Both the position numbers and the translations under genes were made by a program. DNA of 49,704 nucleotides from a virus. Its lineage: Duplodnaviria > Heunggongvirae > Uroviricota > Caudoviricetes. The stretch is from the IMG/VR virus record IMGVR_UViG_3300020049_008481; one strand, written 5' to 3'. The notes below the pieces were generated by a model. The model was not told the origin of the DNA. It saw nothing but the letters and a program-made list of their open reading frames with translations, and did not search any database. This document shows positions 1-49,704 of this stretch, in pieces; the first letter of the stretch is position 1; each line of letters opens with the position of its first letter.

Positions 1-74
1 TTAAAGACAAAAGTATCATCTAGTTCTACAGGATCAACTTCTTCTAGAATCCACGTACCCCATCTGCTTGTCAT
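1..74 (-). CDS. Partial CDS downstream of tape measure (probable distal tail protein), runs off window
   Basis: ATG at 74 overlaps the TMP stop (TAATG); open frame MTSRWGTWILEEVDPVELDDTFVF to window edge; function from position only. Confidence 0.55.
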   Translation of the reverse strand, partial: MTSRWGTWILEEVDPVELDDTFVF

Positions 75-3000
75 TAGTAAATCCCCGCAAACGTGGCACT
101 AGATCCAGACGGAGCAGCCATAGCGCCACCGACTCTCTCAACCACCTTATTAGCGAGTGCTTCCTCATCCATACCGGGGGCAGGATAAACAGTTACCTGA
201 TAGACCCGCTGATCCTGATACCCAGAAGCACCACCAGACTGATTAAGTCTACGAGCCTCATATAGAGTGGGGAGACCCAAGAAGGAAGGAATGTTGAACT
301 GTAGATCCTGACCAAGACTGTCACGAAGCTGCTTGATCTTCAAAAGAAGTTGCTGAGTTTCCTGCTTCGTAAGGTTCGGGATCTGAAGCAGAGCTTCCAA
401 CTGAGCAATAGCCTGGCCCGTTGTAATCTGCTCCATCTGTAGGGCAAAATCAATATCTGACTGCTGATCCTGAAGCTGTGCATCCCTAACGGCCGCCTGT
501 GCCCTCACAACGTCCGCTGTAGCCCTTGCAATCTCTGCTGAGCCACCTGACGCCTGAGCAGCAGCCAGCTTCGCCTGAGCGGACGCCAGAGCCGCCTGAG
601 CCGACCCTACGATATCACCGGCAGCATCAGCAACAGCCTGTGCCAATTCGAACTGTGCAGTAATCGTATCCACGATGGCATTCTTGACAGCAGCATTGGC
701 AGCGTTAACAGCAGCCTGCGCTCTAGCCAGCTCTGCCTTGCCACCCTTATTCTTGATTACCTCAGCAAGTTTAATTTGAGCAATCGCCAGTTGGGTATAA
801 GCAGAACCTAAACTATCACCGGGCCTATTCGACTGAGCCAACTCCAATGAGGCTATGGACTCATCAGCAATAGTCGCTTGAAGGTTCTGTTGTGCTTGCA
901 GATACGCTGCCTGCGCCCTTGCCTGCTCGGCTGGGCCTCGGGCATCACTGATAGCAGCAAGCGCAGCGGCAACTGCTAACTCTGCCTGCTTCCTGGCATC
1001 TCCATTAGCTTGGACTTGCGCTAGCTCTTCATTCGCTTTACGCAAATCAGACATTGCATCTTCAAGTTTCTTCTGTTGTTCCAGTATTGCAGCAAAAGCT
1101 CTGATCTGAGCAACTTGCCCTCTTGCGGTCTTCCAAGCTTCCCTAGCTGCCGCTAGACCCGCTTGAGCTTGAGCAATAGGGTTACCTTCGTTGAATACAT
1201 TGGCGAATTCTAGGTCAGCAGCCTGAGCATCCTTGATAGCCTGCTCTTTCGCAAGACGAGAGTTTATAAGAGCTATCTGTGCCTGACGAATACCAGCCGT
1301 ATCCCCCTTAAGGACAGCAGCAGACAAATCTCTTTCAGCCTGGCGGATTCCCTCATCAGCAGCCTTAACGCCCTCACCTGCATAATTTAGCATTGCAATT
1401 AGAAGATCAGAATTAGCCTTATTGATTGCATTAATTACGTCTTGTAGCTTATGCTGTGCAGAAATCTTCTGAGCTATAGCAGCATTTTTATCAGCCTCAG
1501 TTCTGGCTTGAGTTATAGCTCTATCTGCGTCAGCAACGGCATTCTGAGCAGCAGCAAGTGGATTCTGCTCTGAGAGCGCACTTGCAATCGCGGCTTGTGA
1601 GTTGACTACAGCATTGATTCCGTCTTGTACCTGGTTTTGAGCTTGGTGGATAGCCTCTCTAGCTGCGTTAGCCGCTTCCTCGTCACTTGCAGCAATCGCC
1701 GCATTGAGGTCAAGTTCAGCGTTATCAAGGGCAGCCTGAGCAATCTGGATTGGATCATCTGTGATAGCAGCCGCCAGAGAAATTCTGGATTTAGCGATAC
1801 CAGTTAATGCTTGAACGATTGCATTCTGTGCTTGCAGCTTAGTGGTTAAAGCTTCAGTCTTTTTAACATCATCCTTACCAGCATCCAGTATGTCTGCGTC
1901 AGCCTGCTCTAGATCCTTTTGAGCAGCAAGAAGTTTATTACCAGGAGCTATAGCCTTAGCTAATTCTCTTCTAGCCTTCTCTTTCTCTATCTGGTTTACC
2001 GCAGGATCTAGTTCCGTATAAGTATCAGGCAGAACGCCAGGAGCACCAGCAAGCGGATCGAGAGTGTTAAGAGCGGTTAGAGCGTCCTGAGCCGCCTTAA
2101 TCCGAGCATCAGTAGCTGGGGTCTTATTCCCTCTGGCCTCATAAGCAGCCTTCTGAACCTTCAGTCTAGCTACGTAATCAGCTAAGGCTTTTCTTGGATC
2201 ATCTCGTGGATCTTCATTATTTAGGATAGCTCGGGCAATTCTTTCCGCCTCAGCCTGCTTCTTAATAATGTTGGTGCTAATCCCCTTATTGTAAAGCTCT
2301 TCTATCTCAAGGTATTTACTGAATTCAAGGTTATCCGGGCTACCAACGCTTGTTGCCAAAGCAAGCAAACGAACAGGATCGGGGATCGAAATGCCATTAG
2401 CTCGCGCCTGAGCGCGATTAACCGCACCTTCTGTCTGATTAATCTTAGCTTCTGCAATCTTCGGGAAAAGCTGGTAAATTTCATCCAAAACTTTTTCACG
2501 CTCAGCTTGATCCGTAAAGCTCTTATCCTGGAGAAGCTTAACTTTCTCTGCCAAAGCAACCTCATCGAGATTCCCTTGTGTTACCCTTATAGGCTTATAA
2601 GTGTCAGTTGGGGCAGTAGGGAGTCCTAATCCAAAATTAGCAGGGATTTGAGAAACATCAATCTGAGATAGATCTACTGGAAGTCTTTCTCTTCCGCCTA
2701 CTGGAAGTGTGCTTATCTCTCTAGTTACAGACTCCTCGTATGCTCTATATTCATCTGAAACAAAATCTGAAAGTTTTTCAACCTGATTTCTGAATTCGTC
2801 ATGCTTCTGGACTAAAACATCAACCTGAGATGCGGCTTCAATTTGTGATAGGTCAACTGATAGCCTCTTTGGCCTTTGTGCTTCATAACGGGCAGAGTCA
2901 GCTTGACTAATTCTAATTGCGGCCTGTTCAGCAGAAACTCTAAGCTGATCAGCGAACACTTCACCGGAATTAACAATGCCAGTTAAGCTAACAAAATCAA

Positions 3001-6000
3001 TACGCTTCTGAGCATTACTCGCAAGACCTTGAGACACGATAGCAAGTTGCTTGTACGTATCAGCCATAGCCTTAATGAACCTAGCATTAGTCGGCTGAAG
3101 GTTGAGAATTTCCTGATAGCCAGTGATCTGCAATTCAAGAGCTTGCTTTGCGGTCGCAAGGTCACCTGTTCCAGACTGATACGCAGCAACGCTTGATTCA
3201 ACATTAGGCGCTGACTCGTTAATGCCTTTCAGAATATCTAAAGCTTTTTCACCACGAACCTTGCCATCGACAAAAAGCTGTTCGTAAATTTCAGGATACA
3301 GAGAAGCAATGATTCGCTGAAGGCCATTGATTTTAGCCTCATAATCATTATTACCAGGATCAGAAATATAATCAGAAATAGTCTGATCTATATCAGCCTT
3401 AAGCTTTTCGGGCGTTAGGCCAGAACGCTTAGCATCTATTCTGTCACTATTACTGTTTCCAGATTGGAAGAAATCTCCACTTATTCTCTCCCACGTACTC
3501 CTTGGATCGTTCTTATCAAGGTTATAGAAATCATAAAGTAAATCATCTACCTCTTTACTCTTAGTATTTAGAAGATCACCAAGTCTCTCATTAATGTACT
3601 TAGCCTGATCCTTCTGGTATTCTTTGAGAATAGGAGCTAAGATCTCACCGCGTTGAATCTGTTCAGCATCTATAGCAGTAGCGGCAGTTCCCTTAGAACC
3701 AGTAAGGAGATTCTTAGCCTGAGTGAATAAACTATCAGGATCATTCTTAGTGTATTCATCAACTATCTTAGTTAGCTCTTCGTTGTCTTTCTTCAGTAGA
3801 GACTCAAGAAGTTTCTTTTGTCTCGCCTTTTCTTTAGAAGCTTCAGACGAACGGACGCTAGCACCTATAGTAGTTGCGAGAATCCCAACCCCAACTGGGC
3901 CACCCAGCGCTGCATACAGGCTGGAGCCAACAGGTGCCACGCCAGCCCTAAGGGCCTGTAAACGAGTGGCAGCGGCTTGCTGTTGGGCTGCGCCCGCCAG
4001 AATAGTTTGACCACCAAACAACCCAGTCCCATAAATAGGCTGTGGGGCCACGGGGTTACGAGCAGCCTGATACCTAGCAATGGGGCCGAACTCACCGATA
4101 CCACCCATTGTAAGATTTGACAGCCCGCTACCTATGCTGAACCTAGAGTTGGCAGCCCTAAAGATCCTAACAGCTACGGCTGCCGCTAGAAGCCTGGCAG
4201 GCAATCCACCCATGAAGTCATTAAACGCACCTAATGCGGTAAGGGCGGGATTAAGAACCCCCACAAGTAGACCTAAGGACTGAACGATAGACTTCAACCC
4301 GGTATCGATACCAGACTCATAAACCGTTACACCAAACTGTTTAGCGGCTTCACTTAGTTCTGCTAGTTGCTGAGAGAGGCTGTCCTTTAAGCTCTTGAAA
4401 CGGGGAGCTAGTTCATTCTTAGCCTGCTGTGTCTTGTTTATTTCACCAACAAGATCAAGTTGTTCATTAAACAGCGGGATAATAAGCTGAGCTTCACGAC
4501 GGCCACCAAGAAGGTTGATAACATACTGCTGCGATTCTTTACCTAGTTTGCCGAACTGCTGGCTAAGGACAATAAGCTCTTGGGCAATATCTCCACTGGC
4601 GATGGCTTTATAAAACTCAGGTGTCTGTAACGCCTTTTCTTTAGCACTAAGGGCTGCAAGCTCCGGCTGGCGTTCAGCAACCGCTGGGATAACACGACCA
4701 AGACCTTCTGCTAAAGCGGCACCTGCACGCCCAGCTTTCTGCTGGACTATGGCTGCGATCGTGCCGATCTGCTCAAGGCTGAAACCTGCATCCTGAGCAA
4801 CAGGGGCAATCTGGCCTAGGAAGTCGATTGTCTCCTTAGCCTTAACACCAAACCTGTCTTGGAGGTTAATAGAAACGTCACCGATTCTCTCAAACGAGGA
4901 ATCGAACGCAAGAGACACAGCAGTGAGGGAGTTAACAATCTCCTTATTATCAAGCCCAGTTACCTGGGAAAGTTTTGCGGCATTCTCAATGTTAGCACGA
5001 ACAACTTCCTGCCCCTGATCACCGAATGCACCTTGGATCTGGAAACCGATTTCTGCAATATCTGCTGCAGCGACACCAGTCTCCTTAGAGATTTCAAACA
5101 AATCCTTTTTAAACTGGCCGAATGCGTCTATCTGGCCAATGGATTCAAACTGCCCCCGGATAAGAGACAGTGACTTTTCTAATTCTGCAGAGTTCTTTAC
5201 AGCACTAGATATAGCACTAAATCCACCGTAAAGCAATGCTCCCGAAGCAGCGAATCTTGCAGTCGTAGCAAACGATCCCTGGAACGCCTGCAACGCCGTG
5301 GGGGGAACTCCTTCAATCCTGCTATTTGCTGAACCAGTTCCAGTTCTTAACTGGAACCTTTGGTATGGGCCAAGCTGCTTAAACGATCCGTCAGCCTGAG
5401 GAATGCCCTGCGAAAGAAGTAAATTATTATAAGCTTTCTTCTGAAGCTGATTATTTAGGTTCCTTTGAAGTAGCTCTTTAGCATCTAAAGCCGCAATCTC
5501 TGCTTCAGTTGCATTTTGTTCCCTAAGGATTCCGTTCTGTAGCTTTAAAAGTCCATTAGCTTCAGTACGGAGGGCAGCCGCTTCAGCAGCCTGAGCGCCA
5601 GTGCCAGCACCCCCTGATGCTTTAATATCCTCTTGAATCTTCCGTGCCCTTAAGTTTACAAGTGCAGCACGCTGGTTAACCCCAGGGACAGTGCCGTTAG
5701 TTACTGTAGCCTCTGCAGCAGCGGCCTGTGCCTGAGTCAGCCTATCAAGAGTCTTTTTAGCTAAAAGTTTTTGAAGTTCAGAAACCTTAACCGCATCAGC
5801 AGCACCTTCAACTTCAGCCGCAGCCGCAGTCTTCTCTGCCACAACTGACTCACCAAGTGCAGCCAGCCTCGCCTTCCTTAAGGCATTGGCTTCTTCATCT
5901 ATGGTCCTAGCCTGAATAGCTAGATCCCTAGTAGGGGCTATTTTTTCCTGATCTGTACCAGTGAGGTTAGCCTGTGACTCTTCAAGGCGCTTTGCCCTAT

Positions 6001-6850
6001 CCAGTAAAGCTCTTCTATCGTCTGGCCGGAAAGATGGATCTAGTCTGTCAATGGCCGCCAGCCTATCCCTGGTGGATTTCAGGGAGCTTCTTAGGGCAGC
6101 CCGATGGGAACGAAGTTCATCTGACGTAGCATTACTAGTTGCAGCAGCCGCACCGGCAGCGGTTGCTTGGGCCTTAGCCGCAGCAGCCGTTTGTTTATTG
6201 GCTGTAGCGGTAGCCTCCGCAGCAGTAGCAGTCTGAGCAGTTGCAGCAGTAGCCTCTGTGCTAGATATAACCCCAGCTTCCGTTGAGGCTAAGCCTTTGT
6301 TAAGAGCCGCTAGTTCACGTTTTCTAACTTCAGCGATAGCAGTAGTAGTATCAGCTACACCGCTCTTGGGGTTTATGGCAGTAAGGCCAACATTGCCAAT
6401 TTTCTCAGATGCAGCCTTAGCCGCTGCCGCCCTTCTTGTAAGATCCGCTCTTTCAGCACTATAATCTTGTTTTTCCTGATCAGAAAAACCTACCTCTTTG
6501 CCTTTAGCTATCCTATTTTTAAGAGCATCTAGCTGTGCACGCCTGATCCCGATTGCTTCTATCTCTAAATCTCTAGCCTTGCGGATAACTGCAGGATCGC
6601 CAGTTCCATAAGCCTGATTTGCAGTAGCTAAGATTCTTCCATTTTGAGGTACGCCACTAAGCGAGTTCGGTGCCTGGGGCGCGGAGGGCAGGGGAACGCT
6701 GACAGAGGGGATTGGCTGAGAAGCTAACGCACGAATACGTGAAAGGTTAGATTCAGATCTACGGCTAAGCTTATCCAATGCAGCCTCAGCAGGGCCGACA
6801 TTGGGGACAATATCAATAATAACTTGCTCTGCCATTAATCCCTTTCCCAA
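74..6850 (-). CDS. Tail tape measure protein (2258 aa)
   Basis: Very long Ala/Gln-rich helical ORF with a TP901-like TMP core (SSAVKNSAELEKSL...FEISKETG...), directly after the frameshifted tail chaperone. Confidence 0.92.
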   Translation of the reverse strand: MGKGLMAEQVIIDIVPNVGPAEAALDKLSRRSESNLSRIRALASQPIPSVSVPLPSAPQAPNSLSGVPQNGRILATANQAYGTGDPAVIRKARDLEIEAIGIRRAQLDALKNRIAKGKEVGFSDQEKQDYSAERADLTRRAAAAKAASEKIGNVGLTAINPKSGVADTTTAIAEVRKRELAALNKGLASTEAGVISSTEATAATAQTATAAEATATANKQTAAAAKAQATAAGAAAATSNATSDELRSHRAALRSSLKSTRDRLAAIDRLDPSFRPDDRRALLDRAKRLEESQANLTGTDQEKIAPTRDLAIQARTIDEEANALRKARLAALGESVVAEKTAAAAEVEGAADAVKVSELQKLLAKKTLDRLTQAQAAAAEATVTNGTVPGVNQRAALVNLRARKIQEDIKASGGAGTGAQAAEAAALRTEANGLLKLQNGILREQNATEAEIAALDAKELLQRNLNNQLQKKAYNNLLLSQGIPQADGSFKQLGPYQRFQLRTGTGSANSRIEGVPPTALQAFQGSFATTARFAASGALLYGGFSAISSAVKNSAELEKSLSLIRGQFESIGQIDAFGQFKKDLFEISKETGVAAADIAEIGFQIQGAFGDQGQEVVRANIENAAKLSQVTGLDNKEIVNSLTAVSLAFDSSFERIGDVSINLQDRFGVKAKETIDFLGQIAPVAQDAGFSLEQIGTIAAIVQQKAGRAGAALAEGLGRVIPAVAERQPELAALSAKEKALQTPEFYKAIASGDIAQELIVLSQQFGKLGKESQQYVINLLGGRREAQLIIPLFNEQLDLVGEINKTQQAKNELAPRFKSLKDSLSQQLAELSEAAKQFGVTVYESGIDTGLKSIVQSLGLLVGVLNPALTALGAFNDFMGGLPARLLAAAVAVRIFRAANSRFSIGSGLSNLTMGGIGEFGPIARYQAARNPVAPQPIYGTGLFGGQTILAGAAQQQAAATRLQALRAGVAPVGSSLYAALGGPVGVGILATTIGASVRSSEASKEKARQKKLLESLLKKDNEELTKIVDEYTKNDPDSLFTQAKNLLTGSKGTAATAIDAEQIQRGEILAPILKEYQKDQAKYINERLGDLLNTKSKEVDDLLYDFYNLDKNDPRSTWERISGDFFQSGNSNSDRIDAKRSGLTPEKLKADIDQTISDYISDPGNNDYEAKINGLQRIIASLYPEIYEQLFVDGKVRGEKALDILKGINESAPNVESSVAAYQSGTGDLATAKQALELQITGYQEILNLQPTNARFIKAMADTYKQLAIVSQGLASNAQKRIDFVSLTGIVNSGEVFADQLRVSAEQAAIRISQADSARYEAQRPKRLSVDLSQIEAASQVDVLVQKHDEFRNQVEKLSDFVSDEYRAYEESVTREISTLPVGGRERLPVDLSQIDVSQIPANFGLGLPTAPTDTYKPIRVTQGNLDEVALAEKVKLLQDKSFTDQAEREKVLDEIYQLFPKIAEAKINQTEGAVNRAQARANGISIPDPVRLLALATSVGSPDNLEFSKYLEIEELYNKGISTNIIKKQAEAERIARAILNNEDPRDDPRKALADYVARLKVQKAAYEARGNKTPATDARIKAAQDALTALNTLDPLAGAPGVLPDTYTELDPAVNQIEKEKARRELAKAIAPGNKLLAAQKDLEQADADILDAGKDDVKKTEALTTKLQAQNAIVQALTGIAKSRISLAAAITDDPIQIAQAALDNAELDLNAAIAASDEEAANAAREAIHQAQNQVQDGINAVVNSQAAIASALSEQNPLAAAQNAVADADRAITQARTEADKNAAIAQKISAQHKLQDVINAINKANSDLLIAMLNYAGEGVKAADEGIRQAERDLSAAVLKGDTAGIRQAQIALINSRLAKEQAIKDAQAADLEFANVFNEGNPIAQAQAGLAAAREAWKTARGQVAQIRAFAAILEQQKKLEDAMSDLRKANEELAQVQANGDARKQAELAVAAALAAISDARGPAEQARAQAAYLQAQQNLQATIADESIASLELAQSNRPGDSLGSAYTQLAIAQIKLAEVIKNKGGKAELARAQAAVNAANAAVKNAIVDTITAQFELAQAVADAAGDIVGSAQAALASAQAKLAAAQASGGSAEIARATADVVRAQAAVRDAQLQDQQSDIDFALQMEQITTGQAIAQLEALLQIPNLTKQETQQLLLKIKQLRDSLGQDLQFNIPSFLGLPTLYEARRLNQSGGASGYQDQRVYQVTVYPAPGMDEEALANKVVERVGGAMAAPSGSSATFAGIY

Positions 6851-7176
6851 CTATTAGACATCATAGGAACAGTCTCCATTGGCCCATTACCGTTATTCTG
6901 TGAACCATACTTCTCTTCTCTTCGACGTTCTACCTCTCCAAAATGAGTTTCCAACTCACTACTTAGATGCCACATCCATGTTGGGGGGATTTCATCTCCT
7001 GTCAAGTTCTCCTGCCAATCAATAATTCTATTGGCATGCTCTATGGCAGACATTAAATCATAAGGGATATCCTCTATACAAGTCACGTTCTTAGGTAGTA
7101 AAACAGCCAAACCTCCGCTTGCCCTGGCTGCCCTAACAATGCCTAAGAAGTTAGGGTCAGCCGCTAGTCTTTTCCC
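6835..7176 (-). CDS. Tail assembly chaperone, -1 frameshift extension (gpGT-like C-terminal part)
   Basis: The -1 frame from GGGAAAA at 7176-7170 is open (GKRLAADPNFLGIVRAARASGG) and continuous with ORF 6835..7110. Confidence 0.85.
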   Translation of the reverse strand, partial: GKRLAADPNFLGIVRAARASGGLAVLLPKNVTCIEDIPYDLMSAIEHANRIIDWQENLTGDEIPPTWMWHLSSELETHFGEVERRREEKYGSQNNGNGPMETVPMMSNSWERD

Positions 7177-7913
7177 TGCTCCGCTTCAACTCCAAGCTCT
7201 GAGTAAGCAATAAGAAGTGTAGAAATGACCTGCGACTGCAACGCATCCACCTCTTCCCTTTTATCGAAATACCTATTCGGAGAGTCAGAAGACTCACGCA
7301 CAGACAGCCAAATCTCACACATTCTGAATTCATCCAGCCAGGCTGAGTCAGACTGGAAATCCATCAACGTTCCTGTTACCTTATCTAGCGCAGCCTCGTA
7401 TGTGCGCTTAGCCCATACTTTCTGTAGATTTTTACGCTCAGGCTCAACAAAAGAATTAACAGTGTCATTGAATCTGTTTAGCTCATCGAAAACTCGTTTA
7501 GCTTCAACATCTTCAGATTCATCAAAGAACCTTTCCTCCATCCCACCATCAGTCCAAGCATCATATAGAGACTGCAGATAACCGTCATTGGCCCACTCGT
7601 CCTCAGCTTCTAGTTCAGCTTCCTTAGCAGCACGTACATCATTCAACTCGCTAGAGACTATAAACTCAATTAAGGTATCATGGTCACCTAATTCGATAGC
7701 CTGAGCACGGATTGTAACGTATTCGTCAGACTCCTTATCACGCTTAGCAGCAACCCAATGGGCACGAGCAGCATTAGCTTTCCTTGCCGCCGTCTTGAGG
7801 TCGACAGGTGAAAGCTTCTTCAAGTAAACGGTAACATCGTCACCGCTGCCGTCACTAATTGTTACGTCTTTACCAATAACATATAGATCAGAAAGTTGTC
7901 TCTTTAATGGCAT
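7164..7913 (-). CDS. Tail assembly chaperone (gpG-like, 249 aa)
   Basis: Acidic helical ORF between major tail protein and TMP, ending at a slippery site. Confidence 0.85.
   Translation of the reverse strand: MPLKRQLSDLYVIGKDVTISDGSGDDVTVYLKKLSPVDLKTAARKANAARAHWVAAKRDKESDEYVTIRAQAIELGDHDTLIEFIVSSELNDVRAAKEAELEAEDEWANDGYLQSLYDAWTDGGMEERFFDESEDVEAKRVFDELNRFNDTVNSFVEPERKNLQKVWAKRTYEAALDKVTGTLMDFQSDSAWLDEFRMCEIWLSVRESSDSPNRYFDKREEVDALQSQVISTLLIAYSELGVEAEQGKD
7170..7176 (-). promoter_or_regulatory. Programmed -1 ribosomal frameshift slippery site G GGA AAA
   Basis: CAG GGA AAA GAC TAG at the end of the chaperone ORF; X XXY YYZ heptamer in correct phase; canonical position between major tail and TMP genes. 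Confidence 0.85.
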
Positions 7914-7937
7914 TTTTAACCTTTCCCGTTAAATACA

Positions 7938-7960
7938 AGAGGGGGCATATAGCCCCCTCT
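7938..7960 (-). terminator. Hairpin/terminator after major tail gene
   Basis: 9-bp stem AGAGGGGGC/GCCCCCTCT, 5-nt loop, followed by TGTATTT on the minus strand. Confidence 0.55.
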
Positions 7961-8003
7961 CATTCCAAACCTCGAAATTGAGGGTAATACTAGTTACTTC
8001 TAC

Positions 8004-9239
8004 TTACGGCATATCACCGTTGTAGACAAGCATGGTACCAGAGTCCGAAGTGAACTCGAAGGTAACAGACAGCTTCTGCTGGACACGGCCCTGGACAGCA
8101 GGAACCTTGAAACGTGCATCAGGAATGTAGATGGTCTTGATTACGTTACCTGAATCGTCAGGGTTCTTAATCCGAATCTCTACAGTCATAGGCAGAGTCG
8201 TGAAGGTCGAGATAACCTCGTTGGCAGGCACGTTAGCGATCTGAGCAATCTTCTCCATTAGATCATCAGTATCAGCAGGCTTGATAACAATGTTACCAGT
8301 CACGTCAGGAGTATCGTAGTCGCTAGTCACATAGTGGTAGTTGTTGAACTCTTCGTCATTCTCAAGAGTAACCCGACGAGTAGCCTCGATTGACTGCACG
8401 CCAGTCCAGCTAACATCTGTAGGAGTCGCAGCCCCATCACCGATGATTACCTCGATATCCTTACCACGGATACCAGCAGGCTTAACGCCAGTGCCCTCAT
8501 GGACGGTATTGCCATTAGGGTTAACGCCAGCCTGAGTGTACTCAACAGTAGCAGCAGTAGCATAAACTACATGCAGGCTGTCATAGGTAGCACTAAGATC
8601 GGCGGTAAGAGTGACCGTAGTGGATGTGTCAGTGTAGTCAGTGCCATGAAGAAGTCTCTTATACCGGCCAGTAGTAGAGTTCTTAGCACAAACACTAAGC
8701 GCATAAATGCTAGTACCAGACTCATCGTAGACAATAGCAGTCTCAGCTAGAGTCTTAGGAGTGGTGTTCGGGGTGCCAAGCTCTTCGTAGTAAGGAGTGC
8801 CAGGGGTGTAGTACATGGAGTCACCCTTGAAAGTCCAAGCCTGAGTAGCGTTAGCCCGAAGACCAAAGCGATAAGTGACGCTCTCTAGGGTTAGATAAGG
8901 AACCGCAACACCATTAATGGTGTTAAAGAGGCCCTTCTCTTCCTTGAAAGGTGAAATCACATCGATCGGAAGTGAAAGGTTGAAGTCAATCTCTTCGCCA
9001 CCAGAAAGAGTTCCAGGATCAATGCCAACGACTAGAGCTTCAATCTCTGCAGATACATCTGTTGATTCAAGATCGAAACTTAGGTCAGGAATGTCACGAA
9101 CAGTAGCTACAGCCTGGTAGTTACCAAGTTCGTTAATTTTCTCTTCGGAAATGTTAAGACTAGAGACACCGGCAGACTGAATCCGGTCGATAGTATAGCC
9201 ATCAATGTCATGAAGTATCATGCCCGCTTTTATAGACAT
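8004..9239 (-). CDS. Major tail (tube) protein (411 aa)
   Basis: Beta-rich, Thr/Asp-rich ORF immediately upstream of the chaperone/TMP; typical siphophage order. Confidence 0.8.
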   Translation of the reverse strand: MSIKAGMILHDIDGYTIDRIQSAGVSSLNISEEKINELGNYQAVATVRDIPDLSFDLESTDVSAEIEALVVGIDPGTLSGGEEIDFNLSLPIDVISPFKEEKGLFNTINGVAVPYLTLESVTYRFGLRANATQAWTFKGDSMYYTPGTPYYEELGTPNTTPKTLAETAIVYDESGTSIYALSVCAKNSTTGRYKRLLHGTDYTDTSTTVTLTADLSATYDSLHVVYATAATVEYTQAGVNPNGNTVHEGTGVKPAGIRGKDIEVIIGDGAATPTDVSWTGVQSIEATRRVTLENDEEFNNYHYVTSDYDTPDVTGNIVIKPADTDDLMEKIAQIANVPANEVISTFTTLPMTVEIRIKNPDDSGNVIKTIYIPDARFKVPAVQGRVQQKLSVTFEFTSDSGTMLVYNGDMP

Positions 9240-9902
9240 TTAAAACTCTCTTTCTTTGAGGACCACATGACTCCATGTTTTGCCTCTAACAATTGAACTA
9301 ATATTTGCAGGAGTCACATTAAAACTTTTAGCCAAAGAGACCCCACTCTCACCTTGACTATGCCTTTCCTTAATGGAGAGAACTTGATCCTCAGTCAATT
9401 TCGACTGATTATTATCAATCCCATACCTAATAGGAGGCTTCCTATTGGAAATACTTTTCATACGTTCTCTTTCAATAGGAGCAGAACACCTCTTCTTTGC
9501 TGAATCACTCATCTTGCGCTTAGTCTCATCTGAACGCTTAGAACCCAAATGTGCGGCCCTAATTCTAGCTAAAGCATCTGGATCAGTGATAGCGCCACCA
9601 TCGCCGCCATTAGTGCCATTCACCAAATCATACCCACTATTACGGAAAAGCTTGATAACTCGACATTCCTCTTCATTCTGTAACTCTGATGGGACACTTG
9701 ATAACAATACTAGTCCCGGAGTAAAACCTTTTGATAGCATACCTTTGATCCAAGAATTCTTACGAGAACGATACATATTTAACTGGCTTGGCTGAAGATG
9801 CTGAGTTAATCTGTATTCAGGATCTTTAGCTTTACCTATGTAACGGATTGAACCAGATTCATCACATAATCCATAGATTATGATTCGATCTGATTCAATC
9901 AT
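9240..9902 (-). CDS. Free-standing GIY-YIG homing endonuclease with NUMOD3-like and C-terminal HTH DNA-binding modules
   Basis: IYGL...RYIGKAKDPEYRLTQH motif; HLGSKRSDETKRKMS (NUMOD3-like); SKLTEDQVLSIK...LAKSFNVTPANISSIVRGKTW HTH; SD AGGAGG. Confidence 0.88.
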   Translation of the reverse strand: MIESDRIIIYGLCDESGSIRYIGKAKDPEYRLTQHLQPSQLNMYRSRKNSWIKGMLSKGFTPGLVLLSSVPSELQNEEECRVIKLFRNSGYDLVNGTNGGDGGAITDPDALARIRAAHLGSKRSDETKRKMSDSAKKRCSAPIERERMKSISNRKPPIRYGIDNNQSKLTEDQVLSIKERHSQGESGVSLAKSFNVTPANISSIVRGKTWSHVVLKEREF

Positions 9903-9962
9903 AAATCCTCCTAAGATTTATAGGATAGTATGCACAATACAAAGTGCCATACCCTAAAGTAT

Positions 9963-9989
9963 AGTTCGACGTGTGATGGAGTTAATTAA
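9963..9989 (-). promoter_or_regulatory. Putative sigma28/WhiG-type late promoter
   Basis: TTAA-N15-GTCGAACT on minus strand, resembling TAAA-N15-GCCGATAA. Confidence 0.55.
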
Positions 9990-10000
9990 GTAATCTAAGA

Positions 10001-11023
10001 CTAGATGAACTGATAGCCAGCACGGACAAGCGGCCCACGAGGATTAACCTCATCAGAAGCCTCGGCAATCCATTTTATAAGAGTCTCCTGATACAGCAAT
10101 GGCAACCTAGTCGCTATAACCCTAATGCCTGGCTCTAAGAAGTTATAACCCCGTATACCTTTTGACATCTTAGGGGCACCCACAACATTCTTTAATTTAC
10201 CGTAACCTTCCGCATTGATGGCCTTAAGCTGGCCCGCCAGATAGAATCTATCCTGCCCTCTTCTCCCCGGACTGTAGGACACAGGCTTCCCATTGGTATT
10301 GAAGAATACGCCTGCGGGCATCAAGAATGATGGGGACGGTTTGGTATCTATAGACAGATTTCCAACATTCTTTCCTTTAATCTTCAAAGGGATTCTTGAA
10401 TTACTAAACGTTTCAAAGCCACGAGCACCAGCACCATAGTTCATTCTACGCCAATGAGGTGCAACGCTATCTAGTAATGCCGTATTACCGAATAAAATAC
10501 CACTAGAAGAAGCTATGATAAAGTCATCTTTTTCCAAAGCTTTTCTTAACATTCCAGGATAACGACTCTCTGGCCTGTACGGACCAAGCTTATTAGACTT
10601 GAATCCTATACCTGAATACTTTAATAGCACAGCCTCCTTAGCGTCTTGAGCCACAATCCTGTGAGCCTCAGCTAAAGATTCTCTTCGGCCTGCCTTGTAT
10701 TTCATAGCATCAGCAAACATCTTAAAATACTGGTTAACGGCACCAGAAGTGCTAGCAATAACCTGCTGGCTGACATCCGTCATAGTGAGTGCAGCAGCAA
10801 ACCCAACCGTCCTAACAGCGTAATTAGCATATGTAGTATTTGCTTCATCAGCATACCTAACTAACCTTTGTCTTTGCAGATACTCAGCAGTTGCCCTAGT
10901 AGTGGTGATGCCTCCCGTCGACCTAGTGCTAACGCCCCTATAGCCTTGGATTAACCTAACCAGTAAGGTATTCTGATCTTGACCTAAACTTTCAAGCCGT
11001 ACAGAAGGATTATAACTTGCCAT
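10001..11023 (-). CDS. Virion morphogenesis protein, basic (340 aa; possible tail completion/neck protein)
   Basis: Long ORF within the neck-gene block; function from position only. Confidence 0.5.
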   Translation of the reverse strand: MASYNPSVRLESLGQDQNTLLVRLIQGYRGVSTRSTGGITTTRATAEYLQRQRLVRYADEANTTYANYAVRTVGFAAALTMTDVSQQVIASTSGAVNQYFKMFADAMKYKAGRRESLAEAHRIVAQDAKEAVLLKYSGIGFKSNKLGPYRPESRYPGMLRKALEKDDFIIASSSGILFGNTALLDSVAPHWRRMNYGAGARGFETFSNSRIPLKIKGKNVGNLSIDTKPSPSFLMPAGVFFNTNGKPVSYSPGRRGQDRFYLAGQLKAINAEGYGKLKNVVGAPKMSKGIRGYNFLEPGIRVIATRLPLLYQETLIKWIAEASDEVNPRGPLVRAGYQFI

Positions 11024-11285
11024 CAGAAGTCACTACCGAATCATAAATATGAGATATCTTATCTAAATATATAGAGTTAAGATGCACAGAATCGTTATTG
11101 ACAGACTTCATTAAAGTGGATGACAGATTAGCTAAATCATTGATCTGATCCAAAATGACCTTACGGAGTCTAGCTTTAGTGTTCTCTGGTAGATAAGTAT
11201 CACATTCATTTTCTTTAAATCTGAGAATGATTGCTATGGCTTCGTTCTTTCTTTTTTCAATAAGATCAATTAGTTCCTGGCTCAT
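11010..11285 (-). CDS. Hypothetical protein (91 aa)
   Basis: ORF overlapping both neighbours in the structural operon. Confidence 0.6.
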   Translation of the reverse strand: MSQELIDLIEKRKNEAIAIILRFKENECDTYLPENTKARLRKVILDQINDLANLSSTLMKSVNNDSVHLNSIYLDKISHIYDSVVTSDGKL

Positions 11286-11809
11286 TATGCATCATCCTCA
11301 CTACCATAGAAATCACTGACTGCAAAGTACACGACGTACCAGTGCTTCTGCCAGGGCTTAGGGAAGTTGCGTGCTCTATCCTGCACAACGTCTTCAATAA
11401 AGCATTTCTTTATAACTGCTGGGGTGGCCACCGTGTAATCGTATAGATCAAAGTGAGGTCCGACTCTGCCAATCGAAGGCAACCGACCTTCAAGGACTGC
11501 AGCCAGATCACTACGTAACTCAATACCAGTTGAACCATCTTCAGCATAAAAATCTAGATAGAATGTATGTCTGTGTTCGGCCATGTTTGAACCTAATTCC
11601 TCATCGGAAGAAAAGATGTCTTCCATTGATAAGGCCAAAGTGTTAATTGGAATCTGTTCAGTATCATCAAAGGCTTTAGCTACGAAGACTACAGGCTCGC
11701 TGGCTCTACTTGTGCCATACCAGCCCAAATCATCAAGCGCACTATCAATCATATGGTATAGGGAATCACGAAGCAGCCTTGCCCGCAATCCACCGACAAT
11801 CTGTGTCAT
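11285..11809 (-). CDS. Putative tail terminator/neck protein (174 aa)
   Basis: Size, position and SD (AAGGGGAG) typical of a tail terminator. Confidence 0.5.
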   Translation of the reverse strand: MTQIVGGLRARLLRDSLYHMIDSALDDLGWYGTSRASEPVVFVAKAFDDTEQIPINTLALSMEDIFSSDEELGSNMAEHRHTFYLDFYAEDGSTGIELRSDLAAVLEGRLPSIGRVGPHFDLYDYTVATPAVIKKCFIEDVVQDRARNFPKPWQKHWYVVYFAVSDFYGSEDDA

Positions 11810-11821
11810 TTCTCCCCTTTA

Positions 11822-12304
11822 CTAAACCGACCCTATGGACGGCAAATCCCTTGCTGCAACATGAACCCTATGAATATCAACTTCAAACAAACCGACAGGC
11901 GGTTCCCAGTATTTTATGTCATATATCTGGCCACCTAACGTAACCCAGTCAGCATCATAAACGTCGTCATAATACGTATCTAACACTGTTATTATCGCGT
12001 TGGACGTATCAAACGTTCCAACATCATTCTGAGTAGTGCTGCTGGCTAGACCGCTATTGGATACAAATTCTACAGCTACAGGTACAATGATTTCAGGTCT
12101 TGTACTATCAGTAGCTGGAGTATCGTCTAAGAAATATGGTTTGCCAGTAACGTCTGTATTTGAGAAAGTAACTTCTCTTTCCCAATAAAAAGTAGCCTGA
12201 TCTGAAACCGTATTAGGCATACCCATAGTCATAGTGGCGATGATCTTTTCCCTGAATAGGGCTGCATCAAACCCACCGAAACCCGAAGCAGTAACTGTAG
12301 CCAT
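11822..12304 (-). CDS. Putative head closure (stopper) protein
   Basis: Probable ATG at 12304 overlapping the upstream stop (TAATG); beta-rich; follows adaptor gene. Confidence 0.5.
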   Translation of the reverse strand: MATVTASGFGGFDAALFREKIIATMTMGMPNTVSDQATFYWEREVTFSNTDVTGKPYFLDDTPATDSTRPEIIVPVAVEFVSNSGLASSTTQNDVGTFDTSNAIITVLDTYYDDVYDADWVTLGGQIYDIKYWEPPVGLFEVDIHRVHVAARDLPSIGSV

Positions 12305-12786
12305 TAAATACCTATGAACCAATCTGAAGCGGTATCTCTAGCCATGACCGAATCAATGTAGTATGTCTCAGTATAGCCCATATCACTTAACCTACTTAGA
12401 AGAATGTTCCTGCGGTTCGTTAGCTCACCTAAGATATCTCTCAAAGTGTTTGCGGACTGCGCAGTCTCATACTCAACCGGGCCAGCCTTAGCCCTAAACT
12501 TGGTGTTCAGGTTTCTAAGAACATTCCTTAGGATTCTAAACCCAGCATAGAAAACAACTAGCTGCTGTATCTCTCGTCCCAAGTCAGTTGATCCAGAAAC
12601 CGGAGTTATAATTCCATCTTCATCTACGGTGTAGCCAGTTATTAATCCGTCAAGCACAGCTTCCCAAAAGCCATCAACAAGATTGCCAAGGAACTCGCTG
12701 TTAGTTGCGTTAGGGAATAAGTCTTCCCCAGGTGGATTAATTTCACGCCGTAAAGACGGTATAAGCTCGCCTAAATCAACTGACAC
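12304..12786 (-). CDS. Putative head-tail adaptor (160 aa)
   Basis: Helical ORF with KAKAGPVEYE-type motif after the capsid block; SD AAGGAG, GTG start. Confidence 0.55.
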   Translation of the reverse strand: MSVDLGELIPSLRREINPPGEDLFPNATNSEFLGNLVDGFWEAVLDGLITGYTVDEDGIITPVSGSTDLGREIQQLVVFYAGFRILRNVLRNLNTKFRAKAGPVEYETAQSANTLRDILGELTNRRNILLSRLSDMGYTETYYIDSVMARDTASDWFIGI

Positions 12787-12846
12787 AGTAACTCCTTTAA
12801 GTCAAATCTATAGTAATAAATTCGACAAAAAGAATTAGGACTGAAG

Positions 12847-13374
12847 TTAGACAGCTACGGGCTTCATGCCGTCGTTGCTGTGAACATCTTCACCCACAGG
12901 AACTGAGGTAGAAATTCGTTCAGAGATTTCCAAAGGTGCAATCTCTCTAACCTGTGAAATTCTATCCTGAATTGCCTTAAGGGTGCTGATGGAAACATCA
13001 GACTCGTTAGCCACGTCAAGCAGGCGCTTAAGGGTTACTTCATTAGTAATATCCTTAAGCTTGGCTTTTACAGTAGCAACCTTGCCCTTAAGTAAAGTAG
13101 TCATCTCTGACGTGCTAATCATATTAGGGTTAGAAGCAATCTCTTCATAACCCTCTGTACCCTCTAGGATTCTCACAGGAACACACCTTCCATTGTGGAA
13201 CAGGTCAACGGTTGAACTCGTTGCTCTATCCTGATTAAAGATTCTATCTTCAGTCGAAATCTGAAACTTCTGACCGCCGTAAACAATCTTATCTTTCATA
13301 TTGCCACGCTTATCAGTTTCCCACACGTAAATCATACCAGCAGAAACATTCTGCCACGTTTCTAATTCAGCCAT
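12847..13374 (-). CDS. Hypothetical protein downstream of major capsid
   Basis: SD AAAAGGAG precedes ATG at 13374 (MAELETW); ORF track start at 13404 is less likely. Confidence 0.6.
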   Translation of the reverse strand: MAELETWQNVSAGMIYVWETDKRGNMKDKIVYGGQKFQISTEDRIFNQDRATSSTVDLFHNGRCVPVRILEGTEGYEEIASNPNMISTSEMTTLLKGKVATVKAKLKDITNEVTLKRLLDVANESDVSISTLKAIQDRISQVREIAPLEISERISTSVPVGEDVHSNDGMKPVAV

Positions 13375-13410
13375 TTGGCTCTCCTTTTCATTTAAATTAA
13401 CCATTAAACA

Positions 13411-13447
13411 ACGATGGGGAGATGGGATTTACCCATCCCCCCATCGT
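13411..13447 (-). terminator. Intrinsic terminator after major capsid gene
   Basis: 16-bp stem; its single mismatch becomes a G.U pair only on the minus-strand RNA; followed by TGTTT. Confidence 0.7.
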
Positions 13448-13466
13448 ATCCCAAACTACTACTTAC

Positions 13467-14429
13467 TTAGCTAATCTTAGCTGTGTAAGCATCAATGCTG
13501 TCATCGACAATTCGACGGATGCGCTCGGGACGATGGACCAGGCCACCGAAGTCACGCTTCGCTAGGAAGTGCCAGTACCAGTTGTTCTGCTCAACGTACT
13601 CCTTCTGCATTAGACCGCCCCAGAAGGCGAACTTAGCAGCATCTCTGGCAACGACGTAAAGCTCGTTGGCAGGGAAGAACGGAATTCGGTTGTCATCAGC
13701 GAAGTTTGTTAGAGTAACAATCTTCGCACCCTTGTACGAGCCTAGGATGCCACGAAGAAGATCCTCGTTAGTACCCGGAAGGAACGCAGGGAAAGTGCTG
13801 TTACCTGAAAGCTGATCAACGATCTGGCCAGTCATGGTCTCACGACCAATAATGGTTACTTCGTAGCTTTCAGACTCGTCACGGACAGAACGGATAGCTG
13901 AATCTAGCGCAGTTAGCGAAAGGCCAGTGCCTGACACGTAGTACGGGCTAGAGTTATCTACCGCTGACTGGAAGAGTGAAATCACTCGCAGGTTAACCGC
14001 AGCGTCGAGACGCTTAGTACCTAGCTGAACAACGTTACGCTGGGTCTCAGCGAAGTTGGTCATCAGCTTCTCTTCCTCTTCGTAAACGTGGAAACCAACG
14101 GTGTCCCGAGGTAGTTCCATCACGTTTGACTGGAGGTTCGATGCCTCGATGTAGCCACCACGAGCTACCCAAAAGGCACGCAGACCACGAGTTTCCTTAA
14201 CGAATACTCGACCATCAAGCGGTTCGTTAGAAACATCAGCCATCAAAGAAAGAAGGTTCTGCGATTCGAAACCACGATAAATGGTATTGGACATTTGCTG
14301 AGCCATATCACGGTGCCACTTCGGATCATCCCAGTTATCCTGAGCATCCTTGTTAGCCCGAGCTACAGCTTCACGAAGCGATGCACGCTCCGCTTCAGTT
14401 CTACCGTGGGCGTCTAGTAATTCTGACAT
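13467..14429 (-). CDS. Major capsid protein (HK97-fold, 320 aa)
   Basis: Strong SD AAAGGAGGG, biased codon usage, followed by terminator, downstream of scaffold and decoration genes. Confidence 0.82.
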   Translation of the reverse strand: MSELLDAHGRTEAERASLREAVARANKDAQDNWDDPKWHRDMAQQMSNTIYRGFESQNLLSLMADVSNEPLDGRVFVKETRGLRAFWVARGGYIEASNLQSNVMELPRDTVGFHVYEEEEKLMTNFAETQRNVVQLGTKRLDAAVNLRVISLFQSAVDNSSPYYVSGTGLSLTALDSAIRSVRDESESYEVTIIGRETMTGQIVDQLSGNSTFPAFLPGTNEDLLRGILGSYKGAKIVTLTNFADDNRIPFFPANELYVVARDAAKFAFWGGLMQKEYVEQNNWYWHFLAKRDFGGLVHRPERIRRIVDDSIDAYTAKIS

Positions 14430-14444
14430 ATCACACCCTCCTTT

Positions 14445-14999
14445 CTAAAAGAGGAACTGGGCTTCGACCTCACCGCGGTCAGTATCGACCGAAGTGACTA
14501 CAAGCCAAGCATTAGCGAGTGTTGCAGTTTCCTGCCAGTAGCCATCGGTGTCATCACCGTTAGCTACAGGCTCAAGGTAGTTACCAACCGCAACGGTCGG
14601 AGTGGCGCCAGCGCCAACTACCATGAGTCTTCCCGCATAAGAACGGGAATGGAGGAAAGTTGAGTCTTCAGTGTTAGTGAAGACGACCTTAACGTTCGGA
14701 CCACTTACGACCTGAACAGCCTGATCCGCAGGAGCGGTACCAAGGTCAGAATAAGTAGTGAGCGCAGGGTCTACGTCCTGATACATGATATGCTCGAAGA
14801 CAACGATGCCACAACGACCCTTAATAGGCGGTGTAGCGGCGCTTGCCTGCTCTACAATTTCACGACCAAGAGCATCGAAATCACCTGAACCCTGAACCGG
14901 AGCACCGATCGCAATCTCAGCATCAACTGAGAAACGGCCAGCACGGCTTGAGGCATCGGGGGTGACTCTAAAATCGAAGTTACGTCCTAATGAACCCAT
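14445..14999 (-). CDS. Putative capsid decoration/cement protein (184 aa)
   Basis: Beta-rich ORF between scaffold and major capsid, strong SD. Confidence 0.6.
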   Translation of the reverse strand: MGSLGRNFDFRVTPDASSRAGRFSVDAEIAIGAPVQGSGDFDALGREIVEQASAATPPIKGRCGIVVFEHIMYQDVDPALTTYSDLGTAPADQAVQVVSGPNVKVVFTNTEDSTFLHSRSYAGRLMVVGAGATPTVAVGNYLEPVANGDDTDGYWQETATLANAWLVVTSVDTDRGEVEAQFLF

Positions 15000-15013
15000 A
15001 TACTACACCCCCT

Positions 15014-15730
15014 CTAGAGGCTAGAAAGATCTACACCCTGAAGGGTAAGATCAAAAACTGTGGATAGTGGAGAGGTCGAACCAAGTGATTCGTCCCGGCT
15101 AGACACAGCTACAGTTACATCAGGAATCTCAGTAAGATCCTCAGATGCAGCCTTAGCGGGTGCAATAGCCTTCCAATCGTTGACTAGAGCTTCGAAGCTC
15201 TCGGCTGGCATAGCAGCCCAACGATCGGCATTGTCCGTGACATAAGCGTCAGGGAACGAAGCTACTTCAGCTACAATCGCAAGACGTTCATCACGAAGTC
15301 GTGCAGTCTCAGCCTCGGCCTCAGCCGCAGCATGTAGCTCATTAAAGTAATCTAGAATTGAAGCAGTTTCCTGCTTCGCAGCTTCAGCTTCAAGAACCGC
15401 TGAATCGAGCTTAGCATTAAGCTCAGCAATCTCAGCATTCTTAGCAGCCTCAAGAGCAGTAACTCGCTCATCTGCTTCAGCAGCCGCCTGAGAGGCGGTT
15501 AGCTCGTCAATCTGCGCCTGAAGGGGCGCAACAGCATCAGCTAGCTTCGCAGCCAGATCCTCTTCTGAATAAATTGCAGTCATTCTCACCTCCCTAGGTG
15601 GACTTTCAAGCTCCCCCAAGGAAGCGGTATCAATACAAAAAAGACAATCAGCATCGTCATGACTAGCCCCTTCGGGCATCTGCGCTAGCAATTCATCGTG
15701 AGCGATTTTCATGTCGTTGAATTCCATCAT
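15014..15730 (-). CDS. Capsid scaffolding protein (238 aa)
   Basis: Very acidic Ala/Glu-rich coiled-coil ORF before decoration and capsid genes. Confidence 0.72.
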   Translation of the reverse strand: MMEFNDMKIAHDELLAQMPEGASHDDADCLFCIDTASLGELESPPREVRMTAIYSEEDLAAKLADAVAPLQAQIDELTASQAAAEADERVTALEAAKNAEIAELNAKLDSAVLEAEAAKQETASILDYFNELHAAAEAEAETARLRDERLAIVAEVASFPDAYVTDNADRWAAMPAESFEALVNDWKAIAPAKAASEDLTEIPDVTVAVSSRDESLGSTSPLSTVFDLTLQGVDLSSL

Positions 15731-15735
15731 GTGTA

Positions 15736-15762
15736 CTTTCGGTGGAGACAGATTTTAATTAA
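15736..15762 (-). promoter_or_regulatory. Putative sigma28/WhiG-type late promoter (leaderless scaffold transcript)
   Basis: TTAA-N15-ACCGAAAG, 5 nt before ATG 15730. Confidence 0.55.
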
Positions 15763-16544
15763 GCTTTTGCGCTTTCAGTATAAGCTTTTAGAAGCAACTC
15801 ACCCATAACAAATTCCCACTGACGAGCGTCAAGATAAGGAGCAGCCTGTTCGGCCATTTCGTATGCAGCCTCAGCTTCAACCTGATGTTCTTTTACAAGT
15901 TCACTGATTGACCTAGCCTCAGCATTATTCCATCCAGGTCTAGTCGGGGGAACAATTAAAGCGCCAGCTAAAAAGTGAGGATTTTCTAGATGCCTTACAG
16001 AAACATGGGCCTGTAGGTGTTCACAATATGTTGCACTATCAGCACCGACATATGGGAAAGATTCCATACATCCGTTCTCACCCTCACATATGATGTTCTT
16101 AGCTATAGTTTCCATACTAAAGAATAAGCTCCCGGCTGCGTCAGCAGCTTCAATAGCTGCCAGTTCTTTAGGAAAGTAGAAAGACCAAAAGGCAGCTAGA
16201 GCTTCAATGTAAGGATTAAAAATACCGCTCTCGGCTGCAGCATCCAGAGGGAACACCATATCAGTGGCCACGAAAGACCCGACAATGCTTCTAGGATTAT
16301 GAAGCATGTTTAGGGGTGCATGGTCAATGGTCGGCTGACTCATCTCTAGATCGGCCATAGTGAAGAATTGCTTGTTCTGGTTAGGATTGTCGGCCTCAAC
16401 AAACTTACCGAGAATCCATTTCATAGCAGGGTTGTGTTTTACAAACTTCTCTGCCCAAGCCTTATCAATAGAGGTATCTAGAATATGAGCCTGAGCACCC
16501 ATGAAAAAAGAATTCTTACCTTCAATAACCACTGACTCACTCAT
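15759..16544 (-). CDS. Putative prohead maturation protease (261 aa)
   Basis: Between portal and scaffold; APLNMLHN and FFSME segments compatible with His/Ser protease motifs. Confidence 0.55.
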   Translation of the reverse strand: MSESVVIEGKNSFFMGAQAHILDTSIDKAWAEKFVKHNPAMKWILGKFVEADNPNQNKQFFTMADLEMSQPTIDHAPLNMLHNPRSIVGSFVATDMVFPLDAAAESGIFNPYIEALAAFWSFYFPKELAAIEAADAAGSLFFSMETIAKNIICEGENGCMESFPYVGADSATYCEHLQAHVSVRHLENPHFLAGALIVPPTRPGWNNAEARSISELVKEHQVEAEAAYEMAEQAAPYLDARQWEFVMGELLLKAYTESAKA

Positions 16545-18169
16545 TATTTCTTACCTTTCGGAACCGGAGCTTTATTAGATGTGAAAGAATCAGGGTTTGT
16601 GCCGCCCTTGTTTCTACCTTCTGCTTTAGGATCGACAGGTTTAGAATCTTTTTGATCAACAGGCTGGTCAGTATTAACTACGCCAGAATAAGGAACCGTA
16701 GTCGGTACGAAGATTTCATCGTATTCTTCAGACTCACGCTTACGCTTACGTGCCTCATTGTCCTGGTCATAGCCAACTTCATCAAGAGTTGTTTCACGAG
16801 AAATGTCACCACGGTCACGAAGTTGCTGGATGTAACCGATGATGGCCGGGTCAAGAGCAAGAGCAATTCTCTTCGGGTGGAACTTGAGTTCAGACTCCGC
16901 AGTAAGCGAGTCATTCATCTCAAATGTTCTTTTAATAATCTCTTTAGTGACCTTCTCAACTAAACCGTCACGGCGGGACTCTAGACCTCTAGCCACAATT
17001 TTAGCTAACTTAATAGAATCATCAGTCTTAGTTCCTGAACCATTCTGGCCAGACAGGAACAGGCCAAGCAGCCTGCCTTCAATCTTTGAATCAAGTAGAT
17101 TATGACGTTGTGGATCTAAAGTATGATCACTCTTAGGTGTGATGATTTCTATTTCTAAACGGTGGTCTGAAATAATGATAGGCACACGTGCAACCTGCTT
17201 CACTTGAGCACCTAAAGCAGCAAGCTCCTGAGCTTTAGCGGGACGTTCATCCGAACCCTTTTTCACAAGGATGATGAAAGAAGTAGATCCGATAAGGACT
17301 GCCCTATCCATCGCCCTAAGCTGGTTCTTTAAATCAAGAAGCTCAAAGACTGACTTCATGCGTACAGGGGAGAATTTTTGATACGGCGGACGTGTCTCAC
17401 CATATCTCCATACCCTATCAGACAGCAAGAAGATGTCATTAGCTGGGAGTCCCTGGTCGGAAAGCTTCTGTCTCTCTAGATTGCTGGGATTATATTCATC
17501 AATGATCATCGCACGAACAGTTAAGTCATTTATATTGCCACTAAGGACATTTCTGAAAGCTTCAGCTTCCTGAGGGTCCGCAATATAGACTAGCTGCTCT
17601 TTCCCGAACATGAAGTTACCGACAGGCATAACTTTAGTGGGGTCCAGTAGCGTGATCCCCTGTGGGACTTTAAGATTAAATACTTTCTTACGTGAAACTC
17701 CACTAGAAGACTTGCCTCTAACCTTAAAACTCTGGGACCCCCACCATGTGAAAGCATAGAACTGGCTGACTGTAAAAAGCTCACGCCACATCTCTTTCAG
17801 GCGCATGTTTAAGTCAATATTCTCCGCAATCTGATTCCAGATATCTTCCTGATCTTCATCATCAGCCTCAAAGTCTAATGTGCCGAAAGCCAGACTCTCA
17901 GACATTTCGCACACGCCTGAAACAATATCATCGGATTCAGCAGCCTTAGATGCCATCCTGAACTGATCAAAGATGTTATCAGGAGTCTTATATTTATCCC
18001 GAGCAAACATAGATCCGCTACCCTGCTGGACAGACTGCGCCCAATGGGCCAACGCTCTATACTCAGGGTGATCTTTACCTAACTGGCCAAAAACCTCTTC
18101 ATTCGTAAAGTCTGTTTCGTTGAAAACAACACCATTAGAGTCGGACCAAGGAATAGTTCCAATATCCAT
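16544..18169 (-). CDS. Portal protein (541 aa)
   Basis: Size and position after terminase; LDPTKV/P-loop-like segment and helical C-terminus. Confidence 0.78.
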   Translation of the reverse strand: MDIGTIPWSDSNGVVFNETDFTNEEVFGQLGKDHPEYRALAHWAQSVQQGSGSMFARDKYKTPDNIFDQFRMASKAAESDDIVSGVCEMSESLAFGTLDFEADDEDQEDIWNQIAENIDLNMRLKEMWRELFTVSQFYAFTWWGSQSFKVRGKSSSGVSRKKVFNLKVPQGITLLDPTKVMPVGNFMFGKEQLVYIADPQEAEAFRNVLSGNINDLTVRAMIIDEYNPSNLERQKLSDQGLPANDIFLLSDRVWRYGETRPPYQKFSPVRMKSVFELLDLKNQLRAMDRAVLIGSTSFIILVKKGSDERPAKAQELAALGAQVKQVARVPIIISDHRLEIEIITPKSDHTLDPQRHNLLDSKIEGRLLGLFLSGQNGSGTKTDDSIKLAKIVARGLESRRDGLVEKVTKEIIKRTFEMNDSLTAESELKFHPKRIALALDPAIIGYIQQLRDRGDISRETTLDEVGYDQDNEARKRKRESEEYDEIFVPTTVPYSGVVNTDQPVDQKDSKPVDPKAEGRNKGGTNPDSFTSNKAPVPKGKK

Positions 18170-18172
18170 TTA

Positions 18173-18565
18173 TTATCCCCTTGAAACTTCCCATTCCATC
18201 TGACGAACAGATTGGAATCTACTCCATACTTTAAACTGGCGATCAACCTCTTCAATGAAAGGATCAATCTCTTTAGTTCTAAAAGCAGTGTATTGTCTAG
18301 TTTCAGTCCTAACTAAAGCTAGGCGAATCTCGTTGGCTCTAGCAGAAAATGCAGATAAGGACATGAGAATAGTTTCACCGTCATTAGACGGGAATTGCTT
18401 CATTGCTACATAGAAATTATCAATCTCTCGTCTCCAAGCTGCTACAGCCGAATCCACGGAAGCCCGACTAGATGTATGATTCGGCTGTGCAGTTGGGGCT
18501 ACGGAGAGTCCACCATTTAAAGTTGGAGTTCTAGATACCGTAGTACCTTGTAAAGTTAAAGTCAT
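18173..18565 (-). CDS. Hypothetical protein (130 aa) between terminase and portal
   Basis: Clean ORF with its own putative late promoter. Confidence 0.6.
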   Translation of the reverse strand: MTLTLQGTTVSRTPTLNGGLSVAPTAQPNHTSSRASVDSAVAAWRREIDNFYVAMKQFPSNDGETILMSLSAFSARANEIRLALVRTETRQYTAFRTKEIDPFIEEVDRQFKVWSRFQSVRQMEWEVSRG

Positions 18566-18572
18566 ACATAGT

Positions 18573-18600
18573 TATTCGGAGTTACTATGAGTTTAATTTA
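18573..18600 (-). promoter_or_regulatory. Putative sigma28/WhiG-type late promoter
   Basis: TAAA-N16-TCCGAATA, 7 nt before ATG 18565. Confidence 0.55.
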
Positions 18601-19575
18601 GTAGAGGAAGATGTCTAACACAGGCTCGTCCGGTTCTTTCATGTTCGCTGCTATTTGATCCGTGATATGTTGAACATATCCAAGGACAGCCATACGAGCC
18701 GCGTCCAGAGCGTGGAAAGAACCGCCAGAGAAAGTTTTCTTGCCATAAATATTCATATTATCTTTGATAATAGTATACGTTTGCCCCTGGAACTCTCCAA
18801 TAAGTTCGCTATCCCATGGCAATGTGATTCTTTCATTGTCAACAAAATCTCTAAGAACGTCAGAAGAATACTGTAAAACATTTTTCATCATTGCGGTCTC
18901 AGCTATCGGATCACCAAAATCCTCATCAACTTCAATAGTTGAATCAAATCCAGTAAGAATCTTTTCAGAGAAGTTGTATCCTTTAATTATCTTCGCATAC
19001 TCAGGATATCTAGTCTGCAGGTCAGAGAACAAGGGCAAGCCCAAGCCAGTCTTATCCATAGCAAAAGCAGATAAACCATACTCTTTAATGCAATGAACAA
19101 TGGCATCAACTTGGGCAGGATGTGAAAGACGTTCCATATGGATACGAGTTAGTAGAGTTAAGTGAGGATCTTCACCTTTCTTGGCGGGACTTTCTGCAAA
19201 TATAAGAATCTCGGAAGGATGGTTCGTGAAACCCACGTCCATGCCAGCCCAAAAACGCTTACCCATCTTTTTATGCTTACGATTAAAATCTAGATAAAAT
19301 TCTACATTTCCGCCAGTATCTCGCAACATATCATCATTAACACGAATGTACTGATAGATATTTTCATTATAATCAGCATCATTAGGATTTTTCCTGTGCT
19401 CACCAGCGATGCAATTATGAACTAGAATGGGGGTTTCGCCAACATAAAAACTAGGATGATTAGATACCGTCAGGTCGTAACATTTGACATAATCTTTTCC
19501 ACCACTGAGTCTAGTGAATTCCTCACTTCCTCGTTCGAAAATCTCAATACTTTCCACCCTTGGGAAGTTAACCAT
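18598..19575 (-). CDS. terL: Terminase large subunit, C-terminal (nuclease) fragment with N-terminal split-intein C half
   Basis: WAGMDVG RNase H-like motif and FHALDAARMA C-terminal motif; first 54 aa end in ILVHN followed by Cys. Confidence 0.88.
   Translation of the reverse strand: MVNFPRVESIEIFERGSEEFTRLSGGKDYVKCYDLTVSNHPSFYVGETPILVHNCIAGEHRKNPNDADYNENIYQYIRVNDDMLRDTGGNVEFYLDFNRKHKKMGKRFWAGMDVGFTNHPSEILIFAESPAKKGEDPHLTLLTRIHMERLSHPAQVDAIVHCIKEYGLSAFAMDKTGLGLPLFSDLQTRYPEYAKIIKGYNFSEKILTGFDSTIEVDEDFGDPIAETAMMKNVLQYSSDVLRDFVDNERITLPWDSELIGEFQGQTYTIIKDNMNIYGKKTFSGGSFHALDAARMAVLGYVQHITDQIAANMKEPDEPVLDIFLY
19414..19575 (-). mobile_element. Split intein C-fragment (54 aa)
   Basis: VESIEIF...CYDLTVSNHPSFYV...ILVHN|C = intein blocks F and G; own ATG with AGGT SD-like sequence. 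Confidence 0.85.
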
Positions 19576-20561
19576 ATGTCTTTCAACCTATCTTTCTCTT
19601 TAACCTTAGATTCCTTATGTGAATCTCCATCAATTTCTACATCTATCTTCTGATACGTATTAGCTAGATCCATAAATCCATGGCTAATGCCATCGACTTG
19701 ACCCATTGGAGACCACCATTTCTCTGGCTCCCAATTACTCCCTAACGCATTCCATAATGCATATTGCTCTTCAGACAATCCACCACGTGCAGCTTTTGAT
19801 GGTATAGCAAATTTGATCTTAGTAGGTTTCTTAATTCTTGATGTGTAACTACAAGACTTTGAACAAAACTTTTGATTGGAACCCGGCACAAATAAATTCT
19901 CACAAAACTCATACTTACATGTTTTGATGCAAAGTGTAGATGGTCTTTTATTAGCACATGTATATGAACAAAACTTTACTTTCTTAGACGTTCTGTAAAA
20001 TTCTGTACCACATCTTTCACAGTTCTTAAGCTGCCTGACCAAGCCAATTCGAGGCATCACCTCTCTAGCATTCCACTTACTACAACAATCCAAGGAACAG
20101 AACACTTTATTTCTTATATCCTCAATCTTTTCACCACACTCTTTACACAATCTCAATTCTTTTCTGATAGGAGCACGATGGTCATACGCACATTCAGTTG
20201 AACAGTATTTCAACTGATCATTACCATTTAATGGTAATTTGCAATTCAAACATTGTGGATACCTTAGTCTAACTCTTTTTGACTGTGCATTGCAGCCAAT
20301 ACTACAGAATTTCATCTGGCCCCCTGTTAGTTGATCACCACAGTTTTGGCACTCTGAAAAACGCTTCGCTCTGGCCTTAGCGTCCCTACACCACATCGAA
20401 CAGAATACTTTCCCTCTCCCGAGAATAGCTTTACCACACTCTTTACATCTTGGTTTACTACTCAATGACTCTATTTCTTTGAAACCCTTCATGCAAGATT
20501 TGCTGCAAAATCTCTTGGCTCGGCTCTCCTTCGAAATTTGATTCCCACAATGTTCGCACAT
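19470..20561 (-). CDS. Vsr/DUF559-like endonuclease with seven N-terminal zinc-finger repeats
   Basis: Seven C-x2..4-C...[FY]CS-x2-C repeats; DVEIDGDSH...D..KD.WL..QGWKVLRFSNEEV; probable ATG 20561 (frame open to 20675). Confidence 0.85.
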   Translation of the reverse strand: MCEHCGNQISKESRAKRFCSKSCMKGFKEIESLSSKPRCKECGKAILGRGKVFCSMWCRDAKARAKRFSECQNCGDQLTGGQMKFCSIGCNAQSKRVRLRYPQCLNCKLPLNGNDQLKYCSTECAYDHRAPIRKELRLCKECGEKIEDIRNKVFCSLDCCSKWNAREVMPRIGLVRQLKNCERCGTEFYRTSKKVKFCSYTCANKRPSTLCIKTCKYEFCENLFVPGSNQKFCSKSCSYTSRIKKPTKIKFAIPSKAARGGLSEEQYALWNALGSNWEPEKWWSPMGQVDGISHGFMDLANTYQKIDVEIDGDSHKESKVKEKDRLKDIWLTSQGWKVLRFSNEEVRNSLDSVVEKIMSNVTT

Positions 20562-22719
20562 CTTCTGGACCGTAGAGGTAGTCACCTGGGAGTAATTCTT
20601 GGGCTTCGACCCATCCTCTGTCTGTGAAGATTCTGTGGTCGGGTGTGCAGTATAATTCATCTCCATTGATAACAATTTTACATAGCCTTTCGTGATGTGA
20701 TTCTATATTTGCTAAGACAGTTCCGGTTCCTGAAGCATTCTTAACCGTACTACCTACTTCGACATCTTCGATCGGTAATGTAATATCTTCACCATTCACA
20801 TCTACATGGACAGAGGTTCCCTCGAAAAAACAAAGCATGAGTCTTGCTAAAACAAACAGTGGGCTGCTCGCGTCCCCGTGGTGTCCACCAACGTTTCTCC
20901 TGTAGTCTGGGGAATTTCTACTGCCATATTGTTTAATCTTTTGCTGCCGTTCAACATCAGTCCAGTTTGGACGACTCATTGCAGAATATTTATGGACTTT
21001 CCAGCCAGAATCCGGTTGGGTAAACTTATAGAAGTGGTCTCTCACCCCTCTCGTCACACCATGTGCTCTCCAAATAGAACCGGGGGTGCCAGACTTAAGA
21101 GTCTCAATTATCTCGGTCCATCCGGGGGCCGGATAATCTTGCGACTCATCCTGTTCCAGCCATAAGGGGTGCGTATTGTGACTCATAACGCCATCTGAAA
21201 GATATGAATGATCCTCTGAAATAATATTGTAAACAGTTTGAACACCAGCAGGTTCAACCGATCTAATTTTATAGTGCATAAAATAATCTGTCTCATACCC
21301 ATCACCGTGTTTATTTAAGCGCACACGGTAAGAGTCAAATGGCTTTTTCTTTAATTTGACACCATTAATTTCTTTCACTTTAATATCTACTACCGAGTAA
21401 CCAACATGATATCCCAAGGTCGCACCGATAGTACCAATCCCCATAGCTAGTTTTTTAGATGCGGAACCTGCAGATATTCTATCCTGTGTCCCATGAAACG
21501 TGGAATTCCCATCACCCGAAAGATACCCTTCTAGCAGGGCACGTCGAAACTCTTCTTTCATTGTGAAACAGAATGTTGGAATTTCTTTTCCATCGGCATT
21601 TTTACCGAAGTATTTTTCAAGCCACGTTACAACAGCAGCAGATGAAAACCCAATCCTATCAGCAGAAGAATGTGCTCGTTTAGTCACATTATAATTCCAG
21701 TTAAGTCTATTCAGATGTCTAAATACTATATTTTGATCTTTAGGATGTACAAATAGATCGACCCTTCTCTTAGGCTCTCCCTTTAAGCCAGACAAACACC
21801 CATCAGCCAAATATCTACCAACTAACCACCAAAAAGATTCTGACTCGCAATTTCTAATAGTGTTATTCTTATTACCACTAAAATCTGGATAAACAACTTC
21901 TACCTCATCAAAAGATTTAGGGGAAGACCAATATGAGTTTATTGGCGAATACTTAGATGACGATAGATTGTTAACCCGTTCCCATTTAAGTGGACCTAAA
22001 TCTCGTTTAACTTTACCTGGCATCTTTGAAACATCATTTCGGACATAGAAACCATGTCCTTCAGAAACTCCTTTTTCAAAAGACCCCTGGCCTTTAACCC
22101 TAAACGTTTCAGCCTCAAACGACTGCACGGCAGCTACTTTGGACCAACGGTTTTCATGCGACCATACATAATCGTCTGTAGTAACATCCTGGATGAACTT
22201 CCAACCGCTAACTCTAGTTAAAACTAATGTATACTTTATCTCGCAGCCCTTAATCCCAGATCCATCCCTCTGTGGGATACGACCTAGGATACGTGCCCCA
22301 TTTAGGAAATTCATTTCAAAAGGCCTATGGGTAATGCCATTACCTGCCCGTTTGGGTAACATTTCCCTACCCATTCGAGTGGTTTTAAAACGTTTTTCCA
22401 CCAACCCGGTAATCGGTTGTAAGTGGTTTAGCTCGGGGGCTGTTATAACCATTTCTTGACCAGGGTTTACAAACGGGAAAGCAAATGCCCTCAGCGTAAT
22501 ACTTACCGATTTACCAAGTGATCTAGCTAGTTGTTCAATTTGAAGTTGAGAAGTATCGTTATACCATTTCCACTGAAAAGGCCAGGCACGCCACAGTCCG
22601 TTAGGAGATTCCACTCCTTCGTCAGTCCAAAACATTTCAGCTTGATCAATCCCACTTTCGTCAGCCAGAATGCAGGCAAGATAGCATTCTTCCTCAGTAA
22701 GATCCTCTAGAACTGACAT
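20458..22719 (-). CDS. terL: Terminase large subunit, N-terminal (ATPase) fragment with cis intein and split-intein N half
   Basis: Walker A-like ARSLGKS, TAPELNHL, Walker B WLEQDE; two intein starts (CEIKY, CFFEG); ends TAG TAA. Confidence 0.88.
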   Translation of the reverse strand: MSVLEDLTEEECYLACILADESGIDQAEMFWTDEGVESPNGLWRAWPFQWKWYNDTSQLQIEQLARSLGKSVSITLRAFAFPFVNPGQEMVITAPELNHLQPITGLVEKRFKTTRMGREMLPKRAGNGITHRPFEMNFLNGARILGRIPQRDGSGIKGCEIKYTLVLTRVSGWKFIQDVTTDDYVWSHENRWSKVAAVQSFEAETFRVKGQGSFEKGVSEGHGFYVRNDVSKMPGKVKRDLGPLKWERVNNLSSSKYSPINSYWSSPKSFDEVEVVYPDFSGNKNNTIRNCESESFWWLVGRYLADGCLSGLKGEPKRRVDLFVHPKDQNIVFRHLNRLNWNYNVTKRAHSSADRIGFSSAAVVTWLEKYFGKNADGKEIPTFCFTMKEEFRRALLEGYLSGDGNSTFHGTQDRISAGSASKKLAMGIGTIGATLGYHVGYSVVDIKVKEINGVKLKKKPFDSYRVRLNKHGDGYETDYFMHYKIRSVEPAGVQTVYNIISEDHSYLSDGVMSHNTHPLWLEQDESQDYPAPGWTEIIETLKSGTPGSIWRAHGVTRGVRDHFYKFTQPDSGWKVHKYSAMSRPNWTDVERQQKIKQYGSRNSPDYRRNVGGHHGDASSPLFVLARLMLCFFEGTSVHVDVNGEDITLPIEDVEVGSTVKNASGTGTVLANIESHHERLCKIVINGDELYCTPDHRIFTDRGWVEAQELLPGDYLYGPEDVRTLWESNFEGEPSQEILQQILHEGFQRNRVIE
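20461..20832 (-). mobile_element. Split intein N-fragment (124 aa)
   Basis: CFFEGTSV (block A), CTPDHRIFT (block B TxxH), GWVEAQELLPGD, then acidic tail and stop. Confidence 0.85.
21175..22245 (-). mobile_element. Cis-splicing intein with LAGLIDADG homing endonuclease (357 aa)
   Basis: G|CEIKY...VMSHN|T; WLVGRYLADG and LLEGYLSGDG dodecapeptide motifs; inserted just before Walker B. Confidence 0.92.
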
Positions 22720-22723
22720 TTAA

Positions 22724-23275
22724 TTATTTAACCCCTTCAACCAGCTTAGTGTAAAACACAATGCTGGACTCTGGATACTTTACTAAAACATCAAACAGCC
22801 AGCTAGTCACGTAATAGATTCTATACTCTAAAAAGAAGCTAGGAGCCTTCTTAAACCCTTCAGCAATAGATTCCATCTGAGCAACAGTAGGTTCCGCTCC
22901 ACGTAATAGCTTATACACCATATTTCTATCTAACTCTGTAGTGGCTGCAACGTGCCGGATAGACCTGTTTCCACACATGGCTTTAAACGTCTCCGTAAAT
23001 GGTCTTTCAGAATAGTCTTCACCGATTATTTGGCGATACCTTTTAGAAGCTTCCCCTTCATCTAGAGAGGGGCGCTTACCGGGCTTACCTGTGGATGGCC
23101 CGCCTATCTTAATGATGTCATTGATGATTCTACCTGCAACTACTGGGTCAAGGTCGAATACTTTATCCCACTTTAATGAGTCTATGGACGGATAATTGGA
23201 ACGTATTTTCTCAGCAGTTATCTTCCACTGAGTTTTTCTGTCAGTTGGGACAACATCGATTATAACGGGGTCCAC
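22724..23275 (-). CDS. Cro/C1 (XRE)-type HTH protein
   Basis: SIRHVAATTELDRNMVYKLLRG...PTVAQMESIAEGF. Confidence 0.72.
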   Translation of the reverse strand: MDPVIIDVVPTDRKTQWKITAEKIRSNYPSIDSLKWDKVFDLDPVVAGRIINDIIKIGGPSTGKPGKRPSLDEGEASKRYRQIIGEDYSERPFTETFKAMCGNRSIRHVAATTELDRNMVYKLLRGAEPTVAQMESIAEGFKKAPSFFLEYRIYYVTSWLFDVLVKYPESSIVFYTKLVEGVK

Positions 23276-23277
23276 TA

Positions 23278-23922
23278 TTAAACCTCTCTAATCCAGAATT
23301 TTTGCTGATGGGTTTGGAAGTAAAGATCCACTTCCCTGAACTCTGGTAAGAATGTGCCTTCAATCCACTCAAATAGACCGTCTAAGTCGATACCACCTTC
23401 TTCGGATCTTTCTTCCGGTGTGCATCTCTGATACAAGCCATATAGGTGGTCAAATTCATTGAACAGGATAAGTGATTTGGTTAGTTGTTTTTCACGCATA
23501 ACCCCAAATTCTTTAGCCCTAAGTCGCAAATTAGCAAGGTAGTCAGGTACAGACTCGCCCTTTTCTTTCTCTCGGGAAGGCTTATCTAAACCAACACTTT
23601 TCTTAACTAGCCTAATCTCTTGGCTATAGTCTCTGATAGTCTTCTTAAGGTTATCAAGATCAACTGGTTCACCGAAATAGTCCCGCTCTAGAGACATCCA
23701 CAAACTCCACCGCCACACCATTAGCTCCATGAACAAGATCCTGTCAATGTCCTGTAAATCGGTTACGGCAGAGAACCTGTTTTCAGACATGTATCTACTA
23801 GATCTATCTTTTACATACTCCACCTCATCAAATGTTAGAACCTGCAACGCTCCACCGGAAGGCAAATCAACACTAAATGGGTGTTCGCCTTCTAGGTATT
23901 CTTCAATGCTATTTGTGCTCAT
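23278..23922 (-). CDS. Putative terminase small subunit (214 aa)
   Basis: Helical ORF heading the terminase operon; function from position. Confidence 0.5.
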   Translation of the reverse strand: MSTNSIEEYLEGEHPFSVDLPSGGALQVLTFDEVEYVKDRSSRYMSENRFSAVTDLQDIDRILFMELMVWRWSLWMSLERDYFGEPVDLDNLKKTIRDYSQEIRLVKKSVGLDKPSREKEKGESVPDYLANLRLRAKEFGVMREKQLTKSLILFNEFDHLYGLYQRCTPEERSEEGGIDLDGLFEWIEGTFLPEFREVDLYFQTHQQKFWIREV

Positions 23923-23929
23923 TGAATGT

Positions 23930-23938
23930 ATTATAGCA
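23930..23938 (-). promoter_or_regulatory. Extended -10 promoter, leaderless
   Basis: TGC TATAAT then 7 nt then ATG 23922; no SD. Confidence 0.65.
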
Positions 23939-23973
23939 CATTTTAATAGTTATGTTTATGAAAAAAGACAAAT

Positions 23974-23997
23974 AAAAAAGCAGACCCGAAAGGCTGC
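23974..23997 (-). terminator. Intrinsic terminator ending the lysis transcript
   Basis: GCAGCC TTTCG GGTCTGC followed by TTTTTT on minus strand. Confidence 0.7.
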
Positions 23998-24020
23998 CCG
24001 TCGTCTAATACGTTTGCACA

Positions 24021-24992
24021 CTACCGGACAAGTATCTGTCCAGCACCATAAGGGGATACATTATTGCCGGTCACAGTATCCTCAGTGCAGTCGATGGCAG
24101 CGACCATGAACATTTCGGTACCAGCCTTGCGCTTCGACATCGGCTGCGCATTACCGATAACCGTGATCAAATCTACTCGGGTAGCGACCACTGCACCCCT
24201 TTTGGGGTTGCCCATTAAAGTATCCGACGTGTTGCCCCCAATGTAGAAGTCACGGCGTCGGCCTCCTGACTTATCTTCAATATGGACATCAAAGGTATCA
24301 CCGATAAGATTATTGCGGTTGATGCTCACCTCATTACATTGCCCATAACCTTCAGCAGCAAAAAATAACAGCCGAGACTTGCCAATCCAATTATCATAGA
24401 TAGCTACATCCCGCACACCCTCAGTGCCTGCCTGGACTTCGAGGTTAAACGTTGACCTTGACGCCATATCAAATATAGAGCTATCGATGTACGCACCGTG
24501 GGCACAGACGAGGGCCACATTGTTACGTCCAGTATGATGGACATAGCAGCCAGTTACGATGAGGCTAACTGTGGGTGGCCGCACGTTACCAGGAGCGTCA
24601 GGGGCACGCCCTGCGTAGATACCGTCACCGACTGTGTGATGAATATGACAATTAATGAGTGTAGTACGCTGTGCTCCGAGGATCGCAACGCCGTGCTGCG
24701 AATCGAGCAGCCCCTGAGTGTATACTATTCGTAAGGTAGAGGTAGGTTCGCCGCCGAGCACATTACCTCCATCAATAGTGACCCGCTCTAACTTTACGTC
24801 GTCGCCAGTGATGAGGATAGTGGCCCGCTTCTGCGTCGAAGGCAAGGTGGAAACTTCGAGATTACGAAGCGTGATCGGCTTGTCGAGTCGAATCGTCCCG
24901 GCAATCTCGTAGATGTCATTACCAAGGTTAAGCACCCCACCGGGTGGTACCGCATCAATATGGGACTGCAGGACGGCGGTTTGATCGGTCAT
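24021..24992 (-). CDS. Right-handed beta-helix (pectate-lyase-like) protein
   Basis: Repeating beta-helix turns (IHHTVGDGIY, GCYVHHTGRNNV, IYDNWIG). Confidence 0.75.
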   Translation of the reverse strand: MTDQTAVLQSHIDAVPPGGVLNLGNDIYEIAGTIRLDKPITLRNLEVSTLPSTQKRATILITGDDVKLERVTIDGGNVLGGEPTSTLRIVYTQGLLDSQHGVAILGAQRTTLINCHIHHTVGDGIYAGRAPDAPGNVRPPTVSLIVTGCYVHHTGRNNVALVCAHGAYIDSSIFDMASRSTFNLEVQAGTEGVRDVAIYDNWIGKSRLLFFAAEGYGQCNEVSINRNNLIGDTFDVHIEDKSGGRRRDFYIGGNTSDTLMGNPKRGAVVATRVDLITVIGNAQPMSKRKAGTEMFMVAAIDCTEDTVTGNNVSPYGAGQILVR

Positions 24993-25237
24993 GTGTCCTC
25001 TTCTGTATGCTTTGACTTTGAGTTGGTCGTGACCAGAACAGCACCGAGCGCCCCAAGCGCGACACTAGCAAGATTTCCAACAGGGACAATCGCAGCCACA
25101 GCACTCGGCTCAATAGCATAACTGTCGTCCACAAGCTTCCAGATTAGGAAAATCTCGCCCAATAAAGCAACAAATGCAATTGCCGCTAGGCAAATAATTA
25201 CTAACCTAACTGTGCCCAGATCGCTAGATTTAGTCAT
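24989..25237 (-). CDS. Two-TM membrane protein, holin-like
   Basis: Two hydrophobic segments, charged C-terminus, follows endolysin. Confidence 0.55.
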   Translation of the reverse strand: MTKSSDLGTVRLVIICLAAIAFVALLGEIFLIWKLVDDSYAIEPSAVAAIVPVGNLASVALGALGAVLVTTNSKSKHTEEDT

Positions 25238-25917
25238 GCCTTAGGCGCTTTTAATGCAGACTTCCTAACCAATTCGACATAATACGCAATTCTTTCCGTT
25301 GGAGCCTTCCCCTCACGAACCCACTTTCGAGCTAAGCTAGGGTTATTATGATGGGCGACTGCCGCATCCCATAAAGTGTGGTCGGGTAGGTTTTTAGCAT
25401 TAAGCTTCTTTAGGGATTCATATGAATCAGCTAAGGCCGTAGCGGCCATTTCGATACAGAAGATAGGATCGCCATAAGCGATCTCATCCGTTATATCAGG
25501 ATGATACCTAAGATTCCACTGTGCGATCCCCCTGTCAGTCTTATCTACAACACCTTGGGCACCTGGGTCAAGCGCACTCTCTAATCTAAGGACTCCAAAT
25601 AAAAGGTTATCAGGGATACCTTTTAAAACCTGCTGAAGCAAAATGTGAGGCCAAAAAAGCAAAGTGGCAGTGGCCATATCAACTTCACCAGTCTCTTTTA
25701 GTTTAGATTCCTTCTGAAACTTTTTAACAGCCTGTCTCGTAGCGCCACCGAAGATGCCATCAAGTTTCTTGGGTTCTGCTAAAAACTTACGTCTTATCAA
25801 TTCCTTCTGAATCCCCTTGGTTGCTAGTCTGACTCGCTTAACTTCACTATCGGGGATAACCATAGTCATAGAATATGTCTTAGGAATTCTCCATGCGCCA
25901 ACACCTTTATCAGTCAT
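25234..25917 (-). CDS. Endolysin: peptidoglycan-binding domain plus lytic transglycosylase-like domain
   Basis: DGIFGGATRQAVKKFQ...TGEVD (PG_binding_1); LRLES...DRGIAQWN lysozyme-like catalytic motif. Confidence 0.82.
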   Translation of the reverse strand: MTDKGVGAWRIPKTYSMTMVIPDSEVKRVRLATKGIQKELIRRKFLAEPKKLDGIFGGATRQAVKKFQKESKLKETGEVDMATATLLFWPHILLQQVLKGIPDNLLFGVLRLESALDPGAQGVVDKTDRGIAQWNLRYHPDITDEIAYGDPIFCIEMAATALADSYESLKKLNAKNLPDHTLWDAAVAHHNNPSLARKWVREGKAPTERIAYYVELVRKSALKAPKA

Positions 25918-25925
25918 ACTTGGTC

Positions 25926-25952
25926 CTTTCGACTAAAAACTCAATGAGTCTA
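25926..25952 (-). promoter_or_regulatory. Putative sigma28/WhiG-type late promoter for lysis genes
   Basis: TAGA-N15-GTCGAAAG, 8 nt before ATG 25917. Confidence 0.45.
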
Positions 25953-26553
25953 ATTTTCTGAATGCCCTACGATACTTTTTAACTATATCTGAATATGTTT
26001 TATTCTGAACTAATCTTGACTGTGAATTTCTGGACTCTCTATTCCTATCTATATGAACTCTGTATATGGCGTCAGGAACTTCAATCGAATCAGCACCATT
26101 TAGAAAACACCTTATAAAGAGTTCCCAATCTTCCATAACCGGATATTCACTAAAACCACCAACAGCATCAAATAGGCTTTTCGGAATAGCCGTACCAATA
26201 ACTAGGTAATTCCCCTTTATAATGCGTTTCCTGGGGATAATAACAGGATAGTCGTCTTCGATCCCATTTACCACTCCTAAGGTTGAAGGCTGTAAAAGTT
26301 TGTTACTCTGCACAGATGCAGTCATTGCTTCTATGTAATTCAAATCTAATTCATCATCTGCATCAAGAAAGATAAGCCATTCGCTCTTGACTAAACTTGC
26401 ACCTATGTTTCTGGCCATTGCAAGTGTATTTGAATGCACCAGAATAATATCATCAGCCTGCTGCGTCTGTTTCTCAGCAGACCGTTTAGCTCTTTGAGCT
26501 AACTTTCCCCAGTATTTCTCATCACCATAAGTGCCTATAACGATGCTAAACAC
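25933..26553 (-). CDS. Glycosyltransferase family 2
   Basis: FSIVIGTY...LAMARNIG...FLDADD...VGGFSEYPVMEDWEL. Confidence 0.85.
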   Translation of the reverse strand: MFSIVIGTYGDEKYWGKLAQRAKRSAEKQTQQADDIILVHSNTLAMARNIGASLVKSEWLIFLDADDELDLNYIEAMTASVQSNKLLQPSTLGVVNGIEDDYPVIIPRKRIIKGNYLVIGTAIPKSLFDAVGGFSEYPVMEDWELFIRCFLNGADSIEVPDAIYRVHIDRNRESRNSQSRLVQNKTYSDIVKKYRRAFRKLDSLSF

Positions 26554-27520
26554 TCTTTACCATTTTATTATAAATCCATTCATAAGTTTTTTCAAGTCCG
26601 TCTTCAAGTGCTACATGAGGGACCCACCCAATTGTTTTTTCAAGTAAAGCATTATCAGAGTTCCTACCACGCACTCCCTGGGGTGCTGAAAGATTATATG
26701 TTCTTTTCAAACCGATCCCAGCAATATCTTCAATTAGATCGACTAGCTCATTAATACTTATCAACCTATCACTACCTAGATTTAGGGGTTCAGTATAATT
26801 CTCAGATCGCATGATACGAATAGTACCCTCCACGCAATCATCATTAAACATAAAGCTTCGTGTCTGCCGCCCATCGCCCCAAATATCTATCTCATGGACC
26901 CCCGAAAGCTTAGCCTCAATCACTTTCCTACAGATAGCTGCTGGGGCTTTCTCCCTGCCCCCATCATAATGGGTATGAGTCCCATATACATTATGGTATC
27001 TCGCAACTCTAGTAATTAAACCAGTGTCCTCAGTAAAGTGCCTGCACATCCTTTCAGTGAAAAGCTTCTCCCAGCCATATCCGTCTTCTGCTTCAGCCGG
27101 ATATGCATCTGATTCTTTTAAACTGGGGTTAGTAGGATCTGATTGTTTAGAAGCTGCATATACACAAGCTGAAGATGAATAAAAGAATCTCCCAACATTA
27201 GCTGCATTAGCCGCAACGAGCATATTGGTAGATTGTAAAACCGAAAGCATGCAATTAAGTTTGTGAGTTTCTATATACCCCATACCGCCCATGTCCGCTG
27301 CCAGCATATAGACTTCATCAAAATGCCTAGACTGGAGCAGAGAGTAACAATTTTCTAGTCCTCTCAAGTCTACAGAAATGTTATACGCTTGACCATGAAG
27401 TTGGCTCCATTCGTCTAACGGCTTGATGTCTGCTGCGACTACGTCATGGCCATCACTGACCATCCTATTGACAATATGACTGCCTATAAACCCACCGCCG
27501 CCAGCAACTAAAATATTCAT
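26546..27520 (-). CDS. NAD-dependent epimerase, GDP-mannose 3,5-epimerase-like
   Basis: GGGGFIG, LAADMGGMG, SSSACVY, YGWEK, REKAPAAICRK, IWGDGRQTRSF - GME-type signature. Confidence 0.85.
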   Translation of the reverse strand: MNILVAGGGGFIGSHIVNRMVSDGHDVVAADIKPLDEWSQLHGQAYNISVDLRGLENCYSLLQSRHFDEVYMLAADMGGMGYIETHKLNCMLSVLQSTNMLVAANAANVGRFFYSSSACVYAASKQSDPTNPSLKESDAYPAEAEDGYGWEKLFTERMCRHFTEDTGLITRVARYHNVYGTHTHYDGGREKAPAAICRKVIEAKLSGVHEIDIWGDGRQTRSFMFNDDCVEGTIRIMRSENYTEPLNLGSDRLISINELVDLIEDIAGIGLKRTYNLSAPQGVRGRNSDNALLEKTIGWVPHVALEDGLEKTYEWIYNKMVKSV

Positions 27521-27523
27521 ACT

Positions 27524-28117
27524 CTATCCTTTAGGTAAGATGAATATTTCATCACCTTCCAACATAAACTCATGATTAGGGAACAACTCAGCACTCATCT
27601 CTCTCATAGCCTCAACGGTCGGGTAGTCTTTCCAAACCCCAAAACCACGAGCATCGTCAATAATAACACAATGTGAATCTGCATATTTAGACTCTGAGAT
27701 AGCTTGCATTTCGGCAACAACAGGTGTATCGCTAGTAAGTTGGGCTGTGCCCTCCCCCGAGTAATGGGCATCTAGCCAAAACACAGCAGGGCTATCTGCA
27801 TCCTCCATAATAAGAGGAAGTAGCTCCCCTGAGTCCCCAAGTCTTATATCTATATTAGGTTGATTTTTAAATCTATCGACAGAAAAGTTGAAGGCATCAT
27901 CCCATGCTTCTACCGTATAAACCCTGTCAACATATGGCAGCATTGCTGCTACGCCATCACCCCTTGATGTACCTGATTCTATAAATGTAGTTATTCCATA
28001 ACTTTTTATAGTACGCATTATGTAATACATCTTAATTTCATGGGGCACGCTGCCATTCTGGTCCAAAGAACGACCAGTCTTAACCCATTTGTTATATGTT
28101 CTATCTAAATTAGCCAC
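27524..28117 (-). CDS. Class I SAM-dependent methyltransferase-like protein
   Basis: FIESGTSRGDG...GDSGELL...FWLDAHYSG...IIDDAR. Confidence 0.7.
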   Translation of the reverse strand: MANLDRTYNKWVKTGRSLDQNGSVPHEIKMYYIMRTIKSYGITTFIESGTSRGDGVAAMLPYVDRVYTVEAWDDAFNFSVDRFKNQPNIDIRLGDSGELLPLIMEDADSPAVFWLDAHYSGEGTAQLTSDTPVVAEMQAISESKYADSHCVIIDDARGFGVWKDYPTVEAMREMSAELFPNHEFMLEGDEIFILPKG

Positions 28118-28853
28118 GGATAAGCAACTCTCTCTTAGGTCTATTAACTATTTGTTCTGACTCATGGATAAGGTTTACATTCACTTGTGAATCTGATATC
28201 GGATTCACAGCATTATACATATATAGGGTTTCATTGATAAATTTATAATGCTCACTTCCACACATCTCCAACATAGGAACCATTATAACCTTGTCATATC
28301 CACCTGTAAACCATTTACCTCTAGTTGTTTGAAGGTCTTCATCTCTAATCTCATTCCACAGGAACTTTCTAAATGTTAGAGGATGATTAAAACAATTAGG
28401 CGAATTTCTAAAATCTCTATCTCTAATAACATTCCTTGGATAAGAATGAGCTAACGTTTGGCCCGTATCATGTGGATACGGTTTGTAATTGCCATAAGTA
28501 AGCCACACACTTTCATCTCTATAAATTTGATCAAATCTTTTTAAAACTCTCTTGGGCGGCAAGAAATCATCACCATCAAGTATGAAAATAACGTCATCAT
28601 CTTTAGGGTCTAACAAGTTAATACCTAGGCGCAGATTATATGGACATTTCATATTAACGTCATTACGCCAGTAATCATATCCATATTGATCGCAAAGACC
28701 TCTAGCCAATGGCTCATATGATCTATCGGTAGATGCATCATCTATGACTAGGACCTTAACCGGACGCTTGGACTGATCAACCACTGACTTTAAGCATCGT
28801 TCAATCCATAAGGAACAATTATACGAGGGGATTAGAACGTGAAAATCTGTCAT
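28110..28853 (-). CDS. Glycosyltransferase family 2
   Basis: VLIPSYN...VIDDAS...ILDGDD. Confidence 0.85.
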   Translation of the reverse strand: MTDFHVLIPSYNCSLWIERCLKSVVDQSKRPVKVLVIDDASTDRSYEPLARGLCDQYGYDYWRNDVNMKCPYNLRLGINLLDPKDDDVIFILDGDDFLPPKRVLKRFDQIYRDESVWLTYGNYKPYPHDTGQTLAHSYPRNVIRDRDFRNSPNCFNHPLTFRKFLWNEIRDEDLQTTRGKWFTGGYDKVIMVPMLEMCGSEHYKFINETLYMYNAVNPISDSQVNVNLIHESEQIVNRPKRELLIRG

Positions 28854-29473
28854 ACTAGATGCTCTCTAATATACAAGGCATCGCCCCACCCCTGCTGCCC
28901 TACCCAAAAGGTTTCTACCCGCTTGAATCCGGTGAGGAATTCATCTAACTGACCTATCTGAGCGCAGCCTACGTAAACTTCATCCTTATTGACTTCTGTC
29001 ATAATGTAATCTACATTCTTAAGAAACTCTTCAGCACCCATTAAAGCAAATAACTCTGCTCCCTGTAAGTCCATATTAAGAAAGTTAGCCTTTACTTTGT
29101 TCTCTTTAACAATTGTATCAATAGTTTTACTCTTTAGAGTAAGGTGCTTCACAAATTCTATGTCAGGACTAAACCCTGTATGTGTACCAAATTCTAGGAT
29201 AGAAGAACTCATCCCCTCGTAATTAGTAACATTGAAAGTTAACTCAATATCGTCTTCTTTATACACTAGAGCATTTACAAGCTTATGTTTGTATGGTTTA
29301 AGAATCCTTCGCAGCTTAGGCATTACAGATGGATTGCCTTCTACCCAAGTAACATTAGAAACTTTGACTGCTCGATACAGTGGGGCTTCTTCGGCTAGGT
29401 GTGCACCGACGTGCAGCACCCCATCTATTTTCATATGATACTTTTGAAATAGTTCATTAAAGTCTAACAACAT
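28850..29473 (-). CDS. FkbM-family methyltransferase
   Basis: VLHVGAHLAEE...FLNMDLQGAELFALMG...TEVN. Confidence 0.85.
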   Translation of the reverse strand: MLLDFNELFQKYHMKIDGVLHVGAHLAEEAPLYRAVKVSNVTWVEGNPSVMPKLRRILKPYKHKLVNALVYKEDDIELTFNVTNYEGMSSSILEFGTHTGFSPDIEFVKHLTLKSKTIDTIVKENKVKANFLNMDLQGAELFALMGAEEFLKNVDYIMTEVNKDEVYVGCAQIGQLDEFLTGFKRVETFWVGQQGWGDALYIREHLV

Positions 29474-29487
29474 TTTAGCTCCTTAAG

Positions 29488-30246
29488 CTAACAAGGCACA
29501 CAGATCCAAGTCTTTGGGATCATCTTTTTCCAGGGGATTGATGCAACAGATTTATCTCTACCAAACCATACACTTGGATATATAACATTTGAATTATTAG
29601 ACAAAAATGCCCCCCACCAAGCAAACGTACTGTTAGATACTATATGGTGACCACATGTTGTCATGCTAAATAAATCCATGTGATCTTTCGGTGGGTTTAT
29701 TCTATCGACTACCTCCACTGGTGTTATTGTAGGTTCAAACAATCGAACATTTTTATCCGACAGCCCAAAATAATCTATATGTGTCGAGCACCATTTAATG
29801 TCGTCTGAGAACAAAGCGAACTTAACCTCTGGGTTTTCACTTACCACTTTCTGTACTGCTTGCTTATAATACTTAGCCGTAGGTAGAGGATATATTTTAG
29901 GATACTTAAGATAATCACCTCGCCGCATGTGTATAGAACACCAATCATCTCCAAGAATATTCCCCAGACCAAGAGATGGTTTAAAATATTCAACTATCCT
30001 ATCTAATACATTATCAACGTAATCCAACTCTTGGTAATATCCAGTACCACCGTCTTTGACAACTCGCCCTTTAGCTCCATAGAATTCGTTAGGGACGGAA
30101 AAGAATTCTTTATACGACCAATCTTTCTTTATTGATGGAATCGCATTCAGTCTTTCTGCTTCACCTATCTGCCATCCTATCTGCCATAATTGGTTACCAA
30201 GTCTACCATTATGTTCTAAATAGTCGTAAGTAACTATATTAACCAT
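29488..30246 (-). CDS. Alpha-1,2-fucosyltransferase-like glycosyltransferase (GT11)
   Basis: GRLGNQLWQ, SIHMRRGDY, FSDDIKWC, HIVSNSTFAWWGAFL. Confidence 0.9.
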   Translation of the reverse strand: MVNIVTYDYLEHNGRLGNQLWQIGWQIGEAERLNAIPSIKKDWSYKEFFSVPNEFYGAKGRVVKDGGTGYYQELDYVDNVLDRIVEYFKPSLGLGNILGDDWCSIHMRRGDYLKYPKIYPLPTAKYYKQAVQKVVSENPEVKFALFSDDIKWCSTHIDYFGLSDKNVRLFEPTITPVEVVDRINPPKDHMDLFSMTTCGHHIVSNSTFAWWGAFLSNNSNVIYPSVWFGRDKSVASIPWKKMIPKTWICVPC

Positions 30247-30895
30247 TCTTTCTCCAACTGGCCCTGTACACTTTATTGAACAATTTTCTATTAGCTAACT
30301 CTTCTTTAGTATTAAATGTTGCATCTTCTCGTTTATGGAATAAGTGGCCAACCCAACCATCTATGCGAACGACTTTACCAATATTTTTGTCCATCATAAT
30401 TTGGAAAGCATTATCTTCCCAACCCCATCCAATAAATCTTTCATCATATTTCTGATAATTCTTTTTATCAACTAGTACGATCCCAGACCACGAAGTTATT
30501 TTATGATCCCACACTTTTGGTTCCATAACATCTACATCCGGGTGAAAAGATAATATACTAGAAGTTGTTTCTTTATTGAAATTATAATAACGCCCTTCTG
30601 CATAAGGCAGAACCCAAGGTGCACCATGGCTGATAGCATCTAAACCTGATAATATATACTCTCTCACCGGGACAGTATCTGCATCAGCTAAGATAACCAC
30701 CTTACCAGAGGCTTTTGCAACCCCTTGATTTCTTGAGGCACTTCTAGAAAAGATTACATCATCAGAATCCGCTTCGATCAATTCAACATTAGGGAATAAT
30801 GACTCCCACCTAGATTTATTCCACTTCCAAATCGCTCTTCGATCTTCACTCTCACATCGAAGAGGAACAACTATAGATACATCCATATCAATCAT
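30239..30895 (-). CDS. Glycosyltransferase (GT2/GT7-like)
   Basis: FSRSASRNQG, LADAD, YDERFIGWGWED. Confidence 0.82.
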   Translation of the reverse strand: MIDMDVSIVVPLRCESEDRRAIWKWNKSRWESLFPNVELIEADSDDVIFSRSASRNQGVAKASGKVVILADADTVPVREYILSGLDAISHGAPWVLPYAEGRYYNFNKETTSSILSFHPDVDVMEPKVWDHKITSWSGIVLVDKKNYQKYDERFIGWGWEDNAFQIMMDKNIGKVVRIDGWVGHLFHKREDATFNTKEELANRKLFNKVYRASWRKNG

Positions 30896-31584
30896 AACGT
30901 ATCACTTAAAGGATTATTCCCACCCCAAGCCTCTAATATGGGTTTGGCTATAATCGACTGGATATGTTTACTATTATGATTATGGTTGATAGAAGAATAT
31001 CTAGTATATTTACTCGATACATCTTCAGGTGAAAAATATCCAAAATGTAATATATCTACTTTTGACTTATACATTTTTTTAGCATATGTTGGCATACTAC
31101 CACACGCCATACCGGGTTTCCACCCAGAAGGACCTCGATACAAACATAATCTATTAGCCCAAATATTACCCCAAAACCCATCCGTCCTTATCTTCAAACT
31201 CTCTCTACTATCAAAAACCTCTCTGTAGCGATAACTAACACCATCGTAGTTGTTATTATTACAGAATCTAAGTTCTCCTTCGAAGCTTACATCACCAACG
31301 TAGAACTCATCAGCATCAAACACCAGAATACCATCACCATCCTTGGCAATGCCCTCTAGAAGATTCCATGCAGACCAACGAAATCCTCCTTCATCTTGAA
31401 GAAAGGATGGAACGCTATCTGGCCTTACGTGGACAGTACCATATTGTGATGCAATAAAAACAGAATCGTCAGTAGACTGATCATCATAAACAGTTAGTGT
31501 GTCTAGATGCGGTCTTATATTACTTAAGCACTTACCTAAGAATCTATCAGATTCATCTTTCATTACAAGCAGACCATGTATCAT
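30892..31584 (-). CDS. Glycosyltransferase family 2-like
   Basis: LLVMKDE...YDDQSTDDS...FDADEF...ILHFGY. Confidence 0.75.
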   Translation of the reverse strand: MIHGLLVMKDESDRFLGKCLSNIRPHLDTLTVYDDQSTDDSVFIASQYGTVHVRPDSVPSFLQDEGGFRWSAWNLLEGIAKDGDGILVFDADEFYVGDVSFEGELRFCNNNNYDGVSYRYREVFDSRESLKIRTDGFWGNIWANRLCLYRGPSGWKPGMACGSMPTYAKKMYKSKVDILHFGYFSPEDVSSKYTRYSSINHNHNSKHIQSIIAKPILEAWGGNNPLSDTL

Positions 31585-32357
31585 AAATTCTTAGCCTGTT
31601 CTATATGAGATAACCTATGAATAAACTCAGCCGTTATTCTATCGTAAGTAGGTGATTTTAGCTGTGAATCACCTGTCATCCTCATGTTCACTGGGTATTC
31701 AAGCCCGTAACCAAATTCCCCTATAAAATCATACTCACCGTTGGCTGCCGTCACCACGTAGTTGAGCGAACTGTAATCAAACAACACCGACAAGTCTGTA
31801 ACATATTTATCAGCATGGTCACCGATTAGAAAAATCAGATTTGTCTTAGTACAACCTACAAGGGTATATCCCTTAGTCTGCATCATTGATGTTATAGATT
31901 TAGCCCCTGAACCCCACATTGACCCTTCGTAATTAATCATGTCAATATGAGGTGGAACTGTAGGGTTGTATTCAATAACAACTATCTTGTGGGGAGTTTC
32001 CATTCTCTTTGCAATTTGATAATCATCACCATCAACATCAATCGAACAAACATCAGCAACTCTAGTCGTATGTTTGTCAATGTTAGTTACAAGAGCGTGT
32101 TCTATCCCTACACTGGGGTAGTTAGCAACTCTTCTTTTAAGCTTTCTGAATAAAGGAGCAGAAGATTCTATGAGTAAGGCGCTAGCGCCCCACTCTTTCC
32201 ATAGCCTGGCAGTGTTAGAACAGAACAGGCCGTCTGCAGCCCCAAACTCTATTACAAAGTTTGACCGCTCTTCTAAGGTAGATATTAGATAGGCTATAAT
32301 ACCGTCCTCACCATTTTGAGAATATACATTGTCCTTTAATTCATTTAAATTCTTCAT
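31581..32357 (-). CDS. FkbM-like methyltransferase
   Basis: VYSQNGEDGII, IEFGAADG, SIDVDGDDY, IEYNP. Confidence 0.75.
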   Translation of the reverse strand: MKNLNELKDNVYSQNGEDGIIAYLISTLEERSNFVIEFGAADGLFCSNTARLWKEWGASALLIESSAPLFRKLKRRVANYPSVGIEHALVTNIDKHTTRVADVCSIDVDGDDYQIAKRMETPHKIVVIEYNPTVPPHIDMINYEGSMWGSGAKSITSMMQTKGYTLVGCTKTNLIFLIGDHADKYVTDLSVLFDYSSLNYVVTAANGEYDFIGEFGYGLEYPVNMRMTGDSQLKSPTYDRITAEFIHRLSHIEQAKNL

Positions 32358-32366
32358 ATCATCTTT

Positions 32367-32576
32367 CTAGAGTGAGCAAGCAATCCAATTTCTTAATAAG
32401 ACCATCAATGGGGCCACATCGTAGACCATTAGATACGGATATCCATTAAATCTATAATGAAGCCTAACACTAAACCATCCTTTTAATAACCAATCACGAT
32501 CAGCATCTTTACCAAAACTATAAGTAGCACTTTTAAGCTTTATTATAGGGAAAGTAATGCCAGCAGGATTACTCAC
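32367..32576 (-). CDS. Small NW-motif protein (69 aa) inside glycosylation cluster
   Basis: Ends LRNWIACSL*. Confidence 0.7.
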   Translation of the reverse strand: MSNPAGITFPIIKLKSATYSFGKDADRDWLLKGWFSVRLHYRFNGYPYLMVYDVAPLMVLLRNWIACSL

Positions 32577-33381
32577 ATTCTATACCATGAATCTTGCAAG
32601 CGTTTCTAAAAACTTCTAAAGACTCTCCCATCCTTAGCTTACTCCATTTAGTCGAACCCTCATCTGAAATCGACCTGTGCCACTTATGGATTAACTTCGC
32701 TTCACCATAATAGACGTTCTTCCACCCATGACTGCGTAGGTGGTACCCATACCACGTGTCCTCATAGTACAACCTAGTTGGGAGCATGGCCCCTCTAGGA
32801 CTTGGGACTGCCTCCTTGTATAGTTCACAATCCCTCATCTCGTTCCAGGCATGACGTTTAGTAAATACAGCAGAACCTATAACGAACAATGAATCCTCTA
32901 TACAGGCTTGATAGCCCTTGGATGGGGTAGACCTCCACCCACGCTGTTTGGGGGCCGTAGCGGGGCCTACAACGCCCCCTGCGGTGATCCTACCAGCAAG
33001 GTCTACCTGCATGGGACCTAAAGAGCCATATGTTGAGTCTGACATCAGTTTATCTAGACATTTTTCTACAGTATTAGGCGTCAACATAACGTCATCATTT
33101 AAAAGCAGCGCCGCTGGATTATGTGTTAGAACCATACCTATATTACATGCTTCTCCATAAAAGATATTAGTATCAATATGGACAACCGCTCCCCCGACGT
33201 TCTCAACCAAAGAGCCGACCCTTAACCTGGTTGGTTCATCTCTTGGTGCCACATCTACAACTAGCAGGTTCTCTGCAATATTAGCTGACCGATGATCATC
33301 GAAGCTTCTTAAAAATGATTCTATCTCATTAACATGATTATAGGTTACTACGATTAGATCAATATCCGCATCTTTTGTCAT
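32569..33381 (-). CDS. Glycosyltransferase family 2
   Basis: LIVVTYN...NIFYGEACN...LLNDD...YYEDTWY...LIHKWHRS. Confidence 0.82.
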   Translation of the reverse strand: MTKDADIDLIVVTYNHVNEIESFLRSFDDHRSANIAENLLVVDVAPRDEPTRLRVGSLVENVGGAVVHIDTNIFYGEACNIGMVLTHNPAALLLNDDVMLTPNTVEKCLDKLMSDSTYGSLGPMQVDLAGRITAGGVVGPATAPKQRGWRSTPSKGYQACIEDSLFVIGSAVFTKRHAWNEMRDCELYKEAVPSPRGAMLPTRLYYEDTWYGYHLRSHGWKNVYYGEAKLIHKWHRSISDEGSTKWSKLRMGESLEVFRNACKIHGIECE

Positions 33382-34075
33382 AAACTCGTAGATCCCCCTG
33401 CTCCATACAATGCTTATTAGCTACTCTTCCATCCCAACCTAAGGTAACATTTTTCTCAGAACATGCCTTAGACCAACCAAGGTCCTCACCTAAATCATGA
33501 TATTGATAGTCAATAGCGTAAGCCTTTGAAGTCATTAATTTCAATGCCATAATAGCAGAAGTAGGGAAGACCCTATCTGAATCTCTTCTATCACAAATTT
33601 TAAAGCTGTTGGAATAAGACGGGTACATGGTACTCTTGCGAGTCATATAAACCTTCCCACCAACAGCATCAAACTCTTCTATAGATTCCATTAAATTAAC
33701 TAATGTCTGATGGTTAAGTAAAATATCAGAATCGATACTCAAGAAATACGATGGCTCTATATCTCTTACGAACCTCAATAATAGGTTTCTAACTTTCACC
33801 ATCCTAGAGTAATTAGGGGATTTTATTCCCCAATCCCTGACGTAAACCCCAGAAGGCTCCTGTTTATTCCGCACTAAAATAAAATCCCTATCTAAACGGG
33901 ATAAATAATCAGTGAATGCCTCGACAGAAGAGTCCCCATCGGGCGCAACAAGAATATACCTTGGCTCTACCTTTATCTTATATGCAGCATCCTCAACATG
34001 ATCAACCCAATCTTTAGCTATCCATGCTCTATCTTTAACCGGACAACCGACTAACAGCGGAGTGTGACCTGTCAT
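33359..34075 (-). CDS. GT-A fold glycosyltransferase
   Basis: VGCPVKDR...MVKVRN...LSIDSDI...GEDLGW. Confidence 0.75.
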   Translation of the reverse strand: MTGHTPLLVGCPVKDRAWIAKDWVDHVEDAAYKIKVEPRYILVAPDGDSSVEAFTDYLSRLDRDFILVRNKQEPSGVYVRDWGIKSPNYSRMVKVRNLLLRFVRDIEPSYFLSIDSDILLNHQTLVNLMESIEEFDAVGGKVYMTRKSTMYPSYSNSFKICDRRDSDRVFPTSAIMALKLMTSKAYAIDYQYHDLGEDLGWSKACSEKNVTLGWDGRVANKHCMEQGDLRVYDKRCGY

Positions 34076-34569
34076 TGTAGAGACAGTCCTTCTAGGATAG
34101 ATCTGTTAACTTCTGGCATAGCCAAAATCGGGTCACCAGCGTAATCTAAACCAATAGCCCTTAGCCATAGAGCATCAGCCTCATTATCATCTGTTCCTTC
34201 ATACCCAAGACGCTTCCACGCAGCCCGAATAACTTCGGTCTTATTTGCATTGCCGTGCCCAGTGGCATACTTCTTTAAAGAAGAAGGTGAAACCTCCAGG
34301 AAAGGTATAGAATTTTCGTACATCATCAACCTCAACATATAGCCAAGGCCAGCTATTTCAAATACGGCCTTGCCCTTGGAACCATAAGAAAACCCTTCTA
34401 TACATACAAAGTCTAGACTATCTACGGAACCTATTAGGATACCTATTTCTTTTCTAATCCAAAGTAATCTGTCAAGTCCCTTATCTTTGGGCCTTAATGC
34501 AAGAGCCTCGCCGTTAGGCAAAGCCACCCCTGTTCTAGTTAAACTTGGATCTAGTCCTAGAATAAACAA
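34072..34569 (-). CDS. ruvC: RuvC-like Holliday junction resolvase
   Basis: ILGLDPSLTRTG, CIEG, SPSSLKKYATGHGNANK, DDNEADAL. Confidence 0.85.
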   Translation of the reverse strand: MFILGLDPSLTRTGVALPNGEALALRPKDKGLDRLLWIRKEIGILIGSVDSLDFVCIEGFSYGSKGKAVFEIAGLGYMLRLMMYENSIPFLEVSPSSLKKYATGHGNANKTEVIRAAWKRLGYEGTDDNEADALWLRAIGLDYAGDPILAMPEVNRSILEGLSLQ

Positions 34570-34570
34570 A

Positions 34571-34609
34571 AGACACCCCCACCGAAAGGAACGGAAAATG
34601 GGGGTGTCT
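34571..34609 (-). promoter_or_regulatory. Hairpin overlapping the ruvC ribosome-binding region (or terminator)
   Basis: 11-bp stem AGACACCCCCA/TGGGGGTGTCT ending 1 nt before the TTG start. Confidence 0.5.
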
Positions 34610-34694
34610 CTATATTAGTGTCACTAGTAAACTTAGTGCGACTTAAAAAGTATCTTACTTGGTGTTTCGCTGTAAGTGCTAGTAACATTAAACC

Positions 34695-34703
34695 AGTATA
34701 GCA
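34695..34703 (-). promoter_or_regulatory. Extended -10 promoter upstream of ruvC/glycosylation operon
   Basis: TGC TATACT in AT-rich intergenic region. Confidence 0.5.
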
Positions 34704-34715
34704 CAAATATATAAA

Positions 34716-34892
34716 TTATTCTAGCTCATTTAGACGCCTGTCAATCAATTCCCAACGGGACTGCTGACATATGCCACCGCACACATCCTGCTTAAAAGTT
34801 TCGAACAAAGTACATTCTAACAAACACTGGTCAGATCTATTCGGGTACCGGGCTGCAACCTCCTGCGGAGTAGGGTTACTTGCTTGTCTCAT
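34716..34892 (-). CDS. Small Cys-rich protein (58 aa)
   Basis: Hand-translated MRQASNPT...QCLLECTLF...VCGGICQQ...NELE*. Confidence 0.45.
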   Translation of the reverse strand: MRQASNPTPQEVAARYPNRSDQCLLECTLFETFKQDVCGGICQQSRWELIDRRLNELE

Positions 34893-34977
34893 CTGGGGAG
34901 CAACACGATCCTAAGTGAACTACAGGCCACCTATGGCACACGCAGGTGCAGCCATTATAGGCCTTAGGAAGATCCAT
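34876..34977 (-). CDS. Small Cys/His-rich peptide (33 aa)
   Basis: Hand-translated MDLPKAYNGCTCVCHRWPVVHLGSCCSPDETSK*; overlaps both neighbours. Confidence 0.4.
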   Translation of the reverse strand: MDLPKAYNGCTCVCHRWPVVHLGSCCSPDETSK

Positions 34978-35377
34978 CAGAAACCTCAGGTGCAATTAGT
35001 TCACGTAGCTCGTCGGCTGCGCTAGCAATCCGACGCTTTGTGATCTGTTCCTTGGCTAAAGTTTCTTGCTCTAGCTCAGTGAACACAATCCTGAATGATA
35101 CATCAAGATACTGCCCCTGCTGAAGCTCTAGACTAGTTGGGACCCAAGCATCTACCCGGTCCTTAACTCGGTCGAGGCTTCGCTCTACAATATCCAACAC
35201 AGCAGCCTTAGTCTCTTCTGTCATCTTATTCCATTCTGTAATTGACTTTTCCTGCCTTGCAGTCCAGTCATCTTTGTTTTTCCAGATAAGTTCTGGTGTT
35301 AATTCACTGAATTCGATAGTAAATTCAAAACCATCTTCCGCAACGATAGTTACCTTTTCTCCATATTTTACAGTCAT
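34964..35377 (-). CDS. Hypothetical protein (137 aa)
   Basis: ORF with SD in contiguous operon. Confidence 0.6.
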   Translation of the reverse strand: MTVKYGEKVTIVAEDGFEFTIEFSELTPELIWKNKDDWTARQEKSITEWNKMTEETKAAVLDIVERSLDRVKDRVDAWVPTSLELQQGQYLDVSFRIVFTELEQETLAKEQITKRRIASAADELRELIAPEVSDGSS

Positions 35378-35380
35378 AAG

Positions 35381-35725
35381 TTATCTTTCCTCTGCGGCGA
35401 ACATGTCACCAGTCTCTTCGTATGCCTTTAATATTAACTCAGGAGTGCTTGCTGGCATTCCCGCCAACACGCAATGCTTATGAGTATACGCCCCAACACC
35501 CTGAAAGTCAATAGCCCCTAAAACAATTTCACCAGTTTTGATCGGCTTATTACAATCTACACAAGGTAGGTGCTTTGGCCGTCCCTGTTCTGGGACAATG
35601 ATCCATTCAAACTTTTCAATGAATGACTTACGTAACTCATTAAGAAACTCCTGTGACGCTACAAGATTAGCATGTGCATCTATAAGACCAGCCTGTGCCT
35701 TTAATAACAAACTAGACATCTTCAC
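35381..35725 (-). CDS. Hypothetical zinc-binding protein (114 aa)
   Basis: CVDC...HKHC motif. Confidence 0.6.
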   Translation of the reverse strand: MKMSSLLLKAQAGLIDAHANLVASQEFLNELRKSFIEKFEWIIVPEQGRPKHLPCVDCNKPIKTGEIVLGAIDFQGVGAYTHKHCVLAGMPASTPELILKAYEETGDMFAAEER

Positions 35726-36059
35726 CTAGATCAATATCAAACAGATCTACCCCATCAGCAAGAGCTTGGCGGATCTTTTCCTGAATAGACTCAGAAGCAG
35801 TAGGAAGCATATTCCTTGCCTCTTCGTTTACAGCAGCCTGCTCAGGGTCCTGTACGTCCACAGAGAACGCCCTATCCCCAATTTTGAATGAACCTATGAG
35901 CATGTAATGATCAGGTTCTGCATTTTCGTCCTCAAAATTAGAATCCTCAGAGAAGTGAGGCGTTAAAGCAAAACCTTCACTATACAGACCAATATATTCA
36001 AGGTCCTTCATGAAATCCTTCATCTTCTCTACAGCTTTTTCTTGATGTTCTTCGTTCAT
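35712..36059 (-). CDS. Hypothetical acidic protein (115 aa)
   Basis: First gene after the leftward promoter; SD AAAGGA. Confidence 0.65.
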   Translation of the reverse strand: MNEEHQEKAVEKMKDFMKDLEYIGLYSEGFALTPHFSEDSNFEDENAEPDHYMLIGSFKIGDRAFSVDVQDPEQAAVNEEARNMLPTASESIQEKIRQALADGVDLFDIDLGEDV

Positions 36060-36089
36060 TTAATCCGTTCCTTTGTTTTTACTGAAGTA

Positions 36090-36118
36090 AGTATAGCAGC
36101 TAAACCACCCTATGTCAA
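36090..36118 (-). promoter_or_regulatory. Consensus sigmaA/sigma70 promoter, leftward
   Basis: TTGACA-N17-TATACT with extended TG. Confidence 0.88.
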
Positions 36119-36123
36119 CCCCC

Positions 36124-36152
36124 TTGACAAAGTTTTTCTTCCATGGTATACT
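36124..36152 (+). promoter_or_regulatory. Consensus sigmaA/sigma70 promoter, rightward (Rpf)
   Basis: TTGACA-N17-TATACT with extended TG. Confidence 0.88.
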
Positions 36153-36173
36153 TAACGATTCTTAAAGGAGTTG

Positions 36174-36212
36174 ATGCCTATTGCTAACACCCAATGTGGG
36201 TGGATTCAATAA
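36174..36212 (+). CDS. 12-aa upstream ORF/leader peptide MPIANTQCGWIQ
   Basis: SD AAGGAG immediately upstream; lies between promoter and rpf. Confidence 0.4.
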   Translation: MPIANTQCGWIQ

Positions 36213-36263
36213 TTTACCCGCATCCCATGACAACACCGAGTAACATTTTCAGGAGGTCGCAAG

Positions 36264-36761
36264 ATGCGCCAACTTTTATTAGCATGTTTTATCACAGTAA
36301 TGGTAGTATTGTCAAGTGGTTTTATAGTCGGGGCTGGAGAACCGGAGAAACCACAACCGAAACGGGTAGTTGTAGTAAATACCAAGGTTCCCCGAGACCT
36401 TAAAGCAGAAGCGTATTATATCAAGGTAATGGAATATGCAGCAGCAGTTCAGTACCAGAAAATACTACACTTCGCCTGGCTTATCGAACAGGCAAAGAAA
36501 CAAACCGCATACGGAGTATGGGATAGATTAGCAAATTGCGAATCTAGCGGTAACTGGTCCATTAACACTGGATCATTTGATGGGGGTCTCCAATTCCTCC
36601 CCTCAACGTGGGTTGCTCAGGGTGGCAGGCAGTATGCCCCTTACGCCTGGCAAGCAACTCGTGAGCAGCAAATCACTATAGCTGGGCGGCTATTGGCTTC
36701 CACAAACGGTAGCTACCGTGCTTCTTGGCCAGCTTGTTCAAGGCGGTTAGGATTACCATAA
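36264..36761 (+). CDS. rpf: Stand-alone resuscitation-promoting factor (Rpf) transglycosylase with signal peptide
   Basis: WDRLANCESSGNWSINTG...GGLQFLPSTW...ATREQQI...WPACS; hydrophobic N-terminus; SD AGGAGG. Confidence 0.9.
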   Translation: MRQLLLACFITVMVVLSSGFIVGAGEPEKPQPKRVVVVNTKVPRDLKAEAYYIKVMEYAAAVQYQKILHFAWLIEQAKKQTAYGVWDRLANCESSGNWSINTGSFDGGLQFLPSTWVAQGGRQYAPYAWQATREQQITIAGRLLASTNGSYRASWPACSRRLGLP

Positions 36762-36775
36762 TATCACTACAATAG

Positions 36776-36819
36776 AAAAGCCCCGAGGATGCGTAAGTTG
36801 CATTTCCTCGGGGCTTTTT
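36776..36819. terminator. Bidirectional intrinsic terminator
   Basis: AAAAGCCCCGAGGA...TCCTCGGGGCTTTT between convergent genes. Confidence 0.85.
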
Positions 36820-36884
36820 AGGTTACAGCAACCTTAGACAGATGATAACAATTAAAACAATTAAAACAATTGTCAGAATGCTCA

Positions 36885-37226
36885 CTACTTAAGCATTGAA
36901 GGGGTGGCCGCTGACTGAGTATTATCCTTGGCCTTCAAGAAGTCATAAGCATAAGTACCGATAGAACCCATACCTAGCGACAGGAGGCCAATTGAGGCCA
37001 CATCAAGCTGAGACAGAACTGAGTTAGCGATCTGGATATCGGCAGCAATACCAGCCTGAGCGGCAAGCAGAAGCACGCCAAAAGCTGACACCCAAACAAT
37101 AACCTGAGTTAGAACAGCATTTTTACTAGCCTTATCTCCGATATTAGCAATGTTCTTAAGAAAGTTTGTTACCGCATAAATAACAGCAACCAGTGAAGCT
37201 AAAGTGAATAAACCAAAAATTTCCAT
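36885..37226 (-). CDS. Three-TM membrane protein, holin-like
   Basis: Three hydrophobic segments, 113 aa, polar C-tail. Confidence 0.55.
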   Translation of the reverse strand: MEIFGLFTLASLVAVIYAVTNFLKNIANIGDKASKNAVLTQVIVWVSAFGVLLLAAQAGIAADIQIANSVLSQLDVASIGLLSLGMGSIGTYAYDFLKAKDNTQSAATPSMLK

Positions 37227-37227
37227 A

Positions 37228-37452
37228 TTACTCTCCTTCTACAGTGACGCCTTCGACGCCACCATCGCAACTGACACGTACATCCACAAGGACACCAGCA
37301 GGGACTAGACTGACAATAGAGGACCCCACTATACCGACAGCCTGGCCAAATAACGGGGTAAGGTCTGCACCAGATGCTACGATATTACTAGCGACAGTGA
37401 CCTTAACAGTATAAGTTACTTCAAGGTCTTTGATGTTTAGATCTAATTCCAT
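37228..37452 (-). CDS. Hypothetical protein (74 aa)
   Basis: SD GGAGG; Val-rich ORF. Confidence 0.55.
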   Translation of the reverse strand: MELDLNIKDLEVTYTVKVTVASNIVASGADLTPLFGQAVGIVGSSIVSLVPAGVLVDVRVSCDGGVEGVTVEGE

Positions 37453-37496
37453 TATTCCTCCATTGAAATAAATATGAACACTCTATACATCGGGCG

Positions 37497-37724
37497 CTAG
37501 CCATCTAAATAAAACGGATTTTGGAATAGCCAAGAAGTGGGCACATCTATTATTTCCAGTAAATCATTAACTGAAACTATACCCGTAATGACACCACATT
37601 CTTCACAAATCACCTCACCTGTAACAGTAACCCAAAAAGGCGAACCTTCCCAGCATCGCGCACAAAGATACTCATACTCTTGGGAGAAATAGACTGCCGG
37701 AATGTACAGGTCGTTTAGATCCAC
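37497..37724 (-). CDS. Small zinc-ribbon protein
   Basis: CARC...CEEC. Confidence 0.6.
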   Translation of the reverse strand: MDLNDLYIPAVYFSQEYEYLCARCWEGSPFWVTVTGEVICEECGVITGIVSVNDLLEIIDVPTSWLFQNPFYLDG

Positions 37725-37960
37725 GTTCGTTCCATCTTATTTGTAAACCCCCAAACCACAGGATCTACAACATAAAATGAACTACCCACCTTCTTCATCC
37801 TGCCAGATTGCACCATCTTCTTAATTCTAACGCTTAGATTAGGTTGATGAACTCCTAGCTCATCTGCTAGATCAATTTGTGCTATAGTAAGCTTACCGCG
37901 AGAATCTGTATGATGATTCCAAAGATAAGAATGTAGCCTATCGTTGTCTATTCTCGTCAT
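37715..37960 (-). CDS. Winged-helix DNA-binding protein
   Basis: IAQIDLADELGVHQPNLSVRIKKMVQSGRM. Confidence 0.7.
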   Translation of the reverse strand: MTRIDNDRLHSYLWNHHTDSRGKLTIAQIDLADELGVHQPNLSVRIKKMVQSGRMKKVGSSFYVVDPVVWGFTNKMERTWI

Positions 37961-38222
37961 TTAACCTCTTCTTCATTGCAGGGGAAATTTTGAACTTGAC
38001 TGTCCTGCAAGGCGGGATGGTTATTATATCGTCTTTAAAGCGACGTAAATGACCAGCCCTGTGTCTTGTCTCGAATCTTCCAACTCCTTTAATGAGAATA
38101 GGTTCCTCCAAGTCCCATGCAAGTTCAAGAGATTCATAGTATGAATCAATAATGCGCTTAGTGAGAGCTACACTGCACCTAGAACTTCTAGCAGTTAGTT
38201 TGATGATATCACTATGTTTCAT
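37938..38222 (-). CDS. HU/IHF-like DNA-binding protein
   Basis: ILIKGVGRFETRHRAG...ITIPPCRTVKFKISPAMKKRLN; leaderless ATG at 38222. Confidence 0.82.
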   Translation of the reverse strand: MKHSDIIKLTARSSRCSVALTKRIIDSYYESLELAWDLEEPILIKGVGRFETRHRAGHLRRFKDDIITIPPCRTVKFKISPAMKKRLNDENRQR

Positions 38223-38228
38223 AAAAGC

Positions 38229-38237
38229 AGTATACCA
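38229..38237 (-). promoter_or_regulatory. Extended -10 promoter, leaderless
   Basis: TGG TATACT then 6 nt then ATG 38222. Confidence 0.65.
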
Positions 38238-38289
38238 CAAATCGGTGGGAATATTCCATCAGTTAACGTGTTGAATCTATCAGTAAGAA

Positions 38290-38700
38290 CTAGGCAGGAA
38301 AGATCCTGTTCCGTACCAGCCTCGGTGAAGAGCTGCGTAAGGTGAAACGCCTCCCCTCTTGCGGCTGCTGATACCAGTCCCCATTGCGGAAGAGGGTGAA
38401 TGCCGAGCTTACTGTCACAGGTGAGCATCGTAGCTCGTAAAGCCGAGCACGGTGAAGCGGCTGCGCCCTTAGTGTAAAAGCTAAGGGGCTAGCTTATAAT
38501 AACAATAAGCAATCAAGTATTATCTAGCAAGTGCTCTAGTGACGACAACTTAAGGTCGGGTGAGGCTCTAGGCCCGTAGGGGGGATGGCGAGGGTCTGTC
38601 TACATTCTCTTGGCTGCCATCTCACAGAGATTCAAAAGCGTTCGCTTCGCTCAATGTCATGCATTCGCATGACATATTCGTTCACTACGTTCACTCACAC
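38290..38700. ncRNA. Candidate structured RNA or replication-origin element (unassigned)
   Basis: No convincing ORF; several 5-9 bp stems; six GGTGA(A/G) repeats; minus-strand TATACT at 38701-38706. Confidence 0.4.
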
Positions 38701-38709
38701 AGTATAGAT

Positions 38710-38727
38710 AAAAAAGCAGGAGACTGC
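38710..38727 (-). terminator. Possible weak terminator
   Basis: GCAG TCTC CTGC followed by T6. Confidence 0.4.
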
Positions 38728-38728
38728 C

Positions 38729-38977
38729 CTAGTCATCTACCGGCATCTCGTAACTACAGAAAATCCAGTTAACTGGTTTACAGTTGAAACAGTATGATCT
38801 AAGAGTTCCATAGTATTCCAGAATGTCTAAATATGCTTTAGAGAATTTCATTGGATACTGTTTCTCTGTAATGGTTCTTCCGCATTCATCACAAATATGA
38901 ATAATCTGAATGTCATCTTGTGAATCATTTAAACCTACTATACCTAGAACAGACATGGTTGACTCTCTTAACCCCAC
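38729..38977 (-). CDS. Small NW-motif protein with zinc ribbon
   Basis: CDEC...CFNC; PVNWIFCSYEMPVDD*. Confidence 0.7.
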   Translation of the reverse strand: MGLRESTMSVLGIVGLNDSQDDIQIIHICDECGRTITEKQYPMKFSKAYLDILEYYGTLRSYCFNCKPVNWIFCSYEMPVDD

Positions 38978-39002
38978 TTCACACCTTAATGGGGAATAGG
39001 AA

Positions 39003-39050
39003 ATAAAATAAGCCCTACGCTGAATCTAATCGACGTAAGGCTTATTTTAT
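39003..39050 (-). terminator. Long hairpin/terminator
   Basis: ATAAAATAAGCCTTACG...CGTAGGGCTTATTTTAT on minus strand, with one G.U pair. Confidence 0.65.
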
Positions 39051-39055
39051 GAGAG

Positions 39056-39259
39056 TTATTTAAGAGAGACAGGAATCCAAGATAAGGGTCCTGTATTTGT
39101 TTCAGACCAACCTGCTAATCTGAACTTCATGTCTGACGCCATTCCTGGTATTCCGTATATGATTGTTGCTACTTGCCCGTTTGAAACTATAATCTTAAGG
39201 TTTAGTTCTGCGTTCCTTATTGATTTATGAAAGGTGTCTGAGTTGTGCCCATCCATCAA
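39056..39259 (-). CDS. Small NW-motif protein
   Basis: Ends PLSWIPVSLK*. Confidence 0.65.
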   Translation of the reverse strand: MMDGHNSDTFHKSIRNAELNLKIIVSNGQVATIIYGIPGMASDMKFRLAGWSETNTGPLSWIPVSLK

Positions 39260-40049
39260 AGTTTCCTAACGGTTCCTTACGCCAAGGCGTATACCATTTT
39301 ACTGGCTTAACTGGTGTAGCCACATGCTCTAGAGGACTATAGTGTGGGGGGTCTGCTGACACAAGCTTATCATACAGGTCCAGATCTTTAACCATATCCC
39401 GTATTCCATCATGGGTTAGATAGGAAACTCGTGCGCATCTTGCAGCCGACACCTTTTTTCTGTTCTCCACGTCTGCCATAAGGCTCTGTTCTAGGTCATC
39501 GTATTTAAGATATGGAGTATGCCATTCCCCATAATCAACATGCTGAACGTGTGAAAAGATCCATGCGTCCTTCATGAGTTCTGCAGCCACCCGTATTTCG
39601 GGTTGAGCATCAGGGCTGCATCTTTGATTAAAGAAGTTCTGCCACTCAGTTGAAGTGATTATAACCGTATGCCACATAAATGGCTCTAACAACCTGTTTG
39701 CAACCTGCTTATGTAAATGCATGTCCTGTAGCTTCTCCACCGTAGCTACAGCATGGTCTCGCTGCTTAAGCCATAGGCTTTCAGCTAAACGCTTACTGAT
39801 AACATCTATTTCCCCGTTGGCGCTCATCCCAGGTCCAGCTATACCCCATTCAATAGGCATAGCTGGGTTATTCTTCACTTCCTCTAAAGTTCTAGAAACC
39901 GGGACAGCCCTAGAGGACCTAGAGTTACGTGAAAAGGCTCTGTGAGTATTTAGCTCTGCCAGAACCCACCTATGGCAAGTGACTTCCATAGAAGTAAGCC
40001 GAACACCATTAGGGGATATGCTATCTAAAATGATCTTTGCAGAGGTCAT
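39225..40049 (-). CDS. thyX: FAD-dependent thymidylate synthase
   Basis: ELNTHRAFSRNSRSSRA (RHR-x7-S-type motif variant), ANRLLEPF, SAARCARVSY, HYSPLEH. Confidence 0.85.
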   Translation of the reverse strand: MTSAKIILDSISPNGVRLTSMEVTCHRWVLAELNTHRAFSRNSRSSRAVPVSRTLEEVKNNPAMPIEWGIAGPGMSANGEIDVISKRLAESLWLKQRDHAVATVEKLQDMHLHKQVANRLLEPFMWHTVIITSTEWQNFFNQRCSPDAQPEIRVAAELMKDAWIFSHVQHVDYGEWHTPYLKYDDLEQSLMADVENRKKVSAARCARVSYLTHDGIRDMVKDLDLYDKLVSADPPHYSPLEHVATPVKPVKWYTPWRKEPLGNFDGWAQLRHLS

Positions 40050-40255
40050 CTATTCTTCCTATCCCGCTTAGCAACCTTACATTTGGGGATATGGATTTTT
40101 TCCAGGAAGTCATCTGGCAGCCAAGTGTCAGGGAACCTTTGTGCCACACAACAGAACGGGCATTTCACTGAGTTAGGATGTCTAACTTTCGGCTTCGGCT
40201 TGATTGGTTCAAGGTCTTCACTACGGAAAACATATCTGTAGCTGTTGTTACTCAT
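40046..40255 (-). CDS. Hypothetical zinc-finger protein
   Basis: CPFC...HIPKC. Confidence 0.55.
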   Translation of the reverse strand: MSNNSYRYVFRSEDLEPIKPKPKVRHPNSVKCPFCCVAQRFPDTWLPDDFLEKIHIPKCKVAKRDRKNR

Positions 40256-40445
40256 GAAAATCTCCTAGATACATTAGTATCCAATTTGGTAGTAATGTTG
40301 ATTCTTGATTTGCTGCTTGTAGGTACTTTTTTATCTTCCAGCAGAAGTAGCATAGGTTCATCCTAAATCTAGCATACGATAGTTGGGCGAATGCGTCTGC
40401 TGTTGAATTTGTGTCTATCATCCCGCATATTTCACATGGTTTCAT
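40248..40445 (-). CDS. Small NW-motif protein with zinc ribbon
   Basis: CEIC...CYFC; LPNWILMYLGDFHE*. Confidence 0.65.
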   Translation of the reverse strand: MKPCEICGMIDTNSTADAFAQLSYARFRMNLCYFCWKIKKYLQAANQESTLLPNWILMYLGDFHE

Positions 40446-40636
40446 GTGTCATACGTTACCTCCTTCATGCTTGCAAAAATCCAGTTGGCTGGTAAAGGTC
40501 TTCTGTAGTTATCAAGGTTGTAGTAATGTATTTGCCCTCGATGGATAGTATTGCCTGTACTTACGTAGTATATCACTGCATACCAAATACTACCTTTATA
40601 GGTTTTGAATTCCCAACGTGTCTGTTCTCTATACAT
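40442..40636 (-). CDS. Small NW-motif protein
   Basis: PANWIFASMKEVTYDT*. Confidence 0.72.
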   Translation of the reverse strand: MYREQTRWEFKTYKGSIWYAVIYYVSTGNTIHRGQIHYYNLDNYRRPLPANWIFASMKEVTYDT

Positions 40637-40664
40637 TTAAACTACAGGCTGTCCAGACAACAAA
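40619..40664. repeat. Left copy of 46-bp perfect inverted repeat (partner 49659..49704)
   Basis: TGTCTGTTCTCTATACATTTAAACTACAGGCTGTCCAGACAACAAA equals reverse complement of the window end. Confidence 0.9.
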
Positions 40665-40859
40665 ATCATATGAAGAAATCCACCATCTACTGTTTTTTAG
40701 ATCGAACGCTAACCATTTAGAACTATCAAATGAACTTGTGCTTGATATTAGACCAGGCAAGATGCCGTGATTAAACCAGAAGTATTGAGCAAACTCACCT
40801 AACCTATAGTGGGTCTCTAGTCTATAAAATAACTGGTTTCTCTTTTTAATCCTGTTCAT
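40629..40859 (-). CDS. Small NW-motif protein
   Basis: FVVWTACSLNV*. Confidence 0.7.
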   Translation of the reverse strand: MNRIKKRNQLFYRLETHYRLGEFAQYFWFNHGILPGLISSTSSFDSSKWLAFDLKNSRWWISSYDFVVWTACSLNV

Positions 40860-41023
40860 TTCTTTTTCTTCTTATTACGGTTATAATAGTTAGGCTTCTT
40901 TTGGGGACGCATATTAACCGGCACCCAGCCCTTAGATCCAAGATGCCATTGCTCATGACATTTAGTGCAACAGCAGAAGTCGTCATCATAGATCATAGAG
41001 TAGGCGTGGTTGCACTTTCCCAT
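40856..41023 (-). CDS. Small Cys-rich protein (55 aa), degenerate motif
   Basis: Hand-translated MGKCNHAY...CCCTKCHEQW...KGWVPVNMR...KKKKK*; TAATG and ATGA overlaps. Confidence 0.55.
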   Translation of the reverse strand: MGKCNHAYSMIYDDDFCCCTKCHEQWHLGSKGWVPVNMRPQKKPNYYNRNKKKKK

Positions 41024-41268
41024 TAGATAGCTAACAAAGTAGTAGCATCATCAAAGTCCATACTGGCGGCAGGTTCTGCCCCAGACATTCTCATACACTT
41101 AAGAACCTTCTTCAAGTTGCTCTTAGTGCAGTTATGGTCTTTTTCTAACTTGTGGGTTAGCCTCACTAAACTAGCAACCTCTTGCTTAAGACGCTCTATC
41201 TCACCCATCATTAAAGTAACTACAGGTGGAGGTATGTCTTCTTCTAAGAGTTCTTCGATTGGTTCCAT
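41023..41268 (-). CDS. Hypothetical coiled-coil protein (81 aa)
   Basis: Heptad pattern; downstream of sigmaA promoter. Confidence 0.65.
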   Translation of the reverse strand: MEPIEELLEEDIPPPVVTLMMGEIERLKQEVASLVRLTHKLEKDHNCTKSNLKKVLKCMRMSGAEPAASMDFDDATTLLAI

Positions 41269-41294
41269 AAATACCTTTGTTCGTGTTAGTCATA

Positions 41295-41323
41295 ACTATA
41301 ACATACCTGACATATAATGTCAA
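41295..41323 (-). promoter_or_regulatory. SigmaA/sigma70 promoter
   Basis: TTGACA-N17-TATAGT. Confidence 0.78.
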
Positions 41324-41517
41324 GGCATTATTGAGCATATTGTCCAGTCTACTAGCGTGGTTATGGTAGAATAAAATGTTGGTCCGCCTAGACTTATTTT
41401 AGGTACAGCTATCTCTAATTTTAGTTCAGTCTCAGAGTATGTTAATGAAATAACTGAAGAGATATTGAAAACTACGAAAAAAACACCGGGGCCAATCAGG
41501 TGTATCTGTTTAATCAT
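41320..41517 (-). CDS. Small NW-motif protein
   Basis: LVDWTICSIMP*. Confidence 0.65.
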   Translation of the reverse strand: MIKQIHLIGPGVFFVVFNISSVISLTYSETELKLEIAVPKISLGGPTFYSTITTLVDWTICSIMP

Positions 41518-41553
41518 TGTAGTCCCGGAAATTTATATCCGACCATTTAGCCA

Positions 41554-41727
41554 CTACCCCGTCTCCGGGTCGTGGCGTTTGGTTGTGGCTGCTGTCCAGT
41601 TTGGGGTGCATGTGGCTTTGCCGTATTCTGTTGTATGGAATTGTCCTGTTAGTGTGTCGTATGTTAGGTCTGTGATGCCTCTGTTGTTTAGTGAAATAAA
41701 GTAGTATCTGTAGTATGTGTGTTTCAT
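41554..41727 (-). CDS. Small NW-motif protein
   Basis: Start at ATGA overlap 41727 (MKHTYY); TPNWTAATTK... Confidence 0.68.
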   Translation of the reverse strand: MKHTYYRYYFISLNNRGITDLTYDTLTGQFHTTEYGKATCTPNWTAATTKRHDPETG

Positions 41728-41870
41728 TTTATGCTGGCTGCTGTCCACCCTGGGTATCCGTGGTGTTGGGCTTTTATGACTATGGAGAATCCTTGCCGGT
41801 CTCCCCAGTATAGGCTTGGGCTGCTTGGGTTGTCGTATGCGATTCTGTAGATTGTTTGTAGTTGTTTCAT
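41724..41870 (-). CDS. Small NW-motif protein (48 aa, not in track)
   Basis: MKQLQTIY...YPGWTAASIK*; ATGA overlaps at both ends. Confidence 0.7.
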   Translation of the reverse strand: MKQLQTIYRIAYDNPSSPSLYWGDRQGFSIVIKAQHHGYPGWTAASIK

Positions 41871-42097
41871 TTTATTGAAGCTACGGTCCAGTTTTTTAAC
41901 TGTAGGCTCGTGGGGGCTGGGGCGTATCTGCCTCTTGCTCTGAATAGGTATAGAAATATTCCGTCATAGTTCCGGTGGACGCAACGGGGCTGGGGTTGGA
42001 ACTCACGCACACGATGCCGTGCTAGTCGCCGGTCGGTTTCAAGTTCATATGTTATCATGGCGTGTTCTGATTTGTAGATTAGATACTGTTGGTACAT
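41867..42097 (-). CDS. Small NW-motif protein
   Basis: Probable start MYQQ at 42097; LKNWTVASIK*. Confidence 0.68.
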   Translation of the reverse strand: MYQQYLIYKSEHAMITYELETDRRLARHRVREFQPQPRCVHRNYDGIFLYLFRARGRYAPAPTSLQLKNWTVASIK

Positions 42098-42282
42098 GGT
42101 TTTCTCAGTGGTTTTATGGATGCTACAGTCCAGTTTGTGGGGTAACAGTTCCAAGTCCCATAATGGGGTCGGTTGGTTTCGAAGAAGCCGGGGGTTGATC
42201 CTTCATAAAGGTAGGCTACAGTGTCCCCGTTGTCGTCGTGGTACAATTGTAGGTTGTTGTCTACTACTGTGAAGTGTTTCAT
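42079..42282 (-). CDS. Small NW-motif protein
   Basis: PTNWTVASIKPLRKPCTNSI*. Confidence 0.7.
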   Translation of the reverse strand: MKHFTVVDNNLQLYHDDNGDTVAYLYEGSTPGFFETNRPHYGTWNCYPTNWTVASIKPLRKPCTNSI

Positions 42283-42428
42283 TTTCTAACTATAATCCAA
42301 TTTTTCATTAGGTATGCCCAGTATGAATCTCGCAAATACACTCTGCCTCCATCGTAGAGTATTTTTGATACAGTGCCTGGCCACTCTAGGCGTGCAAATC
42401 CTGGTTGCTGATGTTTTATATTGAGCAT
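42279..42428 (-). CDS. Small NW-motif protein (49 aa, not in track)
   Basis: MLNIKHQQPGFARLEWP...MKNWIIVRK*. Confidence 0.68.
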   Translation of the reverse strand: MLNIKHQQPGFARLEWPGTVSKILYDGGRVYLRDSYWAYLMKNWIIVRK

Positions 42429-42568
42429 AGGATTATATTCCCTGGGTAACAGCTGGGTCCATTAACAGTAAAGTATACGAAACCCCTTGAGTAATATACC
42501 GTTATCTTTTCCGACCATTTTATTGCTGCGAAGCCAGTGTGATCTTGGTGCACTATTTTAGGTTTCAT
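42416..42568 (-). CDS. Small NW-motif protein, degenerate (50 aa, not in track)
   Basis: MKPKIVHQDHTGFAAIKWS...PGNIILCSI*. Confidence 0.62.
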   Translation of the reverse strand: MKPKIVHQDHTGFAAIKWSEKITVYYSRGFVYFTVNGPSCYPGNIILCSI

Positions 42569-42723
42569 TTTATTGTGGCCGCTGTCCAGTAAGCATTATA
42601 CATGATGTCGCCATAGAATTGGAATGTTCCTGAGTTGTGTGCATAAAACATTTCTATACTGCTGAAACGCCAGCGAAATAAAGTTGCACTCATATTACTG
42701 TGGTTTTTTAAGTACGTGTACAT
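42565..42723 (-). CDS. Small NW-motif protein (52 aa, not in track)
   Basis: MYTYLKNH...NAYWTAATIK*. Confidence 0.68.
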   Translation of the reverse strand: MYTYLKNHSNMSATLFRWRFSSIEMFYAHNSGTFQFYGDIMYNAYWTAATIK

Positions 42724-42914
42724 CAGCTTATTGTGCATACTATCCAGTTCATTTTATCGCCAGGGGATCTAAAGTCCATTGTTGTAGTGCTTAGCATCTT
42801 TAGCGTAACGCCATGATTTGCACTATATACGAATATAACATCGGAAGGGGACGAGTTAACTCTCCATCCAAATGATGCAACACCTAGATTTGAATTGTGA
42901 CTGCGGATTACCAT
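42723..42914 (-). CDS. Small NW-motif protein
   Basis: KMNWIVCTIS*. Confidence 0.68.
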   Translation of the reverse strand: MVIRSHNSNLGVASFGWRVNSSPSDVIFVYSANHGVTLKMLSTTTMDFRSPGDKMNWIVCTIS

Positions 42915-42923
42915 TTGTTATCT

Positions 42924-43151
42924 TTATTCTGATGGGCAAACGATCCAAGCGGAAGGGATTATCATCCAGCCGCTGCACCCTACACAATACATCAACCAGT
43001 CCATTGTGTCAAGGGGGGCAAATTGGTATCCCCAATTGAACTTGCATTGGCACGGATACTTGGTTGAGTTGTGCCCTTTTACGTTAAAGAATAGATTGTA
43101 ATTAACTGAGTTGCTGGGTGGTTTATTTGGGTTAACTGGTACTACAGACAT
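42924..43151 (-). CDS. Small NW-motif protein with zinc-binding Cys
   Basis: Probable start MSVVP at 43151; CQC...CVGC; PSAWIVCPSE*. Confidence 0.62.
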   Translation of the reverse strand: MSVVPVNPNKPPSNSVNYNLFFNVKGHNSTKYPCQCKFNWGYQFAPLDTMDWLMYCVGCSGWMIIPSAWIVCPSE

Positions 43152-43330
43152 ACCAAAACCCAGTTCGTGGGTAGTTGCATGTAGGTGTGGCAGACCGGGC
43201 AATCAATGTAGTTGCCGTCGGTCCATACCGAAATACGGATGGGGAGTTTATGGTGCAACCACTTGTAATGTTTACATGCAGGTTTTTCTCTGGCACCAAC
43301 GAAGGTGCCAGTTATTAGAGCAATCGTCAC
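43142..43330 (-). CDS. Small NW-motif protein with zinc ribbon
   Basis: CKH...CPVC; PTNWVLVCL*. Confidence 0.65.
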   Translation of the reverse strand: MTIALITGTFVGAREKPACKHYKWLHHKLPIRISVWTDGNYIDCPVCHTYMQLPTNWVLVCL

Positions 43331-43358
43331 ATAAAGTACAACGGTTCTTCGATTAATA

Positions 43359-43841
43359 TCATTCCCTCAACTTAGAACACTCCCTGGCAATCTGCCTTCT
43401 TCTCTGTCGGTTGCAAGAATCTATAATACAAATTCCATCCAAGTGATCCATTTCATGTTGGAACACTACAGCCAAATCTCCGGTTGCATCAATCTCTAGA
43501 GGATTGAAGTTTTCATCCCAACCATGTAGCTTAAGCTCATTTAGCCTTTGCATCGTAACTTGATGTCCAGGCGCTGACAGGCAGCCCTCGGTGGATTCTA
43601 TAACTGTGCCTTCAATTGGCAGATCGAACCAAGGGTTAAACACTGCCCCACGGTCTACACCGATGTTCCACACGAAACATCTACCTGAAACATTAATTTG
43701 TGGGGCAGCTAAGCCGACGCCATCAAACTTGTCCATGATGCTAAACATGTTATCTATGAGTAACTTGTATTGATCTTGGTGTTCTTCTAAGTCAAACAGG
43801 ATTGCTTTTCTTTTTAGAATTTCATTTCCATAGTAAATCAT
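43359..43841 (-). CDS. def: Peptide deformylase
   Basis: GVGLAAPQI, EGCLS, QHEMDHLDG; probable start MIYYG at ATGA overlap 43841. Confidence 0.93.
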   Translation of the reverse strand: MIYYGNEILKRKAILFDLEEHQDQYKLLIDNMFSIMDKFDGVGLAAPQINVSGRCFVWNIGVDRGAVFNPWFDLPIEGTVIESTEGCLSAPGHQVTMQRLNELKLHGWDENFNPLEIDATGDLAVVFQHEMDHLDGICIIDSCNRQRRRQIARECSKLRE

Positions 43842-43996
43842 TTTATGCTCCCGACTATCCAATTGGACATTTTAAAAAATTCGTTATCAGTTGTAAATCC
43901 ACTTATACCTAACATAAGCTCTCCAAAAATATAGGACAGTATGATTATGTCACATTCATATACTGACTCGATTATTCTCTTACCTGGCATATACAT
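43838..43996 (-). CDS. Small NW-motif protein (52 aa, not in track)
   Basis: MYMPGKRI...MSNWIVGSIK*; fills the gap between sigma and def exactly. Confidence 0.68.
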   Translation of the reverse strand: MYMPGKRIIESVYECDIIILSYIFGELMLGISGFTTDNEFFKMSNWIVGSIK

Positions 43997-44737
43997 TTAG
44001 AGACTTAACGATTGGAAACTGAGCCTGGCGTCTTCAATGGCCCGACCGTGGATCTGGCAGACTCTTGATTCTGTTATTCCCATTAACGTTCCTATTTCTG
44101 ATAAAGGTAAGTTTTCGTAATAATACAATGTAAAGATTATGCGTTCCCTATCGGAAAGGCCATTGATGATCTTCACAAGATAGTCTCTTACTAACGCGAT
44201 CGAATAGTTTGCATCTAAAGTGTCGTTGCTTTCAATAGACTCACCTACTGTGCTATAGTTCTCATCGTTAATTGGCGCATCAAGTGTCCCAATAGTACCG
44301 ATTGCAGAATGCGACTCTGCTTTCTTTACGAAGGTCGTGCTGACATCTAAGTGATCACTTATTTCTTGGATAGTGACTGGCCTATCGTATTCATTCTCGA
44401 GAATTTCTCGAGCTTCCTTGACTTCTTTTGATCTAGATTTTACACTTCGTGGAACCCAGTCGTTAGCTCTAAGCTTATCAATCATTGAGCCACGTATTCT
44501 AATTACAGCGAATGATTCAAACTTTACACCACGCTCCGGGTCATACCGTTTAATTGCTTCCATTAAACCGAATACGCCATCTGACTCTAAATCTTCTTTG
44601 TCGATATTGGATGGCAACGTCGAGTGTAGCCTGCTTGCCACAAATTTTACTAAAGGAAGATATGCTGTAACAAGTTCTTCGAATAAAATGTTTGAATGTG
44701 TTTCTTTATATTTAACCCATGTTTCCCTAGATACCAT
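43997..44737 (-). CDS. RNA polymerase sigma factor, FliA/WhiG (sigma28) family
   Basis: YLPLVKFVASR, DLESDGVFGL..AIKRYDPERGVKFESFA..RIRGSMIDKLR..DWVPRS, LSEIG..MGITESRVCQIH. Confidence 0.9.
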   Translation of the reverse strand: MVSRETWVKYKETHSNILFEELVTAYLPLVKFVASRLHSTLPSNIDKEDLESDGVFGLMEAIKRYDPERGVKFESFAVIRIRGSMIDKLRANDWVPRSVKSRSKEVKEAREILENEYDRPVTIQEISDHLDVSTTFVKKAESHSAIGTIGTLDAPINDENYSTVGESIESNDTLDANYSIALVRDYLVKIINGLSDRERIIFTLYYYENLPLSEIGTLMGITESRVCQIHGRAIEDARLSFQSLSL

Positions 44738-44743
44738 CTTTGT

Positions 44744-44752
44744 ATTATAGCA
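44744..44752 (-). promoter_or_regulatory. Extended -10 promoter, leaderless (sigma gene)
   Basis: TGC TATAAT then 6 nt then ATG 44737. Confidence 0.65.
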
Positions 44753-44912
44753 TATCCTTCAAAGAGACAGGAATAAAATTGATGGGAAGTAGAATTATCG
44801 TTCCGTCCGTTGCGTTCTTGACAGGCCAGATTTGGACTGCAATAGTACGGGCAGAGAAAGTCAACTATGGGACTTCTGTTTTACCCAGGTAAAATTGGGG
44901 AGTAAACTTCAT
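44745..44912 (-). pseudogene. NW-motif family member interrupted by in-frame TAG (44865-44867)
   Basis: MKFTPQFYLGKTEVP*LTFS...PINFIPVSLKDML*; ATGA-coupled start. Confidence 0.5.
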
Positions 44913-45106
44913 AATATAACTGGAATGAAATTTAATGGGAACACGTAGAAGGAACTCCATGACGACGTTGGTAAAGTTCTTTTGCGATGTTGAGTCCACC
45001 ATTCATCTTGTGTTAACTCATATGGAAGAGATGAAACCCAAAGGATGTGTTGAAAATCAGGGTACATCTTTGGCGTATGAGGCAAGTAGCTCATTTTGAA
45101 GTTCAT
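44909..45106 (-). CDS. Small NW-motif protein (W->F variant)
   Basis: Start at ATGA overlap 45106; PLNFIPVIL*. Confidence 0.62.
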   Translation of the reverse strand: MNFKMSYLPHTPKMYPDFQHILWVSSLPYELTQDEWWTQHRKRTLPTSSWSSFYVFPLNFIPVIL

Positions 45107-45261
45107 TTTAGACATCCGACTATCCAATTATATGGGCACCAGTATCTAGAGGTGTAATGGTTTCCAGGTTTATGGTAGGTAACCATTAAAAGATTTCTGA
45201 CTGGTGACTTTCTATCTATTTTCGATATCTTCTGATGTGTTTCAATGCTTATTCTAGACAT
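45103..45261 (-). CDS. Small NW-motif protein (52 aa, not in track)
   Basis: MSRISIET...PYNWIVGCLK*. Confidence 0.68.
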   Translation of the reverse strand: MSRISIETHQKISKIDRKSPVRNLLMVTYHKPGNHYTSRYWCPYNWIVGCLK

Positions 45262-45404
45262 CCAACAATCCAATTCAACGGCAAATTAAAGTACCCTCTC
45301 ATAGCTTTGCAAATAAAAAACTGATGGGTGTTAGAAAAAGACAGATATACAGAAATATAATATCCGTGCCCATCAGAAAAACTCATTTTTATAAGCTTGA
45401 TCAT
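45249..45404 (-). CDS. Small NW-motif protein (51 aa, not in track)
   Basis: MIKLIKMS...PLNWIVGCLE*. Confidence 0.68.
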   Translation of the reverse strand: MIKLIKMSFSDGHGYYISVYLSFSNTHQFFICKAMRGYFNLPLNWIVGCLE

Positions 45405-45407
45405 GTA

Positions 45408-45662
45408 TCAAGTGTCGGCTTCTTTCACAGACACTGCAATCCAATTACCTGGAAGGACAAGAGCCTGCCGGTCCTTGAATTGCAGGAAACAAAATTTACT
45501 CTGATGATACCAGATAGCACTCACGTCATGTTCCCAAACAGGATGGAAATCATCACGGTACATGGTGCTGTAGGCTTCGATGCAGTCGAATATGAATCTT
45601 AAATCCTGTACAACCCCTGGCCTGAACATACTGAGGAAAGGTTCATTAATTTCAAAACTCAT
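45408..45662 (-). CDS. Small NW-motif protein
   Basis: PGNWIAVSVKEADT*. Confidence 0.72.
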   Translation of the reverse strand: MSFEINEPFLSMFRPGVVQDLRFIFDCIEAYSTMYRDDFHPVWEHDVSAIWYHQSKFCFLQFKDRQALVLPGNWIAVSVKEADT

Positions 45663-45835
45663 ATAAACCCTAAAATCCAGTTATTAATTTTGGCACATCG
45701 CCAAGTATTAGCGTTTGTTTGTTGGGTGAAAATGGCGCAGTATCCATCTCGGATATGAAATTCGACTAGAGGGCTAGCTGGCTTTTCAAAGTTACCTACC
45801 ACTACAGTTCCCAACCCAGCTACGAAAAAGATCAT
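45659..45835 (-). CDS. Small NW-motif protein (58 aa, not in track)
   Basis: MIFFVAGL...INNWILGFI*; ATGA overlaps at both ends. Confidence 0.66.
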   Translation of the reverse strand: MIFFVAGLGTVVVGNFEKPASPLVEFHIRDGYCAIFTQQTNANTWRCAKINNWILGFI

Positions 45836-46047
45836 TTAAGCGAGACCGCAATCCAATTGTTCATGTAAATCATGCATTCTGCTAAAAAACATAAACCAAA
45901 CGAAAGAACTCCATCATCGGACCCGTCAGGGTCAGGGTCTTCATTCGCATACCATAAAAAGTCACCATCACTATGAAGACACTCAGTGTCATGAGCAATA
46001 GGTGCATCTATTGGAATGATCATGTAGTGTCCATACTGTGATCCCAT
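45832..46047 (-). CDS. Small NW-motif protein
   Basis: MNNWIAVSLK*. Confidence 0.72.
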   Translation of the reverse strand: MGSQYGHYMIIPIDAPIAHDTECLHSDGDFLWYANEDPDPDGSDDGVLSFGLCFLAECMIYMNNWIAVSLK

Positions 46048-46111
46048 GAGAGGCCCCTAGATCGCTCTGTGTGCCGTTTCTAGACGGTTTATGGGGTAGG
46101 GGTGCCTAGAG

Positions 46112-46327
46112 CTAATCCTGGCCATTAGGATACGTTTCCAGGGTCTGCCAAATAAACCGGCCAGGAGAAGCACTGCCATAAAAATCATCCCAAACTTTTT
46201 CAGGCACATCAATATATTTCCAACGCACCCCGTCATCGAAGATTACATGAACAATCTTTTTCTTTTTATCATAATAGGCCCCATCAACTCTACTGGAACC
46301 AGCGAAAGCACGTCTAAGATATTTCAT
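46112..46327 (-). CDS. KTSC-domain protein
   Basis: SSRVDGAYYD...HVIF..G..WKY.DVP..VW..F..SASPGRF. Confidence 0.82.
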   Translation of the reverse strand: MKYLRRAFAGSSRVDGAYYDKKKKIVHVIFDDGVRWKYIDVPEKVWDDFYGSASPGRFIWQTLETYPNGQD

Positions 46328-46332
46328 ATAAA

Positions 46333-47910
46333 CTACTTTACCATACCTGTCAAGTGGTTTTTAACAATTAACCCATACGGAGAAGGAGTCCCCAACCCAT
46401 TACTAGTAACAAGAGTAGGCCCATCACAATTTTCACCCTTGTCCCAGCCCCAGGCTGTATAAGAAAACCCTCTGGCGTCTGCGTAACTCATTGTATTCTC
46501 AGTGAAACCATCAGAAACACCGGAGCACATCCACTCACCGAATTCACCAATCAGAATAGGGAACGAAGAACTTAAACCACCAGAAGCAAAGCTGCCATCC
46601 AAATAGGCGACGTTCCTCACATTAGCCCCACTAGAAGTGTAAGTATGAATGCTTGCTGCGATCTGGCCCGTTAAATCAACAGGTCGATAATTCATCCAGT
46701 TGTCCATAGAGTTACCCCAACCAAGCCCCTCAATAAATATCACGTTCTTTGAGCCAGTATTACGGATAGCGTTCAAAAGCTCCTGGGTTCCCACAATGTC
46801 AATAGTCGAGCCAACAGGCTGCTGAGGAAAATCCTCAAACTTATAAGTGTAAGTACAGCCGTTCAAATAACAGCCCCAACCGTAAGCTACAGCCTGACTA
46901 TAATCCCCTTGGCAAGCAGGAGTATGGCACCAAATACGTGGCTCGTTATACAGGTCGAAAGCAACGGCAGGATTAGTTTTATACTGCTCAGCAACTAAAC
47001 CCCAGAACGGTAGAGAATGTTCACGGTTAGGTCCAACATCCTGACTCATAGCAATAGTATTACCGGGAGATGACCAGTGAAGATCCAAAATCACATACCT
47101 GCCAGAAGCAGTAAGCTTATCTACCAAAGACTTGACAAAGGCTCTATACGGTTCACCAGAATAAGGGCCAGGGGCCGTACCCAACCAGCAAGACTCATTG
47201 AGCGGCAGCCTAACTGTGTTTATAGAATGCTCACTAGAACCAGCTTTATCCCAAGTGGACAAAGAAGAAACAACAGTATCAGTATAGGCGGGGCTACGCC
47301 CACCAACCACTTCATCATCGTCAGTCATAAAACCTGCCCAGCCTGGGTTCTCACTGTAAGCCACACACCTGAACTCAAGGCTAGGTCTATTCACACCACG
47401 CAACTGCGCAATAGCACCAGATTCGTTAACAAGGTTCTTACCACTAACCTTCAAAGACTTGACTGATGGGGCCACGTCATCGTTAGTGATCTGCCCGAAC
47501 CCCAAACCCCAAAATCCACCCATCTTAGCGTTAACTGGCTTAGTGAAAGAAAACACCACATACTCATTGGCTTCAACAGTTGTGTCACCGTACACTACAA
47601 CACTTACGGTCTTAGAAGTTTCACCTGGGGCAAACGTAACCACACCAGATCCGGCTGCATAATCAATCAAGTCAGCCTGACTGGCAGGCGCATTACCAAC
47701 CACCCTGGTAGTCCAATTCACACTAACAGGCACGGTCGACGGGGCAGTTAAAGAGACATTCTGGACCAAGACGGCAGTCCCAGTGTTGCCTTCTACGACT
47801 TCACCAGTTCCGGGTACCACTAAAGGTAAGGTGGCAGCACTACCTACTGGTGTCGTTAAGACGGCAGATAGGATGATTACAGCAGATAGAAGTTTAAGTA
47901 AAAGGCTCAT
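46333..47910 (-). CDS. Secreted glycoside hydrolase family 5 (cellulase-like) with Calx-beta domain
   Basis: Signal peptide; DYAAGSGVVTFAPGETSKTV...GDTTVEANE (Calx-beta); RGVN, ILDLHW, LYNEP, IHTY, IGEFG, AWGW (GH5). Confidence 0.88.
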   Translation of the reverse strand: MSLLLKLLSAVIILSAVLTTPVGSAATLPLVVPGTGEVVEGNTGTAVLVQNVSLTAPSTVPVSVNWTTRVVGNAPASQADLIDYAAGSGVVTFAPGETSKTVSVVVYGDTTVEANEYVVFSFTKPVNAKMGGFWGLGFGQITNDDVAPSVKSLKVSGKNLVNESGAIAQLRGVNRPSLEFRCVAYSENPGWAGFMTDDDEVVGGRSPAYTDTVVSSLSTWDKAGSSEHSINTVRLPLNESCWLGTAPGPYSGEPYRAFVKSLVDKLTASGRYVILDLHWSSPGNTIAMSQDVGPNREHSLPFWGLVAEQYKTNPAVAFDLYNEPRIWCHTPACQGDYSQAVAYGWGCYLNGCTYTYKFEDFPQQPVGSTIDIVGTQELLNAIRNTGSKNVIFIEGLGWGNSMDNWMNYRPVDLTGQIAASIHTYTSSGANVRNVAYLDGSFASGGLSSSFPILIGEFGEWMCSGVSDGFTENTMSYADARGFSYTAWGWDKGENCDGPTLVTSNGLGTPSPYGLIVKNHLTGMVK

Positions 47911-47931
47911 ACGTTTGTTCTCGGAATATGG

Positions 47932-48102
47932 CTAAGATAAAGAACAGGCTATCCAGTTGAAATCTATAGTTTGGATGTCACGGGCATACCCATCTAATAT
48001 ATCTGTTCCGTACACATAAAACTTTAGACCATCGTGGTAATAAAGGGTAAGCCTATAGAGTGTCAAGTTTATCCTTAAAGCTCTCTCTAGAATTACAGAC
48101 AC
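47932..48102 (-). CDS. Small NW-motif protein (56 aa, not in track)
   Basis: GTG start; DFNWIACSLS*. Confidence 0.64.
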   Translation of the reverse strand: MSVILERALRINLTLYRLTLYYHDGLKFYVYGTDILDGYARDIQTIDFNWIACSLS

Positions 48103-48299
48103 ACTGGTATCCAGTTTGTTTTAACCCATCCACCTTGCCGGTGCCTGTCTGATGTCCAAGTGATACCAATTACCCCCGTATGATTATAACTCAGCACTAA
48201 ATTATTCTGGATATCATTAAACTGAAATTGTGCCCAAAACCCTATAAAAGCACCTTCAGAATTATAGGTGCCGCCTTCATCAACTAAATGCAATGTCAT
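48093..48299 (-). CDS. Small NW-motif protein
   Basis: KTNWIPVCL*. Confidence 0.7.
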   Translation of the reverse strand: MTLHLVDEGGTYNSEGAFIGFWAQFQFNDIQNNLVLSYNHTGVIGITWTSDRHRQGGWVKTNWIPVCL

Positions 48300-48484
48300 C
48301 GTAAACTCACCACAATCCAGTTATAATCATGACGATGCCCTACATGGGAAACCCAAACCTGCCCCATAGGCTTAAAAAAGTAATACAAACGTAATTTGGG
48401 ATCACTAAGCCAAAAAAATAATATAGCGTCAGAGTATCTTTCTGAAATTCTCATCTGATTCCATATAGTTTCTGAATCAGTCAC
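48296..48484 (-). CDS. Small NW-motif protein
   Basis: DYNWIVVSLR*. Confidence 0.72.
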   Translation of the reverse strand: MTDSETIWNQMRISERYSDAILFFWLSDPKLRLYYFFKPMGQVWVSHVGHRHDYNWIVVSLR

Positions 48485-48696
48485 TTCAAACTCGCAATAA
48501 TCCAGTTAGGCATTCTCGACGGGTTGCGACGATCTTCCACAAGAAGATACAATGTAAGACCAATGTAATCATCATCCACTCCAAGCATAGGCTGTCCCAT
48601 CCAAGTTATAGCATTCCTGTACTGAGGTGCGTCATCACTCCAGAAAAATTCTGCATATAGCCCCGATGAATCAACCCATGCCTCTAAATTACTCAC
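48481..48696 (-). CDS. Small NW-motif protein
   Basis: MPNWIIASLK*. Confidence 0.72.
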   Translation of the reverse strand: MSNLEAWVDSSGLYAEFFWSDDAPQYRNAITWMGQPMLGVDDDYIGLTLYLLVEDRRNPSRMPNWIIASLK

Positions 48697-48877
48697 CTAA
48701 AGACCCCAAAATCCAATTTAGCTCCCACACGTTATTCACATCCATAAGAAGAAGCCCGCTGGAACTACTGTGCTAGCGCAGCCAAAGGTGATGAGTATTT
48801 CCGGTCTCATCGCTAAAGGGGGTAAATCGAAATGTAGCCCATGGCTGGGATGGCTCCCCCATCCGTAAAAGTCTCAC
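48689..48877 (-). pseudogene. NW-motif family member interrupted by in-frame TAG (48773-48775)
   Basis: GTGA-coupled start MRLLRMGE...HLWLR*HSSS...ELNWILGSLGE*. Confidence 0.5.
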
Positions 48878-49035
48878 TTTAAGCTCGCCAAAATCCAAGA
48901 GAATGAACAGTTGTCACGTTGATCCGAAATCACTACCAGCCCCGAGTTAGGATACCACCATAGATAAAGTGAATCATCAAACTTAAAACACCTAGAAGAC
49001 TGAGGATCAGCATACCTCCACCTGTAGTTACTCAA
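48874..49035 (-). CDS. Small NW-motif protein (53 aa, not in track)
   Basis: TTG start uncertain; SFSWILASLK*. Confidence 0.58.
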   Translation of the reverse strand: MSNYRWRYADPQSSRCFKFDDSLYLWWYPNSGLVVISDQRDNCSFSWILASLK

Positions 49036-49095
49036 AATTTAAATCCCATTTCACGTACTCGCAGCCACTGTAATAATCTACATGCCTTGACATTC

Positions 49096-49281
49096 TCAAT
49101 TTAAACTCACCGCTATCCAGGGAACCAGAAAAGGCTGATGATCAAGGCCACTAATGAAACGAGAATTTTCATACATATAAATCACGAAAGAACACGTGTT
49201 AGTGAACATCCAATAACAGAGAAGGACGGTAGTATCACTCCAGAAGAATTCTGCACCATACATAGTAGATGTCATTTTCAA
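49096..49281 (-). CDS. Small NW-motif protein
   Basis: LVPWIAVSLN*. Confidence 0.7.
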   Translation of the reverse strand: MKMTSTMYGAEFFWSDTTVLLCYWMFTNTCSFVIYMYENSRFISGLDHQPFLVPWIAVSLN

Positions 49282-49454
49282 TTTAAACTCATCCCCACCA
49301 TAATCCAGTTAACCCGACAAACTGAAATCGAAGCACCAGAGTAAGCGCATAAACACCTGAACCCATTAAAATCATACACCCCAACAACAGTAACATCATA
49401 ATAATTTCCAAACTGGAAATCAACAGAACCTGGCACAATACGGGTTGTTTTCAT
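49278..49454 (-). CDS. Small NW-motif protein
   Basis: Start at ATGA overlap 49454 (MKTT); RVNWIMVGMSLN*. Confidence 0.68.
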   Translation of the reverse strand: MKTTRIVPGSVDFQFGNYYDVTVVGVYDFNGFRCLCAYSGASISVCRVNWIMVGMSLN

Positions 49455-49630
49455 TTCAAACTCACTAGAACCCAATTAACCGTACAACCCCACCTATCAA
49501 ACTCAGAAACCTCAGGATCTTTAGCCCCAGAAAGCCCTGCATTAAGGCCATTCCAACCATCTAACAAATGCATAAACCAAACCAAATACACCACCCGTTT
49601 GGGTTGTATTGTATCAAGTGTTTGATACAT
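49451..49630 (-). CDS. Small NW-motif protein (59 aa, not in track)
   Basis: MYQTLDTI...TVNWVLVSLK*. Confidence 0.68.
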   Translation of the reverse strand: MYQTLDTIQPKRVVYLVWFMHLLDGWNGLNAGLSGAKDPEVSEFDRWGCTVNWVLVSLK

Positions 49631-49658
49631 TATTGTTCTAGTGGCATGGGTTGTGCCA

Positions 49659-49704
49659 TTTGTTGTCTGGACAGCCTGTAGTTTAAATGTATAGAGAACA
49701 GACA
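49659..49704. repeat. Right copy of 46-bp perfect inverted repeat, truncated by window end
   Basis: Exact reverse complement of 40619..40664. Confidence 0.9.

Follow-up and report, generated by a model that had tools for sequence, protein, structure and literature searches.

In this phage, the large terminase (TerL) gene is divided into two open reading frames by a putative split intein, and a free-standing endonuclease gene lies between the two halves in another frame. Taken as a whole, the explanation proposed here, namely that TerL is encoded by a true fractured gene, is quite probable. The locus belongs to the window, that is, the whole stretch of 49,704 nucleotides analysed, which is a metagenomic viral contig estimated to be 55% complete. 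The TerL-N ORF (22719..20458, minus strand) encodes 753 residues, composed in order of extein 1 (158 aa), intein 1 (357 aa), extein 2 (114 aa) and IntN (124 aa), and terminates with the double stop TAG (20460-20458) TAA (20457-20455). The C-half ORF (19575..18598, minus strand), consisting of a 54-aa IntC (...ILVHN/C) and the 271-aa TerL-C, shares the frame of TerL-N (22719-19575 = 3x1048), whereas the endonuclease ORF (20675..19470, minus strand) sits in the +1 frame (22719-20675 = 3x681+1). The original prediction of a fractured terminase, with a 124-aa IntN ending in TAG TAA and a 54-aa IntC in the same frame around an out-of-frame endonuclease, is borne out in its coordinates, frames and counts. 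The features of the locus are the following:

22246-22719, minus strand: first part of the TerL N-extein (aa 1-158), an ATPase domain whose Walker A motif, ARSLGKS, is T4-like
21175-22245, minus strand: intein 1 (357 aa, CEIKY...SHN/T), complete, predicted cis-splicing, with a LAGLIDADG endonuclease (LAGLIDADG_3)
20833-21174, minus strand: TerL extein part 2 (114 aa), spanning Walker B through the ATPase-nuclease hinge, with the C-terminus ...FVLARLML
20461-20832, minus strand: IntN (124 aa), opening with Cys1 (CFFEG...) and containing block B TPDH; the Hint core (84 aa) runs to ...LLPGD and is followed by a tail of 40 aa
20458-20666, minus strand: 5' dual-coding overlap, IntN tail (frame 0) and endonuclease N-terminus with the first zinc finger (+1)
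19470-20666, minus strand: free-standing putative homing endonuclease ORF, +1 frame, open from 20702, stop TGA at 19472-19470
19851-20558, minus strand: seven C4 zinc fingers (CxxC-x8-14-CxxxC, regular-expression count), presumed DNA-recognition module
19482-19688, minus strand: Vsr-like/DUF559 (EDxHD-type) nuclease domain, VEIDGDSH...D...D
19470-19575, minus strand: 3' dual-coding overlap of 106 nt, in which the 35 final codons of the nuclease domain coincide with the first 35 of IntC
19414-19575, minus strand: IntC (54 aa), MVNFPRVESIEI...YDLTVSNHPSFYVGETPILVHN, blocks F and G
18598-19413, minus strand: TerL C-extein (271 aa) with the +1 Cys, RNase H-like nuclease domain

The host protein was identified by both fold and sequence. 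The AlphaFold model of an intein-less homolog (P0002, pLDDT 81) matches T4 gp17 (E 6.7e-17) and the large terminases of HK97, D6E and Sf6, with TerL matches from E 1e-13 to 1e-17, and additionally isolated ATPase and nuclease domains; the N-terminal ASCE ATPase and the C-terminal RNase H-like nuclease fold of a TerL are both present. PHROG 5909 was hit at 6e-10, and the C-extein matches this family (phrog_5909, terminase large subunit) at 3e-6; the Pfam search for TerL gave no match. Both halves retain their key motifs, Walker A and B in the first and GMDVG, MDKTG and FHALDA in the second. Intein 1 is inserted immediately upstream of Walker B (GIKG/THPLWLEQDE), and a relative, L001, holds a 39%-identical allele of it at the identical site. 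The split intein occupies the site RLMx/C, where the consensus without intein reads ...FVLHRLMxCVD and the exteins join in an ungapped alignment with intein-less homologs. Removal of both inteins would leave 158+114+271 = 543 aa, which agrees with the normal TerL size anticipated originally, homologs without intein having 528-551 aa.

IntN and IntC together carry the elements of a class 1 (Hint) intein, namely C1, TPDH, YDLTVSNHPSF and LVHN/C. The splicing residues Cys1, [T/S]xxH, HN and the +1 Cys are invariant in all alleles (alignments A4 and A5), although IntN is only 32-56% identical between them, and the N-terminus of IntC is conserved in at least eight independently called C-half proteins. 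We infer from these sequences that the halves are joined by protein trans-splicing. Alternatively, the terminase could consist of two pieces held together non-covalently, the intein halves serving only for dimerisation, or could be on its way to a pseudogene in a defective phage. Indeed, cases are known of phage enzymes whose fragments assemble without splicing (phage NrdA is reportedly one), the IntC initiation signals in the window are weak and the source is a metagenomic contig. Nevertheless, invariance of the splicing residues across such divergent IntN sequences would be unexpected if their chemistry were dispensable; furthermore, the motifs of both TerL halves are kept and the split state is maintained in two separate lineages, which makes this alternative unlikely.

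The nearest solved intein in a profile search with IntN is gp41-1 (PDB 6qaz, E 6.9e-12); Pfam Intein_splicing is matched at 8.7e-6, under the family cutoff. In gp41-1 (PDB 6qaz, 6riz), as in the window, the split point follows the ...G-x-x-L/Y strand. On the other hand, the gp41-1 host is a helicase instead of TerL, the 40-aa IntN tail of the window is absent from it, and gp41-1 is a naturally split intein whereas the TerL pair is a putative one. [quoted passage not shown] The gp41-1 IntC is about 37 aa long and is not known to carry the loop RGSEEFTRLSGGKD, which in the window is co-encoded with the nuclease C-terminus. Since IntN and IntC are each net acidic, their association would be without support from simple charge complementarity. 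Prediction of the IntN-IntC complex gave a score of 0.55 (best control, 0.00), graded by the tool as weak support. Of 80 solved complexes, 58 pass the tool's mark, as do 2 of 110 mismatched pairs, and scores of 0.60 or less comprise just 7 of the 80 solved complexes plus both passing mismatches. The contacts agreed at 89% or more across three runs and partner pLDDT was at least 68; as solved split inteins exist, the pass may reflect likeness to them and not binding.

The endonuclease ORF between the halves is intact, lies on the same strand, has its own stop and encodes 398-401 aa. The start codon itself is uncertain, the candidates being ATG 20666, ATG 20660, TTG 20675 and ATG 20561. The last of these had been chosen in the original prediction, but an ATG at this position is absent from the split relatives; the position of 20666 carries an ATG in four of them (L001, L002, L003 and L085), with a Shine-Dalgarno-like motif upstream in L001-L003. 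Unlike these relatives, the window has no Shine-Dalgarno motif before this conserved ATG. Both the seven C4 fingers and the Vsr/DUF559 domain described earlier were recovered, the latter by Pfam (DUF559, 1.5e-14, residues 330-398). The nuclease domain matches PDB 3hrl in sequence (E 1e-3) and in fold (prob 1.0, TM 0.70), and also the catalytic domain of I-Bth0305I, 3r3p (prob 0.97). Residues E344, D346, H350, D359 and D363 are invariant in alignment A2, and the Vsr-like fold with conserved acidic and His residues is that of an EDxHD homing endonuclease. The EDxHD prototype I-Bth0305I (Taylor et al. 2011, PMC3239194) shares with it the C-terminal Vsr-like fold, the conserved E, D, H and D, and the phage mobile-element context. 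It differs in being group I intron-encoded and in its N-terminal DNA-binding region, which is not a C4 zinc-finger array (PMC3239194). The finger number differs, in addition, between alleles of the window family, the alignment showing a short form in L001, L002 and L005 and a long form in the window, L003, L004 and L006. In an AlphaFold model, the zinc-finger region weakly matches tandem zinc-finger arrays. Intact same-frame orthologs of the endonuclease are found in L001-L009, L085 and L086.

Both junctions are dual-coding. The 5' overlap measures 104 nt from ATG 20561 and 209 nt from ATG 20666, and the 3' overlap 106 nt, in accordance with the roughly 100 and 106 nt expected; overlap of IntN by at least 104 nt of endonuclease gene, with no spacer, is a new feature. 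The IntN tail is open far beyond what synonymous shuffles permit: in four split loci, frame 0 meets its first stop 34-51 codons past ..GD, compared with a shuffle median of 8-9. The 106-nt 3' overlap is identical in L001, L003, L085 and L086; in the window, the IntC ATG is composed of the final base of an Ile codon and the TG of the nuclease's invariant Trp codon. Every split allele has ATG or GTG at the IntC start, and most have a Shine-Dalgarno motif, which is strong in L001, L002, L085 and L086 (GAGGTGAG or AGGAGA) and weak in the window (TAGGT, 11 nt upstream of the ATG). Long overlaps at both ends make a frame switch geometrically possible, and the endonuclease frame is open well 5' of the first zinc finger; the halves could then be joined at or before translation, by programmed +1 and -1 frameshifts or by intron-like RNA excision, both of which were considered in the original prediction. 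The initiation signals of IntC argue against such joining, as does the closest frame-0 stop, located two codons 5' of the IntC ATG. Moreover, the Rfam search of 18000-23500 at E<=1 matched no family, group I and II introns included, which disfavours RNA splicing.

Apart from the window, the split layout is repeated in five independent metagenomic loci (L001, L002, L003, L085 and L086), which are 40-60% identical and share the same frames, overlaps and IntC start position. Its recurrence in these five separate assemblies places the layout beyond chance. This recurrence also bears on whether assembly or sequencing indels, named at the outset as a possible refutation, have broken an ordinary bifunctional intein with its endonuclease truly in frame. 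With IntN and IntC in one frame and the endonuclease exactly at +1, two compensating indels would indeed restore one long ORF. However, the +1 offset and the overlaps are alike in six assemblies from different samples, the endonuclease is never host-framed in the examined relatives with intein context, and in unbroken relatives it is the host frame, and not that of the endonuclease, which runs on into the exteins. An indel origin can therefore be practically dismissed.

At this TerL site, the same intein allele is found in unbroken form as well, which is new: in L004, L005, L006, L008 and L009, the TerL frame runs through the endonuclease free of stops (0, where 5.7-15.8 are expected; P from 8e-4 to <5e-5), and in L004-L006 a third-position T before AA/AG/GA codons is never used. 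Other host genes provide 17 more loci in which the host frame is open through the endonuclease. The window is not of this unbroken form, its gap containing 40 frame-0 stops in 340 codons (39.4 expected). Across the split alleles, 40, 23, 21 and 31 gap stops are observed against 39.4, 25.9, 18.7 and 33.5 expected, and this match indicates that frame 0 is truly abandoned there. Conversely, since the TerL frame of the unbroken relatives is open, ribosomes there remain in it; holding frame 0 open under selection across the endonuclease would be pointless if that frame were abandoned. Together with the unconstrained number of TerL-frame stops in the window, this disfavours recoding, and joining at or before translation appears very improbable.

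In the endonuclease tree, the split alleles fall into two clades, each pair being sister to an unbroken allele, which is also new. A single clade of split alleles is rejected by the AU test (p-AU 0.0033), the group having been named after the first tree was seen and the tree comprising 11 alleles with some long branches. These relations suggest that the split allele derives from an unbroken intein carrying an overprinted endonuclease of the same family, a direction that rests on stop gain/loss parsimony and this small tree. The ancestor would have had the endonuclease overprinted in the +1 frame of an unbroken intein, the TerL frame being held stop-free. A stop in the TerL frame and IntC initiation at [A/G]TG on the nuclease's invariant Trp codon could then have produced the split, after which the TerL frame would be free to decay.

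According to this fractured-gene explanation, two polypeptides would be made, TerL-N (ATPase, cis-splicing LAGLIDADG intein and IntN) and IntC-TerL-C (nuclease), and intein 1 would be removed in cis. IntN and IntC would constitute a class 1 intein of the gp41-1 type, with its split at the canonical loop for endonuclease insertion. Their association and trans-splicing would link ...ARLML with CIAGEH... at the hinge between ATPase and nuclease, giving the 543-aa TerL. The zinc-finger/Vsr-like endonuclease presumably cuts intein-less terL alleles of co-infecting phages, and repair could copy the whole IntN-endonuclease-IntC cassette.

In known fractured genes, split inteins enclose a homing endonuclease gene that is free-standing (Dassa, London, Stoddard, Schueler-Furman & Pietrokovski 2009, PMC2677866), and the original assignment to this class is supported. 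As in those loci, the context is phage, the host gene forms two same-strand ORFs, with IntN ending the first and IntC opening the second, and the ORF that separates them encodes a Vsr-like endonuclease. The original prediction rightly held the class to be known but named other hosts, whereas phage terminase is already among the eight host types listed (PMC2677866). That terminase locus has an atypical split point and a 122-aa IntC, and the window is split at the canonical loop (PMC2677866). The endonuclease 3' end overlaps IntC in both, by 6-69 bp in the described set and by 106 nt here; on the other hand, the described IntN and endonuclease are separated by 27-51 nt of non-coding spacer, in contrast to the 104-209 nt overlap of the window, and IntN measures 88-105 aa against 124 aa here (PMC2677866). 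The window's allele differs further in being found unbroken as well, with an open host frame.

The unbroken alleles L004-L009 and many others resemble non-canonical inteins, in which the endonuclease occupies another frame or strand (bioRxiv 10.1101/2025.01.02.630785; cyanobacterial dnaX intein, bioRxiv 10.64898/2026.09.14.751524), in having a stop-free host frame through a separately framed endonuclease gene. In the first preprint, the Vsr-like endonucleases are antisense only, alongside a frame-3 endonuclease VII-like type (bioRxiv 10.1101/2025.01.02.630785), whereas the Vsr-like gene of the window family shares the strand of its host gene and lies in the +1 frame. With its 40 host-frame stops, the window stands outside this unbroken kind. 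AceL-TerL, reportedly described by Thiel and colleagues in 2014, is said to be a natural split intein from a metagenomic phage TerL, in which a long IntC accompanies an IntN of about 25 aa. Such a short-IntN, long-IntC geometry differs from that of the window, where the canonical long IntN and short IntC are found.

All genes of the terL region lie on the minus strand, and the gene structure of the locus is certain. The large terminase (TerL) is encoded in two ORFs of the same frame, which carry the N and C halves of a split intein (IntN and IntC), and the endonuclease ORF lies between them in another frame (splice junctions are marked by a slash):

22719..20458, minus strand: TerL-N ORF, 753 aa, terminating in TAG TAA; divided by motif positions into a 158-aa N-extein, a 357-aa intein, 114 aa of extein and a 124-aa IntN
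21175-22245, minus strand: intein 1, 357 aa, CEIKY...VMSHN/T, with LAGLIDADG motifs
3' end of the TerL-N ORF, minus strand: IntN, 124 aa, CFFEG...CTPDH...LLPGD followed by 40 further residues
20675..19470, minus strand: endonuclease ORF in the +1 frame, with seven CxxC...CxxxC zinc fingers and a C-terminal DUF559 domain (Pfam 1.5e-14)
19575..18598, minus strand: IntC-TerL-C ORF, again in the TerL-N frame, with a 54-aa IntC (...ILVHN/C) followed by 271 aa

The endonuclease ORF overlaps IntN by 104 nt when counted from ATG 20561, or by 209 nt from ATG 20666, and the start of IntC by 106 nt. The numbers given in the original prediction all proved correct, and its reading of the locus as a fractured terminase, with a split intein flanking an out-of-frame endonuclease, is supported. 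We infer, on good grounds, that the intein halves would splice in trans and that the endonuclease would act in homing. Gene callers overlooked both the endonuclease and the IntC start. The database protein of the window C half (P0001, 243 aa; 18598-19329, minus strand) begins at an internal Met (MLRDTGG...), which leaves IntC and 28 extein residues unannotated, and the endonuclease ORF is uncalled in the related loci having listed gene calls.

Pfam gave no terminase match for either half nor for the intein-less homologs, a PDB sequence search with an HMM of 36 such homologs returned no match, and PHROG 5909 "terminase large subunit" scored 3e-6 to 6e-10. Since the sequence libraries were nearly silent, the identity of TerL was taken from a fold search. 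The AlphaFold model of one intein-less homolog, built from the 36-sequence alignment (pLDDT 81), matches the large terminases of T4 (gp17, E 6.7e-17), HK97, D6E and Sf6, as well as isolated ATPase and nuclease domains. With the C half as query, hundreds of intein-less homologs were retrieved, whose lengths of 528-551 aa include the predicted spliced length of 543 aa. The split intein is inserted between x and C of the conserved ...FVLxRLMx/CVD..., at the hinge joining the ATPase and nuclease domains. Megablast of the terL region against the phage collection gave no match. The neighbouring ORFs of 541, 130, 183 and 214 aa (16544-18565 and 22724-23922, minus strand) have no PHROG match; the 541-aa gene downstream of terL is probably the portal, judged by position, and for the 183-aa gene upstream, its position and HTH matches in relatives suggest a possible small terminase.

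The splicing residues (Cys1, block B [T/S]xxH, block F, HN and the +1 Cys) are kept in all alleles. The closest solved intein is gp41-1 (E 6.9e-12), which belongs among the fractured-gene split inteins, and the IntC profile found no convincing intein match in the PDB. The gp41-1 alignment reaches into the IntN tail, and the idea that this tail mimics an IntC strand was rejected, the similarity being of low complexity and acidic. Complex prediction for IntN with IntC scored 0.55 against 0.00 for the best control, which the tool grades as weak support, and this score may reflect likeness only, since solved split inteins exist. As for the endonuclease model, its C-terminal domain matches the DUF559 protein 3hrl (prob 1.0, TM 0.70) and the catalytic domain of I-Bth0305I (3r3p, prob 0.97), and its N-terminal region resembles tandem zinc-finger arrays. 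Residues E344, D346, H350, D359 and D363 are invariant in the endonuclease alignment, which contains long alleles (the window, split L003, unbroken L004 and L006) and short ones with fewer fingers (split L001 and L002, unbroken L005). The Vsr-like endonucleases later became the EDxHD family (PMC3239194).

The C-half search also brought up eight proteins of 322-342 aa that correspond to a C half and whose N-termini can be aligned, residue by residue, to the window IntC. DNA was compared for five of them, from different samples (L001, L002, L003, L085 and L086; C-half identity to the window 43-52%). TerL-N ends in an IntN in 5/5 of these split relatives, and an intact zinc-finger/DUF559 ORF is present in the +1 frame, also in 5/5. 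IntC begins within the last 106 nt of the endonuclease ORF in L001, L003, L085 and L086; the IntC start of L002 lies further inside this ORF, which extends 14 codons more. Since the same layout recurs in five loci from different samples, comparison of the sequences indicates that the window layout is genuine and no assembly artefact. The sequencing-run search listed one run, a wastewater metagenome with a 0.05 share of words; neither an RNA run nor a useful DNA run was among those listed for the window. An Rfam scan of the region gave no family match, group I and II introns included, and a promoter/terminator scan gave no more sites than in shuffles, with none between the three minus-strand ORFs.

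A search with the second extein plus IntN also retrieved "whole" TerL proteins, 879-1317 aa long, with IntN linked to IntC through 175-325 low-complexity residues that carry a periodic EVLL/EVLF motif. At the DNA level, the linker of unbroken alleles L004, L005 and L006 is the zinc-finger endonuclease gene translated in the TerL frame (frame 0), and each holds an intact endonuclease ORF in the +1 frame. Frame-0 stops were counted from the end of the Hint N part (..GD) to the IntC motif RV[D/E], and expected numbers were obtained by permuting synonymous codons of the endonuclease frame.

Frame-0 stops between Hint N and IntC at the TerL site (locus, class, observed, expected, P)
Window, split, 40, 39.4
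L001, split, 23, 25.9
L002, split, 21, 18.7
L003, split, 31, 33.5
L004, unbroken, 0, 5.9, 6e-4
L005, unbroken, 0, 13.1, <5e-5
L006, unbroken, 0, 15.8, <5e-5

Observed stops thus equal those expected in the split alleles, indicating no constraint, and the unbroken ones carry none; in the latter, a third-position T before AA, AG or GA codons occurs in 0/64, 0/48 and 0/102 cases. The original prediction had also raised recoding, which would join the frames through that of the endonuclease. This seems unlikely from the sequences, since related alleles under selection hold frame 0 itself open.

Scanning IMG/VR with the endonuclease and IntC alignments showed that two further unbroken TerL alleles at this site (L008, L009) share this geometry, as do two distant unbroken TerL alleles (L056, L057) and dozens of loci in other phage genes, namely SF2/UvsW-like helicases, a clamp-loader ATPase, SNF2-like helicases and unidentified genes (L010-L036, L056-L084). 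There, the module consists of Hint N in frame 0, a DUF559 endonuclease in +1 and Hint C from ~100 nt before the endonuclease stop. Nearly all these loci are unbroken, with a stop-free host frame, and one helicase group is split (L020, L021, L027, L028, L042). Zero frame-0 stops were found in 19/19 further unbroken loci of 29-67% GC, against 2.4-17.7 expected (P <= 0.002 in 18/19; 0.057 for L011). Stop counts match expectation in split helicase loci L020, L028 and L042; L019, whose class as split or unbroken is uncertain, has 19 stops against 29.0 expected (P 0.003). At L072 and L074 (3337-3600), the +1 ORF is reduced to 87 aa and the endonuclease decayed while the host frame is still open; these look like overprinted-endonuclease inteins on the way to becoming mini-inteins.

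Both junctions of the split locus are truly dual-coding. Across the 3' junction, conservation extends to the C-terminus of the nuclease as well as to the N-terminus of IntC. On the 5' side, frame 0 runs beyond ..GD to a first stop at codon 40, 48, 51 and 34 in the four split loci, against a median of codon 8-9 in synonymous shuffles (P 0.0016, 0.011, 0.005 and 0.041), so these loci preserve at least 34 aa of IntN tail that overlaps the first zinc finger. The endonuclease start is not settled: the split relatives have no ATG immediately before the first finger, and in L001, L002 and L003 an ATG aligns with window 20666, accompanied by a Shine-Dalgarno-like motif that is absent in the window. 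The IntC start codon is composed of the last base of the preceding codon and the TG of the invariant nuclease Trp (D..W). It is ATG or GTG in all split alleles, and also in several unbroken ones, so it was rejected as a marker of the split state. A strong Shine-Dalgarno precedes it in L001, L002, L085 and L086 (GAGGTGAG, AGGAGA); the window has TAGGT only.

Fractured genes, in which a host gene in two ORFs carries a split intein with a free-standing endonuclease between, were defined by Dassa et al. (2009; PMC2677866) and already included a terminase host. The window locus is a fractured gene and hence of a known kind. However, the earlier terminase locus is an atypical split with a 122-aa IntC, and the loci of that study have a 27-51 nt spacer before the endonuclease and a 3' overlap of 6-69 bp, whereas the window endonuclease overlaps both intein halves. 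Preprints of 2025-2026 describe inteins with the endonuclease in another frame or strand, in which Vsr-like endonucleases lie antisense and those out of frame are endonuclease VII-like (bioRxiv 10.1101/2025.01.02.630785; bioRxiv 10.64898/2026.09.14.751524). Two things are new in the window: the overlap with both halves, and its being the split counterpart of an overprinted-endonuclease intein.

How split inteins arise is a long-standing evolutionary question. The endonuclease trees place the window and L003 as sister to unbroken L004, and L001 and L002 as sister to unbroken L005, which requires a minimum of two state changes. When two outgroups were included, a tree forcing the four split alleles together was rejected (p-AU 0.0033), the tested group having been named after the first tree was seen and two rows being long-branched. 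Losing 20-40 stops without damage to the endonuclease would be far less likely than gaining one stop followed by decay, which argues that the split form is derived. It is plausible, given a small tree and a direction deduced in this way, that the split alleles derived twice from unbroken dual-coded inteins. Dating of the split by frame-0 stop positions common to the window and L003 was rejected, as endonuclease codons dictate these positions.

We see an even chance that the window represents one of at least two independent split-intein births at one TerL site, from an unbroken parent intein with a Vsr-like endonuclease overprinted in the +1 frame. In the nuclease motif D..W, the invariant Trp codon would give the TG of [A/G]TG exactly at the required IntC start, so that many unbroken alleles would be pre-adapted to splitting. 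One host-frame stop could then turn cis-splicing into trans-splicing, and the host frame would decay once this stop was gained. If true, this would be a split-intein route other than the direct-invasion model of Dassa et al., and would supply, for a single intein, a natural series of paired cis and trans forms. Since matched unbroken and split alleles occupy one site, with a clean stop signature and the split ones not forming one clade, the origin of split inteins becomes directly testable.

Natural split inteins are valued as protein-ligation tools, and few families of them are known. The window could add a gp41-1-related pair of canonical geometry, from an essential packaging enzyme, and several diverged natural orthologs are available to compare for speed and orthogonality.

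The TerL family is an intein hot spot, with inteins at five or more sites of this one protein family. The LAGLIDADG intein just before Walker B is found in the window (21175-22245, minus strand) and L001. Another one lies inside Walker A, GK/A...THN/S with Ala as first residue, in L003 (within 2731-5100) and the TerL relative L055 (within 3369-5504); L002 (within 3496-5544) has one at a third site, HRY/C...VHN/T, and L055 and the database protein P0131 have one within the nuclease domain, after GMDVG[W/F]. At the P0018 locus, a further split relative, an HNH_3 gene (194 aa) directly upstream of the 399-aa TerL-N gene may be one more case of an endonuclease inserted into terL, in its N-terminal portion. 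L055 also carries the same IntN, tail included, and the same IntC with no endonuclease gene; at 3495-3502 its IntN stop TAG overlaps the IntC ATG in a different frame (ATGAGTAG), with GGGGTGG upstream. This is either a split intein lacking an endonuclease or a mini-intein whose assembly is wrong by 1 nt.

Follow-up and report, generated by a model that had tools for sequence, protein, structure and literature searches.

We report, in a large uncultured phage, a family of tiny proteins that are alike in an eight-residue ending only, the remainder having probably diverged beyond recognition. The window analysed is a stretch of 49,704 nucleotides that harbours these genes in an array located terminally on a phage contig of ~131 kb; all members but one lie inside the array. 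In our judgement the chances are about even that this is an orphan family of old beta-protein duplicates, in which the C-terminal strand is the sole conserved part and serves as a common contact surface. One small beta-sheet protein would have been duplicated in tandem very long ago, the C-terminal tag alone being retained family-wide by purifying selection and the remaining sequence having drifted, or been driven, to random-level similarity. The tag would then most likely be the last beta-strand of each protein as well as the contact surface of the family. By strand pairing, all members could bind the same target, be it their own copy, a sibling or a constant phage or host partner, leaving the bodies free to vary. 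Both the strand-pairing role and the existence of a partner are inferred.

Organization of the array

The family comprises 33 intact genes encoding 39–84 aa and one frameshifted copy (Table 1), in keeping with the roughly 35 small proteins sharing one C-terminal tag that a first-pass annotation had reported. ORF listing and six-frame motif scans located 32 intact small minus-strand ORFs with the motif at positions 38729–49630, the remaining gene being the outlying member at 32367–32576. From 38.7 to 49.7 kb this strand carries a single run of densely tiled, mostly overlapping small genes: of 39 gene junctions, 24 are overlaps, and in 14 the overlap is 4 nt of the ATGA type. The array ORFs look coding, and with codon usage trained on long genes the annotated frame was the best of six in 27 of the 33 members. 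The genes for the sigma factor, peptide deformylase (PDF) and ThyX are translationally coupled with members, and because these genes of the phage's own lie in the same run, expression is probably early or middle. The capsid gene is 24–36 kb away from the array genes. The array sequence was 100% identical among three metagenome copies, which carry no array variants, so that selection within the population is not measurable.

Table 1. Members of the family and interspersed features, all on the minus strand. C-termini run to the stop codon; P numbers are those of the protein profile search.
Positions	Feature	Length (aa)	C-terminus	Remarks
49451–49630	member	59	NWVLVSLK	Ser AGT
49278–49454	member	58	NWIMVGMSLN	P0128
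49096–49275	member	59	PWIAVSLN	Ser AGT
48874–49035	member	53	SWILASLK	AF2 target
48694–48877	probable frameshifted copy	34 (first ORF)	NWILGSLGE	tag in a following short ORF in another frame
48481–48696	member	71	NWIIASLK	Ser AGT; P0123
48296–48484	member	62	NWIVVSLR	Ser AGT
48093–48299	member	68	NWIPVCL	P0122
47932–48102	member	56	NWIACSLS	
46333–47910	GH5 cellulase gene, interspersed			Calx-beta domain; N-terminal signal-like segment
46112–46327	KTSC-domain protein gene, interspersed			PF13619; without tag
45832–46047	member	71	NWIAVSLK	Ser TCG; P0124
45659–45835	member	58	NWILGFI	
45408–45662	member	84	NWIAVSVK then EADT	P0121
45249–45404	member	51	NWIVGCLE	
45103–45261	member	52	NWIVGCLK	
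44909–45106	member	65	NFIPVIL	F in place of W
44745–44864	member	39	NFIPVSLK then DML	
43997–44737	sigma-70-family factor gene, interspersed			regions 2, 3 and 4
43838–43996	member	52	NWIVGSIK	adjoins sigma stop, overlaps deformylase start
43359–43841	peptide deformylase gene, interspersed			
43142–43330	member	62	NWVLVCL	Cys/His-rich body; second AF2 target
42924–43151	member	75	AWIVCPSE	body CxC...CxxC
42723–42914	member	63	NWIVCTIS	
42565–42723	member	52	YWTAATIK	
42416–42568	member	50	GNIILCSI	degenerate tag without Trp; body like 42279–42428
42279–42428	member	49	NWIIVRK	
42079–42282	member	67	NWTVASIK then 11 residues	
41867–42097	member	76	NWTVASIK	
41724–41870	member	48	GWTAASIK	
41554–41727	member	57	NWTAATTK then 7 residues	P0127
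41320–41517	member	65	DWTICSIMP	
40629–40859	member	76	VWTACSLNV	
40442–40636	member	64	NWIFASMK then EVTYDT	
40248–40445	member	65	NWILMYL then GDFHE	body CxxC...CxxC
39225–40049	ThyX thymidylate synthase gene, interspersed			
39056–39256	member	66	SWIPVSLK	Ser TCT
38729–38956	member	75	NWIFCSY then EMPVDD	body CxxC...CxxC; last gene of run
38713–38730	terminator-like hairpin and T-run			directly 3' of last array gene; pattern match only
32367–32576	outlying member	69	NWIACSL	Ser TCA; between glycosyltransferase-region genes

Conservation of the C-terminal tag

The consensus of the tag is (P-x)-N-W-[I/T/V]-x-x-[S/C/T]-[L/I]-K, also written (P-x)-N-W-[I/T/V]-hydrophobic-small-[S/C/T]-[L/I]-K. 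The stop codon follows 0–3 residues past the motif in 25 members, and 4–11 extra residues are found in 8. The strict core W[ITV]xx[SCT][LIMV] was present in the last 20 aa of 23 of 33 members, against a mean of 0.12 and a maximum of 2 members in 1000 residue shuffles, and occurred 26 times in the six-frame translation of the array region compared to 2.3 times in base shuffles. In the 61-kb record as a whole this core closes 25 ORFs of the gene strand, against 2 of the opposite strand. The tag subtypes form positional clusters: W-T-A-A at 41.5–42.7 kb, NFIPV at 44.7–45.1 kb and WIVGCL at 45.1–45.4 kb.

By its codon pattern the tag is under selection as a peptide and not as a DNA site, as the first-pass annotation had proposed. 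Its information content is 3-periodic with free third codon positions, and substitutions are conservative in the protein (W/F, I/T/V, S/C/T). The tag serine is encoded by AGY in about 10 members and by TCN in about 9, the individual codons first listed (TCT, TCG, TCA and four times AGY, in each case AGT) being confirmed as in Table 1. Cysteine (TGY) and threonine (ACA), the one-step intermediates between the two serine codon sets, occur at the same position, and leucine is encoded by TTR as well as CTN. Synonymous sites in the tag are saturated: positions with the same residue had the same codon in 38.9% of 1246 comparisons, where codon usage predicts 36.5%. Codon sharing is thus close to the codon-usage expectation; the tag is therefore conserved as amino acids only, and the copies are old.

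Divergence of the bodies and predicted structure

Mean pairwise identity was 42% in the 8-aa tag as opposed to 6% in the adjoining upstream 20 aa. A Gibbs motif search recovered the tag with an LLR of 625 (about 390 when shuffled) and revealed no further motif in the tag-less bodies (LLR 389 versus 384 ± 3 shuffled). Five independent tests, namely pairwise phmmer, leave-one-out HMMs, subgroup profile-profile comparison, motif search and DNA blastn, gave no excess similarity of tag-less bodies over shuffled controls. Common descent of the bodies is not demonstrated by these tests, all five of which lie at shuffle level. Residual body similarity is found in a few neighbour pairs (42568/42428, 42914/42723 and 49275/48696), for the last of them in the DNA as well. 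In composition the bodies are about 2x enriched in W, Y, F, H and C and depleted in A and E, and the four bodies previously noted for their cysteines (38729, 40248, 42924 and 43142) do contain paired CxxC/CxC motifs. Tandem order, a single size class, common composition and the residual similarity of neighbours point to common descent, suggesting that a single small beta protein gave rise to the family by tandem duplication very long ago. The earlier description of the bodies as variable thus holds for their sequence dissimilarity; that they are unrelated modules is not favoured by these signs.

The 53-aa and the Cys-rich 62-aa member were the AF2 targets (Table 1). With the paralog alignment as input, the 53-aa member was modelled as a four-stranded antiparallel meander (strands 17–19, 23–28, 33–40 and 44–51, the last being the tag) with a pLDDT of 70–78 across residues 21–53 and a mean of 64. 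In the Cys-rich member the pLDDT was 57 and the tag was unpaired. Weak structural matches to the 53-aa model were mostly propeller blades, with Z up to 4.4, a Z of about 4 being background level in the search used. In the 53-aa member the tag may thus, with modest confidence, close a small antiparallel sheet as its final strand. This model, the only moderately confident one, puts the tag in the protein's own sheet and speaks against the free docking peptide initially envisaged.

Within the databases searched, sequence comparison identifies the small-protein family as an orphan. No Pfam or PHROG family matched any member, and a profile search against 1.84 billion proteins returned no relatives, only this phage's own copies; the statement that no family with this architecture has been described is upheld in these collections. 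Beyond these copies the profile search gave P0126, the sole non-self, non-junk match, whose E-value is inflated by repeats, and the junk match P0125. Two related phages were without the family.

Alternative explanations

Proteases that read C-terminal tails are well established (ssrA-type tags, Prc/Tsp, DegS), and the tag could be a signal for a host machine reading hydrophobic C-termini, for instance a tail-specific protease of the PDZ type or an AAA+ protease or adaptor, with the copies acting as decoys or competitors or just raising the dose of the tag. Conservation limited to a short hydrophobic C-terminal peptide, many copies within one operon, and bodies that look unconstrained except in composition and would drift neutrally are all compatible with this. 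However, the 8 of 33 members that run 4–11 residues past the motif mean that it is not always a free C-terminus, many tags end in Lys and not in a hydrophobic residue, and we regard this explanation as unlikely. It is very unlikely that the members are diverged stand-alone CBM5/12-type or propeller-blade-like lectin units with the tag as the last conserved Trp strand. P0126 has four Pfam CBM_5_12 repeats, each ending PPRP-[TN]-N-W-[TA]-P-[VL]-[SP], the bodies are rich in aromatics, the weak structural matches of the meander model are mostly propeller blades, and the phage has a secreted GH5 cellulase, within the array, and a glycosyltransferase block. Yet PF02839 picks up none of the members even with E relaxed to <= 0.1 to 1, a profile-profile comparison with the P0126 repeats aligns just the 18 tag columns, with a probability of 35%, repeats inflate the P0126 E-value as they do that of P0125, the structural Z is at background, and members are without signal peptides.

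A true modular docking tag, in which unrelated bodies share a free C-terminal peptide for one receptor, for example the inside or outside of an HK97-fold capsid, seems quite unlikely. The tag is the sole conserved element, at the extreme C-terminus of bodies of random-level similarity, and its hydrophobic-x-hydrophobic-small-S-L-K end is like the encapsulin cargo targeting peptides (consensus DGSLGIGSLKG, native PLTVGSLRRGG; PMC7925596); the phage capsid protein is moreover of the HK97-type fold family (YonB-like). The best-kept Trp and Asn, on the other hand, are without counterpart in encapsulin peptides, only some 5 of the 33 tags have Gly before Ser, no flexible linker lies upstream, and the better AF2 model has the tag as a strand of its own sheet. 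Phages with 62–68% identical capsid proteins are numerous, and the one examined, over its upstream 30 kb, was without the family. Loading into the virion, an option raised earlier, fits poorly because the genes are coupled with those for sigma factor, PDF and ThyX, outside the structural module and distant from the capsid gene. Finally, a nucleic-acid signal (a restart or ribosome-binding element, recombination site or RNA structure) could owe its in-frame appearance to the stop codon: the motif often abuts a stop overlapping the next start, as in the ATGA-type junctions, this overlap partly dictates the final Lys-plus-stop (AAATGA or AAGTGA), and the GNG-AGY codons of the copies at 48–49 kb make up a weak Shine-Dalgarno-like GAG. 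This is hardly credible, being largely refuted by 3-periodicity, codon sharing and a distance from Trp codon to next start that varies from 11 to 201 nt; the Ser and Leu codon switches and protein-level conservative changes also oppose it.

Comparison with known systems

Like encapsulin cargo, the members carry a short C-terminal peptide with upstream hydrophobics and a small-S-L-[K/R] end on otherwise unrelated proteins, and the encapsulin receptor is an HK97-fold shell, of the same fold family as this phage's capsid protein. Unlike such cargo, the array has a conserved Asn-Trp in addition, no conserved Gly and no linker, does not adjoin a shell gene, and has its tag modelled within its own sheet. 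T4 internal proteins similarly have one short address peptide common to several unrelated small phage proteins. The T4 capsid targeting sequence lies at the N-terminus, attaches to the scaffolding core and is cut off by the prohead protease, whereas the present motif is C-terminal and the genes lie outside the head module. Prochlorosin-type lanthipeptide precursors, with about 30 genes per genome, combine a constant short segment with an unrelated remainder, implying one reader and many substrates. There, a long N-terminal leader is what stays constant, and the genome also encodes a modifying enzyme; here the variable parts are 40–75 aa, fold-like and beta-rich in composition, and no modifying enzyme of this type was seen adjoining the array. 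CBM5/12 domains (PF02839) are also small aromatic- and beta-rich units of about 45–55 aa, and the tag string recurs at the end of the P0126 repeats as P-x-N-W-T-P-V-S-L, but the members miss the Pfam model and align profile-to-profile in the tag columns only.

Lineage-specific tandem families of small proteins, including 'genomic accordion' expansions, are known in large phages and large DNA viruses. Unlike in these, detectable sharing here is confined to a C-terminal stretch of 8–11 residues, with bodies at shuffle level; like them, the array is absent from related phages and consists of dozens of packed same-strand paralogs with a short conserved near-C-terminal motif, situated outside the structural genes of a large phage.

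Results

Genome setting and layout of the array

The window forms the last 49.7 kb of an uncultured-phage contig of about 131 kb (the longest contig with the capsid protein measures 130,702 nt), and a 61-kb IMG/VR record, G000, is 99.8% identical to this phage. JGI metagenomes 3300020037, 3300020046 and 3300005664 represent the source sites. By the summary of gene order all long genes are carried on the minus strand, and they are transcribed from the small-gene block (49.7 to 38.7 kb) through an HU-like protein, a glycosyltransferase-rich block and the large terminase with its intein to portal-region and scaffold-like genes, the capsid protein and the tail genes. The minus-strand array of about 40 tiled small ORFs is interrupted solely by a GH5 cellulase with a Calx-beta domain, a KTSC-domain protein, a sigma-70-family factor, a peptide deformylase and ThyX. 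Genes overlap at 24 of the 39 junctions, 14 of these being 4-nt overlaps of the ATGA type, and a terminator-like hairpin was found by pattern match 3' of the last array gene. Most array genes start within the preceding gene or directly after it, and the 20 nt upstream of most starts (38700-49700, minus strand) are devoid of a Shine-Dalgarno-like sequence; translation of most of these genes is probably dependent on coupling. Scans of the window for tRNAs and Rfam families gave no match.

Coordinates of features in the window
Feature	Position	Strand	Remark
Capsid protein	13467-14429	-	YonB-like, HK97-fold
Large terminase region	18598-22719	-	Match to intein-splicing domain
Block of 200-325-aa genes	about 25000-34000	-	Long block downstream of the array
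Outlying tagged ORF	32367-32576		Intact
Sigma-70-like promoter matches and the sole long plus-strand gene	36090-36152 and 36264-36761	+	Promoter matches 11/12, extended -10, back-to-back; flank the gene
Array of small ORFs	38729-49630	-	
Tag-less small ORF	40046-40255		Cys-rich, in array run
Tag-less ORF	40856-41023	-	55 aa, Cys-rich
Tag-less small ORF	41023-41268		Acidic, in array run
Cys/His-rich member	43142-43330		Structure predicted
GH5 cellulase with Calx-beta domain	46333-47910	-	Signal-like N-terminus; inside the array
Probable frameshifted member	48694-48877	-	34-aa ORF 48877-48773, then a short ORF in another frame ending NWILGSLGE before the stop
53-aa member	48874-49035		Structure predicted

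In the distant relative GX15bay, the position corresponding to the cellulase and the block of 200-325-aa genes holds an annotated endoglucanase, a mannanase and many glycosyltransferases, and this gene content suggests a conserved polysaccharide-handling module. In a relative from a metagenome-assembled genome (MAG), both the terminase (816 aa, intein; L011:1484-3934) and the gene in portal position (902 aa, homing-endonuclease matches; L011:5171-7879) have been invaded. The sole long plus-strand gene matched Pfam PF06737, an Rpf-type transglycosylase-like domain, in locus L014 of another assembly of the phage. This domain is typical of Actinobacteria and their phages, and the gene may hint at the host; the deformylase, also used for host inference, had distant and scattered matches.

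Near window position 49594 every independent assembly of the phage breaks, and past this point each runs on into inverted sequence copied from a different internal part of the array. The window end (49576-49704) contains a 46-nt exact reverse complement of 40619-40664, the start of G000 (G000:C1:1-135) is a 96% inverted copy of 45601-45736, and in L014 (L014:1-288) a 97% copy of 41963-42070 comes first, then a fold-back of 49591-49665. These breaks could stem from assembly chimeras, from a physical end of the genome or from a second, diverged array in inverted orientation.

A shared C-terminal tag under selection as peptide

Thirty-two intact ORFs of 39-84 aa in the array, and one outlying ORF, carry N-W-[I/T/V]-x-x-[S/C/T]-[L/I/M]-K, or a near variant of it, as their C-terminal end, which agrees with the first-pass count of about 34 plus the outlier. 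These 33 genes are here called members and their common end the tag. A Pro is located 1-3 residues upstream of the tag in about half of the members, and the stop follows 0-3 residues past the tag in 25 of them, with 4-11 extra residues in the remaining 8. The strict core was present within the last 20 residues of 23 of the 33 members (0.12 in residue shuffles), and the region translated in all six frames contained it 26 times (2.3 in base shuffles); as an ORF end in the 61-kb record it occurred 25 times on the gene strand and twice on the opposite strand. Scored by the codon usage of the phage itself, the annotated frame ranked first among the six for 27 of the 33 members. The array run also holds three small ORFs without the terminal tag, and in the 55-aa one an internal KGWVPVNM, followed by a Lys-rich tail, is possibly a degenerate tag.

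In the aligned tag codons the first two positions were rich in information and the third carried almost none. The tag Ser is encoded by AGY in about 10 members and by TCN in about 9, and the same site also carries Cys (TGY) and Thr (ACA), which are one-step intermediates between the two Ser codon sets; Leu is likewise encoded by both TTR and CTN. When two tags had the same degenerate residue, the codon was identical in 38.9% (0.389) of 1246 comparisons while codon usage predicts 36.5% (0.365), so synonymous sites are saturated and there is no sign of recent gene conversion. These observations bear out the first-pass annotation in that selection acts on the peptide and not on a DNA site, and that Ser of both codon sets is used. 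The distance from the Trp codon to the next start ranges from 11 to 201 nt, which makes a fixed role in cis in re-initiation unlikely, and an overlapping start codon partly accounts for the final Lys-plus-stop and for nothing else in the tag. An integron attC-like site was ruled out by the codon-periodic conservation. The array was 100% identical in the three metagenome copies of the phage, leaving no variants for a dN/dS estimate.

Diversity of the bodies

Members were on average 42% identical within the tag but 6% identical over the 20 residues upstream of it. With the tag removed, the remaining bodies gave 10 weak pairs in phmmer (3-8 in shuffles), leave-one-out HMMs beat 95% of shuffles for 5 of 33, and profile-profile alignment of five body subgroups by hhalign gave probabilities below 2%. 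A Gibbs motif search in the bodies reached 389 bits against 384 +/- 3 in shuffles, with a reduced alphabet also at background, while the same search on full sequences recovered the tag (LLR 625 against about 390 in shuffles). DNA blastn between bodies, including frame-shifted homology, returned one significant match of 22 nt, in frame. The dissimilarity of the bodies perceived on first reading is thus upheld by every search, all being near shuffle level, and the family is unusual in having nothing in common beyond 8-11 residues of sequence.

The bodies do share size and composition: they are poor in Ala and Glu and about twofold enriched in Trp, Tyr, Phe, His and Cys. Weak residual similarity was limited to three neighbour pairs (42568/42428, 42914/42723 and 49275/48696), and tag subtypes were grouped by position along the array, as expected for the remnant of local tandem duplication followed by long divergence. 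Paired Cys motifs occur in four bodies (38729, 40248, 42924 and 43142). One Cys-rich member had a weak match to Pfam Zn_ribbon_CSL (E 0.057), and the AlphaFold2 model of the Cys/His-rich member, of low pLDDT (57), contained one hairpin and left the tail unpaired.

AlphaFold2 with the paralog alignment predicted the 53-aa member as an antiparallel meander (strands 17-19, 23-28, 33-40 and 44-51) in which the tag is the last strand, with a mean pLDDT of 64 and values of 70-78 over residues 21-53. With this model, Foldseek against PDB found nothing at E <= 0.001, and a wide VIA-align search gave a best Z of 4.4 and nothing above a background made up mostly of single propeller blades and other four-strand meanders. 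In the ESM Atlas no model was found for the one member searched (best score 0.75). Complex prediction of the 53-aa member with the capsid protein scored 0.00 with a poorly folded partner, and so speaks neither for nor against a contact.

Relatives

The family alignment had no match in a word-indexed search of 5.8 billion proteins, and an exhaustive profile search of 1.84 billion representatives returned the phage's own proteins, one repeat-junk protein, the outside protein P0126 and nothing else. No member matched Pfam or PHROGs, and the family profile had one chance NWI match among PDB sequences. The tag DNA pattern gave 7 single chance matches and no arrays in IMG/VR, and at least 120 loci in metagenome contigs; among the matches listed for the latter none had three or more tag-ending ORFs. 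Megablast against the phage collection found no match. The family is absent from GX15bay, the sole relative in that collection, and from the 30 kb read upstream, past the HU gene, on a MAG contig whose capsid protein is 67% identical. On these searches the family is new and confined to one sampled lineage, in keeping with the initial statement that no phage family of this architecture was known.

P0126 is a membrane-anchored protein of 336 aa from elsewhere with four Pfam CBM5/12 repeats, each ending PPRP-x-N-W-[TA]-P-[VL]-[SP], the same string as in the phage tag. In hhalign against the four repeats, 18 columns covering the tag only were aligned with a probability of 35%. No member attained the gathering score of CBM5/12 (PF02839) or matched it even at E <= 0.1 to 1, and no CBM was among the structural matches listed for the low-confidence model of the 53-aa member. 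Kinship of P0126 to the members is a lead only.

Discussion

The array is most economically read as the product of a tandem expansion, old and specific to its lineage, from one small beta-rich protein; selection would hold the C-terminal strand only. Expanded small-protein families are a known feature of large phages, and 32 of the 33 members are same-strand genes of one size class within 11 kb whose common motif is under purifying selection; whole-protein homology, on the other hand, is not detectable. With one strand kept constant in a 50-aa protein that has otherwise randomised, conservation for folding alone is unlikely. We infer that the C-terminal strand is a common contact surface for the same partner in every member, and this partner could be another copy, a sibling, a phage protein or a host protein. 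The operon shared with the sigma factor, deformylase and ThyX and the position at the contig end suggest early or middle expression of the array and a putative role in host takeover or counter-defence, and packaging of the members into virions fits poorly with this operon context.

A bolder reading, which we consider improbable, is that of a universal plug by which about 33 sequence-unrelated bodies would dock through beta-strand addition onto one constant receptor. The receptor could be the proteins themselves, assembled into mixed rings in which each subunit would resemble a single blade; other candidates are the capsid, as for encapsulin cargo, and a single host hub. If true, the array would supply host-takeover or surface-binding modules as a combinatorial library with one short linear motif as address, and we know of no docking library addressed by a single motif in phages. 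The first-pass annotation had proposed variable bodies joined to a constant docking peptide; of this the peptide-level constraint and the diversity of the bodies are real, while the independence of the bodies, the nature of the tag as a free peptide and its partner are not among the parts supported. Sequence alone suffices to demonstrate selection on eight C-terminal residues, and on nothing else, in about 33 genes, which make up roughly one in three ORFs of this 50-kb stretch. Were the tail a contact peptide, its partner could be found directly by pull-down, which would offer a handle on a sizeable block of "dark matter" genes of phages and could show what a third of the genes in the region do. 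Should the tag instead be no more than the core on which a fast-evolving mini-domain folds, the array would still be a clear example of paralog divergence with one strand kept.

Among known systems, encapsulin-type cargo peptides, which bind the inside of the HK97-fold shell, share with the tag a place at the very C-terminal end of proteins that are otherwise unrelated. The end of the tag resembles the encapsulin targeting-peptide consensus, which has a conserved G-S-L with a hydrophobic-G-hydrophobic pattern (PMC7925596). S-L-K of the tag is common to both, but Gly precedes Ser/Cys in only about 5 of 33 tags, the consensus has no counterpart of the dominant N-W, and the linker feature likewise fails. 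Encapsulin cargo genes lie beside the shell gene, whereas the array is located 24-36 kb from the capsid gene, together with sigma, PDF and ThyX. The internal proteins of T4, invoked as an analogy at first reading, carry an N-terminal capsid targeting sequence that is removed by the prohead protease; here it is the C-terminal segment that the members have in common, with N-termini that are unrelated. Sortase, PEP-CTERM and lipobox signals were rejected as the members lack both a signal peptide and a trailing membrane segment, and the patterns of clamp-binding, FtsZ-tail and ssrA-like motifs do not fit. The use of one short linear motif to direct many different proteins to a common partner is, to our knowledge, hardly known in phages; it is well known in eukaryotes and in encapsulins.

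Follow-up and report, generated by a model that had tools for sequence, protein, structure and literature searches.

A run of ~34 small phage genes shares a C-terminal tail that is conserved as a peptide and not as DNA. These genes lie in the window (the whole stretch of DNA analysed, 49,704 nucleotides from an IMG/VR virus record), in what looks like the early end of a ~131-kb phage genome whose host is an uncultured actinobacterium. The explanation that is favoured, with somewhat better than even probability, is that of an early-operon family that grew by local duplication, in which the bodies of the proteins turn over very fast while the tail is under selection at the peptide level, probably as a docking label. 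Local (tandem) duplication would have expanded the family, and neighbours would carry the most similar tail sub-types because the family grew in this way. Synonymous sites would have become saturated since duplication, and the bodies would diverge near-neutrally or be partly overwritten by small illegitimate insertions. Meanwhile, selection would maintain both the open frame of each gene and an intact tail. The tail itself would probably be an exposed short linear motif, a putative address or docking label that is read by one common partner of the phage or the host.

Organization of the array

The genes, of 48-92 codons, are packed closely in a long run behind one promoter-like site, and most of them lead into the next through a 4-nt stop/start overlap, which is usually ATGA, GTGA or TTGA. 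They are coding, frame 0 being the best codon-usage frame in 31/32 genes. Their common tail often reads [L]-P-x-N-W-[I/T/V]-hydrophobic-small-[S/C]-[L/I]-K and is then followed by the stop. A position matrix for this tag has 33 matches in the window, of which 31 are on the minus strand, at 32.4-49.5 kb, all at most 11 codons from the stop; with 0-5 matches to the same matrix in shuffled sequence, the tag is far above chance. In other assemblies of the same phage, the array is identical throughout.

All tagged genes, as well as the untagged ones among them, are on the minus strand. The first, T01 (49451..49630; tail NWVLVSLK), has in the window a chimeric or rearranged 5′ end (above ~49597), and in three other assemblies it has a GTG start behind GGGAGGG and a TTGACA promoter-like site. 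The end of the window (49598..49704, with no strand assigned) is absent from three other assemblies and consists of two inverted joins, at microhomologies of 4 and 7 nt; over its final 46 nt, it repeats 40619-40664 perfectly in inverted orientation. T01 is followed by T02 (49278..49454; NWIMVGMSLN), with an ATGA overlap, and then by T03 (49096..49275; PWIAVSLN), T04 (48874..49035; SWILASLK), T05 (48689..48877; NWILGSLGE), T06 (48481..48696; NWIIASLK), T07 (48296..48484; NWIVVSLR), T08 (48093..48299; NWIPVCL) and T09 (47932..48102; NWIACSLS), which ends in a TAG stop. Two genes without the tag interrupt the array here, a Calx-beta/GH5 gene (46333-47910) and a KTSC-domain gene (46112-46327). Next are T10 (45832..46047; NWIAVSLK), T11 (45659..45835; NWILGFI), T12 (45408..45662; NWIAVSVK plus 4 residues), T13 (45249..45404; NWIVGCLE), T14 (45103..45261; NWIVGCLK), T15 (44909..45106; NFIPVIL) and T16 (44745..44912; NFIPVSLK plus 3 residues). 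A WhiG/FliA-like sigma factor (43997..44737) and a peptide deformylase (43359..43841), both untagged and inside the array, lie on either side of T17 (43838..43996; NWIVGSIK).

The array then continues with T18 (43142..43330; NWVLVCL), T19 (42924..43202; AWIVCPSE), T20 (42723..42914; NWIVCTIS), T21 (42565..42738; YWTAATIK), T22 (42416..42568; NIILCSI), T23 (42279..42428; NWIIVRK), T24 (42079..42282; NWTVASIK, then 10 more residues), T25 (41867..42097; NWTVASIK), T26 (41724..41870; GWTAASIK) and T27 (41554..41727; NWTAATTK plus 7 residues). A preliminary description had covered 41554-49630, and all of its observations were located again, on the minus strand, but the family extends past this segment. 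It includes T28 (41320..41517; DWTICSIMP), with a strong promoter-like site after it (41323-41295); T29 (40629..40859; VWTACSLNV), whose tail region is the left arm of a 46-nt inverted repeat; T30 (40442..40636; NWIFASMK plus 6 residues); T31 (40248..40445), with the tail-like NWILMYLGDFHE; T32 (39056..39259; SWIPVSLK), directly after ThyX; and T33 (38729..38956; NWIFCSY plus 6 residues). One more gene, the outlier T34 (32367..32576; NWIACSL), is found within a glycosyltransferase cluster.

Distribution of tail variants

As had been noticed earlier, tag variants cluster by position. In Mantel tests, rank distance correlates significantly with tag nucleotide identity (rho -0.285; 0/2000 permutations as strong, p<0.0005) and with tag peptide identity (rho -0.218, p=0.0015). 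The tail sub-types are NWT…IK at 40.6-42.6 kb, NWIVG/C at 42.7-45.3 kb and NWI…SLK at 45.4-49.5 kb. For instance, T26 and T27 share the tag DNA TGGACAGCAGCCA, with TGGACAGCGGCCACAATAAAATGA in T21, while T14 and T17 share AATTGGATAGTCGG, with AATTGGATTGTTGGATGTCTA in T13; NFIPV occurs in the tails of both T15 and T16. At 48.3-49.5 kb, Ser is nearly always encoded by AGY (6/7 tags), for which the binomial P is ~0.006 by our own arithmetic, given that AGY makes up ~32% of Ser codons in the bodies. These local AGY serines fit both a ribosome-binding-site constraint and shared descent, and the data do not separate the two. Tandem duplication or gene conversion had been offered as the source of the clustering. 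The local inheritance of sub-types, as tandem duplication would give, is supported; gene conversion of the DNA junction is not.

Tails in related phages

Relatives were found by using the sigma factor as an anchor, and those that have the tail, from two related lineages, are all short contigs (1-2.6 kb). In L234, whose sigma factor is 63% identical, six tailed genes lie upstream of the sigma gene, and L235 and L236 (59-60% identical) have tailed genes on both sides; more distant relatives have no tailed small genes. The relatives keep the core L-P-x-N-W-[ILF] on small proteins with otherwise unrelated bodies: the sigma alignment has 73% nucleotide identity, and the small genes align in their tails only. 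Gene c of L234 has a tail that agrees with that of T13 at 9/12 residues, and gene d a tail similar to that of T12. These resemblances do not follow gene order, which counts against the local-duplication reading.

Conservation of the tail as a peptide

Information content in the tag is codon-periodic, being highest at the second codon position and lowest at the third when the Trp codon is set aside. The Ser/Cys column is split between T and A at base 1 and between G and C at base 2. Ser is encoded by both AGY and TCN and Leu by both TTR and CTN, and the choice among synonymous codons for N, S, L, K, C and T is that of background usage. Neighbouring tags have no excess of synonymous codon identity (near 0.41 vs far 0.37, p=0.14). 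The longest identical runs, of 13-14 nt, are predicted by the peptides and codon usage: with peptides fixed and codons resampled, neither the longest run (14 nt, P=0.37) nor the number of runs of at least 12 nt (P=0.41) exceeds expectation.

These results bear directly on the earlier proposal that gene conversion spreads the ~25 bp of tag plus stop/start, and that this DNA offers a homology handle for the capture or shuffling of cassettes. Positional clustering of the sub-types would fit such a handle, as would the unrelated bodies found even where tails are most similar, within and between phages, the different order of tail types in L234 and the window, and the terminal inverted copy of the window, which begins at the T29 tail. 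Nevertheless, a spreading handle is not what the codon-periodic conservation, the free third positions, the unrelated codon families of Ser and Leu, the lack of excess synonymous identity and the chance-length runs indicate. Moreover, the junctions have no common hairpin (folds with z from -1.6 to +1.85) and no enrichment of promoter-like sites, no integrase or recombinase was found among the ORFs tested with Pfam or PHROGs, and the breakpoint in contig G000 is ~30 nt upstream of a tag, not within it. The proposal is already weakened by the present data and has become quite improbable.

Extra constraint on the nucleic acid is seen only in the last 3-4 tail codons, where the next overlapping gene has a Shine-Dalgarno-like GNGAG and an A-rich spacer. 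Codon skew in the tag is confined to ATT (position 3), GTG/GCG (positions 4-5) and ATA (position 7), and the skewed final codons (ATA, GTG, AGY) overlap the ribosome-binding site and start of the next gene. Perhaps, then, the junction mainly serves translation of the next gene, through coupling or re-initiation, with the peptide as a by-product. The frequent stop/start overlaps agree with this, and tail positions 4-8 are skewed to G-rich and then A-rich triplets, which gives GNGAG and a spacer before the next start; in addition, shuffled sequence is, if anything, more structured than the RNA of the junctions. However, the most conserved part, N-W-I, sits 15-24 nt upstream of the next start and varies only at third positions. 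Tails are also kept without an overlapping downstream start in T09, T13, T18 and T34 and despite extra residues after them in T12, T24, T27, T30 and T33, and relatives conserve L-P-x-N-W but not the stretch beside the start codon. There is thus little chance that the junction serves mainly in translation.

Dissimilarity of the bodies and decay of members

The bodies are unalignable (pairwise z averages 0.21; leave-one-out profile p=0.25), with no usable phylogenetic signal. The T12 body, the one tested, has no homologue among 1.84 billion representative proteins, and the family profile matches only itself among 5.8 billion proteins. Neighbouring bodies are little alike, in line with the preliminary description, which also named the exceptions: T22/T23, weakly similar (38% over 29 aa), and the AEFFWSD patch in T03 and T06. 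The best residual pairs include the adjacent T22/T23, T20/T21 and T27/T28, which favours local descent. If whole genes had been duplicated, adjacent bodies should be the most similar ones; their mean z of 0.44 vs 0.21 overall (p=0.12) is a weak trend, which counts against this explanation, as do the absence of an overall trend of body similarity with distance (p=0.68) and the lack of correlation between body and tail similarity (rho 0.02).

A Pro-containing linker is present in 17/33 genes, compared with ~15% expected, and is concentrated at 38.7-45.6 kb, which also favours local descent. Some bodies look like other folds, with CxxC…CxxC in T31 and T33 vs beta meanders elsewhere, and this goes against local duplication. 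In AF2 models of modest confidence (pLDDT 64 for T07 and 66 for T08), T07 is all-beta and T08 contains four beta strands, within residues 19-59; both tails are modelled as coil, in agreement with an exposed tail.

Short patches show that local patch transfer occurs. T03 and T06 are alike, in direct orientation, at 21/22 nt within otherwise unalignable bodies, and the N-terminus of T04 is encoded by a perfect inverted copy of 22 nt (41215-41236), antisense to gene 41023-41268, with a short ORF stranded in front of T04. At the ends of contigs G000 and L005, parts of T11/T12 and of T25 (partial and 97% identical, in L005) are present a second time, inverted and at 96-97% identity, and are joined to other sequence at 4-8-nt microhomologies. 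Array members decay, as seen from in-frame stops in T05 (TAG, 48773-48775), T16 (TAG, 44865-44867) and gene c of L234, and the bodies have an unusual composition, with much C, W, Y, H and F and little A and E.

These features would fit a process in which the tail is retained while small illegitimate events, such as frameshifts, inverted patches, microhomology joins and template switches, repeatedly write new N-termini in front of it, with survivors keeping the tail in frame. Bodies would in this case owe their differences mostly to replacement and not to divergence, and breakpoints would fall in the bodies and not in the tag. Nevertheless, internal patches number only two, exact repeats of at least 15 nt are not concentrated in the array, and the joins at contig ends may be chimeras from assembly or amplification. 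Neutral-rate divergence would erase body similarity equally well at the available distances, and wholesale replacement is considered unlikely.

Comparison with known systems

The internal proteins of phage T4 are reportedly diverse, small and fast-evolving products of a variable locus that have one short terminal peptide in common as an address label. According to work attributed to Mullaney and Black and to the Krisch laboratory, this capsid targeting sequence is N-terminal and cleaved by the prohead protease. The array resembles this system in that one short terminal peptide is common to diverse, fast-evolving small phage proteins, but its tail is C-terminal, and its genes are in an early-type operon ~25 kb from the head genes. 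The analogues of a homology handle would be integron attC sites or the promoter-early stem-loops (PeSLs) of T4-type phages.

PeSLs are intergenic DNA elements, made up of a sigma-70-like promoter and a terminator stem-loop, that recombine as DNA, and they are the published precedent for short motifs mediating modular shuffling (Arbiol et al. 2010, PMC2839356; Comeau et al. 2014, PMC4122927). Like PeSLs, the short conserved tail motif is found again and again among numerous small ORFan genes, in a part of the phage genome that is hyperplastic and early-expressed. In contrast to them, the motif here is in coding sequence; its conservation is that of a peptide, with third positions left free, and it has neither promoter nor hairpin.

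Finally, the cargo-loading (targeting) peptides of encapsulins, with the consensus …GIGSLKG and native forms such as …LTVGSLRR, dock to the inner surface of a shell that has the HK97 fold, which phage capsid proteins share (Altenburg et al. 2021, PMC7925596). What related phages conserve in the tail is L-P-x-N-W-hydrophobic and not GSL-K; the residue before Ser is Gly in only 5/29 tags, and the genes are not beside the capsid gene. Nevertheless, tails such as …IVGSIK and …AVSLK are also C-terminal, hydrophobic and of ~10 residues, with a small-Ser-Leu core and a basic end.

The tagged gene array

The window corresponds to the minus strand of a phage record in IMG/VR, and the same phage reaches 130.7 kb in other assemblies. 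From about 49.6 kb to 38.7 kb, its minus strand is packed with small ORFs of 48-92 codons each, the junctions between which are mostly ATGA, GTGA or TTGA overlaps. The tag [N/S]-W-[I/T/V]-x-x-[S/C]-[L/I]-K ends 33 of the array ORFs (numbered from T01 at the array head) and one outlier, T34, at 32367-32576. Here, tag and tail both refer to this common C-terminal peptide, and body to the remainder of each protein. Other genes break up the array: at 46.1-47.9 kb a Calx-beta/GH5 gene and a KTSC gene, at 43997-44737 a WhiG/FliA-like sigma factor, at 43359-43841 a peptide deformylase, and at 39225-40049 ThyX, as well as several small ones that lack the tag (40.0-41.3 kb).

A position matrix built for the tag finds 33 matches in the window versus 0-5 in shuffled sequence, and all 31 of the minus-strand matches lie no more than 11 codons from a stop. 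The motif occupies the final 7-8 codons of each ORF, its frame is constant throughout, and in 31 of 32 tagged genes frame 0 scores best for coding. At the other end of the proteins, nothing is common except M-K or M-S starts.

The outlier sits within a sugar-modification cluster (25933-34075) that holds at least six GT2-type glycosyltransferases, a GT11 fucosyltransferase-like gene, an NAD-dependent epimerase and an FkbM methyltransferase. Because this cluster neighbours the array, a glycosylation sequon (N-W-T) was considered as a family feature, and it was rejected since Thr is found there only in the 40.6-42.6 kb sub-type. Any link between the cluster and the conserved Ser/Cys/Thr position of the tail would be speculative.

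Conservation of the tag as a peptide

The preliminary description had noted that tag variants cluster by position between 41554 and 49630 and had inferred that the tag DNA itself spreads locally and may serve as a homology handle for the exchange of bodies. The strings and coordinates that it quoted were all correct on checking, and the clustering is clear: rank distance along the array is correlated with nucleotide identity between tags (rho -0.285, a value reached in none of 2000 permutations) and with peptide identity (rho -0.218, p=0.0015). Three sub-types follow one another, namely NWT..IK at 40.6-42.6 kb, NWIV[G/C] at 42.7-45.3 kb and NWI..SLK at 45.4-49.5 kb. In addition, 17 of 33 genes have a Pro 1-4 residues ahead of the tag, against about 15% expected, and these are concentrated at 38.7-45.6 kb.

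The unit that is conserved, nevertheless, is the peptide, as four tests (codon periodicity, codon usage, neighbour codons and resampled runs) point to. With the exception of the Trp codon, information content across the tag peaks at second codon positions and reaches its minimum at third positions. The Ser/Cys column is split between T and A at its first base and between G and C at its second, i.e., into TCN, AGY and TGY codons. Synonymous usage for N, S, L, K, C and T is the same in tags as in bodies, and codon skew within the tag is restricted to ATT at position 3, GTG/GCG at positions 4-5 and ATA at position 7. Most of the skew falls in the 3′ codons, which supply the overlapping gene that follows with a GNGAG-type Shine-Dalgarno sequence and an A-rich spacer. 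This 3′ constraint or shared descent could possibly account for the AGY serines found at 48.3-49.5 kb.

If tag DNA were spread by gene conversion, as had been suggested for a unit of about 25 bp, neighbouring tags (rank distance of at most 3) would be expected to share codons. At residues that two tags have in common, the codon is identical in 41% of cases for neighbours versus 37% for distant pairs (p=0.14). The longest run common to two tags, 14 nt, is as expected when the tag peptides are fixed and codons are drawn from the background (P=0.37), and so is the number of tag pairs with runs of at least 12 nt (n=2; P=0.41); the mean shared-run length is slightly above that for resampled codons (5.96 versus 5.70). 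Gene conversion is thus both unsupported and unneeded. Of the proposed local propagation, what stands is the duplication: descent through local duplication is the best explanation of the positional clusters, and the neighbour codons give no support to conversion or to a handle.

In such a scheme, local duplication would create neighbouring paralogues, the synonymous sites and bodies of which would then saturate, aided by small illegitimate patches. The tail peptide would meanwhile be kept by selection, with its last codons additionally constrained because the following gene starts within them. For the specific claim of local propagation, the outcome is mostly ordinary: local duplication and purifying selection.

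Dissimilarity of the bodies

Neighbouring bodies had been described as showing little similarity apart from a few exceptions, and this was borne out, with T03/T06, T11/T26, T22/T23 and T20/T21 as the best pairs. With tags removed, pairwise local alignments of bodies give a mean z of 0.21 and no trend with distance (p=0.68), adjacent bodies show a weak similarity effect (mean z 0.44, p=0.12), and body similarity does not correlate with tail similarity. In a leave-one-out profile test, the mean z is 0.25 (p=0.25), and only 4 of 33 bodies exceed a z of 2. As to a single paralogous family, homology among the bodies is undetectable by leave-one-out profile or pairwise alignment.

AF2 models made with an alignment of the paralogues predict small beta meanders for T08 and T07 (pLDDT 66 and 64), the tail being an unpaired coil. 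Because of these models, a shared fold among the tagged bodies is conceivable; the bodies of T31 and T33 have CxxC...CxxC instead of beta meanders.

Searches outside the phage recovered no homologue of any body. The family profile found only itself among 5.8 billion proteins, and T12 found itself and two spurious repeat matches among 1.84 billion representative proteins. Nothing was retrieved from INPHARED by tblastn of T34, T12 and T33 or by megablast of the array, nor from Pfam and PHROGs with the bodies; the ESM Atlas yielded nothing usable, and Foldseek gave no match in the PDB at E≤0.001. Tag DNA patterns had 106 and at least 119 matches in IMG/VR, which were single and at chance level, with no array among the matches listed. 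Among records other than those near the window's own genome, searches for close relatives via the sigma factor or ThyX in viral contigs, or via T25 in metagenome contigs, found none.

The tail in related phages

The phage is no orphan: its putative major capsid protein (13467-14429, Pfam PF27364) has 899 homologues with 62-68% identity, on contigs of about 100-160 kb, and G+C at the capsid locus ranges from 43% to 70% across them. Phages with this capsid are a large, widespread and apparently undescribed clade. Among distant relatives reached via the capsid protein, N-W-I tail arrays were absent from two whole records (G001 and G004) and from the surroundings of the sigma genes of five others (G006-G010), where sigma is 35-39% identical.

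By contrast, tails are present on three short contigs whose sigma factors are closer. In L234 (sigma 63% identical), six small genes lie upstream of sigma, with endings that include ...CPNNWLVCSALL, ...IPKNWIGCSAR, ...LPLNWIVCGLDHEL and ...LPANWFLESVV. In L236 and L235 (sigma 59-60%), ...LPNNWIMV precedes sigma and ...LPKNWITV follows it. When L234 is compared with the window, sigma has 73% nucleotide identity and the small genes are alignable only in their tails; for instance, the tail of L234 gene c resembles that of T13 at 9 of 12 residues, and that of gene d resembles T12. Since tails rather than bodies align across these contigs, what stays constant throughout the lineage is L-P-x-N-W-hydrophobic close to the C-terminus. 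As judged from these sequences, only this phage has the S-L-K ending, and conservation of the bodies is nil.

The best cellular matches of the sigma factor (43997-44737), at about 44% identity, are from Acidimicrobiales and other Actinomycetota. Together with an Rpf-like transglycosylase (36264-36761), these matches fit an actinobacterial host.

Possible local rearrangement and contig ends

Small patches of common sequence are found within the array. T03 and T06 have 21 of 22 nt in common (AEFFWSD) within unalignable bodies, and a perfect inverted repeat of 22 nt, the other copy of which lies in the gene at 41023-41268, codes for the N-terminus of T04. This repeat (41215-41236 / 49011-49032) encodes IPPPVVT in that gene and, in antisense, SNYRWRY at the start of T04, ahead of which lies a stranded 23-codon ORF. 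The idea that 49.0-49.7 kb is an old inverted duplicate of 40.6-41.2 kb was rejected, as the interiors are unalignable. A 17-nt exact inverted match to the T20 tail DNA (42729-42745) is present in an intergenic gap at 9923-9939, which is at chance level for 50 kb. Elsewhere in the window, the terminase gene is interrupted (18598-22719), with an intein-splicing domain match at the end of a 753-aa ORF and an overlapping HNH endonuclease ORF.

One in-frame TAG occurs in each of T05 (48773-48775), T16 (44865-44867) and L234 gene c (445-447), after which the frame reaches a normal tail. These genes could be pseudogenes or be subject to programmed read-through. Because all three in-frame stops are TAG, recoding as a general code change was considered. 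It was rejected since several good genes terminate in TAG, the long genes have open frames with table 11, and the 61-kb record contains no tRNA.

No assembly reaches further than about 300 nt upstream of T01; each terminates in an inverted array piece of its own, attached at a 4-8-nt microhomology (the last 107 nt of the window, 49598-49704; 1-135 in G000; 1-285 in L005; 1-204 in L008). The pieces in G000 and L005 are inverted second copies, 96-97% identical, of the T11/T12 junction and T25. For T01 itself, the same TTGACA promoter-like site, GGGAGGG ribosome-binding site and GTG start are seen in three other assemblies (L005, L006 and L008), and the two that extend further upstream, L005 and L008, also contain a divergent gene. 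The breakpoints are not consistently within tags and may partly be assembly artefacts. Upstream of T01, there is probably either a second inverted, partly duplicated array or the physical end of the genome.

Possible role of the tail

Few parts of phage genomes are as poorly understood as the arrays of tiny ORFans at their ends. Here, two ideas that look alike, a DNA handle for recombination and an address label on proteins, can be separated, and the protein reading fits this array. Being exposed, C-terminal, conserved across lineages and carried by dissimilar proteins, the tail fits the pattern of a short linear motif, probably one for docking or addressing. This label outlasts the proteins that carry it, as related phages retain the tail and not the bodies; the tail could therefore be used as bait for its partner, the identification of which would explain about 34 genes together.

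A more far-reaching and rather improbable reading is that the tail serves as a portable address label in an array that acts as a nursery of new proteins, with one partner for all tail-ended frames. Microhomology-mediated illegitimate insertions and inversions would write new sequence before a retained L-P-x-N-W-I tail, and any open frame with this ending would go to the same partner, for instance for particle loading, timed destruction or glycosyltransferase modification at the Ser/Cys. The tail would then be the selected unit and the bodies raw material, across the whole phage lineage.

Comparison with known systems

PeSL cassettes are intergenic between ORFs (PMC2839356), whereas the motif described here is within coding sequence. 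Each PeSL copy has a strong sigma-70-like early promoter and a stem-loop terminator. In contrast, the tag array contains 30 promoter-like sites versus 28.8 expected in shuffles, none of them systematically coincident with tags, and 12 junctions folded as RNA have no common hairpin (z -1.6 to +1.85). In addition, PeSL motifs bound indels and replacements between close relatives and are accompanied by mini-circles; the assemblies compared here, all from this one phage, are identical throughout the array. Integron arrays, in turn, adjoin a site-specific recombinase and end each cassette with an imperfect inverted repeat (attC) able to form a hairpin. No recombinase was found beside the tag array as far as it is assembled, and the tags lack an inverted repeat or hairpin signal; Pfam and PHROG scans of the window ORFs returned no integrase, and the only nucleases, RuvC-like, GIY-YIG and HNH, are all away from the array. 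Since its junctions are devoid of a promoter signal and a shared RNA hairpin, the tag is not a PeSL-like or attC-like DNA element (PMC2839356). With third codon positions free as well, a role of tag DNA as a homology handle is neither supported nor needed.

Among protein labels, the cargo-loading peptide of encapsulins is C-terminal on unrelated cargo, the same position that the tails occupy (at most 11 residues from the stop). The encapsulin core is G-S-L plus a basic residue; in this phage, Ser is found in 19, Leu/Ile in 23 and Lys in 14 of 29 tags, and Gly precedes Ser in only 5 of 29. Encapsulin peptides resemble endings such as ...VGSIK and ...AVSLK (PMC7925596), although this likeness is weakened by the tails of the relatives, which end in CSALL, GCSAR, LVGKE, MV or TV and lack GSL-K. 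Furthermore, the encapsulin peptide docks on the inner face of an HK97-fold shell encoded beside its cargo. In this phage, the putative capsid gene is about 25 kb away; co-folding of the putative capsid protein with T10 gave a score of 0.00, which speaks neither for nor against binding. Finally, the capsid targeting sequence of T4 is N-terminal and is removed by the prohead protease, whereas the tag described here is C-terminal.
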